The translations under genes were made by a program, and so were the position numbers. Below the pieces are notes generated by a model. It did not search any database. It was not told the DNA's origin and saw nothing but the letters and a program-made list of their open reading frames with translations. Positions 1-35,242 of a stretch of DNA of 35,242 nucleotides are shown piece after piece. Position 1 is the first letter of the stretch, and each line of letters starts with the position of its first letter. Source of the stretch: Burkholderiales bacterium (GTDB taxonomy: Bacteria; Pseudomonadota; Gammaproteobacteria; Burkholderiales; SG8-41); the NCBI GenBank assembly GCA_019746155.1, contig JAIESJ010000049.1, positions 1 through 35,242 on the forward strand. The letters are read 5' to 3'.

Positions 1-42
1 CCGCGGACAGCCCTGGGACTGCCGACGCTACTCCCCTCTGCG
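1..42 (-). ncRNA. 5' part of a second yybP-ykoY riboswitch (truncated by window edge)
   Basis: Minus strand reads GCAGAGGGGAGTAGC (AGGGGAGTAGC at 37..27, identical to 301-311 on +), followed by a P2-like hairpin GGCAGTC-ccag-GGCTGTC. The 3' half lies outside the window. Confidence 0.6.
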
Positions 43-234
43 AGGATGCTCATGTTGCGCGCGCTGCCGCTGACGGCGGCGCGCGCAACGCATGTCTCAG
101 TCAGAGACGCCTCAGATTATGGGTCGATGGCATGTCGAAATGAAATGAAACTTTGTAATACGATAGATTGATATCCATGTACGTTTTCCGCGTTCTTAAT
201 GCCGTCCATTAAGTAACATAATGCATGGCCTGGC

Positions 235-264
235 TTGACGCGGGTAAATTGGCTGTGTTAAAAA
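235..264 (+). promoter_or_regulatory. Putative sigma70 promoter for the riboswitch-lysR transcript
   Basis: TTGACG (235-240), 17-18 nt spacer, TG-n-TAAAAA; lies ~35 nt upstream of the aptamer. Confidence 0.45.
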
Positions 265-297
265 CTGGCTGCGTTCCGGGATCCGGATACGCCCCTC

Positions 298-412
298 CAA
301 AGGGGAGTAGCTTTAGTGGCGCCATTGAAGCGCCATTCAGCAGGGCCGTCATTACGGGACTTGAGGGTCCCCGGTCCTGTTGGCAACGAAAGCGTTGTAA
401 GCGAGACCTTTG
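298..412 (+). ncRNA. yybP-ykoY (Mn2+-sensing) riboswitch aptamer
   Basis: Hallmark segments CAAAGGGGAGTAGC (298-311), CCGTCATTACGG (346-357) and GCGAGACCTTTG (401-412). P1 CAAAGG/CCTTTG closes the aptamer; internal hairpins TGGCGC/GCGCCA and CAACG-aaag-CGTTG. Confidence 0.9.
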
Positions 413-436
413 CCCAGATGGGTAAAGGTCTTTTTT
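404..436 (+). terminator. Intrinsic terminator, riboswitch expression platform
   Basis: AGACCTTTGCCC-agat-GGGTAAAGGTCT then T-tract; its 5' arm overlaps the aptamer P1 3' strand, so the two folds are mutually exclusive (ON-switch logic). Confidence 0.85.
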
Positions 437-439
437 ATT

Positions 440-480
440 TGCGGCCTTCGCCCGTCAGAGGTGAAGGCCGCATTGCTTTT
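440..480 (+). terminator. Second strong hairpin in the lysR leader
   Basis: TGCGGCCTTCGCC-cgtcaga-GGTGAAGGCCGCA followed by TTGCTTTT. Confidence 0.45.
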
Positions 481-544
481 GGGCATACCATAACGTGCCC
501 CGCATGCGGATTTAATCACCGTTATTGATGACGTGAGGCGATCC

Positions 545-1498
545 ATGCAACCCAGCAAAATTCGACGCTATCTCAAGCACGGCACGCTGCCGCAACTGAG
601 CGTGTTCGAGGCCGTTGCGCGCCACGGCAGCTTCACTCGTGCCGCCGAGGAACTCTACATGGCACAGCCGACCGTTTCGGTGCAGATAAGGAAGCTCGCC
701 GAAACCGTCGGGCTGCCGTTGTTCGAGCAGATTGGCAAGCAGATACATCTCACGGAAGCCGGACGCGAGCTCTACGCCGCATGCCACGAGATATTCAGCA
801 CACTGCACGGCGTCGAGAGCACGCTCTCCGATATCCGCGGCCTTAAATGCGGGCGCCTGCAGCTGGCGGCGAGCACCACGGGAAAATATTTTGCCCCGCG
901 CATGCTCGCAGGGTTCGTGCAACGTCATCCCGGCATCGAGGTGTCACTCCAGATCCATCCCCGCGAAACGCTGATTGAACGCATGGCGCAAAACGCCGAC
1001 GACCTCTATATCTTCGCCAATCCGCCCACCGATTCGGAGGTTGTGACGCAGATGATCCTGCCCAATCCGATGGTGGTGTTCGCACGCGCCGACCATCCGC
1101 TGGCGCGTGAAAGGAACATCCCGTTCGAGCGCTTCGCCCGGGAGCCATTCCTGATGCGCGAGCCCGGTTCCGGCACGCGCATGGTGGCTCAACAAATCTT
1201 TGAACAACGCGGCGTCAGGCCCTCGGTACGCATGGAACTGTCCACCAACGAGGCGATCAAGCAAGCGATCCTCGCCGGTCTCGGCGTCTCCATCATGTCG
1301 CGCTACACGCTGGGTCTCGGCGTGGCGCAGGACCAGCTCGTCACGCTCGATGTCGAAGGCTTTCCCCTGGAGCGTCACTGGTACTTCGTCTACCCCGTAG
1401 GCAAGCAATTGCCGGTAGTGGCGCAGACATTCATGGATTTCGTGCGCAAGGAAGTCAAGAATCTGGTGCTGGATCACCTGCCCCTGACCAAGCAGTGA
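545..1498 (+). CDS. LysR-family transcriptional regulator, CbbR/CmpR-like
   Basis: HTH TLPQLSVFEAVARHGSFTRAAEELYMAQPTVS; effector-domain motifs TTGKYFAPR, REPGSGTR, NEAIKQAILAGLGVS. ATG 545 follows GAGG. Confidence 0.9.
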   Translation: MQPSKIRRYLKHGTLPQLSVFEAVARHGSFTRAAEELYMAQPTVSVQIRKLAETVGLPLFEQIGKQIHLTEAGRELYAACHEIFSTLHGVESTLSDIRGLKCGRLQLAASTTGKYFAPRMLAGFVQRHPGIEVSLQIHPRETLIERMAQNADDLYIFANPPTDSEVVTQMILPNPMVVFARADHPLARERNIPFERFAREPFLMREPGSGTRMVAQQIFEQRGVRPSVRMELSTNEAIKQAILAGLGVSIMSRYTLGLGVAQDQLVTLDVEGFPLERHWYFVYPVGKQLPVVAQTFMDFVRKEVKNLVLDHLPLTKQ

Positions 1499-1517
1499 TG
1501 CCGCGGGGATTCGATAG

Positions 1518-1921
1518 CCGTACCAGGACCCGGCAGACACCGGCGTGGACCAGATGATCGCTGCGGTCAGCGCCGAGAAACGCATCAAGGTCTATCTGAA
1601 TTCCGTGATCGCCAGGACCAGCGGCGCACCCGGACGCTTTTCTGTCGAAATCGCCGCCGAATCGGGCGGCATCACCACCGAAGAGGTGGGCGCCATCGTG
1701 CAGGCCTCGGGATTCACGACTTACGATGCCGGCAAACTTCCCGAATTCGCCTACGGCAAGACGCCGAACGTCGTCGATCAGGCCGGCCTGGAGAAGCTGG
1801 CAAAAGAAGCCGCCGCCCAGGGCGCGCCGCGCATCCGCGTTCGGGCGATCTGTCGTTTCCGATCGTGCGCCTCGAAGGCTGCACGCAGTGCAAACGCTGC
1901 ACCGTGGAGTGCCCGTTCGGC
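1518..1921 (+). pseudogene. qmoB: qmoB/hdrA-like relic (two internal fragments, frameshifted)
   Basis: No start or N-terminus. PYQDPADTGVDQMIAAV...GAIVQASGF...EKLAKEA, then a frameshift near 1820 into AHPRSGDLSFP...CTQCKRCTVECPFG, a QmoB-type ferredoxin segment. Confidence 0.7.
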
Positions 1922-2074
1922 CCGTACTGGGAGCACTCTCCGCAGAAAATCTTCATGATGATCCGCGCGGGAAAGCGCGAGGAAGTGCTCAGATCCGATT
2001 CGATGTGGATGTGCACCTCGTGCTACAATGGCGTGGTGCGCTGCCCGCGCCAGCTGCCGATCACCCAGAAATAG
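1922..2074 (+). pseudogene. hdrC: hdrC-like relic fused in frame to the qmoB fragment
   Basis: PYWEHSPQKIFMMIRAGKREEVLRSDSMWMCTSCYNGVVRCPRQLPIT: HdrC-type WxCxxCxxCxxxCP with the third Cys replaced by Gly, then a premature stop. Confidence 0.7.
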
Positions 2075-2148
2075 CAAATCTCGAAATAACCGAGATACTG
2101 GCTACGTAACATGCGGGCCGAACTCATCACCATTCTCCGGAGGCTTAA

Positions 2149-2958
2149 GTGACGGCCACCCCAACTGCCACCGAACCCGCCGACCCGCCGGTCCTGCTGC
2201 GCGCCGACGCCGACGGCATCACCACGCTCATTCTCAACCGTCCGCAGCAGTACAACGCGCTGTCCTCGGCGCTGCTGATCGAGCTGCAGGCGGCGATCGA
2301 CGCGATTGCGCGCGACGAGTCGGTGCGGGTCGTCGTCATCGCCGGCACCGGCAAGGCGTTCTGCGCCGGGCACGACCTCAAGGAAATGCGCGCCCATGCC
2401 GACCGCAAATTCATCAAGGACGTGTTCCAGCGCTGCAGCCGCCTGATGCTGAGCCTGACGCGCCTGCCCCAGCCGGTGATCGCGCGCGCCCACGGCATCG
2501 TCGCCGCAGCCGGTTGCCAGCTCGTCGCGCAATGCGACCTGGCAGTGGCGGCCGAGGGGGCGCGCTTTGCGACTTCGGGCATCAACGTCGGACTGTTCTG
2601 CGCCACGCCCGGCGTCGCGCTCACACGCAACATCTCGCGCAAGCGGGCGATGGAAATGCTGATGACGGGGGATTTCATCGACGCCGATACCGCGCTCGCC
2701 TACGGACTCATCAACCGCGTCGTGCCACTGGACGCACTGGACGCCGAAGTGAAGAAGCTCGCGCAATCTATCATCGCCAAGACGCCGGTCGCGGTCGCCG
2801 CCGGCAAGAAAATTTTCTACGAGCAGATCGAGGCCGGACTGGAGCAGGCCTACGAGCTTGCGTCCGAAACCATGGTTTGCAACATGATGACCGAGGATGC
2901 GGCCGAAGGGATAGACGCTTTCATGCAGAAGCGCAAGCCGCAGTGGAAAGGAAAATGA
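2149..2958 (+). CDS. Enoyl-CoA hydratase/isomerase (crotonase) family protein, ECHDC3-like
   Basis: LNRPQQYNALS, AFCAGHDLKEM, PQPVIARAHG, AAGCQLVAQCD, EGIDAFMQKRKPQWKG; GGAGG before GTG. Confidence 0.9.
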   Translation: MTATPTATEPADPPVLLRADADGITTLILNRPQQYNALSSALLIELQAAIDAIARDESVRVVVIAGTGKAFCAGHDLKEMRAHADRKFIKDVFQRCSRLMLSLTRLPQPVIARAHGIVAAAGCQLVAQCDLAVAAEGARFATSGINVGLFCATPGVALTRNISRKRAMEMLMTGDFIDADTALAYGLINRVVPLDALDAEVKKLAQSIIAKTPVAVAAGKKIFYEQIEAGLEQAYELASETMVCNMMTEDAAEGIDAFMQKRKPQWKGK

Positions 2959-3042
2959 AACGGTGTGGTCCAAGCGCCTTCCGCGTTCCACCGTCATCAC
3001 GTATCATATTGATTTATTTATATTTTTTTCTGATGCGCCGCT

Positions 3043-3070
3043 CTTGAAACCACGCTATTCCGCCCCCAGT
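3043..3070 (+). promoter_or_regulatory. sigma32 (RpoH) promoter of hsp20
   Basis: CTTGAAA-N14-CCCCAGT versus consensus CTTGAAA-N13/14-CCCCATnT. Confidence 0.75.
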
Positions 3071-3143
3071 TTTACGGGCAGGAGCGCGAGGTACCATCGT
3101 ATCCGCCGCTCCGTGGTCTTTAAGCAATTGGAGGTGATTTTTT

Positions 3144-3602
3144 ATGGCAAACATCACGACTTACAGTCCGTTTGAAGAAATTGCGCGCTTCAATCCGCTC
3201 GACGATCCGTTCGAAGATCTTTTCCGCGGTTTCTTCGTGCGGCCGTTGGCACTGGAGTCGCGCATGTGGGGACAGTCCGCGCCGTTCAGGATGGACGTCA
3301 CGGAGAACGATAAGGAGTATCGCGTCGTGGCCGAAATACCGGGCGTGCGCAAGGAAGACATCAGCGTCACCATCGACGGTGATCAGGTCTCCATCGCGGC
3401 GGAAGTAAAGCGCGAGAAAGACGTCAAGGACGACGAGAAGGCGCTGTGGTCCGAACGCCACTACGGCAAGCTGTACCGCGCATTCACCCTCGGTCACGAA
3501 ATCGACCAGGCAAATGCGCAAGCCAAGTATACCGATGGCGTGCTCGAACTGACGCTGCCCAAGTCGGAGTCGGCGTCAGGCAAGCGGGTCACAGTACATT
3601 GA
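3144..3602 (+). CDS. Small heat-shock protein (Hsp20/alpha-crystallin)
   Basis: MDVTENDKEYRVVAEIPGVRKEDI, ERHYGKLYRAFTL, AKYTDGVLELTLPK; GGAGG RBS. Confidence 0.93.
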   Translation: MANITTYSPFEEIARFNPLDDPFEDLFRGFFVRPLALESRMWGQSAPFRMDVTENDKEYRVVAEIPGVRKEDISVTIDGDQVSIAAEVKREKDVKDDEKALWSERHYGKLYRAFTLGHEIDQANAQAKYTDGVLELTLPKSESASGKRVTVH

Positions 3603-3621
3603 TCGCCCGTTGACCTCTCGC

Positions 3622-3649
3622 AAAAGCGGCCCGGAGGGGCCGCTTTTTT
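3622..3649. terminator. Bidirectional intrinsic terminator between hsp20 and htpG
   Basis: AAAAGCGGCCC-ggag-GGGCCGCTTTTTT between convergent genes. Confidence 0.85.
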
Positions 3650-3719
3650 ATTGCCGTCATGCAAGACAGCGGACCGACGGCAAGCGGACGCGCCGCGCCG
3701 CTTAAGGCGGCGTTGACCT

Positions 3720-5630
3720 CTATTTTCCGCCCCACGCCAGCATCAACTGATTGAGCCGCTTGACGAACCCCGCCGGGTCTTCGAGCTGGCCGCCCTCGGC
3801 CAGCAGCGACTGATCGAACAGAATCTGGACGAGGTCGTTGAAGCGCTCGCCCCGCGCTTCTTCCCTGAGCCGCAGCACCAGCGGGTGATGCGGGTTGATT
3901 TCGAGAATGGGCTTCGAGGCCGGCACCTTCTGTCCGGCCGCCTTGAGCAGGCGCTGGAGGTTGGCATTCAAGTCGTGTTCGTCGGCCACCAGGCACGCCG
4001 GCGATTCGGTGAGCCGCAGCGTGACACGCACGTCCTTGACGCGCTCGCCGAGCGTCTTTCTGATTTTCTCGACGAGTTCCCTGAATTCCCCCGCCTCTTT
4101 TTCCTGCTCTTTTTTCTCCGTCTCGTCCTCGAGCCGGCCCAGTTCCAGCCGGCCCTTCGCGACCGACTGCAGCGGCTTGCCCTCGAACTCGGTCAGGTGC
4201 GACGCCACCCACTCATCGACGCGGTCGTAGAGGAGCAGCACTTCCACACCCTTCTTGCGGAAAATCTCGAGATGCGGACTGTTCTTCGCCGCGGCGAAGC
4301 TCTCGGCGGTGATGTAGTAGATTTTCTCTTGGCCCGGTTTCATGCGCGAGACATAGTCGGCAAGCGACACCACCTGTTCCTCGGCGTCCTTGTGCGTGGA
4401 GGCAAAGCGCAGCAGTCTGGCGATGCGCTCGCGGTTGGCGTGGTCTTCGCCCACGCCCTCCTTGAACACCAGCCCGAATTCCTTCCAGAAGGTCGCGAAC
4501 TTCTCCCTGTGGTTCTCGGCCAGGTCCTCGATCATCGACAACACGCGCTTCACCGACCCGGCGCGGATGGCTTCGATGTCCTTGGACTCCTGCAGGATTT
4601 CGCGCGATACGTTGAGCGGCAGATCATTGGAATCGATCACGCCGCGCACGAAGCGCAGATACGCCGGCAGCAGGCGCTCGGCATCGTCCATGATGAATAC
4701 GCGGCGCACGTAGAGCTTGACGCCGCGCCGGTGCTCGCGGTCCCACAGGTCAAACGGCGCGTGCGACGGGATATAGAGCAGCTGGGTGTATTCCTTCCGG
4801 CCTTCGACGCGGTTGTGCGAATAGGCGAGCGGCGCCTCGAAATCGTGCGCCACATGCTTGTAGAACTCGTGGTACTGCTCCTCGGTGATTTCGGACTTGG
4901 GCCGCGCCCACAACGCGCTTGCCTGGTTAACGGTCTCGTCCTCGTCGGTGAGCTTGTTCTTGCCCGAATCCTTGTCCCATTCCTCTTTTTTCATCACGAT
5001 CGGCAGCGTGATGTGGTCGGAATACTTGCGGATGATCGAGCGCAGGCGATAGCCGTTGAGAAGCTCGTCCTCGCCTTCGCGCAGATGCAGCGTGACCTCG
5101 GTGCCGCGCGCCGCCTTTTCCACGGTTTCGATGGTGTACTCGCCGCTGCCGTCGGATTCCCATCTCACGCCATGCTCGGCGGTCAGCCCCGCGCGGCGGG
5201 TGGTGAGCGTCACCTTGTCGGCGACGATGAACGATGAATAGAAGCCCACGCCGAACTGGCCGATGAGATGCGCGTCCTTGGCCTCGTCTCCGGTCAGCCG
5301 CTGGAAGAACTCGCGCGTGCCCGACTTGGCGATGGTGCCGATATGTTCGATCACTTCCTGGCGCGACATGCCGATGCCGTTGTCGGATACCGTGATGGTG
5401 CGCGCCTTCGGGTCGTAGGCGATCCGGATTTTCAGCTCGGCATCGTTCTCGTAGAGCGCCTTGTCGGTGAGCGCCTCGAATCTGAGCTTATCGCAGGCGT
5501 CCGAAGCGTTTGAAACCAGCTCCCTCAGGAAAATCTCCTTGTTGCTGTACAGGGAGTGGATCATCAGGTTGAGCAGCTGTTTGACTTCGGCCTGGAAGCC
5601 TAAAGTCTCCTTGGTCTGGGTTTCTGCCAT
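3720..5630 (-). CDS. htpG: Hsp90 chaperone HtpG
   Basis: [65 protein letters not shown]. Confidence 0.98.
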
Positions 5631-5660
5631 TTTTTCCTCGCTAAAACAAACGGTTATATA

Positions 5661-5686
5661 ATTGGGGCAGATGCCCGGATTTCAAG
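5661..5686 (-). promoter_or_regulatory. sigma32 promoter of htpG
   Basis: Minus strand CTTGAAA-N12-CCCCAAT, 30 nt upstream of the ATG. Confidence 0.75.
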
Positions 5687-5780
5687 CCCCGACTGGTCGA
5701 GGCCGGCGGCAGTCGCTGCGGTCTGTAAGTAAGTGCGATATTATCGCGTCTTAATGAGTCCAAAAACCGAGGAGAAAACC

Positions 5781-7112
5781 TTGAAATCTCTGCTTTCGAT
5801 CAAGTCCTGGCTGGCTGCAGTGGCACTCAGCGTGTTCTGTACAACGGCATATGCGCAACAAGTATTGTCGATCGTTACCTCATTCCCCAAAGACCTGACC
5901 GAGGTTTACAAAAAAGCCTTTGAAACGCGCAATCCCGGCGTCAAGGTCGAAATCCTCAACAAGGGCACCTCGGCCGGCGTGGCCTATGTGCGCGAAGCGC
6001 CCGCCAACAACAAACCGGACATTTTCTGGGCCTCGGCCCCCGACGCCTTCGAGGTGCTGGCGAAAGACGGGCTGCTCGCCAAATACGACGGCAGGAATCC
6101 GGCCGTGCCGGCCAGGATCGGCGCCTATCCGGTCAACGACCCGAAAGGCTATTACTACGGGCAGGCGCTCGCCGGCTACGGCCTGATGTGGAACACGCGC
6201 TACATGAAAGCCAACAAGCTGCCCGAGCCCAGGGAATGGGCGGACCTCACCAAGCCGGTGTACTTCGGACATGTCGCCATCTCCTCGCCGTCGCGCTCCG
6301 GCACCACCCACCTCACCGTGGAAACCATCCTGCAGGGCGAAGGCTGGGAAAAGGGCTGGCGCCAGATGCTGCAGATCGCCGGCAACTGCGCCGCGATCAC
6401 TGAAAGGAGCTTCGGCGTGCCCGACGGCGTCAATAACGGCCAGTTCGGCATCGGCCTGGTCATCGACTTCTTCGGCCTGTCGGCCAAGGCTTCCGGCTTC
6501 CCCGTCGAATTCGTCTATCCCTCGGTCACCGCCATCGTGCCGGCCAACATCGGCCTGATCGCCAACGCCAAAAATGCCGAACTGGGCAAGAAATTCATCG
6601 CCTTCACGCTGTCGGAAGAAGGCCAGCAATTGTTGCTTGAGCCCAAAATCAGCCGCCTGCCGGTACTGCCCGCCATTTACGCCAAGGCACCCAAGGATTA
6701 TCCCAACCCGTACGGCGGCAAGATCAAGGCCAAGGTCAACTTCGATTCGGAACTGTCCGAGTCGCGCTACTACGTGGTGAGTTCGATTTTCGACCAGACC
6801 ATCACCTTCCGCCACAAGGAGCTGGTCGCCGCCACCCGGGCCATCAACGAGGCCGCCGCCAAGCTCGCCGGCAAGTCCAATCCGCAGGCGCAGAAACTGC
6901 TCGCCGAAGCGCGCGAACTGGCCTATACCCCTGTGGTTTCCGAGGAGAAATCCAGGGACAAGGCCTTCCTGGCGCTGTTCCGCGACACCAAGCGCGACGC
7001 GCTGAAGACCAAGCAGCTGACCGGTCTGGAAGAATACTGGAATAGCACTGCGCGCAAGAACTATGCCAGGGCGGTCGAGCTCGCCAACCAGGCGGCAACT
7101 CTCGCCAAATAA
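5781..7112 (+). CDS. ABC transporter substrate-binding protein (FbpA/PgtC-like class II SBP)
   Basis: TTG start after GAGGAG; signal peptide ending AYA-QQ; DIFWASAPDAF, PSRSGTTHLTVETILQ, IGLVIDFF. Confidence 0.85.
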   Translation: MKSLLSIKSWLAAVALSVFCTTAYAQQVLSIVTSFPKDLTEVYKKAFETRNPGVKVEILNKGTSAGVAYVREAPANNKPDIFWASAPDAFEVLAKDGLLAKYDGRNPAVPARIGAYPVNDPKGYYYGQALAGYGLMWNTRYMKANKLPEPREWADLTKPVYFGHVAISSPSRSGTTHLTVETILQGEGWEKGWRQMLQIAGNCAAITERSFGVPDGVNNGQFGIGLVIDFFGLSAKASGFPVEFVYPSVTAIVPANIGLIANAKNAELGKKFIAFTLSEEGQQLLLEPKISRLPVLPAIYAKAPKDYPNPYGGKIKAKVNFDSELSESRYYVVSSIFDQTITFRHKELVAATRAINEAAAKLAGKSNPQAQKLLAEARELAYTPVVSEEKSRDKAFLALFRDTKRDALKTKQLTGLEEYWNSTARKNYARAVELANQAATLAK

Positions 7113-7175
7113 ATCCCAGTCCGAACACAGGGAGAGGTTCTTGAAAGCACTCAGGCCCGCGGCGGCGCGGCTCGA

Positions 7176-8474
7176 ATGCCTCGGCAGCTAGGTATGCTCA
7201 TTCCCGCCGACCACGCGCAACGCCTCGTCCTCAACGATGAAGTCCACGCCCGGCCCTACGCCCAGGTCGAGGCGCCCGAGCGCGTCGCGTTTCTGGCACT
7301 GCTCTCCGGCGACAGTGGCAGTGGCGCAGCCCCCCACGCCCTTGCCCGCCTGTTCGAGCGCATGGGCCGGCCGGTGCCGCGGCTCGACGTCCCTCACGTC
7401 AGCGCCGACCTCGGCGCGTTCCGCCTGATATGGGAGCGCCATACCGAGTTCGCGAGCTACACCTTCTTTTGCCGCGGCGATGCCGGCGCGCCCTTCGCGT
7501 CGAGCGCGCTCGACGCGGTGCCCGCCGATTGGCTGGAGGCGCTCCCCGGTGAGACCATCGTCGCGACCCAGGTCGCGGTCGCGAAAGCGCCCGGGCCGAT
7601 TCCGGCGGCGCGGGAAATCGCACAAAGCTTCGCGGACAACCCCATCGTCGGTGCCGCGGTCGCTTCAGGCGCGGCCTGCGTGTTCACCGATTTCCGCATT
7701 CATCCCGACCGCATGAGCCGCTTCCTGCTGCTCGACCGCGGGCTCGGCCGCTACCAGGCCGGGCGCATCGTGCAGCGGCTGCTCGAGATCGAGACCTACC
7801 GCATGATGGCATTGCTCGCCTTCCCGGTGGCGCGCCGCGTCGGAAGCGAGATCAGCGCCGCCGAGCGCACGCTCTCCGCGCTCACGGAACGCATGGCAGG
7901 CGCCGGCACCGAGGACGAGCCGCAACTGCTCAACGAACTGACGCGGCTCGCCGCGTCGGTGGAGAGATCGGTGTCGGCAAGCAAATACCGCTTCGGCGCC
8001 GCGCGCGCCTACCACGAACTTACCCGTGACCGCATCCGCGGCCTGCGCGAGGAGCGCATCCCCGGCCTCCAGACCATCGGCGAGTTCATGGAACGGCGGC
8101 TCGCGCCGGCGATGAACACCTGCGAGTCGATGGCCAAGCGCCAGGACGAGCTTTCCGCGCGCATCGCGCGCTCGAGCGACCTGCTGCGCACGCGCGTGGA
8201 CGTCGAACGCGAGCAGCAGAACCTGCAGATGCTGGCGCAGATGAATCGCCGCGCCAAACTGCAGCTCCGGCTGCAGGAAACGGTCGAGGGCCTGTCGGTC
8301 GCGGCGATCACCTATTACGCCGTGGGCCTGATCGGCTACCTTGCCAAGGCGGCGAAAAGTTTCGGCATCCACTTCGAGCCTGATCTCGTGACGGGAATTT
8401 CCATCCCGATCGTGGCGGTGCTGGTGATGCTCGGCGTGCGCCACATCCGCAAGACCGTGATGCGGGCGTCATGA
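7176..8474 (+). CDS. DUF3422 membrane-anchored protein (start may be 7194)
   Basis: EVHARP, WERHTEF, GRIVQRLLEIETYRMMALL, LLRTRVDV, QLRLQETVEGLSVAAITYY, two C-terminal TM helices. Confidence 0.85.
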   Translation: MPRQLGMLIPADHAQRLVLNDEVHARPYAQVEAPERVAFLALLSGDSGSGAAPHALARLFERMGRPVPRLDVPHVSADLGAFRLIWERHTEFASYTFFCRGDAGAPFASSALDAVPADWLEALPGETIVATQVAVAKAPGPIPAAREIAQSFADNPIVGAAVASGAACVFTDFRIHPDRMSRFLLLDRGLGRYQAGRIVQRLLEIETYRMMALLAFPVARRVGSEISAAERTLSALTERMAGAGTEDEPQLLNELTRLAASVERSVSASKYRFGAARAYHELTRDRIRGLREERIPGLQTIGEFMERRLAPAMNTCESMAKRQDELSARIARSSDLLRTRVDVEREQQNLQMLAQMNRRAKLQLRLQETVEGLSVAAITYYAVGLIGYLAKAAKSFGIHFEPDLVTGISIPIVAVLVMLGVRHIRKTVMRAS

Positions 8475-10183
8475 TGACGACCGCACGTTCCGGGTTCACT
8501 TTGGTGCAAGCCGCGCTGGCTCTTCTGATCGCGGCCTTTCTGCTCGCTTTCCTGGTCGTGCCGGTGATCATGGTGATCTACGTCGCTTTCGCCAATCCCG
8601 ACGGCGAATTGACGTTGTCGCATTTTGCCTCGTTTTTTCAGATCTCGCTGATGCGGGAATCGTTCTGGAACAGCCTGATCGTGGCGACCCTGTCGGTGGT
8701 ATTCGCTTCGCTGATCGCGCTGCCGCTCGCCTATTTCACGGCGCGCTTCGAATTCCGCGGCGCGCTGCTGATCCAGACGCTGGGCATACTGCCGCTGATC
8801 ATGCCGCCGTTCGTCGGCGCGGTCGCGATGCAGCTCATTTTCGGGCGCAGCGGCTCGCTCAACCTGCTGCTGGGGGACTGGTTCGACATCAACCTGCCGA
8901 TCATGCAAGGCTTGAACGGCGTGATCTTCGTCGAAGCGCTGCACTACTTCCCGTTCATCCTCATGAACCTCACGGTCGCGCTCAACAATATCGACAGCTC
9001 GATGGAGGAGTCGGCGCAGAATCTCGGCGCCAGCGGCATGCGGCTGTTCCGTCGCATCGTATTCCCGCTGGCGATGCCGGGCTATGTCGCCGGCGCGGCG
9101 CTGGTGTTCATCAAGGTCTTCGACGATCTCGGCACGCCGCTCGTGCTCAACGTCACCAACATGCTGGCGCCGCAGGCGTATTTGCGCATCACCTCGGTCG
9201 GCATCGAAGACCCGATCGGCTACGTGATCAGCGTACTGATGATCGGGTTTTCGCTGCTCGCGCTGTGGGCATCCGCGCTGGTGCTGAAAGGCCGCGACTA
9301 CGCGACCCTGCAGCGCGGCTATTCCGGTCTCGCCAGGCGCCGGCTCAAGCCCTGGCAGTCGGTGATCGCCTATGGCTGGATCATCCTGGTGCTGCTGCTC
9401 GTGCTCTCGCCGCACCTCGGCATCCTGCTGTTGTCTTTCGGCAAGGTATGGAGCTTCAGCGTGCTTCCCGACAGCTTCACCCTGGAACACTACATGACCG
9501 TGGCACAGGACTCCCCGCGCATGGTCTGGAACACCATGCTCTACTGCGGGCTGGCCGCAACGCTCGATGTCATTCTTGGCACTGCGATTGCCTACCTGAT
9601 CCTGCGCACGCGGCTGCCGCTGCGGCAGTCACTGGATTTCATGGCCAGCGCCGCGCTCGCAATTCCCGGTGTCGTGCTCGCCATCGGCTATCTGCGCACC
9701 TTCAAGGGGGTGCAGCTGCCCTTCATGGACGAGATGCTGACTTCGTCATGGATACTCATCATGCTCGCCTACACGGTGCGGCGCCTGCCGTACGCGCTCC
9801 GCTCCTGTGTCGCCGCGCTGCAGCAGATGCATGTCTCTCTGGAAGAGGCGGCTGAAAATCTCGGCGCCAGCAAGCGTCGCACCATTTATCGCATCGTCGT
9901 ACCGTTGATGGCGGGCGGCATCCTCGCCGGCTTCGTCACCAGCTTCATGACCGCTGCGGTCGAGCTGTCGGCGACCATCATGCTGACCACATCGCAGACC
10001 GACGCACCGATGTCATACGGAATTTATCTTTACATGCAAAGCGCCGCGGGACGCGGTCCGGGCGCGGCGCTGGGCGTGCTCGCTGTCGTCATCGTCGCGC
10101 TCGGCACCTATTTCTCCCATCGCCTGATCCGCAGCCGCGCCGCGGGCCAGCAAGCCCGGCCGCTGCAGAAAATCGAGGTATAG
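8471..10183 (+). CDS. ABC transporter permease, FbpB-type duplicated TMD
   Basis: Two EAA motifs (MEESAQNLGAS, LEEAAENLGAS); ATGA overlap with the upstream gene. Confidence 0.92.
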   Translation: MMTTARSGFTLVQAALALLIAAFLLAFLVVPVIMVIYVAFANPDGELTLSHFASFFQISLMRESFWNSLIVATLSVVFASLIALPLAYFTARFEFRGALLIQTLGILPLIMPPFVGAVAMQLIFGRSGSLNLLLGDWFDINLPIMQGLNGVIFVEALHYFPFILMNLTVALNNIDSSMEESAQNLGASGMRLFRRIVFPLAMPGYVAGAALVFIKVFDDLGTPLVLNVTNMLAPQAYLRITSVGIEDPIGYVISVLMIGFSLLALWASALVLKGRDYATLQRGYSGLARRRLKPWQSVIAYGWIILVLLLVLSPHLGILLLSFGKVWSFSVLPDSFTLEHYMTVAQDSPRMVWNTMLYCGLAATLDVILGTAIAYLILRTRLPLRQSLDFMASAALAIPGVVLAIGYLRTFKGVQLPFMDEMLTSSWILIMLAYTVRRLPYALRSCVAALQQMHVSLEEAAENLGASKRRTIYRIVVPLMAGGILAGFVTSFMTAAVELSATIMLTTSQTDAPMSYGIYLYMQSAAGRGPGAALGVLAVVIVALGTYFSHRLIRSRAAGQQARPLQKIEV

Positions 10184-10185
10184 CC

Positions 10186-11271
10186 ATGGACGCCATGCAA
10201 AAGGTGAAGGTCGAAATCAGGAACGTGTCGCTCGCCTACGGCGCCACGCCCGTGCTGCGCGACATCAGCGTATCCATAGCGCCCGGCGAATTCTTCGCGC
10301 TGCTCGGCCCCTCGGGCTCCGGGAAATCGACGCTGTTGCGGCTGATCGCCGGATTCAACCAGGCGCAGTCAGGAACCATCATCATCGGCGGCGAAGACAT
10401 CACGCGCGTGCCGCCGTGGCAGCGCAATATCGGCATGGTGTTCCAGAACTATGCGCTGTGGCCGCACATGACGGTGAACGGCAACGTTGCCTTCGGATTG
10501 GTGGAGCGCAGGCTGCCGCGCGAAGTCATCCGCGAAAAAGTCGCCGCCGCGCTGGAACTGGTGGGGCTCAGGGATTACGGCGAACGCCGTCCCGGCCAGC
10601 TCTCCGGCGGCCAGCAGCAGCGGGTGGCGCTGGCGCGCACCATCGCCATCGAGCCCAAGGTGCTGCTGCTCGACGAGCCGCTGTCCAACCTCGACGCCAA
10701 GCTGCGTGTTCACATGCGCACCGAGCTGCTGGCGCTGCAAAGAAAGCTCGGCATCACCACGATATTCGTGACCCACGACCAGGAAGAGGCGCTGTCGATC
10801 TCCGACCGCGTCGCGGTGCTCGACGGCGGCGTGATCCAGCAGATCGGCACACCGATGGAACTCTACGACCACCCGGCGAACCGCTTTATCGCTAATTTCG
10901 TCGGCACCATCAACCTGCTGAAGGGCAAAGTCGGGCCGGCGGGCACGGGCGTGGCGTTCGATTCGCATGCGCTGGGCCGCATCACGCTGCCGCAAACGAA
11001 AGCGGCTGCCGGCGACGCCGAGATCGCGATCCGGCCGCATGCGCTGACGCTGCTGGCGTCCGGCGACAATACTGATGCAGGCCAGGTCTGGGTGGAAGGG
11101 ACCGTCGCCGAACGCGAATTTCTGGGTGAATTCGTGCGCTACACGGTGAGGGTCGGCGACACCGACCTCATCGCCGACCAGCCTCATTACAGTGGCCACC
11201 CGATCCACGTGCCCGGCAACCGCGTCAAAGTCGGCATCAATCCGGCGCAAGTCAGGCTGCTCACGGCGTAG
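10186..11271 (+). CDS. ABC transporter ATP-binding protein (PotA/FbpC-like)
   Basis: [42 protein letters not shown]-terminal TOBE-like region. Confidence 0.95.
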
Positions 11272-11315
11272 TCACACCGTGTCAGTCGACCCCCGCGCCT
11301 GTCCAGCCACACGAA

Positions 11316-11347
11316 GGGTCATCACACACGGGTGTTGACCCCGTGTG
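11316..11347. repeat. REP-like palindrome downstream of the ABC operon
   Basis: CACACGGG-tgttgac-CCCGTGTG; alternative pairing GGGTCA/TGACCC. Confidence 0.5.
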
Positions 11348-11383
11348 CATGGCCCCTGTGCGCGTGACATGGCCGGATCGAAC

Positions 11384-11437
11384 ATGAAAATCAATCCGCA
11401 GGACCTCCAAAAAATCGCCGATCTTACGCTGGCGCAC
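11384..11437 (+). pseudogene. 5' remnant of a cytoplasmic class I SAM methyltransferase
   Basis: MKINPQDLQKIADLTLAH resembles the N-terminus I recall for a proteobacterial methyltransferase family (..DLEKIADLTLEHYNQRA..); similarity stops after 18 codons. Confidence 0.45.
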
Positions 11438-11472
11438 CCGGCCGGCTCGTCAGAAATATTACTTATAAATCA

Positions 11473-12828
11473 TCATGTTATGCGTTTTCTGGCGAGCAGC
11501 GCCAGCGGCACGCCGAGCAGTAGCACGCCGATCCCGAGCTGCGCGCCGACGCTGCCCGGGTCTTTCGACATCGCATAGTTTGCGCTGGACCAGAGCATGA
11601 ACGCGCACATCGCGATGAACAGCATCGGCGTGAGCGGATACAGCGGCACGCGGAACGGGTTCCCGGAGAGCGGCTGCTGGCGCCGCAGCACGAACAGCGA
11701 CACGCCGGTCAGCATGAAGAACAGCCAGAAGGCCGGTGCGGTGTAGGCGACCATGGTCTCGAAGCCGTCCGGCGTGAACGAAGCGAGCAGCACCAGCATC
11801 AACGCCACCGCGCCCTGCAGCAGCAGCGCGTTGACCGGCGCGTTAGATTGCTCCTTCCATATGCCGAGCGCGCGGAACACCGGGAAATCGCGCCCCACCG
11901 CGTAATTGGTGCGGGCGCCGGTGAACACCGTGGCGTTGAGCGTGGACAGCGCGGCGGCAATCACGATCAGGCTCAGCACGATCGCTCCGGCATCGCCGAG
12001 CGTGGCTTTCATCAGATCGGCGGCGACGGCTTTCGACGCTTTCATGCCGTCGAGGCCCAGGACATTGAGATAGGCCAGGTTGAGCAGCACGTAGAGCACC
12101 GTGACGATGAGAATGCCCAGCACCAGGGCGCGCACGATATTGCGCCGCGCATCGCGGATTTCCGACGTGAGATAGGCCGCCTCGTTCCATCCGCCGTAAG
12201 TCAGCAGAATGAAGATCAGCGCGAGCTGCGAAAACATCGGCCCGGACGACGGCGCCGGCGCCGGCGCCGCCGGCGCGGCGCTGCCGCTCAAGCCCGCGAC
12301 GATCACGGATATCACCGCACAGGCCAGCGCGGTGGTCAGGATGGTCTGCAGCAGTTTGCTCTCGCGCGTGCCGGCGATATTGAGCACGGTGATGCCGGCG
12401 ACAGCCAGCATCGCGTAAATCACCGGACTCCTGGGTCCCAGGGCGACAAGCTGGGTCGCATAGTCGCCGAACACGAAAGCGATCGCGGCAATCGCGCCGG
12501 TTTGCACCACGCTCATGCGCGCCCAGGCAAACAGAAACGCAACCCCGCCACCGAAAGCGCGATTCAGAAAATAGTATTCACCGCCGGTATTCGGAAAAGC
12601 ACTGCCGAGTTCTGCGTAACACAGCGCGCCGACCAGCGAAATGACGCCGCCCGCGACCCACAGCGCGATGAACACCTGCTCGCTCGAGACGCTGCCGGCG
12701 ACGATCGAGGGCGCCTTGAAAATGCCAGCGCCGATCACGATGCCGACGATCATCGCCACCGCATCGAGCATGGTCAGCGTCGGCCGCGGTTGCACCGCGG
12801 CCGCGGCACGAGGTTCGCCGCTCACCAC
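11473..12828 (-). CDS. APC-family (LAT-like) amino acid/polyamine permease
   Basis: GIVIGAGIF, ALCYAELGSAFPNTGGEY, YGGWNEAAY, PFRVPLYP; ~12 TM; start overlaps the methyltransferase stop. Confidence 0.92.
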   Translation of the reverse strand: MVSGEPRAAAAVQPRPTLTMLDAVAMIVGIVIGAGIFKAPSIVAGSVSSEQVFIALWVAGGVISLVGALCYAELGSAFPNTGGEYYFLNRAFGGGVAFLFAWARMSVVQTGAIAAIAFVFGDYATQLVALGPRSPVIYAMLAVAGITVLNIAGTRESKLLQTILTTALACAVISVIVAGLSGSAAPAAPAPAPSSGPMFSQLALIFILLTYGGWNEAAYLTSEIRDARRNIVRALVLGILIVTVLYVLLNLAYLNVLGLDGMKASKAVAADLMKATLGDAGAIVLSLIVIAAALSTLNATVFTGARTNYAVGRDFPVFRALGIWKEQSNAPVNALLLQGAVALMLVLLASFTPDGFETMVAYTAPAFWLFFMLTGVSLFVLRRQQPLSGNPFRVPLYPLTPMLFIAMCAFMLWSSANYAMSKDPGSVGAQLGIGVLLLGVPLALLARKRIT

Positions 12829-13730
12829 GGCACGCTTCCATCCGTCTCCAGCGCGCTCATGCGCAGTTCACCGCGCGCCTTCAGTTGCGCCTTCCACGGC
12901 AGCGGTTTCTGCCCGCCTATCGTCACCGTGCCCTCGATGACATCATCCCTGACGCGCCCCTGGAAGCGGTGTTTAGCGAGCCCTGCGCCCTGCGGCAGCT
13001 CCGCCTCAAAGCTCACCTGATCGCCGCGCACCTGGAACAGGGGCAGGCGCGCCGGCTTGCCGTCGACCCGCGCGTCCCCGCCCACTTTCTGGAAGCTCTG
13101 ATCGAATTCAAACTCGTAGATCACGCCGCGCCCGCCAGTGTAAATCAGCGATTCCCATTTGCCGGCGATTTTTGCCGGCACGATATAGAAAAAGATGTAG
13201 CTCTTGCCGGGGTCGCCGACCTGTTTTTCCGGCACATCGAGCGTCTTCTGCTCGTCCGGATGCCATTCCCCCATGTCGTAATCGTGGGTCACCACGCGCG
13301 TGCCCGGCTTAAGTGCCAGCAGCTTGGGCCGCAGCTTCTCGTTCATCTCGGGCAGCAGGTAACTCGTAATCACGGTCGCGTGCGAAAGATCGGCCTCGAA
13401 CAGATTTTGCTCGACGAACTGCGCCCGTTCGGCGACCCCCTCCCGGCGCGCGCTTTCACGCGCTTTCTTCAGAAGGTAGGCGTCCAGGTCAACGCCGAAG
13501 CCGCGCGCGCCGAATTTTTTGGCCGCAGTGATCACGATGCGGCCGTCGCCGGAACCCAGATCGATGATGAAATCGGAGGGACCGACTTTCGCCATCTCCA
13601 GCATCTCCTCGACCACGACCTGCGGCGTCGGCACATAGACGACGTCGCCCTTGCCGTCCTGGGCCGTCGCGGACAATGCGGTCAGCGACAGCAGCAGCGT
13701 GCAAAACCGCCAACGTTTGATGAAACTCAT
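12822..13730 (-). CDS. Signal-peptide class I SAM methyltransferase (FAM173/aKMT-like), copy 1
   Basis: MSFIKRWRFCTLLLSLTALSATA-QD signal; YVPTP, IDLGSGDGRIVI, YLLPEMN, GTRVVTHDY; beta-rich C-terminal extension; AAGGAG RBS. Confidence 0.88.
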   Translation of the reverse strand: MSFIKRWRFCTLLLSLTALSATAQDGKGDVVYVPTPQVVVEEMLEMAKVGPSDFIIDLGSGDGRIVITAAKKFGARGFGVDLDAYLLKKARESARREGVAERAQFVEQNLFEADLSHATVITSYLLPEMNEKLRPKLLALKPGTRVVTHDYDMGEWHPDEQKTLDVPEKQVGDPGKSYIFFYIVPAKIAGKWESLIYTGGRGVIYEFEFDQSFQKVGGDARVDGKPARLPLFQVRGDQVSFEAELPQGAGLAKHRFQGRVRDDVIEGTVTIGGQKPLPWKAQLKARGELRMSALETDGSVPW

Positions 13731-13820
13731 CACCGCTCCTTCGTTTTCAGAAATATTACATGGCCCGTTGGCGGAGGAAAAACGCCGCCGCACCGATGAA
13801 CCCGGGTCGCCTCATCGCCG

Positions 13821-14774
13821 CTAGTTCGGCATCTGCGGCAGTTGCGGCGGCTTGAGCGAGGCGTGCGCCGGCTCCCAGAGCTCGGTACGCGTTGCGTTCC
13901 ATGCGAGCTGCCGCCCTGCCTGGTCGCGCATGATTTGCGCCTGCCCCTCGATCGCGTTATTGACGATGCGGCCGGAGAACTGGTAGCGCAGGGACGCGCC
14001 ATTGTCATTCACGACGACCGAGAAACCGATTTGAGTGCCGGCAAGCTTCGCATCCTCTATCGCGACTTTGCGGCCATCGACCTCCACCGTGCCTTCGATG
14101 TTCTGGAAATTCTGGTGGAGCGCCAGCTCGAAATTCAGCGGCTTGCCTTCCACCGGGAGCTGCCAGCGCCACTTTCCGGAGACCGTCGCCGGCATGATCC
14201 AGTAAAACACCTTGCTCCTGTGGTCGCGCCCCACCGGTTTATCGGGAGCATCGAGGATGAGCGACAGGTCCGGCGTCCATTCCCCCATGTCGTAATCATG
14301 GGAGACGATGCGCGTGCCGGGCTTGAGCATGGCGAGCAGTCTGGGGCGCACCATCAGATTGACTTCCGGCAGCAGGTAAATGGTGAGCACGGTGGCCCGG
14401 CTCACATCGGTTTCATAGAGGTCGCGCGCATAGAACTTGGCGCGGTCGGCCACACCGGCCCTGGCTGCGAGCCTGTTGCCCATCGCCACCAGCCGCTTGT
14501 CGAGATCGACGCCGAAGCCGCGCGCGCCGTATTTTTTCGCCGCGGTGATGACCATGCGCCCGTCGCCCGAGCCGAGATCGATCACATAGTCCTTCGGCCC
14601 GACCTGGGCGACTTCCAGCATCTTGTCGACGACGTTCTGCGGCGTCGGCACATAGGGCGTATCGCCGTAATCCTGGGTGAAAGCCGGCGCCGAAACGAAG
14701 CCGGTAACCAAAAACACGCCGCAAAACTTCGCGGCGATATGACTTGTCTTGCGTGCTGCCGTGCCAAATATCAT
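13821..14774 (-). CDS. Signal-peptide class I SAM methyltransferase, copy 2
   Basis: Likely ATG 14774 after AAAGG; hydrophobic stretch FCGVFLVTGFVSAPA; PYVPTP, IDLGSGDGRMVI, YLLPEVN, GTRIVSHDY. Confidence 0.85.
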   Translation of the reverse strand: MIFGTAARKTSHIAAKFCGVFLVTGFVSAPAFTQDYGDTPYVPTPQNVVDKMLEVAQVGPKDYVIDLGSGDGRMVITAAKKYGARGFGVDLDKRLVAMGNRLAARAGVADRAKFYARDLYETDVSRATVLTIYLLPEVNLMVRPRLLAMLKPGTRIVSHDYDMGEWTPDLSLILDAPDKPVGRDHRSKVFYWIMPATVSGKWRWQLPVEGKPLNFELALHQNFQNIEGTVEVDGRKVAIEDAKLAGTQIGFSVVVNDNGASLRYQFSGRIVNNAIEGQAQIMRDQAGRQLAWNATRTELWEPAHASLKPPQLPQMPN

Positions 14775-14799
14775 TGCTAAAGCCTTTCGGTTCTGAACT

Positions 14800-15134
14800 T
14801 GATTCCATCCGCCGGCAATGCGCTTCGCGTTCCAGTCGAGCCTGCCCCGGATGCGCTTGCCGGAAAGCGCGGCACTGCCGGCAATGGCGTCGCCTTCGAT
14901 CCTGCCGTCGAGCTCGTACCTGGCCGGATCGCCATTCACTTCGGCGGTGAAGTTGAAACTGATCTGGTCGCCGCGCAGCCTGGGATTCTGCAAGCTCACG
15001 CTGCGGATGCCGGGCTTGAGCTCGAGCAGCCTGGAGCGCAGCTCCAGGTTGACGCGCGGCAGCAGATACATGGTGATCACAGTCGCCTGGGAAAAATCGG
15101 TGTCGAACAGATCGCACTTCCCGAACCCCGCGAT
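14800..15134 (-). pseudogene. Degraded fourth methyltransferase paralog, open in frame with copy 2
   Basis: GFG/KC/DLFDTDFSQATVITMYLLPRVNLELRSRLLELKPG/IRSVSLQNPRLRGDQISF...WNAKR: lacks the N-terminus, motif I and the TRIVSHD...WIVPA block. Confidence 0.75.
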
Positions 15135-15322
15135 ATGAAGTTCGCAGCACGGCCAACCCTCCTTCGTCTGACAGGACCCAGCAACAATGCGGAAGCGCTA
15201 CGCTGATTTTACGGCCTGCACGGCAACCTCGCCCGCTTTGTCCAAAAGCACGACTCGCCCCGGTCGTTCAACTCTGGTAGATTGCGCGTTTACCAGAGGC
15301 GGAAATTATACCCGATAGCCTC

Positions 15323-15560
15323 GCAGCCTGTCGGACTTCGATCCGTTTGAGGCATTGCGCAGCGACACCGGACGGGTTCCTGATGAAAGCCGCGGCGACA
15401 GGCTGCCAATCAAAGGCTCAATCGAACCGCAGCCGGGAAAAGGCATAGGGTATCGCGGTCAACAGGAATGAACTTCGTCATGGATGCACTACCTCGGAAC
15501 CTGTTCTTCGTGCCTTTCATATCAGGAGCCTGCCGGGATGAGAGCCCGACAGACTCCTAG
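15323..15560. mobile_element. MITE-like non-autonomous element with imperfect terminal inverted repeats
   Basis: Left GCAGCCTGTCGGACTT versus reverse complement of the right end CTAGGAGTCTGTCGGGCTCT; ends in CTAG; internal arms 15368-15402 and 15500-15536 are also complementary; no transposase. Confidence 0.6.
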
Positions 15561-15565
15561 TTCTT

Positions 15566-17179
15566 ATGCCACTGCTCTACGCGATCGTTTTCATCTCCGG
15601 CGGCGCGATCCTGGCGCTCGAACTGCTGGCCTCGCGCATCATGACGCCCTACTTCGGCGTCAGCCTGTACATCTGGACCGGCATCCTGTCGATCACGCTG
15701 GTTTCGCTCGCGCTCGGCTACTGGGCGGGCGGCCGCTACGCCAACGGCCGTGACAGCAAGCCGCTGCCGGTCGCCCGGCTGGTACAGGGTTACGCGCTGA
15801 TGCCGGCCGTGGCCGCGCTTGCCATCGTCGCGGCCTGCCTCGTCTACCCCCATCTTTTTTCACCGCTCTCGATGTGGAGCCTGGTGTTCGGCGCTTTCGC
15901 GGCCTGCCTGATCCTGCTGTTCCTGCCGCTGGTCGCGACTTCCGCGATGAATCCGCTGCTGGTGGCCATTTTCCTGCAAAGCACCGGCAGGCAGGCAGGC
16001 GATGCCGGTGCCGGCAAGGTGTTTTTCGTGAGCACCATCGGCTCGGTCGCGGGCGTGCTCGTCACCGCATTCGGGCTGATCCCCTATACCAGCAACTTCG
16101 CCGCAACGCTGGTCGTCGCACTGACGCTGGCGCTGCTCTCGCTGGTGACCGCGGCTGTACCACCCGCACCGCTCGCTGCGCGCAAAACCATCGCTGCCAC
16201 TGCGATGACTGGCGCACTGGCTTCGGGACTGCTGCTATGGCAGGCCGACGCCTACACCGGGCGCATGGGACCGGTGAGTTATGGTGACAGCAGCTGGCGC
16301 GTCGAGGCCGCCCACGGCTCGCTGTTCGGTACGGTGAAAATCCTCAAAAGCGAGCCCGAGCGCGACTCGGGCCGTTTCCGGCGCATCTACTTTCACGACG
16401 GCCTGATCCAGAACACCGTCGATTCGAACGGCAGATCGATGTCGTTCTATACCTATGCGCTGGAAGCGCTCGCCTATGCCTACCGCCCGGAAATGCGCAC
16501 CGCGCTGGTGCTGGGAATGGGTGCCGGCATAGTGCCGATGCAGCTTACAGCGCGCGGCGTGCAAGTCGAGGCAGTGGAAATCGACCCGATCTCGCTGCGC
16601 GTCGCGCAGCGCTTCTTCGGCTTCGACCCCGCCAGGGTCCGCGTCCACCAGGCCGATGCACGCGCCTTCCTGCACCACTGTCCGCAGCGTTTTGACGTCG
16701 TGGTGCTGGATCTGTTTCACGGCGACGGCACGCCGGATTACCTGGTCACGCGGGAATTCTTTCGCGACCTGAAGCAGTGTCTCTCGAAGCGCGGCGTGGC
16801 GGTGTTCAACACTTTCGCCGATCTCGAGCGCCCGGTCAGTTACGCGCACTTTCTTGCAACCCTGCAATCCGAACTGCCGCATATCATGCTCTACCGCCCC
16901 GACTGGCCGGGGGCGACACACATCAACAGCTTCGTCGTCGCCGGTGCGGAACAACCTGCCGCGCCCGTCAAAGTCACGCTCGACTATGTGCCCGAGCGCC
17001 ACAGCGAAGCGCTATGGGCCATGCTCGCCCGCCCGATCCCGCTCAACGCATCCCTGCTGGCAGGCGGCGTGGTCGTCACCGATGCGCGCAACGCCGCCGC
17101 ACTCGACACCGCCCTGACCCAAGTCATCTACCGCCGTGCGGTAGTCGAGGCGCTTCCCAAGGAATTGCTTTTAAATTAA
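15566..17179 (+). CDS. Membrane-fused spermidine-synthase-like SAM-binding protein (7 TM plus Rossmann domain)
   Basis: SGGAILALELLASR..PYFGVSLYIW..LGYWAGG TM block, STIGSVAG; C-terminal LVLGMGAG, VEID, DARAFL, FDVVVLDLF. Confidence 0.85.
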   Translation: MPLLYAIVFISGGAILALELLASRIMTPYFGVSLYIWTGILSITLVSLALGYWAGGRYANGRDSKPLPVARLVQGYALMPAVAALAIVAACLVYPHLFSPLSMWSLVFGAFAACLILLFLPLVATSAMNPLLVAIFLQSTGRQAGDAGAGKVFFVSTIGSVAGVLVTAFGLIPYTSNFAATLVVALTLALLSLVTAAVPPAPLAARKTIAATAMTGALASGLLLWQADAYTGRMGPVSYGDSSWRVEAAHGSLFGTVKILKSEPERDSGRFRRIYFHDGLIQNTVDSNGRSMSFYTYALEALAYAYRPEMRTALVLGMGAGIVPMQLTARGVQVEAVEIDPISLRVAQRFFGFDPARVRVHQADARAFLHHCPQRFDVVVLDLFHGDGTPDYLVTREFFRDLKQCLSKRGVAVFNTFADLERPVSYAHFLATLQSELPHIMLYRPDWPGATHINSFVVAGAEQPAAPVKVTLDYVPERHSEALWAMLARPIPLNASLLAGGVVVTDARNAAALDTALTQVIYRRAVVEALPKELLLN

Positions 17180-17195
17180 AAAGTTCGACTGCATG

Positions 17196-17243
17196 TTGAC
17201 AAAACCAGCACTTCATCCCATGATGTAGATACGTGTAGATACA
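17196..17243 (+). promoter_or_regulatory. vapBC promoter with tandem antitoxin operator
   Basis: TTGACA-N17-CATGAT, immediately followed by TGTAGATAC-G-TGTAGATACA (two near-palindromes). Confidence 0.75.
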
Positions 17244-17254
17244 AGGGATGATCA

Positions 17255-17524
17255 ATGGCGACCAAGGGCTTGCGGATGGAACTGGTGGTGTCGAAGTGGG
17301 GCAACAGCCTCGCCGTGCGCTTGCCGGCGGAATCGGTCAAGAGAATCGGCGTGGGCGAGGGCGATACGCTCATTGCGGAGATCTCGGCCGACGGGCGGCT
17401 GGTCCTCGCCCCGGAAGGCCGCGCCATCGGCAAGGCCGAGTCACGCCGCCTGCGTCAATTTCTTGACCGCCAGAAGGAAACGGCGCCGGTGGTCGGGGAC
17501 ATGCGCCGCGGCGCGCGCTACTGA
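17255..17524 (+). CDS. vapB: AbrB/MazE-type antitoxin (VapB)
   Basis: VSKWGNSLAVRLP..IGVGEGD motif; TGATG overlap with the toxin. Confidence 0.9.
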   Translation: MATKGLRMELVVSKWGNSLAVRLPAESVKRIGVGEGDTLIAEISADGRLVLAPEGRAIGKAESRRLRQFLDRQKETAPVVGDMRRGARY

Positions 17525-17946
17525 TGATTTACGTCGATACGAGCGCCCTGGTTCCGGTCTTCATCCGGGAGCCGAAAAGCGAGGCCGTCATAGGCTGGCT
17601 CGAGGCCTCGGGCGAGCGTCTGGCGATCAGCGAATGGTCCCTGGTCGAGTTCGCTTCGGCCGCCGCGATCAAGGTGCGCACCGGCCAGGCGGCAGCGAGC
17701 CTGGCGAAACAGGCCACGGCGCGGGTCCACGAATTCGCGCGGAAGCATTGCACGGTGGCCGTTCCCGGAGGGGAGGAATTCCGCCGCGCCGCCGAGCTGG
17801 CGGGTGACGGCACGTTGAAGCTGAGGGCGGGCGACGCGCTTCACCTTGCCATCGCCGCGAGCCTGAGCGCACGAGGCATACTCTGCCTCGACGAGGCGAT
17901 GATTGAGAGCGCCAAGTCGCTCGGGATGAGCATTGTAACGGTTTAA
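17524..17946 (+). CDS. vapC: PIN-domain toxin VapC
   Basis: IYVDTSALV, ISEWSLVEF, LRAGDALHLAIA, CLD. Confidence 0.92.
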   Translation: MIYVDTSALVPVFIREPKSEAVIGWLEASGERLAISEWSLVEFASAAAIKVRTGQAAASLAKQATARVHEFARKHCTVAVPGGEEFRRAAELAGDGTLKLRAGDALHLAIAASLSARGILCLDEAMIESAKSLGMSIVTV

Positions 17947-17975
17947 CCGTCGATTCTCGTAACCCCCGGACTACA

Positions 17976-18048
17976 CGGGTCGGACCACGCTAAGCTTCCG
18001 TAACTTCGGCACTTTCGTTCGGGGGATATCTGGCGTTGGTCCGACCCG
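17976..18048. repeat. REP/REPIN-like inverted repeat
   Basis: CGGGTCGGACCA (17976-17987) pairs perfectly with TGGTCCGACCCG (18037-18048), extendable via CGCTA/TGGCG. Confidence 0.65.
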
Positions 18049-18217
18049 GTTATGTCTTTTGTAACATATTGTTTTTACTATATTTTTTCGAGTATCAGCT
18101 TTTGATCTTATCGGCGTTTATCCGCGTACCCCTCAAGGCACCCGTCAAGCGGGTATTGAGAAGAAAGGTATTAAAAAGAATTTATCGGCGGCTCAAAAAG
18201 CAGTAAAGCCGTACTCC

Positions 18218-19084
18218 TTACTGCAACGCCGTCTTCGCCGCACGCGTCGCCGTCCAGCGCGCGCTCTTGCCACCGCCCAGATCGACCGTGCCTTCCATTC
18301 TGTCGCCCGCAACGCGGCCCCGGAACATCTGGCGCAAGCCATCCGCAGCGATGGCAAAGCCGATGTCCTCGCCACGCAGCGTCGGCTGCAGGAGCTTGAG
18401 GTTCCTGCCCCCCGAGTTCACCGTGCCCTCGAAATTCTGATAAGTCTGCCGCAGCGCAGCCTGATAATGTGATCCTCCCGCCACCGCGATGCGCCAGTTG
18501 CCGGCGATCTTGGCCGGAACGATCCACAGATAAATCGTCGCCCGCGCCACGCCGTTGACCTTCTCCTTCTCCGGCACGTCGAAAGTAAACTCGTCGTCGT
18601 GCTGCCATTCGCCGAAATGATAGTCGTGCGACACCACGCGCGCGCCGGGCCGGAGTTCGGTATAGATCTTCGCGCTCAGATTTTTCATCATTTCCGGCAG
18701 CAGGTATAGCGTGAGCACCGTGGCGCGACTCAAATCGGCCTTAAACACGTCCCGCACCTCGAACTGCGCGCGGTCGGCGATGCCCAGCCGACTGGCTTCG
18801 TTATTGCTCAGTTTGACCAGAGCGGGATCGATGTCGACGCCGAAGCCGCGCGCCTTGTAGCGCTTTGCCGCGGTCAGCACGATCACGCCGTCGCCGGAAC
18901 CGAGATCGATGACGAAATCGTCCGGCCCGACTTTCGCCATGGCCAGCATCTGATCGACGACGACCTGCGGCGTCGGCACATATGGCCCGCCCGATCTTTC
19001 CACTTCCGCCGCGAATACCTGCGGCGCCAGCAGCGCGACGCATAACATCGCGCCGCGCGCCGCATGCTTCAAGCCTGCAAGCAT
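18218..19084 (-). CDS. Signal-peptide class I SAM methyltransferase, copy 3
   Basis: MLAGLKHAARGAMLCVALLAPQVFA-AE signal; PYVPTP, IDLGSGDGVIVL, YLLPEMM, GARVVSHDY, WIVPAKIAG. Confidence 0.88.
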   Translation of the reverse strand: MLAGLKHAARGAMLCVALLAPQVFAAEVERSGGPYVPTPQVVVDQMLAMAKVGPDDFVIDLGSGDGVIVLTAAKRYKARGFGVDIDPALVKLSNNEASRLGIADRAQFEVRDVFKADLSRATVLTLYLLPEMMKNLSAKIYTELRPGARVVSHDYHFGEWQHDDEFTFDVPEKEKVNGVARATIYLWIVPAKIAGNWRIAVAGGSHYQAALRQTYQNFEGTVNSGGRNLKLLQPTLRGEDIGFAIAADGLRQMFRGRVAGDRMEGTVDLGGGKSARWTATRAAKTALQ

Positions 19085-19112
19085 ATATGTCCCCCGGTTC
19101 CACGCGCTCAAC

Positions 19113-19940
19113 TTAAAATTCCAGCTTGTCGCCGGGATTGATCGCATGCACCTTGGTCGAGGTGCTGCCCAGCGCCTCGATGTATTCCTTGGGCGTGCCG
19201 CGCAGGAAAGGATTGGTCCCGTAGTGCATGGGGATCGCATGTTTCGGCTTCAGCCACTCGTTGGTGGCATACGCCGCATCCCTGGGGCTCAGCACGAAGC
19301 GCCCGCCGATCGGAATCATCACCAGGTCCGGCTTGTAGTAGTCGGCGATCAGCTTCATGTCGCCGAACAGTCCGGTGTCGCCCATATGATAGATCTTGAA
19401 GCCGTTCTCCAACTCAATGATGTAGCCGACCGGCTCGCCGCCGACCAGGGTTTCGGGCTTGCCCTGGGCGTTCGGCCACAGCAGTTCCGAGCTGTGCTCG
19501 GCATGCGTCTGCGTGATCTTCACGCCGGGGAAGGGATTGATGGTGCCGCTTTTGTTCATGCGCGGCGCCAGTTCGGCCGGCAGCACGCCCATCGTGGTCA
19601 GTGACTGGTTCATGCCCGCCGGCCCCCACATCGGAACCTTGTGCTTTTTGGCGAGATCGGGCGCATCGCCGAGATGGTCGCCGTGCGCGTGGGTGACCAG
19701 AATCAGGTCGATCTTGCCGACCGCATCAAGATTCTTGTATTGCTCGGGAGTCTTGGGATTTCTGGTGATCCACGGGTCGACCAGGATCACTTTGCCGCCG
19801 GGTGTGGTGATGCGCATCGCCGACTGGCCCAGCCACAGTATTTCGATTTTCCCGCTTGGCTGCGCGAACGAAACGCCCGCGGTCAGCAGCAGCGACACAC
19901 CGGCCATCAATACCAACAGATTGCGATACCAGCTTTTCAT
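19113..19940 (-). CDS. Secreted metallo-beta-lactamase-fold hydrolase (UPF0173/UlaG-like)
   Basis: Signal MKSWYRNLLVLMAGVSLLLTAGVSFA-QP; THAHGDH, AEHSS, YHMGDT, IPIGG, IPMHYGT; GGAGG RBS. Confidence 0.9.
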   Translation of the reverse strand: MKSWYRNLLVLMAGVSLLLTAGVSFAQPSGKIEILWLGQSAMRITTPGGKVILVDPWITRNPKTPEQYKNLDAVGKIDLILVTHAHGDHLGDAPDLAKKHKVPMWGPAGMNQSLTTMGVLPAELAPRMNKSGTINPFPGVKITQTHAEHSSELLWPNAQGKPETLVGGEPVGYIIELENGFKIYHMGDTGLFGDMKLIADYYKPDLVMIPIGGRFVLSPRDAAYATNEWLKPKHAIPMHYGTNPFLRGTPKEYIEALGSTSTKVHAINPGDKLEF

Positions 19941-20008
19941 GACTTCCCCCCCTCCAGGGTGGTTAAGAGCGCATAACAAAAAGACCAAGTTCAAAACAAA
20001 AAAGCATT

Positions 20009-20125
20009 AGCCACAGAGAGCACAGAGACTACAGAGGAAAAACAAACTACGAAATATGATTCGTATCTGATTGTTTTAAAAAATATTTATGGATTCTCTC
20101 TGTGAACTCTGTGTCCTCTGTGGCT
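20009..20125. repeat. Long imperfect inverted repeat built from 9-nt CACAGAG-NN units
   Basis: AGCCACAGAGAGCACAGAGACTACAGAG (20009-20036) versus CTCTGTGAACTCTGTGTCCTCTGTGGCT (20098-20125), AT-rich spacer, A/T tracts outside. Confidence 0.85.
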
Positions 20126-20150
20126 GACAGTTTTTTTATTTTTAGCCACT

Positions 20151-20918
20151 CTAAGGCTTAACAAACTTCAGCACGAACTCGTCATTCGGAATCTTCGGCT
20201 TGAATACCGACGCATCGCGCGGATCGTCCGGGTTGCGCAGGAAACCGGCTTCGCCGACCAGTTTGAAGCCCGCGGCTTCCACCTCCCGGCGCAGCACGCT
20301 TTCCTCGATGCGGTGCAGGGTCTTGCCCTCGCTCACGCCCGTGCCGGGACGCCCGGAATGGTCGGCGACAATGTACAGACCGCCCGGCTTCAGCGCCGTG
20401 AACACCGCACGGTTCATTTTATTCCGGTCGACGCCCAGCCAGACGGTGTCATGATAAACAAAATTGAACGTCACGAGGTCGAGGTTGCGCGCTTCCGGCG
20501 GCACCGGGTCGTCGAATTCGCGCACCAGGGGAACCACGTTGCGCATCGCCGGCTTTTCCAGCCGCTCGCCAAAGCGTCCTTTGACGATGTTTTCCAGAAG
20601 ATAACGGCTGTTCTGGGCGTAGACGACGCCGTCCGGCCCCACGACGCGTGCCAAAAGCTCGGTGTTGTAGCCGCCGCCCGCCCCGAGATCGAGAACGCGC
20701 ATGCCCGGCCGCACCCCGTAAAACGCCAGCAGTTTCTCCGGCTGACGACGCTGGTCGATCACCCGGTCCGCGTCGCTGCGGTCCGGGCTGTGCACCTGCC
20801 AGAAATAGAAGTTGTCCGGCAGCGGCCGCTCGGGCAGAAGACCGGCGCAGCCGCTCATGAAAAGCAGCACCGCCAATACAAACCCGTGCAGCCTGCCTTC
20901 CCCGTTTGTTTGCGTCAT
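20151..20918 (-). CDS. Predicted lipoprotein SAM methyltransferase (COG4798-like)
   Basis: FVLAVLLFMSG-C lipobox; RRQPEKLLAFYGVRPGMRVLDLGAGGGYNTELL, YHD, LKPGG, ADH, HRIEE, LRNPDD. Confidence 0.85.
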   Translation of the reverse strand: MTQTNGEGRLHGFVLAVLLFMSGCAGLLPERPLPDNFYFWQVHSPDRSDADRVIDQRRQPEKLLAFYGVRPGMRVLDLGAGGGYNTELLARVVGPDGVVYAQNSRYLLENIVKGRFGERLEKPAMRNVVPLVREFDDPVPPEARNLDLVTFNFVYHDTVWLGVDRNKMNRAVFTALKPGGLYIVADHSGRPGTGVSEGKTLHRIEESVLRREVEAAGFKLVGEAGFLRNPDDPRDASVFKPKIPNDEFVLKFVKP

Positions 20919-20936
20919 CGCCCGCCCTTCCCTTAT

Positions 20937-21158
20937 TTCCCGGTGGACATCGTGCTCGGCCACTTCGGCTACATGCGCACCGACAAAGGTCTCGGTGCGC
21001 CAGGTTTCCAGGCCCTGCTGCGCCTGATGCGCGCCAGGCGCTGCTGGGTCAGGCTCACCGGGCCATACCGGATTTCCGCGACCGATATGCCCTATCCCGA
21101 CGTCACGCCGTTCGCACACGCGCTGGTCGACGCGGCACCGGAACGCGTGATATGTTGA
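20937..21158 (+). pseudogene. Internal fragment of an amidohydrolase_2 (LigI/PDC lactonase-like) gene
   Basis: FPVDIVLGHFG..GFQALLRLM..CWVRLTGPYRIS..YPDVTPFAHALVDAAPERVI; stops where WGTDWPH is expected; no N-terminus. Confidence 0.75.
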
Positions 21159-21179
21159 AAGCTGCCGGGTGCGAACTCG

Positions 21180-23030
<1,851 letters not shown>

Positions 23031-23042
23031 GCCTCCCCGGGT

Positions 23043-24182
23043 TCAGCTGCCAGGCTGGAGAGTGACGCTGATCTCGATCTTGCGACTTTCTCGCAGGACA
23101 CTCAGCCGCACTGCGTCCCCCACCTGGAAATCGTCGAGCCTGGCGAAGAGTTTCGCCACGCTTTCGACCGGCTTATCGTTCACCGCAGTGATGATGTCTC
23201 CCGGAACGAAGCTGCCGTCAGCCCCGAGCCTTGCGCCCTTCAGGCCGGCGGCCTGCGCCGCGGAGCCAGGAGCGACGCGCAGCACCAGCACGCCTTCCAC
23301 GCCGAGCTGTTGGGTGATAGCGCGGTTGAGCGCTTCATCGACCTCGATGCCCAGGGCGGGACGGATATATTTGCCGCGCGCGATGAGTTGCGGCACCACG
23401 CGATTGACCGTATCCACCGGCACGGCAAAGCCTACCCCGGCCGACGCCCCCGAAGGGCTGTATATGGCCGTATTGATGCCGATCAGGCGACCGGCGGAAT
23501 CCAGCAGCGGCCCGCCGGAGTTGCCGGGGTTGATGGCGGCATCAGTCTGGATCAGATGCTCGATGACGCTGCGCTCGTCCTCGCCGGGCAGAGAGCGGTC
23601 CAGCGCAGAAATGATGCCGGTGGTGAGCGTCCAGTCAAGCCCGAACGGGTTGCCAATGGCAAAAACCTTCTGCCCTACCTTGAGGTCGTGACTCGTGCCG
23701 ACCGGGACCGGCGGCGGGCGCTTAATCCCGACGCCGATCCTGAGCACCGCCAGATCGTGCGCGGGGCTCGCGCCCACCAGCGCCGCGCGGTAGTCGCGGC
23801 CGTCATTCAGCCGCACGCGCGCTTCCGAGGCACCGGCGACGACATGGTAGTTGGTGACCACGTGGCCCTTTTCATCCCAGATAAAGCCCGAGCCGGTGCC
23901 TTTCGGTATGGTGAACACGTTGCGTGTCCAGAAATCCATCACGCGTTCGCTGGTCGTGATGTAGACGACCGAGTCCTTGGACTTCTCGAACAGTTCGATG
24001 GTGCTCTTCTCATCGGCGGCGAGATCGCCGCGCGGCGTGACCACCCGTGGGGCAGCCTCGCCCCCAAAGACAGTGCGCTCGATCCAGGACAGCATGTACC
24101 AGGCCATGAGGACAACCAACACGGCTGTGATGAGCCAGAGCAGGCGACGCAGGAACGGATCGGCGGACGAGCGATAGGTCAT
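23043..24182 (-). CDS. HtrA/DegP-family serine protease with N-terminal TM anchor and one PDZ
   Basis: GTGSGFIWD, VTNYHV, DLAVL, IQTDAAINPGNSGGPL; ATG 24182 after GAGGGAGG. Confidence 0.93.
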   Translation of the reverse strand: MTYRSSADPFLRRLLWLITAVLVVLMAWYMLSWIERTVFGGEAAPRVVTPRGDLAADEKSTIELFEKSKDSVVYITTSERVMDFWTRNVFTIPKGTGSGFIWDEKGHVVTNYHVVAGASEARVRLNDGRDYRAALVGASPAHDLAVLRIGVGIKRPPPVPVGTSHDLKVGQKVFAIGNPFGLDWTLTTGIISALDRSLPGEDERSVIEHLIQTDAAINPGNSGGPLLDSAGRLIGINTAIYSPSGASAGVGFAVPVDTVNRVVPQLIARGKYIRPALGIEVDEALNRAITQQLGVEGVLVLRVAPGSAAQAAGLKGARLGADGSFVPGDIITAVNDKPVESVAKLFARLDDFQVGDAVRLSVLRESRKIEISVTLQPGS

Positions 24183-24271
24183 ATTCCCTCCCTCAGGCAA
24201 AAAAAGGCTTCAGCACCATTCATGATCATGTTGACCGGCACCAGGGTGAGCAGCGGCCCCTCCTGAGTTTC

Positions 24272-24832
24272 TCAACAGCGTTCATTCCCCGTGGGCCGGG
24301 ATAAGCGCCCGCGTGCCGCCCGCTCGCCATCGCCGCCCGGCGCGCCGGGTTGGTTTACGCCTTGCCGCTCGAGGCAGTCTTCGCGCTCCTGCATGAGCCA
24401 ATAAACGATCCCCAGCACCAGCAGCGCGCCCGCGAGCGCGGCGATCTTGGGGGCCCCAATCTCGAGATCGAGGATGATGAACTTGCGCGCTACCGCGAGC
24501 ATGGCTATCAGGATCACGGTTTTGACCTGAACGATATGGTCCCGCCGCAGCGCCACGCGGATGATCGAGTGCTTGAACTCCATTGCGATGAGCAGCGTCA
24601 TGATCATCCCGAATATCGTCTGAAACACGGCATGGTCGAGCGGGCTTAAAGCCTCGACGGCAAGCAGGAGTACGACCGCGCGGACGAGCTGAAGCAGCGA
24701 AATCATGACGATGACCGAGATCACGCCCGCCAGGATCATCGCGACGACCTGCTCGTAGCGCTCGTAGACCGTCATGATCCGCCATTGCCTGCGGAACTCC
24801 GTGAGCTGCCGATGTGTTCCGGTATCGTTCAT
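24272..24832 (-). CDS. PsiE-family membrane protein
   Basis: YERYEQVVA, FGMIMTLLIAMEFKHSI, VKTVILIAMLAVARKFIILD; 4 TM. Confidence 0.85.
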   Translation of the reverse strand: MNDTGTHRQLTEFRRQWRIMTVYERYEQVVAMILAGVISVIVMISLLQLVRAVVLLLAVEALSPLDHAVFQTIFGMIMTLLIAMEFKHSIIRVALRRDHIVQVKTVILIAMLAVARKFIILDLEIGAPKIAALAGALLVLGIVYWLMQEREDCLERQGVNQPGAPGGDGERAARGRLSRPTGNERC

Positions 24833-25046
24833 CGTTCTTGTTTGTGTCGGATGCGGAAATTTTCGGAATCCGTTTTGCTCGTGACAAGCACATTTCTCTT
24901 GGTACCCGCCTCATGATACCAGCATCAAGCCATTACCTGTATTCGACCCCGGCACGCTTCAAGATTGTTTCGTTTTCCGTCATCGGTCACACTCACAGCG
25001 CGCGGCGCGGGTTAAAGGCAAGCTCGCGCGCCATCGTTTCATCAGG

Positions 25047-25093
25047 CTCGGAGAGGGCGATCTGAAAGGCGGTAGTCAGCTTATCGAGCACAT
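25047..25093 (-). pseudogene. clpB: clpB 5'-end scar
   Basis: ATG-TG-CTC GAT AAG CTG ACT ACC GCC TTT CAG ATC GCC CTC TCC GAG = M(x)LDKLTTAFQIALSE with a 1-nt frameshift; resembles the ClpB start MRLDKLTTKFQ.AL.DA and sits 35 nt behind a sigma32 promoter. Confidence 0.6.
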
Positions 25094-25127
25094 GTGTCTT
25101 TTCGTGTCGGGGAAACATGGTGCCGGA

Positions 25128-25155
25128 AAATGGGGCTGCCTGCACCCTTTTCAAG
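25128..25155 (-). promoter_or_regulatory. Consensus sigma32 promoter facing psiE-degP-ftsH
   Basis: Minus strand CTTGAAA-N13-CCCCATTT. Confidence 0.85.
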
Positions 25156-25288
25156 GAGGCCGCTTGCTCCATACCCGTATGATAAACGGGGGAAGTGGGG
25201 TGTCATGTTCGGTAACCGGTTCGAGAGCAGGCGGCCGGTCATGCAAGCGCCATGCGGTCGGGACACCGCGTCGGCCTCGCTTCCGGGA

Positions 25289-25317
25289 CTTGATTCCGGA
25301 GATACAGGCCACCATAT
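25289..25317 (+). promoter_or_regulatory. Probable sigma32 promoter of the hsp20 triplet
   Basis: CTTGATT-N14-CACCATAT. Confidence 0.55.
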
Positions 25318-25357
25318 AAGGTTTGCGCGAATCCCGGCGGGCCAACGCATCCGCAGG

Positions 25358-25371
25358 CTGATCTTGATCAA
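25358..25371. promoter_or_regulatory. FNR/ANR/FixK-like box
   Basis: CTGAT-CTTG-ATCAA, 9/10 match to TTGAT-N4-ATCAA. Confidence 0.55.
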
Positions 25372-25481
25372 CGGGCGCTTGCGTTTGCCGCTCGTGTTTC
25401 GTTGATCTCGCCGCCGCGTGGCGGCGGAGTGGATCACTCAACCGATTTTTTGATGGATGCCATTTTTAGGAGGCGAATAAC

Positions 25482-25934
25482 ATGTATCAATCCATTCTGT
25501 CCGCGCCTGGCGATCTGTTCGCCGAACTGGACCGACTCCGGCGCGAGATGCAGCAGAGTTTCGGAGGGCTGGGCATGCCATCCAGCATCCGCGCGGTGAC
25601 CCGGGGATCGTTCCCCGCGATCAACATCGGCAGCACGCCGAAGTCGGTGGAAGTTTACGCGTTCGCGCCGGGAATCGATCCAGACAAGCTCGATGTGAAC
25701 GTCGATCGTGGCCTGCTCAGCATTTCCGGAGAGCGCAGAAGCGACCTGCCGGAGGAAAGCGGCGAGGTGTCGATATATGCGAGGGAGCGATTCGCCGGAA
25801 GCTTCAAGCGCGTCATCAGTCTGCCTGAGGATGCAGATCCATCGCGCATCGAGGCCAGGTATCGCGATGGCGTTGTCCACATTTCGGTGCAGCGGCACGA
25901 GCCGGCACAGCCCAAGCGTATTGAGATCAGATGA
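25482..25934 (+). CDS. Hsp20 small heat-shock protein
   Basis: FPAINIG, APGID, ERFAGSFKRVISLP, ARYRDGVVHI; AGGAGG RBS. Confidence 0.93.
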   Translation: MYQSILSAPGDLFAELDRLRREMQQSFGGLGMPSSIRAVTRGSFPAINIGSTPKSVEVYAFAPGIDPDKLDVNVDRGLLSISGERRSDLPEESGEVSIYARERFAGSFKRVISLPEDADPSRIEARYRDGVVHISVQRHEPAQPKRIEIR

Positions 25935-25965
25935 GGTTGCCGACAACAGGACCGGAGGAATGAAC

Positions 25966-26343
25966 ATGAGTGACAGGAAAGAGTCTGCGAAGCAGGAACA
26001 ACAGCGCGCCGGCATGACAATCATGCCGGCAGTGGACGTGGTCGAAGATCGCACGGGTATCACCTTGACCGCCGACTTGCCCGGTGTGCCCAAGGACAGG
26101 CTGACCGCACGCGTCGATGGGGAAACCCTGCTCATCGAGGGAGACATTGCGCTGGAAACGGCGGAAGGCATGGAAGCGGTGCATGCCGAGATGCAAGGCA
26201 TGCGCTTCCGGCGGGTCTTCACGTTGAGCCGGGAACTCGACACATCGAAAAGCGAGGCGGCATTCAGGAACGGTGTACTGAGGCTGCGGATCCCCAAAGC
26301 CGAACATGCGCAGCCGCGCAAGATCGAGGTCAAGGTCGGGTGA
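25966..26343 (+). CDS. Hsp20 small heat-shock protein
   Basis: PAVDVVED, ADLPGV, FRRVFTLS, FRNGVLRLRIPK; GGAGG RBS. Confidence 0.92.
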   Translation: MSDRKESAKQEQQRAGMTIMPAVDVVEDRTGITLTADLPGVPKDRLTARVDGETLLIEGDIALETAEGMEAVHAEMQGMRFRRVFTLSRELDTSKSEAAFRNGVLRLRIPKAEHAQPRKIEVKVG

Positions 26344-26396
26344 TTACGGCGGCCCCGCGGGCCGCTCCACTTCTCGAATTGACGGGAGTTGTCGAT

Positions 26397-26900
26397 ATGA
26401 AAGCGCTTACGGAATTGAGACAGGGTTTGGAAGAAGTGTGGGAATCGGTTTCTGAGGGTTGGCGGCGTTTGCGGGAGTCCGCCGCCGGTGCGTTGACCCG
26501 CTTCAGGCCCGGGCAGAAATCATCGCTTCCGGCTGGCGTCGAAGACGATCTTTACCTGCCGTCTTCGGGATGGGCGCTGCTCGCGGGTGACGTGTTCGAG
26601 GATGCCGGGAAAATAGTGGTTCGCCTCGAAGTGCCGGGCATGGAGAAAAGCGACTTCAACATCGAAGTGCGCGACGATGCTCTCATCGTGCGGGGCGAAA
26701 AGCGGTTTGAGCGGGAGGCGAGCGAAGGGCGGTACCGCATCCTGCAGTGCGCCTATGGCACTTTCCAGCGCGTCGTTCCCCTGCCCGCGCCGGTGATCGC
26801 GAATAAAGCGAAAGCAACGTACCGTAACGGGGTGCTGAAGATCGAATTGCCCAAGGCCGGGCCCGCCAAGGCCAAAGCGATCGAGATAACAATCGGATAA
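26397..26900 (+). CDS. Hsp20 small heat-shock protein
   Basis: DVFED, LEVPGM, YGTFQRVVPLP, ATYRNGVLKIELPK; GGGAG RBS. Confidence 0.92.
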   Translation: MKALTELRQGLEEVWESVSEGWRRLRESAAGALTRFRPGQKSSLPAGVEDDLYLPSSGWALLAGDVFEDAGKIVVRLEVPGMEKSDFNIEVRDDALIVRGEKRFEREASEGRYRILQCAYGTFQRVVPLPAPVIANKAKATYRNGVLKIELPKAGPAKAKAIEITIG

Positions 26901-27050
26901 GGCACGGCTTCCCAGAGCAGTGAAACACGCACATGAACAGCATGCCGCGTGAGCGGCTTCAGCGATTCCGGCAGAGCCCCGGCTGCGCGCCGCGCTCCGA
27001 AGCCGCAAGGGCCGGCGTCCATGGTCGCCGGCCGGGATGCCGTGTCGGAG

Positions 27051-28574
27051 TCATCCCTCAACTTCATCGAGGCCGACCTTGGAGCGCCAGTCCTTGCTCT
27101 TGAAAATGAGCGGCTTGATGCTGAGCAGGAACAGCAGCACCCCCAGGCCCAGCATCGTGGTCGCGATCGGGCGCTCGAGGAATATCCCGTAGTCGCCGGC
27201 GCTCATCGCCAGTGATTGGCGCAGGCTGAGTTCCAGCATCGGCGAGAGCACCAGCCCCAGCGCCACCGGAGCAAGATCATAATCGAACTTGCGCAGCACA
27301 TAGCCGATACCGCCCATGATCAGCATGATCCAGACGTCGATCATGCTGTTGCTCACCGAATAAGTGCCGAGGATGCAGAAAGCGAGAATGCACGGATAAA
27401 GATAGGCATACGGGATGCGCAGCAGGTTGACGAACAGCCCCACCATCGGCAGATTGAGAACCAGCAGCACGACGTTGCCCACGTACATACTGGCGACGAA
27501 CCCCCAGAACAGCTCCGGCTGCTGCGAGATGAGCAGCGGGCCCGGTGATATGCCATGCACCATGATCGCGGCGATCATCACCGCCGTGACCGGGCTCGTC
27601 GGAATGCCGAGCGCCATCATCGGTACGAAAGCGCCGGAGGCCGCGGCATTGTTGGCCGACTCGGGCCCCGCCACGCCTTCGATCGCGCCTTTGCCGAAAC
27701 GTTCGGGATGCTTCGACATGCGCCGCTCGATGCCGTATGAAACAAACGAGGAGATGATGTGCGCGGAGCCGGGAATGATGCCGATCATGAAGCCGAGCAG
27801 GCTGCCGCGCGCGATCGGGCCGACCGACAGCCGGAATTCCTCGCGCGAGGGTATCAGATCGTGGAGCTTGGGATTCTGCACCTTGGGCGCCGCATCCTGC
27901 CCCGCGGTGAGCAGGATTTCCGAGATGCCGAACAGCCCCACCGCCACCGGCACAATGCCCACGCCGTCACCCAGTTCCACCAGGTCGAAGCTGAAGCGCG
28001 TGTAACCGCTCATCGCGTCGATGCCGATCATGCCAAGCATCAATCCCAGCCCCGCCATCGCCAGGGTCTTCAACATCGACCCGCCGCTCATGTAAGCGAG
28101 AATGAACAACCCCATCATCAGCAGCGCGGTATATTCCGGAGGACCGAACCGCAATGCAAATTCGGCGAGCGTAGGCGCGAGCAGCATGAGACCGACCACA
28201 CCCGCGGTCCCCGCTATGAAAGATCCGATTGCCGCGATCGCCAGCGCCGGGCCGGCGCGCCCGTTCTGCGTCATCGCATAACCATCGACGCAGGTCATCA
28301 CCGACGCCGCCTCTCCGGGAATCCGCATCAGGATGGAGGTGGTGGAACCGCCGTACATCGCGCCGTAATACACGCCGGACAGCAAGACGATGGCGATGAT
28401 GGGATTGAGGCCGAAAGTTGCAGGCAGCAGCAGGCTGATTCCCGCGAGCGGCCCCAGCCCAGGCATCATGCCGACCAGGGTGCCGATGATGCAGCCAACG
28501 AAAGCATAAACCAGCACCGAAGGGCTGAGCGCGACGGAAAAACCGAGCAGCAGATTATTAAAAGTCTCTAACAC
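27051..28574 (-). CDS. tctA: Tripartite tricarboxylate transporter large permease TctA
   Basis: GTLVGMMPGLG, YYGAMYGGS, IPGEAAS, GVAGPESANNA, LGIPTS. Confidence 0.95.
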   Translation of the reverse strand: MLETFNNLLLGFSVALSPSVLVYAFVGCIIGTLVGMMPGLGPLAGISLLLPATFGLNPIIAIVLLSGVYYGAMYGGSTTSILMRIPGEAASVMTCVDGYAMTQNGRAGPALAIAAIGSFIAGTAGVVGLMLLAPTLAEFALRFGPPEYTALLMMGLFILAYMSGGSMLKTLAMAGLGLMLGMIGIDAMSGYTRFSFDLVELGDGVGIVPVAVGLFGISEILLTAGQDAAPKVQNPKLHDLIPSREEFRLSVGPIARGSLLGFMIGIIPGSAHIISSFVSYGIERRMSKHPERFGKGAIEGVAGPESANNAAASGAFVPMMALGIPTSPVTAVMIAAIMVHGISPGPLLISQQPELFWGFVASMYVGNVVLLVLNLPMVGLFVNLLRIPYAYLYPCILAFCILGTYSVSNSMIDVWIMLIMGGIGYVLRKFDYDLAPVALGLVLSPMLELSLRQSLAMSAGDYGIFLERPIATTMLGLGVLLFLLSIKPLIFKSKDWRSKVGLDEVEG

Positions 28575-29014
28575 TAGAATCCCCAGGGGCTGCGCGGCAG
28601 CGGCACGTGGAGCAGGTCGCCCACCACATAAAAGGAAATCAAACCGAAGCCGAACGAGACCAGCAACACCGGCAGCGGCCGCCTGCGCTCAATTACACCC
28701 AGGAAGAAAATCAGCAGCGCGATCACGGTAATCCGGTAACCGATGTGCTCCAGCGCAAAGGCGCCGACCGCGCTTGCCACCATGATCACCAGCGCGCGCA
28801 TTGCCCCCGACCAGCGGATTGCAGCCAGCGGCTTTGATTTGCCGCCCCACAACGCGATCAACAGCCCCGTCGCGCCCAGGAAAACAGCGAGCAGCAGCGG
28901 CATGTACCCCGGTCCGGGCTCCTGCAGCGAACCGACCGGATAGGCGCGGTTCTGCCACCCCAGGTACAGCGCGAGCAGGAGCAGCATCAATCCGGAAAAC
29001 TGGTCGCTGCGCAT
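28574..29014 (-). CDS. tctB: Tripartite tricarboxylate transporter small permease TctB
   Basis: PGPGYMP, 4 TM, LHVPLP; TAGTG overlap with tctA. Confidence 0.9.
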   Translation of the reverse strand: MRSDQFSGLMLLLLALYLGWQNRAYPVGSLQEPGPGYMPLLLAVFLGATGLLIALWGGKSKPLAAIRWSGAMRALVIMVASAVGAFALEHIGYRITVIALLIFFLGVIERRRPLPVLLVSFGFGLISFYVVGDLLHVPLPRSPWGF

Positions 29015-29083
29015 GCTTCTCCCCCCTGGTGTCTAAATGTTGTCCTAAGCCATGTTGTCAAATGCCTGTGAACCGTCCGCCTG

Positions 29084-30061
29084 CTACTTGGTCTCGACCT
29101 TGCCGACGATCTTCACCAGCGCCGCGAGACGCTTGGCGTCGGCCTCCCAGTATTTTTGAAACTCGGGCGCATCCATGTACTGGACCGGCGAGTTGACCTT
29201 GGCCATCGCACTCCTGAAATCCGGATCTTCGGCCGCCTTGCGCGCCGCATCGCGCAGCACTTTCATCACGGGCTCGGGCGTGGCCCTGGGCGCGAACATC
29301 CCGGCCCAGATGTAGTATTCGACGTCCTTGTAACCGAGTTCCTTGAAAGTAGGGACCTCAGGATACGCCGGATGCCGCTGGGCGCCCCAGCTCACGATCG
29401 GGCGCAGCTTGCCGGCCTTGACATGGCCGCTGATCGCCGCCGGGCCGCCGGCGGTCATTTCGACGTGTCCGCCGAGCACCGCGGTGATGGCGGGGCCGCC
29501 GCCGGTAGTAGGCACATGCCGCATCTTGAGCTTGGTCGCATGCAGGAACATTTCCATCGGCATATGCAGCGCACCGTAGACGCCGGAAGAGGAGTATGAC
29601 ATCTGACCGGGCTTGGACTTGGCAAGCGCCACCAGTTCCTTCAGCGACTTGACCGGCAGAGAGGGGTGCACCACCAGAATCGTCGGGTCGGCCGAAATCA
29701 GGGCAATGGGGGCAAACTGGTCGAGCGAGTAGGCCGGCTTGCGGTTGAACAGTTCATCGGCAGCCGGAATGACCGAAATGCTGGAGAGCGCCATCAGGAT
29801 GGTGTAGCCATCTGGCTTGGCATTGGCGACGGCGGCATTGCCCACTGCGCCTCCGGCGCCGGGGCGATTGACCACCGCCACCGGCTGCTTGAGCACTTTT
29901 TCCATCGCCGCCGCCGTCGGTCGGCCGGTGATGTCCGCCACCCCGCCCGGCGGGAACGGCACGATCATCGTGATCGAATGATTGGGAAACACTTCCTGCG
30001 CCGCCGCCGGCGCGCCAGCCAGCGCCAACAGCGACGCGGCAAAAATCAGCCTTGCTTTCAT
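29084..30061 (-). CDS. tctC: TctC/Bug substrate-binding protein
   Basis: Signal peptide; PFPPGGVAD, NRPGAGG, DGYT, GGGPAITAVLGGHV. Confidence 0.92.
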   Translation of the reverse strand: MKARLIFAASLLALAGAPAAAQEVFPNHSITMIVPFPPGGVADITGRPTAAAMEKVLKQPVAVVNRPGAGGAVGNAAVANAKPDGYTILMALSSISVIPAADELFNRKPAYSLDQFAPIALISADPTILVVHPSLPVKSLKELVALAKSKPGQMSYSSSGVYGALHMPMEMFLHATKLKMRHVPTTGGGPAITAVLGGHVEMTAGGPAAISGHVKAGKLRPIVSWGAQRHPAYPEVPTFKELGYKDVEYYIWAGMFAPRATPEPVMKVLRDAARKAAEDPDFRSAMAKVNSPVQYMDAPEFQKYWEADAKRLAALVKIVGKVETK

Positions 30062-30087
30062 TGTGTTGTCTCCTCAGAAAAATTGGC

Positions 30088-31068
30088 CTATTTTTCGGTG
30101 ACTTTCCCGATGCGCTGGATGACCTGGGCGAGCTTCTGGGCATCTTTGTCCCACCACGCATTGAATTCGTCGGCATCCTGATAGGCGATCGGCGTGCGGA
30201 TTTTTTCCATGCCTTTGACGAATTCGGGGTCGTTCACCGCCTTGCGCACCGCCTCACGCAGCGTGTTGAAGACCTGAGGCGGGACGTTCTTCGGAGCGAA
30301 CAGCCCGCCCCACAGGTAGTACTCGATATCATAGCCCTGCTCCTTGAACGTCGGCACCTCGGGGAAGGCCTCGAGCCGCTTCTCCCCCCACTGCGCAAAC
30401 GCGCGCACTTTGCCGCTCTTCAAGTGCGGCGCGGCGATATTGGGCGGGCTGGCCCAGGTCACCGCATGGCCGCCCAGCACCGCGGTCATTGCCGGCGCGC
30501 CGCCGGTGGTGGGCAAGTGACGCATCTTGAGATTCGCGGCCTGCAGGAACATTTCAAAGGGCACATGGGAAGCGCCGTACAGCCCGGACGAGGAAAAAAT
30601 CATCTCACCCGGTTTTTTCCTGGCGAGCGCCACGAACTCCTTGAGGTTTTTCGCGGGCAGCGAGGGGTGGACCACCAGCATCGGCGGGTCGGCGGTAATG
30701 CGCGCAATGCCGACGAACTGGTCGCGGGTGTAGGCCGGCTTGTGCCCGAACAGCTTGTCCCGCTCCGGCAGCGCCGAGATGCTCACGAGGTGCAGAATCA
30801 GCGTATAACCATCAGGCGCCGAATTGGCAACGACCTGCGAGCCGGTCGCGCCCGCCGCGCCGGGCCGGTTCTGCACCACCACCGGCTGCTTGAAAATGCG
30901 CTCCAGCACGGGCGCGAGCTGGCGTGCCGTCAGGTCCGAGGTGCCTCCCGGGGGAAACGGCGAGACGATGGTGATTGACTTGCTCGGGTAATGATCCTGC
31001 GCACCCGACAACCCCGGCACGAACAGACACAAGCCCAACAGCACAGTTTCTAGATAATGATTCTTCAT
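30088..31068 (-). CDS. tctC: TctC/Bug substrate-binding protein (second paralog)
   Basis: Signal peptide; PFPPGGTSD, NRPGAAG, PDGYT, GGAPAMTAVLGGH. Confidence 0.92.
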   Translation of the reverse strand: MKNHYLETVLLGLCLFVPGLSGAQDHYPSKSITIVSPFPPGGTSDLTARQLAPVLERIFKQPVVVQNRPGAAGATGSQVVANSAPDGYTLILHLVSISALPERDKLFGHKPAYTRDQFVGIARITADPPMLVVHPSLPAKNLKEFVALARKKPGEMIFSSSGLYGASHVPFEMFLQAANLKMRHLPTTGGAPAMTAVLGGHAVTWASPPNIAAPHLKSGKVRAFAQWGEKRLEAFPEVPTFKEQGYDIEYYLWGGLFAPKNVPPQVFNTLREAVRKAVNDPEFVKGMEKIRTPIAYQDADEFNAWWDKDAQKLAQVIQRIGKVTEK

Positions 31069-31107
31069 GACTTGCTCCTCCTATGCTTGACTTAAAGCTA
31101 TTAATAA

Positions 31108-32064
31108 TTATGCCGCTGCTACGCGGTTGCTAAGACGTCCTATGCCTTCGATCTCACACGTCACCACATCACCCGGCTGCATATAGCCCCTGGGGGCGAC
31201 GATATCCCGGCGCATCGGTTTCTTTCCGCCGAGTTCGGGATCGGTGCCCCAGGCCGTACCGCCCGGCGTGCCGGTGGCAATCACCACCCCCGGCTTGAGT
31301 GTCACGAAAGTCGAGAAAAAAGCGATCAGTTGCGCGCAGGTCCAGATCATCTTGGCGGTCGAGTTGTTCTGCCGCAATTCGCCGTTGACCCAGGTCTTGA
31401 GTTGCAGGTTCTGCGGATCCGGAACGTCGGCGGCGGTAAGGATCACCGGCCCCATCGGGGCGCAGGTATCGAAATTCTTGCCGGGACCCAGGTTGTAGAC
31501 CGAAGAACCGTCGGGACGCAATGTAACCTGGCGGTCGCGCGCCGTGACGTCGTTGACGATAGTATAGCCGAACACATGTTCCAGAGCCCGCTCGACCGGG
31601 ATGTGGCGTCCAGGCTTGCCGATCACGATCGCGAGCTCGGTCTCGTAATCAAGTTTTTTTGTCACCCGCTCGTCGCGGATAATGTCATCGTCGGGGCCGA
31701 TGACCCCGAGCGCGGTCTTGATGAAAAATTCCGGATCCTTGCGCGTCACTTCGGGTTTTTCATCGCGGTGGTCCCAGTAGTTCTCGCCGCTGCACAGAAT
31801 CAGCGCCGGGTCGAGGGGCGCCTTGAGCCTGACCCTGTCGGCTGCCACGCCGCCGGCACCGCTACGCTTTGAGTTCTCAAGCGCAGCGTGCGCAGCCTGC
31901 ATGCCCTCTTCCCCCGCGGCAATCAGCCGAGTCATGTCGCTCAAGGCGGCGAGCAGCGCGGGCCGGGTGCCGACGGGGCAGGCATCGAGCAGGTCGATGA
32001 CCTGCCCGCCGTCGAGCACCCCGAGCCGTACCGCGCCGTTTCTGTCATACCGAACAAATTTCAT
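31108..32064 (-). CDS. Fumarylacetoacetate hydrolase family protein
   Basis: GENYWDH, DYETELAIVIG, NDVTARD, GKNFD, TGTPGG. Confidence 0.92.
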   Translation of the reverse strand: MKFVRYDRNGAVRLGVLDGGQVIDLLDACPVGTRPALLAALSDMTRLIAAGEEGMQAAHAALENSKRSGAGGVAADRVRLKAPLDPALILCSGENYWDHRDEKPEVTRKDPEFFIKTALGVIGPDDDIIRDERVTKKLDYETELAIVIGKPGRHIPVERALEHVFGYTIVNDVTARDRQVTLRPDGSSVYNLGPGKNFDTCAPMGPVILTAADVPDPQNLQLKTWVNGELRQNNSTAKMIWTCAQLIAFFSTFVTLKPGVVIATGTPGGTAWGTDPELGGKKPMRRDIVAPRGYMQPGDVVTCEIEGIGRLSNRVAAA

Positions 32065-32088
32065 GTTTTTTCCGAAAACAAAAGTCTA

Positions 32089-32110
32089 GACACAAAGGAC
32101 ACGAAGGAAA
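32089..32110. repeat. Single arm of a 9-nt-period repeat (CACAAAGGA/CACGAAGGA)
   Basis: GA-CACAAAGGA-CACGAAGGA-AA in an AT-rich intergenic gap; same period and CAC...AG frame as 20009-20036. Confidence 0.45.
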
Positions 32111-32181
32111 AACAAGAACAAATAGCAACCGACAATCTCAAAAACCTTAACATACTGCTTCTCGTCGTTGCTTTTGGCTTT

Positions 32182-33072
32182 TTATCCGACCGGATTCTCC
32201 AGCGTGCCGATCGGCTCGATGGTGATCGTCACCACGTCGCCTTTCTTCAGGAATTTCGGCGGGTCGAAACCTATGCCCACCCCGGCGCAGGTACCGGTCG
32301 CGATCAAGTCTCCCGGCTCCAACGTCATCACGCGCGACAGGCACTCGATCAGTGTCGGGATGTCGAAAATGAGCTGGCTCACCATCGCGTCCTGGCGCAC
32401 TTCGCCGTTGACGCGCGTGGTGAGATGCAACTTGCCGACATCCTTGATCTCGTCAGCGGTGACGATGCACGGCCCCATCGGGCAGTAGCCGTCGAGGCTC
32501 TTGCCGAGAAACCACTGGCGATGGCGCTGCTGCAGCGTACGCGCAGTCGCGTCGTTGATGATAGTGTAGCCATAGACGTGATCGAACGCCTTGTCTTTGC
32601 CGATGTTGCGGCCGCCCTCGCCGATGACCACCGTCAGTTCGCCTTCGTAGTCGGTGGAATCGGTATAGTCGTTGTCACTCGGGATCGGCTCACCCGGCCC
32701 GATCACCGAATTCGGCCATTTGGTGAACATGATCGGCACGTCCGGGATCGCCTCCTTGGCGCTCGCGTCAAAGCCGCTCGAATGGAATTCCTTGGCATGA
32801 TCGTGGTAGTTCTTGCCGACGCATAGAATGTTTTTCGCCGGCCGTGGAAACGGCGCAAGCAGCTTCACGCCTGAAACAGGGATGCGGCCTTCCCCGCTTT
32901 TCACCGCGCGGCGCGCGCGCTGCAGGCCTTTCTTGCCGAGCGCGATGAAAGCCGTCATGTCGCGCGGCAGACGCGTCGTCGCAGAAAGATCTACTATTTC
33001 ATTTGAGACAGGATCATGCACTCCGATGCGCCTGCCTTTGGCATCGGAGAAAGTCACTAAACGCATTAACAA
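32182..33072 (-). CDS. Fumarylacetoacetate hydrolase family protein (start may be 33066)
   Basis: CVGKNYHDH, DYEGEL, NDATAR, WFLGKSLD, TGTCAGVG. Confidence 0.92.
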   Translation of the reverse strand: MLMRLVTFSDAKGRRIGVHDPVSNEIVDLSATTRLPRDMTAFIALGKKGLQRARRAVKSGEGRIPVSGVKLLAPFPRPAKNILCVGKNYHDHAKEFHSSGFDASAKEAIPDVPIMFTKWPNSVIGPGEPIPSDNDYTDSTDYEGELTVVIGEGGRNIGKDKAFDHVYGYTIINDATARTLQQRHRQWFLGKSLDGYCPMGPCIVTADEIKDVGKLHLTTRVNGEVRQDAMVSQLIFDIPTLIECLSRVMTLEPGDLIATGTCAGVGIGFDPPKFLKKGDVVTITIEPIGTLENPVG

Positions 33073-33223
33073 TGCTCCTCGGTTGGTTTTCTGTTCAATC
33101 CAAGCAAAACACGCGATGGGTGAAGGGTCGATTTTTGACCATTTGAATCATTGGTGTCAACCGTACGGTCGCACGCACACGGAAAATTGCTCTTGACTTT
33201 CAGTAGGCGGTTTCGGCAAATTA

Positions 33224-33244
33224 CAACCAATATGACATTGGTTG
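33224..33244. promoter_or_regulatory. Palindromic operator at the GntR start
   Basis: CAACCAAT-atgac-ATTGGTTG perfect 8-bp inverted repeat with FadR-type ACCA/TGGT half-sites. Confidence 0.6.
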
Positions 33245-33919
33245 AGAGCCTATAACTTGGACACGCTCCCGCAACTCGTATCCGCCCTCGAAAAGCGCCT
33301 GGCACTGGGACGGCGCCAGACACAAAGCCGGCTGCCTACCGAGCGCAAACTAGCCTCGCAATTGGGAATCACCCGTTCCGCGCTGCGCCGGGCACTCTCC
33401 GTCCTGGAGGCCGACGGCAAGATCTGGCGGCATGTCGGACGCGGCACGTTCACCGGCCCGCGACCGGCGGCGGAGCGGTCGACGCTGACGCTGGTGGCAC
33501 GCCAGACCAGCCCTGCCGAAGTAATGCAGGTGCGGCTAATCATCGAGCCCGAGACGGCGGCGCTGGCGGCGCGTCACGCCACCGCGGCGCAGATCGAGCG
33601 CATGGCCACCTGTGTGCGCAAGAGCCGCGCCACCAGCGACGTTGCAACCTACGAATTATGGGACAGCAATCTGCACCGCACCATCGCCGAAGCCGCGGGC
33701 AACTTGCTGCTGCTGGCGCTGCTCGATGCGGTCAACGCGATTCGGGAAGAGAACATCTGGGGCAATCTCAAGAAGAAGACGCTCACGCGCCAGCGGCAGA
33801 ACCTTTACTCCCGCCAGCATGAATCCATCGTCAAGGCCATCAGCACCCGCGACAGCCAGGGAGCGCAGCGCTGCATGCGTGCCCACCTCGAAACGGTCAG
33901 CCGCGACTTGGCTGGATAA
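33242..33919 (+). CDS. GntR/FadR-family regulator (FCD domain)
   Basis: RLPTERKLASQLGITRSALRRAL..GRGTF; DSNLHRTIAEAAGN, QHESIV, MRAHL. Confidence 0.9.
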   Translation: MRAYNLDTLPQLVSALEKRLALGRRQTQSRLPTERKLASQLGITRSALRRALSVLEADGKIWRHVGRGTFTGPRPAAERSTLTLVARQTSPAEVMQVRLIIEPETAALAARHATAAQIERMATCVRKSRATSDVATYELWDSNLHRTIAEAAGNLLLLALLDAVNAIREENIWGNLKKKTLTRQRQNLYSRQHESIVKAISTRDSQGAQRCMRAHLETVSRDLAG

Positions 33920-33924
33920 TCGTC

Positions 33925-34494
33925 TTAACGGTACGGCTTGGGAAGCCAACGTACCTGCCGTTTGAGCAGATAGTCGATCAACGCGATCTGGTCGCCGAAA
34001 AACTCCCGCGCAAAATCCCCGTAAGTGGCTTCGCTCAGCGCCACGTGCGCGTCCGCTTCGCCGTACTCCGTGACAACCCGCATGCCGGCCTTGCGCGCGA
34101 GATGGAGCATGATCTGGTTTTCGGCCAGGCAGTGCATATAGAGCTTCTTGTAGCCAAAATTCTGCGCGTGGAGCTTGCCGCGGTTCAGGAGTGCATAGCC
34201 GAACCCCCTGCCGCGATGCGCCGAATCGACGCTCAGGCCCAGCTCCGCCGTACCGCTATCGGACTCGAGCGCAAGATGCGCCACGCCCGAGAGCGTAAGG
34301 TCGGGCTCGAAGATGCCGAATACCCTATCGCGCGTAAAATCGATACTCCTCACGTAGCGCTCGACCGCAGCATCGCTCACGTACGTGCCGAAACGCAACC
34401 GCCGGTCCTGCGCCGACAGTCGCGTCAGATGACGCGCAATCTCCCCGCGCTGGAATGCGACAAGTTTTTGCACCACCGCTCCAGTATGCATCAT
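33925..34494 (-). CDS. GNAT-family N-acetyltransferase (true start may be a GTG ~6 codons downstream)
   Basis: DRRLRFG, AELGLSV..HRGRGFG acetyl-CoA motif A, LAENQIMLHLARKAG. A TTGACT-N16-TATGAT promoter-like sequence overlaps the first ATG. Confidence 0.85.
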   Translation of the reverse strand: MMHTGAVVQKLVAFQRGEIARHLTRLSAQDRRLRFGTYVSDAAVERYVRSIDFTRDRVFGIFEPDLTLSGVAHLALESDSGTAELGLSVDSAHRGRGFGYALLNRGKLHAQNFGYKKLYMHCLAENQIMLHLARKAGMRVVTEYGEADAHVALSEATYGDFAREFFGDQIALIDYLLKRQVRWLPKPYR

Positions 34495-34529
34495 ACGTTC
34501 AGCCTAAGATCAGTCAAGGGTTACTATAC

Positions 34530-34650
34530 TGCGCTGCAACATTTCTTTTGACAAGCCCAATCCGAAGCGGTTCTGCTTCATATTTTGTTGTTTTTAATTG
34601 AGAAATATTTACACTTTTCGAAAAACACGGCCTCGATATTGTGCAATGCA
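34530..34650. promoter_or_regulatory. Two TGC-N3-GCA (PhaR-like) boxes
   Basis: TGCGCTGCA at 34530-34538 and TGCAATGCA at 34642-34650 in an AT-rich divergent intergenic region. Confidence 0.45.
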
Positions 34651-34711
34651 ACCAAGTTGATTCCGGCATCACTCCGAGCCATGCTGGTGAGCCTCCATTA
34701 CACTCGCGTTC

Positions 34712-35242
34712 ATGTCAAAGCGCATCATCGACGTGCAGCCGCATGAAATCGCCGCGCTGTTATGGTCGTTCGCCTATTTCTTCTGCCTGCTGTGCGGCTA
34801 CTACATCCTGCGGCCGGTGCGTGACGAGATGGGCATACAGGGCGGCGTGCAAAACCTGCCGTGGCTGTTCACCGCGACTTTCCTTACCATGCTCGCGGTG
34901 GTGCCGCTGTTCGGCTGGCTTGCGGCGCGGTATCCGCGCCGTGTGATGCTGCCGGCGGTTTACTGGTTTTTCATCGCCAATCTGCTACTGTTCCTTGCCG
35001 CGTTCCAGGTCGCCGCGCTCAAGCCGTATGTCGCACGCGTGTTTTTCGTGTGGGTCAGCGTGTTCAACCTGTTCGTGGTATCGGTGTTCTGGAGTTTCAT
35101 GGTCGATCTGTTCAGCGCTGAGCAGGGCAAGCGGCTGTTCGGTTTCATCGCCGCCGGCGGCACCTGTGGCGCCATCGCCGGGCCCGCGCTGACCGCAGGG
35201 CTGGCCGCCCCCCTGGGGCCAATCAACCTGCTGTGCGTGTAG
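34712..35242 (+). CDS. NTT/TLC-like (ATP/ADP translocase family) MFS transporter, N-terminal part
   Basis: YYILRPVRDEMG, LPWLF, VSVFNLFVVSVFWSFMVDLF, KRLFGFIAAGGTCG. The final TAG coincides with the window edge; full members are much longer. Confidence 0.85.
   Translation: MSKRIIDVQPHEIAALLWSFAYFFCLLCGYYILRPVRDEMGIQGGVQNLPWLFTATFLTMLAVVPLFGWLAARYPRRVMLPAVYWFFIANLLLFLAAFQVAALKPYVARVFFVWVSVFNLFVVSVFWSFMVDLFSAEQGKRLFGFIAAGGTCGAIAGPALTAGLAAPLGPINLLCV

Follow-up and report, generated by a model that had tools for sequence, protein, structure and literature searches.

At the locus described here, a protein regulator appears to take its input from an RNA metal sensor, through a gene for a LysR-type transcriptional regulator apparently controlled by a riboswitch. 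The window, by which we mean the whole 35,242-nucleotide stretch that was analysed, corresponds to positions 1–35,242 (forward strand) of contig JAIESJ010000049.1 from a Burkholderiales bacterium (SG8-41; assembly GCA_019746155.1). The intergenic region at its beginning contains two predicted divergent promoters, each followed by a yybP-ykoY-type element, with the LysR gene on the plus side (Table 1). The observations that carry this picture are the aptamer architecture and its covariation, the overlap of a terminator hairpin with the P1 helix, the conserved synteny, and a conserved box in the spacer. Our preferred reading, which we hold with moderate confidence, is that Mn2+ turns on LysR via an ON riboswitch, and that LysR in turn acts on, and most likely activates, the promoter of the facing exporter gene.

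Table 1 Features at the beginning of the window, with coordinates in window positions.
Position	Strand	Feature	Evidence
1..48	-	Second yybP-ykoY-type aptamer, 5' part (P1 5' strand, L1 motif, P1.2 5' strand, P2 hairpin, P3 start)	Sub-significant matches; leader alignment; bridging contigs
52..93	-	GC-rich inverted repeat in the minus-strand leader, between predicted promoter and aptamer	Read from sequence
115..120	-	Predicted -10 hexamer, divergent exporter promoter	Conserved spacing from box; aligns with relatives
137..170		AT-rich conserved box, partial dyad, candidate LysR site	Pattern count in spacers
235..263	+	Predicted sigma-70 promoter of the LysR transcript (-35 at 235–240, -10 at 258–263)	Read from sequence
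295..414	+	Complete yybP-ykoY-type aptamer in the LysR leader (P1, L1, P1.2, P2, P3.1, L3, P3.2, P4)	R1 111.2 bits; RNAalifold; covariation
403..438	+	Hairpin H1 (403–432) and U run (433–438), predicted intrinsic terminator	Terminator scan; minimum-energy fold; 75/75 leaders
416..457	+	Alternative hairpin (H1 3' arm with H2 5' arm), possible antiterminator	Energy and complementarity
440..482	+	Hairpin H2 (440–472) and U-rich tail, possible second terminator	Terminator scan; fold -26.2 kcal/mol
545..1498	+	LysR-type transcriptional regulator, 317 aa, Shine-Dalgarno GAGG at 535–538	Pfam HTH_1 and LysR_substrate

The aptamer in the LysR leader

The plus-strand aptamer has a four-helix fold and lies 130 nt upstream of the LysR gene. 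The yybP-ykoY class is described, in an excerpt of PMC12153347, as a four-way junction with two legs, one made up of L1, P1.1, P1.2 and P2 and the other of L3, P3.1, P3.2 and P4. An RNAalifold consensus of 15 LysR-linked copies recovered P1.1, P1.2, P2, P3.1, P3.2 and P4 in two legs around a four-way junction, and compensatory changes were found in 19 of the 37 pairs of P1, P1.2, P2, P3.1, P3.2 and P4. In an enlarged alignment of 131 copies, which was fitted to the model and is thereby biased towards the structure, 95.4% of cells paired and 31/37 pairs showed compensatory changes, a level reached by none of 500 shuffles, while slid controls had at most 43.8% of cells paired. The first-pass annotation had placed an aptamer with an overlapping terminator ahead of the LysR gene, and the motif and all helices were indeed found at that position.

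Two segments of the aptamer, G8–T18 (the L1 motif with its flanks) and A106–C120 (the 3' strand), were invariant in all 15 LysR-linked copies, and both motifs were likewise found in the terC-linked copies. The known yybP-ykoY switches of RF00080, such as those of E. coli mntP and alx and S. pneumoniae mgtA, share this architecture, the L1 motif and the GAGACC 3' strand. In L3, the CGUCA and the closing C were invariant in 15/15 copies, with a loop about 2 nt shorter than in the Rfam consensus, for which reason ligand specificity is not assured.

The RF00080 model aligned end to end with positions 290–456, scoring 20.2 bits where the cut-off is 45 (E 0.002 when 700 bases were searched), and at gathering thresholds Rfam gave no match anywhere in the whole window. 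The loci of 15 relatives yielded eight RF00080 matches, terC-linked and LysR-linked mixed, all eight at 21.1–39.6 bits and hence sub-cut-off; in a control on 14 well-known genomes, the same model matched in nine and exceeded its own cut-off in two. As so few control genomes pass and the relatives' copies all fall below it, we treated the cut-off as operational rather than biological. A covariance model trained on LysR-linked copies only (R1) scored the terC-linked copies at 61–81 bits and the canonical Mn riboswitch of the same genome at 32 bits (E 8e-5). This canonical element (contig C89, positions 375–543) shares its L1 motif and 3' strand with the plus-strand copy, but differs from it in passing Rfam (76 bits), in its longer L3 and in having no adjacent LysR gene. 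It precedes a gene for a small membrane protein with a repeated EIGDKTQ-like motif, which suggests a possible UPF0016-type Mn exporter.

We take Mn2+ as the probable ligand of the plus-strand aptamer. That the LysR-linked aptamers instead form a variant subclass, sensing another divalent cation or alkaline pH or requiring both signals, is distinctly improbable in our judgement. The sub-threshold Rfam score and the short L3 would fit such a subclass, as would the behavior of known members, since E. coli alx couples Mn2+ sensing to alkaline pH and S. pneumoniae mgtA is also Ca2+-responsive, according to abstracts and to an excerpt of PMC11672702; against it stand the invariance of the L1 motif, the CGUCA of L3 and the GAGACC 3' strand (15/15), and the terC-linked copies of the same loci, which share these motifs and the short L3 and yet precede classical Mn-exporter families.

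The expression platform

The 5' arm of H1 (403–415) includes the 3' strand of P1 (407–412), and H1 and P1 are therefore mutually exclusive. This overlap was found in 75/75 leaders and is that of a P1-competing (ON) platform; RF00080 members likewise follow an ON logic, in which the P1 3' strand is shared with a terminator or with a hairpin hiding the ribosome-binding site. The terminator scan reported two sites against a shuffle mean of 1.6, a count that is not significant alone. With H1 capped at 42 nt, 33 of the 64 long leaders had at least five U within 9 nt past H1. In five compact leaders, the corresponding 3' arm stops 2–8 nt upstream of the start codon, and an AAGG-type ribosome-binding motif was read by eye within that arm in loci L083, L087, L104 and L115.

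The minimum-energy fold of the window's leader is the state with both H1 and H2, and H2 still formed when the aptamer was enforced in the thermodynamic fold. Across leaders, 93.8% of the H2 cells paired with one compensatory pair. Automatic detection of H2 was imperfect in several leaders. The alternative hairpin reached -18.9 kcal/mol vs -7.5 kcal/mol for shuffles (z -5.2), and this relay helix between H1 and H2 had 80.4% of cells paired in 23 leaders vs at most 48.7% with the partner slid. Compensatory changes were found in two of its seven pairs, and its percentage paired was reached by 40 of 500 shuffles; as the covariation is not clearly above shuffles, we go no further than to suggest that the signal may be relayed through H2 via the alternative hairpin.

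The facing element at the contig end

The same sequence, with a P2 hairpin, had also been reported to start on the opposite strand at position 37, and the reverse complement of 27–37 was found to be the 11-mer present at 300–310, followed by a 5-bp hairpin. Because the window begins at base 1 of its contig, this element is incomplete. Alone and with its 3' end cut, it scored 9.5 bits with Rfam (E 2.9) and 15.5 bits with R1 (E 0.12), values whose lack of significance follows from the contig end leaving 48 bases. The covariance models thus gave no significant match on these 48 bases, whereas other evidence supports an aptamer. The minus-strand leader aligns with terC-linked leaders of same-genus relatives over the -10 box, the 5' hairpin and the aptamer 5' strand, and a full divergent aptamer is present at the equivalent place in 11/16 orthologous loci and in 57 of the 80 listed loci of a wider set. 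Four public runs, with one contig each, extend past window base 1; in these contigs, three bases are followed by a 33-base stretch equal to window positions 344–376 on the opposite strand with one difference, which corresponds to the P3/L3 portion of an aptamer oriented as expected. The bridging contigs leave 101–275 uncovered, and the genome's own assembly has no contig overlapping window base 1 or beginning with the aptamer 3' half. The class architecture is thus present in both elements, in agreement with the first-pass annotation, which had assigned both to yybP-ykoY. The inverted repeat in the minus-strand leader also matched an miRNA model, by chance, as a long hairpin.

Conservation and the facing exporter

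The wider set consists of 80 listed loci out of 344 LysR-relative loci found, and is betaproteobacterial and species-level. An aptamer recognized by R1 precedes the LysR gene in 74 of the 80 listed loci, with a median gap of 114.5 nt between aptamer and start codon; three of the six without an aptamer have no more than 210 nt of DNA upstream. In 18 listed loci, the LysR aptamer is kept without any second aptamer. These figures bear on the idea that the terC riboswitch was duplicated in inverted orientation and that the plus-strand aptamer is a by-product of this without function. The 33-base inverted repeat with one difference shared by the two aptamers here might point that way. With its occurrence ahead of LysR in 74/80 listed loci, compensatory changes in 31/37 pairs, a conserved expression platform of its own and its retention in the 18 loci lacking a second copy, we find this origin as a mere by-product hardly credible.

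Among the 74 aptamer-bearing listed loci, the facing gene encodes TerC in 64 and a P-type ATPase in five, so that an exporter is kept opposite LysR in 69/74, and the earlier guess of TerC as the divergent gene is borne out in most relatives. In 15 listed loci (ten TerC, five ATPase), no aptamer was detected for the exporter itself, even after the filters were switched off. Three forms therefore occur among relatives: both genes switched, only LysR switched with TerC opposite, and only LysR switched with a P-type ATPase opposite. As far as the excerpted sources on these members extend, the minus-strand type of element in relatives faces TerC, as in alx, or shares its locus with a P-type ATPase, as in mgtA.

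In this assembly (genome 92.8% complete), no ortholog of the LysR-linked terC was found, and the facing gene lies off the contig. The two TerC genes of this genome are other paralogs and have no riboswitches. Two candidates for the missing neighbor were rejected. An N-truncated TerC at the end of contig C242 has orthologs without a riboswitch in four same-genus genomes; these are 80–89% identical to it and lie on contigs other than those of the LysR-linked terC, which is 44–47% identical. The TerC on contig C217 belongs to another subfamily and also has no riboswitch.

The DtxR/MntR-type domain PF01325 was found neither in this genome (92.8% complete) nor in six same-genus genomes, and exceeded the cut-off in one of 41 relatives. 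As the domain is mostly absent across the order, carriers and non-carriers of the LysR switch cannot be told apart by its absence.

Promoters and the conserved box

In 32 anchored spacers, the predicted divergent -10 and the box are separated by a constant spacing of about 18 nt, and the box overlaps, and lies upstream of, the weak -35 of that promoter. Its pattern, AAATGA-N5-7-NRHAAT, was found in 34 of 75 spacers, while 200 shuffles averaged 0.125 occurrences and never exceeded 1. In its strict form the pattern is absent from the other 41/75. The box was also found in two ATPase loci without a second switch. On the LysR side, the -35 TTGAC and its 17-nt spacing recur in same-genus relatives; the promoter went unreported by the promoter scan on account of a -10 without its final T. 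The two promoters thus differ in -35 quality, that of the divergent promoter being poor and that of LysR near consensus.

LysR-type regulators bind a dyad box near -35 to -65 of a divergently transcribed target. Here, LysR would bind the conserved box, and we infer activation as the sign of its regulation at the exporter promoter. Repression of their own promoters is common among LysR-type regulators. LysR could therefore be a repressor of the exporter or of its own promoter, giving an incoherent feed-forward or a negative feedback that limits over-production of a toxic membrane exporter, and the position of the box over the -35 region would also suit repression. Membrane toxicity of MntP, mentioned in an excerpt of PMC11647493, would fit such a limit. 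We nevertheless regard a repressor as unlikely, since a poor divergent -35 beside a near-consensus LysR -35 is the usual look of an activator-dependent target, and the 15 exporters without a riboswitch would have no inducing input if LysR solely repressed.

The divergent layout might also reflect a shared aptamer origin only, with the riboswitch gating LysR and LysR serving another regulon that follows Mn2+, for example Mn-dependent or Mn-sensitive enzymes. This is fairly unlikely in our view. Downstream of LysR on the same strand, a FAA_hydrolase-family gene was found in 19/56 scanned ORFs, which, with the 41 spacers lacking the strict box and locus L064, where aptamer and LysR are present and no exporter gene lies upstream, speaks for a different target. 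The other downstream genes vary, however (enoyl-CoA hydratase, TctC, DnaB, permeases and others), and the exporter opposite LysR in 69/74 listed loci, the fixed distance between box and exporter -10, and the 15 exporters lacking their own riboswitch all point back to the facing gene.

Proposed mechanism and relation to known systems

Under the preferred reading, in which Mn2+ turns on LysR and LysR activates the exporter, the P1 3' strand would at low Mn2+ pair into H1, whose hairpin and U run would stop transcription, with H2 and its U-rich tail possibly backing up this termination. With Mn2+, P1 would keep its 3' strand and H1 would be blocked, and the released 3' arm of H1 may pair with the 5' arm of H2, so that the polymerase would continue into the LysR gene. 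LysR, produced only at high Mn2+, would then bind the box at the -35 region of the facing promoter and most likely activate the exporter gene (TerC in most relatives), whose mRNA would bear the second riboswitch. Where the exporter has its own switch, the arrangement would become a feed-forward loop, and the expected outcome is a coherent one in which an RNA sensor acts through a transcription factor on the exporter. A feed-forward arrangement had been proposed from the outset; the conserved box at the divergent promoter and the 15 loci with an unswitched exporter make it plausible. A tentative extension, doubtful as it stands, is that in an MntR-less betaproteobacterial clade the riboswitch-fed LysR is the main regulator of Mn excess, passing the signal on to the exporter promoter and possibly a wider regulon, with one aptamer controlling two tandem terminators through a hairpin relay.

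The known Mn members of the class precede exporters, and the plus-strand copy differs from the RF00080 exporter switches in controlling a transcription factor instead of a transporter. Further differences are that both copies score below the cut-off, that L3 is about 2 nt shorter, and that two tandem hairpins, possibly forming a relay, follow the aptamer. The E. coli exporter MntP is under multiple transcriptional regulators and a Mn-dependent translational riboswitch, according to an excerpt of PMC11647493. To the extent of that excerpt, the locus resembles mntP in joining a transcriptional-regulator input with a riboswitch in the exporter's own leader. Unlike at mntP, where the regulator senses the metal itself, the Mn2+ dependence of LysR would be second-hand, via the riboswitch in its mRNA.

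Our literature search found no paper connecting yybP-ykoY riboswitches with a LysR gene; in PMC2864759, riboswitches and TerC come up separately, in unrelated places. Should the tentative extension hold, no earlier LysR-type regulator would have gained metal responsiveness from its own mRNA, and no earlier yybP-ykoY switch would have had a transcription factor as its output. The action of a riboswitch is usually confined to the gene that follows it, and by gating a transcription factor a local RNA signal would reach distant promoters, the regulator borrowing metal sensing from its own leader RNA. The three forms in relatives would offer a natural series for the evolution of feed-forward control over a toxic-metal exporter, and the components are small and open to reconstruction in a laboratory host.

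The LysR protein and inorganic carbon

The encoded protein has the general makeup of the family, with an N-terminal HTH_1 domain (PF00126, 77.4 bits) and a C-terminal LysR_substrate domain (PF03466, 188.3 bits), and its orthologs are 47–79% identical. It shares this domain pair, and a position divergent from its presumed target, with the CbbR-type LysR regulators at RuBisCO genes. The best NCBIfam model was also CbbR, at 247.3 bits vs an equivalog cut-off of 450, and unlike a CbbR-type regulator it has no adjoining cbb genes. The first-pass assignment to the CbbR/CmpR type is thus not upheld, and neither is the link to inorganic carbon or bicarbonate that came with it, as the CbbR-like genes beside RuBisCO in this genome sit elsewhere. 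Both genes for the RuBisCO large subunit (contigs C306 and C310) are divergent from other LysR paralogs, which are 44% and 42% identical to the LysR of the window.

The LysR-linked aptamer and its conservation

The LysR-type regulator gene is preceded by an aptamer of the yybP-ykoY class, and the first-pass annotation, which had placed a riboswitch there, was borne out both by the reading of the sequence and by the score of a lineage-specific covariance model (see below); the original observation of a LysR-linked riboswitch is real. The features of the window, which is an entire contig beginning at contig base 1, are collected in the table.

Features of the regulator locus in window coordinates
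Feature	Position	Strand	Basis
11-base L1 motif repeat	37-27	-	sequence; short hairpin next, then contig end
Predicted -10 of divergent promoter	115-120	-	fixed spacing to box
Candidate LysR box	137-170	window	AAATGA-type pattern
yybP-ykoY aptamer (L1 motif, four helices, 3' strand)	295-414	+	sequence reading
Hairpin H1, then T run	403-432	+	terminator scan
Hairpin H2, T-rich tail	440-472	+	terminator scan
LysR-type regulator ORF	545-1498	+	Pfam HTH_1 + LysR_substrate

Conservation was assessed initially at 16 loci in related genomes, encoding LysR proteins 47-79% identical to that of the window. The L1 motif was found on the same strand about 200-290 nt upstream of LysR in 14 of these loci, one of the remaining two having only 39 nt of upstream DNA; 11 of the 16 have it in reverse orientation, some 470-570 nt upstream. 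At 13 loci of more distant LysR paralogs, the upstream motif was found in none. RNAalifold analysis of 15 LysR-linked copies recovered helices P1, P1.2, P2, P3.1, P3.2 and P4; 19 of the 37 pairs showed compensatory changes. A covariance model built from those 15 copies only (R1) gave the window copy 111 bits, terC-linked copies outside the training set 61-81 bits, and the one copy in the genome that passes the Rfam threshold, on contig C89, 32 bits (E 8e-5 in the genome). A genome marked unpublished (G013) supplied one row, locus L015, in alignments A1 and A3 and in R1; no claim rests solely on it.

The annotation had also proposed a survey for yybP-ykoY elements ahead of LysR genes. Scanning one genome per species gave 344 loci with a LysR relative, the best 80 of which were used; all are from metagenome-assembled genomes, with several contigs overlapping the first set and with labels that are mostly Burkholderiales or Betaproteobacteria, some of them plainly automatic. 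Among these best 80 of 344, R1 detected a same-strand aptamer ahead of LysR in 74 and a divergent aptamer in 57 (both in 56, LysR-side only in 18, divergent only in 1, neither in 5, three of the last having no more than 210 nt of DNA upstream). In an alignment of 131 R1 matches, which was fitted to the model and hence leans towards its structure, 95.4% of the cells were paired, compared to 76.7% in shuffles and no more than 43.8% with slid partners; compensatory changes occurred in 31 of 37 pairs, and none of 500 shuffles equalled any of the five measures. The independent RNAalifold result agrees with this covariation. The riboswitch ahead of LysR is a conserved, clade-wide feature.

No paper describing a yybP-ykoY switch ahead of a LysR gene was found in the literature searched, though supplementary tables of riboswitch surveys could list such contexts. 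The word LysR is absent from PMC12153347, which describes the architecture of the aptamer; PMC2864759 was irrelevant to the question.

Other RNA elements were encountered in relatives. Two of them have a match to the cspA thermoregulator above the Rfam cut-off some 1 kb downstream of LysR (L015:3228-3564, 90.7 bits; L016:369-728, 86.6 bits). A further aptamer (L031:2467-2581, contig C25 of genome G022; R1 65 bits) is found on the same strand directly after a LysR paralog (51% identical), preceding an ORF that, judged by eye, resembles the outer-membrane efflux protein of a heavy-metal RND system.

Scoring with the Rfam model

No Rfam family reached its gathering score anywhere in the window. 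As the annotation had suggested, both strands were searched with RF00080 (the Rfam yybP-ykoY/Mn2+ riboswitch; cut-off 45 bits). At permissive settings the model aligned end to end on the plus strand at 290-456, but both this match (20.2 bits, E 0.002 in 700 bases) and that to the minus-strand element, which is cut by the contig end (9.5 bits, E 2.9), fell below the cut-off. In the loci of 15 relatives, all eight matches scored 21.1-39.6 bits, terC-linked and LysR-linked copies alike, and the threshold therefore fails clade-wide rather than for the window element in particular. As a control, the 177-position model was run on 14 well-known genomes, giving matches in nine and exceeding the cut-off in only two, so the missing gathering-level match is weak evidence against a Mn riboswitch.

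The Rfam-passing copy (C89:375-543; 76 bits) precedes a gene for a small membrane protein with a repeated EIGDKTQ-like motif, which we take to be typical of UPF0016-type Mn exporters, making this a candidate family.

A second aptamer at the contig end

The identical L1 motif and hairpin reported on the opposite strand are present at the very start of the contig. The 48 bases that remain of this element are not significant by themselves (R1 15.5 bits, E 0.12); the case for a second aptamer comes from other evidence. The minus-strand leader can be aligned to those that precede terC in relatives of the same genus, over the -10 box, the 5' hairpin and the 5' strand of the aptamer. Furthermore, in each of four public runs one contig extends beyond window base 1, continuing for three bases, then for 33 bases matching the opposite strand of window 344-376 with one difference, and running on from there. 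This stretch is the P3/L3/P3.2 part of the aptamer in the right orientation for the minus-strand element, and the two aptamers of the genome consequently share a 33-base inverted repeat. The repeat probably broke the assembly, causing the contig to end here, and may reflect gene conversion between the divergent aptamers. In a same-genus relative, the two aptamer copies differ across this part.

The divergent exporter gene and a conserved promoter box

The gene behind the minus-strand element is absent from the assembly of this genome; of the two TerC genes in the assembly, that on contig C242 was considered as the missing neighbour and rejected, and both it and the one on C217 are different paralogs lacking riboswitches. 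TerC had been among the guesses for this gene, and the relatives favour it: of the 74 loci with a LysR-side aptamer (from the best 80 of 344), 64 have a divergent gene for TerC and five one for a P-type cation ATPase, the other five comprising a single TctC gene on the opposite strand, two loci with a Usp match only and two with too little flank. At the 18 loci lacking a second aptamer, a filters-off search of the minus strand upstream gave nothing above 15 bits; as ten of these carry TerC and five the ATPase, the LysR-side aptamer is the only intergenic riboswitch at 15 exporter loci.

The spacers also hold a conserved box: 34 of 75 contain the pattern AAATGA-N5-7-NRHAAT, compared to 0.125 on average and never more than 1 in 200 shuffles. 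A partial dyad follows the box. In 32 anchored sequences the box keeps a fixed distance, about 18 nt, from an ATTAT element that reads on the minus strand as the predicted -10 of the divergent promoter. The box extends over the exporter promoter's weak -35 region and the adjoining upstream DNA, the usual location for LysR-type activator sites, and is retained in two ATPase loci without a second riboswitch. A cascade in which the RNA sensor would control LysR, and LysR in turn the exporter, is in our estimate somewhat favoured as the best-supported reading.

At five loci (L053, L083, L090, L113 and L115), no stop codon separates the divergent TerC ORF from a universal stress protein (Usp) domain, suggesting TerC-Usp fusion proteins in several relatives. 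The DtxR/MntR domain PF01325 was found neither in this genome (92.8% complete) nor in six same-genus genomes, and was over cut-off in only one of 41 relatives. Part of an Nramp gene is present at one contig end of this genome.

Expression platform

The terminator scan of the window is no proof by itself, since its two sites do not exceed the shuffle mean of 1.6. In all 75 leaders a hairpin begins inside the 3' strand of P1. Both H1 and H2 were detected by script in 64 leaders with lengths of 100 nt or more; of these, 33 have at least five U in the 9 nt after H1, 14 a U-rich tail after H2, and 38 either tail. In five compact leaders (36-40 nt; L083, L087, L104, L113 and L115), only 2-8 nt separate the 3' arm of H1 from the start codon; none of these loci has an exporter-side second aptamer. 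In all except L113 that arm carries an AAGG-type ribosome-binding motif, as read from the sequences, and in these four competition between P1 and H1 would act on translation.

The unconstrained minimum-energy fold of the window leader (-130.3 kcal/mol) contains H1 and H2, together with a small hairpin pairing the conserved 5' flank with the L1 motif. The H1 3' arm can alternatively pair with the H2 5' arm in a relay hairpin of 13 bp (-18.9 kcal/mol compared to -7.5 in shuffles, z -5.2); over the 64 leaders the median z was -2.05, with 32 below -2. In 23 aligned leaders, seven in-register relay pairs had 80.4% of cells paired, compared to at most 48.7% when slid, with only two pairs compensatory and 40 of 500 shuffles attaining the percentage paired; H1 and H2 themselves had 94.8% of cells paired and one compensatory pair. 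As the relay covariation does not clearly exceed that of shuffles and H2 forms regardless when the aptamer is enforced in the thermodynamic fold, the relay is put forward as a kinetic model only, and a reasonable one.

Carbon metabolism and downstream genes

The proposed link to inorganic carbon through a CbbR/CmpR-type LysR found no support. Among NCBIfam models the regulator scores best with CbbR (247 bits; cut-off 450); this model is strict, as a RuBisCO-linked paralog likewise falls short (221 bits). The genome contains two RuBisCO large-subunit genes (regions C306:700-3114 and C310:16909-19321), each of them facing away from a different LysR paralog (44% and 42% identity with the window LysR) in a divergent arrangement, and by position these paralogs, rather than the window LysR, are the CbbR candidates. 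Judging from its gene content, the organism is likely to be autotrophic, with two cbb loci.

Downstream of LysR in the relatives, 77 ORFs less 21 short ones left 56 to scan, among which an FAA_hydrolase-family gene was found in 19; the others vary (enoyl-CoA hydratase, TctC, DnaB and others). Between LysR and the enoyl-CoA hydratase gene of the window, short ORFs at 1545-2074 weakly match HdrA (middle part, 27 bits) and HdrC (N-terminal half, 56.8 bits; cut-off 160), and resemble the remains of an hdr-like cluster. In two relatives this position is occupied by a FAD_oxidored ORF.

What the first reader, a model, noticed from the sequence alone, without database searches (positions are those of the whole stretch)
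11473..20918. Candidate extracytoplasmic methylation system: five apparently exported SAM-binding proteins with a coupled APC permease
Seen: three paralogous class I methyltransferases (12822, 13821, 18218) each start with a signal-peptide-like segment. An unrelated methyltransferase (20151) has a lipobox, a SpeE-like Rossmann domain follows 7 TM helices, an MBL hydrolase has a signal peptide, and the last methyltransferase overlaps the start of an APC permease. Known: SAM is made in the cytoplasm, and the (P/Y)VPTP...DLGSGDG..V signature is that of FAM173 (ATPSCKMT/ANTKMT) and archaeal aKMT protein-lysine methyltransferases. Inference: a periplasmic methylation or SAM/SAH-handling pathway in which the permease exchanges SAM/SAH or a methylated amino acid or amine. 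I know of no characterised system with this layout.
Basis: partly seen in the sequence, partly recalled or inferred. Interest (0 to 1): 0.8.

Follow-up and report, generated by a model that had tools for sequence, protein, structure and literature searches.

The report
Exported methyltransferase array with partner exchanger
This freshwater betaproteobacterium carries a conserved gene cluster of lysine-methyltransferase-like enzymes that all bear export signals, next to one amino-acid exchanger, which points to an undescribed methylation system outside the cytoplasm, where the methyl donor SAM is not known to occur.

Summary
Window 11473-20918 holds three paralogous aKMT-like class I methyltransferases (MTs), each with a Sec-type signal peptide and a C-terminal 8-strand barrel. 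It also holds the relic of a fourth copy, a 7-TM protein with a SpeE-like domain predicted to face the periplasm, an exported MBL hydrolase, a lipoprotein MT, and a LAT-type APC permease whose start overlaps the last MT's stop.

The layout recurs. In related loci, 42 of 52 evaluable ones have the APC directly after the MT array. In 301 genomes of the order, 46 carry both genes, 12 the MT only and 3 the APC only. Adjacency persists in other classes of the phylum, in either gene order. SAM-binding and catalytic motifs are kept in about 300 or more of 318 copies.

Best reading: an extracytoplasmic SAM-dependent N-methylation system whose single exchanger supplies SAM and removes SAH. Export and transport are inferred, not shown. 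The MBL hydrolase and lipoprotein MT are accessory.

This scan reached the same reading on at least five other genomes. I found no paper describing it.

The parts
11473..12828 (-). LAT-type APC permease, 451 aa from the GTG at 12828, or 450 aa from the GTG at 12825. It is the only transporter conserved with the MT family.
   Evidence: Pfam AA_permease_2 at 2.8e-48. TIGR00911, 199 bits, below its cut-off of 701.8. The nearest solved chains are SLC7 light chains (xCT 1e-52, b0,+AT, y+LAT, LAT1) and bacterial 6f2g at 2.6e-43. The N-terminus aligns with 29 orthologues.
12822..13730 (-). MT1, 302 aa: signal peptide, aKMT-like seven-beta-strand MT domain and a C-terminal 8-strand barrel. It belongs to the APC-adjacent orthogroup.
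   Evidence: AF2 model with pLDDT 89.6. 5bxy and aKMT have TM 0.87-0.91 over the MT domain. Barrel model with pLDDT 90.7, Z 10-11 to avidins, the Cap15 barrel and designed barrels. Of 54 APC-adjacent copies, 45 fall in one clade of 59, with weak support of 0.46.
12822..12828 (-). Overlap between the MT1 stop and the APC start. This suggests translational coupling.
   Evidence: Read directly from the sequence. In 21 of 42 related loci a start codon sits at the 4-nt-overlap position. Most of the others are within 86 nt.
13821..14774 (-). MT2, 317 aa, with the same three-part architecture.
14826..15137 (-). Relic of the array's first copy, the orthogroup that lies next to the SpeE-like gene. It lacks the signal peptide and motif I and has an internal deletion of about 70 residues. 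It is in frame with MT2.
   Evidence: (56% identity over query residues 105-149). In one search the two pieces align to about residues 78-121 and 194-257 of intact orthologues, and 37 of the top 40 domain hits belong to the SpeE-adjacent class.
15272..15334 (-). Promoter-like site (15334-15305) followed by an 8-bp inverted repeat (15298-15272), in the divergent region between the MT array and the SpeE-like gene.
   Evidence: 10 of 12 consensus matches. The region's total of 3 such sites does not exceed the shuffles (2.1 +/- 1.7). The repeat was read. This evidence is weak.
15566..17179 (+). Seven-TM membrane domain fused to a SpeE-like Rossmann domain, 537 aa. It is transcribed divergently from the MT array.
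   Evidence: NF037959, 172.4 bits against a cut-off of 40. Six strong TM segments. Across 34 homologues the seventh segment (209-225) has mean hydropathy 2.07, and K/R per sequence is 6.7 in the even loops against 1.6 in the odd loops. This implies N-in and C-terminal domain out. The glycine loop has no acidic residue in 34 of 34.
17255..17946 (+). VapB-like antitoxin (17255-17524) and PIN-domain VapC-like toxin (17524-17946), inserted between the SpeE-like gene and MT3. It is not part of the system.
   Evidence: Pfam MazE_antitoxin at 2.2e-12 and PIN at 5.3e-11. None of the 64 related loci gave a VapB or VapC match.
18218..19084 (-). MT3, 288 aa, with the same architecture. It belongs to the orthogroup found beyond the SpeE-like gene.
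   Evidence: Of 20 copies in this position, 18 fall in one clade of 22, support 0.935. A copy is present in this position in 20 of 30 loci with enough flank.
19113..19940 (-). Exported MBL-fold hydrolase of the UPF0173 type, 275 aa. Accessory.
   Evidence: NF001911, 218.7 bits against a cut-off of 144. Signal-like N-terminus. Present in 5 of 24 loci with enough flank.
20151..20918 (-). Lipoprotein class I MT, 255 aa, unrelated to the aKMT-like paralogues. Accessory.
   Evidence: Pfam and NCBIfam give only generic MT matches. The best solved relative is 3dh0 at 3.9e-9. Among 120 homologues, 97 have a strict lipobox, 17 more have a near variant, and 6 lack the N-terminus. Present in 4 of 24 loci.

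Best explanation
This is a conserved extracytoplasmic methylation module.

1. The aKMT-type methyltransferases are made with cleavable Sec signal peptides and exported unfolded, so they cannot carry the cofactor with them. They fold in the periplasm as a SAM-binding seven-beta-strand domain joined to a small calycin/avidin-like barrel.
2. The single LAT-type APC exchanger, co-transcribed and probably translationally coupled with the last MT, exports cytoplasmic SAM and takes back SAH (or another amino acid). This gives both cofactor supply and product removal for all copies.
3. The MTs N-methylate primary amines in the envelope. By kinship with aKMT the most likely targets are protein lysines. 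Alternatively the target is a small amine or lipid held by the barrel. The old, position-specific paralogues take different targets.
4. In this lineage a 7-TM protein with a SpeE-like domain predicted to face the periplasm belongs to the same cluster. The exported MBL hydrolase and the lipoprotein MT are occasional additions.

**Shown here:** the gene content, the signal-like N-termini, the motif conservation, the folds, and the adjacency and co-occurrence.

**Inferred:** export, SAM use, the nature of the targets, and SAM/SAH exchange.
For: **Export features**
- 216 of 242 MT copies in 64 related loci pass a crude signal rule. The same rule passes 3 of 3 periplasmic and 0 of 11 cytoplasmic window proteins.
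- K/R precedes the hydrophobic core, and an acidic mature N-terminus follows it.
- The next in-frame Met of MT1 lies inside the conserved domain.
- Mature regions are Cys-poor: 0.133%, with 230 of 318 copies having none, against 0.687% in 11 cytoplasmic window proteins.

**Enzyme character**
- aKMT model at E 4e-35. Solved chains 5bxy at 3e-45 and 5fa8 at 4.6e-36. TM 0.87-0.91.
- Conservation among 318 copies: every position of motif I in at least 313; the acidic residue at the end of strand 2 in 318; the H-D-(Y/F) motif in 302, 284 and 299; the following Trp in 318.

**Coupling to the APC**
- Overlapping stop and start codons.
- The APC directly follows the array in 42 of 52 evaluable loci.
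- Adjacency in 9 of 16 loci from other families, in 5 of 5 further genomes, and in 6 of 10 loci from other classes, in either gene order.
- In 301 genomes of the order: both genes 46, MT only 12, APC only 3, neither 240.
- 46 of 49 APC-positive genomes have one APC match, whatever the MT copy number, which runs from 1 to about 14. That fits a shared co-substrate.

**Exchanger character and SAM source**
- The nearest solved relatives are SLC7/LAT light chains and bacterial 6f2g. By my recall these are obligate exchangers.
- The genome makes its own SAM: metK at 609.5 bits, above its cut-off.

**Old paralogues**
- Positions in the array correspond to clades: 35 of 40 (support 0.994) and 18 of 20 (support 0.935).
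Against: - No experiment and no dedicated predictor (SignalP, DeepTMHMM) was available. The signal rule is my own and crude.
- Twelve of 58 MT-positive genomes have no APC orthologue at E<=1e-90.
- Ten of 52 evaluable loci, and 4 of 10 loci in other classes, have an MT without the APC. Around 17 such loci, of which the 69 ORFs nearest the MT were scanned, no other transporter family recurs.
- To my knowledge no LAT-family member is known to carry SAM (recalled).
- SAM is small enough to leak through porins, so a periplasmic pool would be costly (inference).
- No SAM or SAH riboswitch lies in the window.
- The genome counts involve related genomes, which are not independent.
- The clade of APC-adjacent copies has weak support, 0.46.
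Confidence: 0.45

Rival explanations
1. The MTs are exported and active, but the APC carries the methyl acceptor or the methylated product (an amino acid or amine) rather than SAM. SAM reaches the periplasm by some other route.
For: The APC family carries amino acids and amines. The barrel could hold a small ligand. Twelve of 58 MT-positive genomes lack this APC.
Against: The two-gene MT+APC modules (L067, L068, L080, L082, L089) contain no other candidate for supplying SAM. One APC serves from 1 to about 14 diverged paralogues, which fits a shared co-substrate better than many different products. No second transporter recurs near the MTs.
Confidence: 0.2
2. The N-terminal hydrophobic segments only tether the MTs to the inner membrane, and the catalytic domain stays in the cytoplasm, where SAM is available. 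There it would act on the permease or on imported amino acids. FAM173 enzymes are similarly anchored by an N-terminal membrane segment.
For: SAM is cytoplasmic. The review PMC9006661 (passages) describes FAM173B as a non-conserved N-terminus, then a transmembrane domain, then the MTase domain. No export experiment exists.
Against: K/R lies before the hydrophobic core and acidic residues after it. Small-x-small sites precede a conserved Gln. The mature parts are Cys-poor. Twelve of the 150 distant representatives carry long Lys/Pro/Glu-rich linkers. The neighbouring MBL hydrolase and lipoprotein MT also carry export signals.
Confidence: 0.12
3. The exported MT-fold proteins are binding proteins rather than enzymes. 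They capture external SAM or another adenosyl compound and pass it to the APC for uptake.
For: The SAM-binding motifs are conserved, and the proteins sit next to a transporter.
Against: The genome has metK. The H-D-(Y/F) motif shared with aKMT, which lies beyond the cofactor-binding motifs, is kept in 284-302 of 318 copies. Up to about 14 diverged, position-specific paralogues make little sense for a single ligand. To my knowledge APC carriers do not use binding proteins (recalled).
Confidence: 0.08
4. The MT methylates the permease itself (or other envelope transporters), as FAM173A methylates the ADP/ATP carrier. On this view adjacency reflects an enzyme-target relation.
For: The mitochondrial relatives of aKMT methylate membrane transport proteins (PMC9006661, passages). 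The two genes are tightly coupled.
Against: No lysine is invariant or nearly invariant among 30 APC orthologues. One APC against many paralogues. The supply of SAM still goes unexplained.
Confidence: 0.07
5. There is no functional system. The neighbourhood is inherited synteny among close relatives.
For: Most of the 64 loci come from related Burkholderiales MAGs. The ABC transporter next door is also syntenic in close relatives only.
Against: Adjacency survives changes of gene order and of class. It holds in at least 13 families. The two genes co-occur in 46 genomes against 15 discordant ones out of 301.
Confidence: 0.03

Closest known systems
aKMT (aKMT4), the broad-specificity protein-lysine methyltransferase of Sulfolobus islandicus (PDB 5fa8, 5fad, 5jwj; NCBIfam NF041081), and the Salinibacter ruber structural-genomics protein 5bxy
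   Same: The same seven-beta-strand core: 43-51% identity over about 130-155 residues, TM 0.87-0.91. The N-terminal Y-V-P-T-P stretch, motif I and the H-(D/E)-(Y/F)...W motif are shared.
   Different: aKMT is a roughly 160-residue protein with no signal peptide and no extra domain. These proteins add a Sec signal and an 8-strand barrel, score below the family cut-off (121 against 200 bits), occur in tandem arrays, and are linked to a permease.
FAM173A/ANTKMT and FAM173B/ATPSCKMT, served by the mitochondrial SAM carrier SLC25A26
   Same: They are relatives of aKMT with an N-terminal membrane segment (PMC9006661, passages). They work in a compartment that must import SAM through a carrier, which by my recall exchanges SAM for SAH.
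   Different: The carrier family differs (mitochondrial carrier against APC/LAT), as do the compartment and the targets. I did not compare sequences with FAM173 directly.
Plant Golgi-lumen methyltransferases with putative Golgi SAM transporters (preprint 10.1101/2021.07.06.451061; I saw only the start of the abstract in the listing)
   Same: Methylation on the non-cytosolic side of a membrane that depends on SAM being carried across it.
   Different: It is eukaryotic, uses MFS carriers and acts on polysaccharides. The enzymes are not of the aKMT type.
SLC7/LAT amino-acid exchangers and the bacterial homologue 6f2g
   Same: These are the best solved matches to the APC, at E 1e-52 to 1e-38 over nearly its full length.
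   Different: TIGR00911 scores 199 bits against a cut-off of 701.8, so this is a separate subfamily. No LAT is known to me to carry SAM. By my recall, yeast Sam3 and E. coli MmuP are APC-superfamily carriers of sulfonium amino acids.
Outer-membrane protein lysine methyltransferases: rickettsial PKMT1/2 and KmtA of Acinetobacter sp. Tol 5 (PMC11784438, abstract read)
   Same: They show that bacterial surface proteins can carry many methyl-lysines.
   Different: They belong to an unrelated enzyme family. The abstract says nothing of export signals or a partner transporter.
Secreted METTL9 (preprint 10.64898/2025.12.23.696137; start of the abstract seen in the listings)
   Same: A methyltransferase acting outside the cell. 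The abstract calls it the first secreted methyltransferase.
   Different: It is an animal enzyme that methylates histidine, and it has no dedicated carrier.

Membership tests
aKMT / NF041081 archaeal protein-lysine N-methyltransferase | Score at or above the curated NCBIfam cut-off of 200 bits | tested here: not met
   121, 118.6 and 102.7 bits for MT1, MT2 and MT3
aKMT / NF041081 archaeal protein-lysine N-methyltransferase | Seven-beta-strand fold with SAM-binding motif I and the post-strand-4 H-(D/E)-(Y/F) motif | tested here: met
   Conserved in 284-318 of 318 copies.
aKMT / NF041081 archaeal protein-lysine N-methyltransferase | Single-domain cytoplasmic protein of about 160 residues | tested here: not met
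   A signal-like N-terminus and a C-terminal barrel of about 110 residues
aKMT / NF041081 archaeal protein-lysine N-methyltransferase | Methylation of protein lysines with SAM | not testable with these tools
   Needs an enzyme assay
FAM173 (ANTKMT/ATPSCKMT) | Direct sequence kinship with FAM173A/B | not tested
The kinship is indirect, through aKMT (PMC9006661).
FAM173 (ANTKMT/ATPSCKMT) | An N-terminal membrane segment before the MTase domain | tested here: inconclusive
   A hydrophobic N-terminal segment is present, but it looks like a cleavable signal rather than an anchor.
Sec-exported proteins | A tripartite signal: a basic n-region, a hydrophobic core, and small-x-small before the mature part | tested here: met
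   Crude rule: 216 of 242 copies. Controls: 3 of 3 periplasmic and 0 of 11 cytoplasmic. SignalP was not available.
APC superfamily, LAT/SLC7 branch | Pfam AA_permease_2 above the gathering score, with SLC7 chains as nearest solved relatives | tested here: met
   165.3 bits against 27. xCT 1e-52 down to Asc-1 1.2e-38.
APC superfamily, LAT/SLC7 branch | TIGR00911 subfamily cut-off of 701.8 bits | tested here: not met
   199.2 bits
APC superfamily, LAT/SLC7 branch | Obligate exchange | not testable with these tools
   Needs a transport assay
Fused MFS/spermidine synthase, NF037959 | Score above the curated cut-off of 40 bits | tested here: met
   172.4 bits and 169.1 bits
Spermidine synthase proper (TIGR00417, PRK00811) | Equivalog cut-offs, and the acidic residue in the glycine-rich loop that, by my recall, selects decarboxylated SAM | tested here: not met
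   39.6 against 249.55 bits and 51.2 against 260 bits. The loop has no acidic residue in 34 of 34 homologues. The meaning of that residue is recalled, not tested.
UPF0173 metal-dependent hydrolase, NF001911 | Score above the cut-off of 144 bits | tested here: met
   218.7 bits. It also has a signal-like N-terminus.
Calycin/avidin-like 8-strand barrels | Eight antiparallel up-and-down strands closing a barrel | tested here: met
   Model with pLDDT 90.7 and eight strands. Z 10.2-11.2 to designed barrels, the Cap15 barrel and avidins.
Calycin/avidin-like 8-strand barrels | Kinship with a named family (lipocalin, avidin or FABP) | tested here: inconclusive
   Foldseek found no match at E<=1e-3. 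No Pfam family covers the region.

The most novel reading that the evidence does not exclude
Some Gram-negative bacteria keep a periplasmic SAM economy. A LAT-type SAM/SAH antiporter feeds arrays of Sec-exported, aKMT-related N-methyltransferases, and in this lineage also a membrane-bound SpeE-like enzyme. These enzymes methylate lysines of envelope proteins, or amines and lipids, outside the cytoplasm. That would be the first bacterial extracytoplasmic methylation system and the first SAM carrier in the LAT family.
Probability: 0.35. Interest if true: 0.9.

Novelty: categorically new. Interest (0 to 1): 0.8.

Why it matters
SAM-dependent methylation in bacteria is treated as a cytoplasmic process. 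This family is very large. It has 1,228 clusters at 50% identity with E<=1e-30 and 6,198 with E<=1e-10. In two call-8000-candidate searches nearly every scored protein matched.

If these enzymes really work in the periplasm, three things follow. There must be an unrecognised route for SAM across the inner membrane. There is a new class of envelope modification. And there are dozens of unassigned enzyme specificities.

The MT+APC pair gives a simple, testable two-gene handle on the question. Several complete genomes carry just one MT and one APC.

Tried and rejected
- **Complex prediction** of the APC with mature MT1 (after three queue refusals at 64, 66 and 69). The verdict was 'no answer' with score 0.00. 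This is not evidence either way.
- **Rfam** at gathering thresholds over the whole window found 0 matches. At E<=1 over 11000-21500 there were only four miRNA-family matches below their thresholds, and these mark hairpins. No SAM or SAH riboswitch was found.
- **Sequencing runs.** No RNA holder was listed, so no expression test was made and no reads were laid.
- **Names for distant representatives.** All ten clusters looked up are metagenomic, with generic or misleading names such as 'protein-L-isoaspartate O-methyltransferase' and 'mycolic acid cyclopropane synthetase'. The ESM Atlas gave only generic MT cluster names.
- **A substitute transporter.** I looked for one next to MT genes that lack the APC, in 17 loci, scanning 69 ORFs of the 134 called. 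None recurs. The neighbours are TctC receptors, amidohydrolases, Rrf2 regulators and housekeeping genes.
- **The ABC transporter with DUF3422** (5733-11271) as part of the system. I rejected this, because it is syntenic only in close relatives.
- **Foldseek on the barrel alone** found nothing at E<=1e-3.
- **Literature.** The six-phrase search returned 65 papers, of which 30 were listed. Among those, the only hits were for 'secreted methyltransferase' and for words beginning 'periplasmic sam'. None held 'periplasmic methyltransferase', 'extracytoplasmic methyltransferase', 'exported methyltransferase' or 'extracellular methyltransferase'. Searches found no description of this family either. 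The library lacks most subscription journals, so this is not proof of absence.
- **A failed call.** One search failed on a term containing a slash. I re-sent it without that term.

Full report
**1. What is there**

On the minus strand the window carries, in order of transcription:
- a lipoprotein MT (20151-20918);
- an exported MBL hydrolase (19113-19940);
- MT3 (18218-19084).

On the plus strand it carries a VapBC pair (17255-17946) and a 537-aa membrane protein with a SpeE-like domain (15566-17179).

On the minus strand again it carries the relic of an MT (about 14826-15137), MT2 (13821-14774), MT1 (12822-13730) and an APC permease (11473-12828).

G+C is 0.59-0.65 here, like the rest of the window. 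Residue numbers below follow the 303-residue query window:12822-13733. The real MT1 is one residue shorter and is identical to a 302-aa database protein.

**2. The methyltransferases**

MT1-3 hit only generic MT families in Pfam. They match the archaeal protein-lysine MT model NF041081 at E 4e-35, 2.1e-34 and 1.8e-29. The scores of 121, 118.6 and 102.7 bits are all under the 200-bit cut-off.

The nearest solved chains are 5bxy (E 3e-45) and aKMT 5fa8 and 5jwj (E 4.6e-36 and 6.5e-35). An AF2 model (pLDDT 89.6, pTM 0.82) superposes on 5bxy and aKMT with target TM 0.87-0.91.

Behind the MT core sits a domain of about 110 residues. Modelled alone (pLDDT 90.7), it is an eight-strand antiparallel barrel.
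- Foldseek finds nothing at E<=1e-3.
- The all-against-all aligner gives Z 10.2-11.2 to designed barrels, the Cap15 barrel and avidins.
- It has a Gly-x-Trp in the first strand (318 of 318 for the Trp). By my recall that is the calycin hallmark.

Conservation across 318 copies from 91 loci:
- every position of motif I is kept in at least 313;
- the acidic residue at the end of strand 2 in 318;
- H150 in 302, D151 in 284, Y/F152 in 299 and W157 in 318.

So these look like working SAM-dependent enzymes.

**3. Export signals**

Each MT begins with K/R, then a hydrophobic core, then small-x-small followed by Gln and an acidic stretch.

I used a crude rule: a 10-residue hydropathy of at least 2.0, K/R before the core, and small-x-small after it.
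- It passes MT1-3, the MBL hydrolase and the lipoprotein MT.
- It passes 3 of 3 periplasmic window proteins and 0 of 11 cytoplasmic ones.

In the 64 related loci, 277 MT domains were found. Of these, 24 lacked the N-terminal motif under my pattern, 7 were N-truncated and 4 sat at an edge. Of the remaining 242, 216 pass the rule.

The 150 best representatives of the 50%-identity library divide as follows:
- 73 pass;
- 16 fail, although most of these look signal-like by eye;
- 12 have long Lys/Pro/Glu-rich linkers;
- 12 lack a Met start;
- 37 lack the motif pattern.

Mature parts are Cys-poor. The frequency is 0.133%, and 230 of 318 copies have none, against 0.687% in 11 cytoplasmic window proteins. 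I saw no twin-arginine consensus by eye. Sec export of an unfolded chain would rule out carrying SAM along.

**4. The permease and its linkage**

The APC's best solved relatives are SLC7 light chains and bacterial 6f2g. TIGR00911 scores 199 bits, far under its cut-off, so this is a separate LAT-like subfamily. Its N-terminus aligns with 29 orthologues, which fixes the start at one of two GTG codons. The start therefore overlaps the MT1 stop by 4 or 7 nt.

Linkage in the 64 loci from one-genome-per-species contigs:
- 12 end too soon to judge;
- 42 of the other 52 have the APC straight after the last MT;
- in 21 of those 42 a start codon sits at the 4-nt-overlap position.

Linkage in 301 genomes of the order:
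- the MT is found in 58 (E<=1e-20) and this APC in 49 (E<=1e-90);
- 46 have both, 12 the MT only, 3 the APC only and 240 neither;
- at least 13 families have both.

These tallies include G205 (both genes) and G026 (MT only), which are flagged unpublished.

Comparing the coordinates, the APC lies within about 250 nt of an MT in 28 genomes other than G000. G205 is left out of that count.

Adjacency also holds in 9 of 16 fetched loci of other families. It holds in 6 of 10 loci from 9 genomes of other classes or orders of the phylum, with either gene first. Related genomes are not independent, so these counts overstate the statistical weight.

Forty-six of 49 APC-positive genomes have one APC match, while MT copies run from 1 to about 14 (L074/L075, L079).

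**5. The wider cluster**

The usual layout is: [lipoprotein MT, MBL hydrolase,] MT3, then the SpeE-like gene on the other strand, then 3-6 MTs, then the APC.
- The SpeE-like gene bounds the array in 30 of 42 APC loci. Eleven run to an edge and one is bounded otherwise.
- Arrays hold 3 copies (4 loci), 4 (2 loci), 5 (15 loci) or 6 (9 loci).
- An MT3-position copy is present in 20 of 30 loci.
- The MBL hydrolase is present in 5 of 24 loci and the lipoprotein MT in 4 of 24.

The window therefore has the smallest array seen: two intact copies plus a relic of the first one.

Positions in the array map to clades. Thirty-five of 40 SpeE-adjacent copies fall in a clade of 38 (support 0.994). Eighteen of 20 MT3-position copies fall in a clade of 22 (support 0.935). 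Forty-five of 54 APC-adjacent copies fall in a clade of 59 (support 0.46). The paralogues are therefore old and individually kept.

The SpeE-like protein has seven hydrophobic segments. K/R per sequence is 6.7 in the even loops against 1.6 in the odd loops, over 34 homologues. This puts its Rossmann domain outside. Its glycine loop lacks an acidic residue in 34 of 34. By my recall this argues against decarboxylated SAM as its ligand.

**6. Reading**

The minimal conserved unit is an exported aKMT-like MT with a barrel plus one LAT-like exchanger.
- Any periplasmic SAM enzyme needs SAM brought in and SAH removed.
- The exchanger is the only conserved candidate. There is one per genome whatever the MT number, and the genome has metK.

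I therefore favour SAM/SAH exchange feeding envelope N-methylation, with confidence 0.45 for the whole model. The rivals and the counter-evidence are listed in their own sections. The main weaknesses are these:
- there is no experiment;
- 12 MT-positive genomes lack this APC;
- MT loci without the APC show no substitute transporter;
- no SAM-carrying LAT is known.

**7. Novelty**

The phrase searches found no description. A review notes only that aKMT has alpha-proteobacterial homologues (PMC9006661). The closest analogues are organellar: mitochondria (FAM173 enzymes with a SAM carrier) and the plant Golgi.

This scan has reported the same family and the same reading on at least five other genomes. 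Those are AI notes and not independent evidence. What I checked here agrees with them.

New in this window:
- the reduced array with a relic;
- the VapBC insertion;
- the outside-facing prediction for the SpeE-like domain;
- the accessory status of the MBL hydrolase and the lipoprotein MT.

Noticed in passing
window 14826-15137 (-): Pseudogene relic of the first MT of the array, in frame with and upstream of MT2. It has lost its N-terminal part and about 70 internal residues. This genome's array is the shortest among the loci compared.
   Followed up: yes
window 17255-17946 (+): A VapB/VapC (PIN) toxin-antitoxin pair with its own promoter-like site (17196-17224), inserted between the SpeE-like gene and MT3. 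None of the 64 related loci has it there.
   Followed up: partly
window 19975-20155 (-): An AT-rich intergenic stretch between the lipoprotein MT and the MBL gene folds into a long hairpin (-58.7 kcal/mol, z -6.18, 0 of 200 shuffles as good). It drew sub-threshold miRNA-family matches on both strands. It could be a terminator, a repeat element or a small mobile element.
   Followed up: partly
window 3144-5630 and 21180-26900: The cluster sits among protein-quality-control genes: HSP20 and HtpG on one side, and FtsH, a DegP-like protease, PsiE and two HSP20 genes on the other. By my recall this resembles the heat-resistance / protein-quality-control islands of other proteobacteria.
   Followed up: no
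window 5733-11271 (+): An ABC uptake operon (SBP_bac_6 binding protein, double permease, ATPase with a TOBE domain) has a DUF3422 gene (7176-8474, 568 bits) inserted, whose end overlaps the permease start. It is syntenic with the APC only in close relatives.
   Followed up: partly
L065 (G000:C253) 8720-9649 (+): A fourth intact paralogue elsewhere in the genome. It stands alone, has a signal-like N-terminus, and carries a divergent version of the N-terminal motif.
   Followed up: partly
L074/L075 (G015) and L079 (G123): One family of the order carries about 13-14 tandem MT copies between the SpeE-like gene and the APC, interrupted by an unrelated stretch of about 4.6 kb.
   Followed up: partly
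window 15272-15334 (-): A promoter-like site with a perfect -10 hexamer, followed by an 8-bp inverted repeat with an 11-nt spacer, in the divergent control region. It may be an operator. I did not check its conservation.
   Followed up: no
P0242, P0244, P0101 and others: Some family members are single polypeptides of 500-620 residues with two or three MT domains. At least some of these may be read-through of tandem genes rather than true fusions.
   Followed up: no
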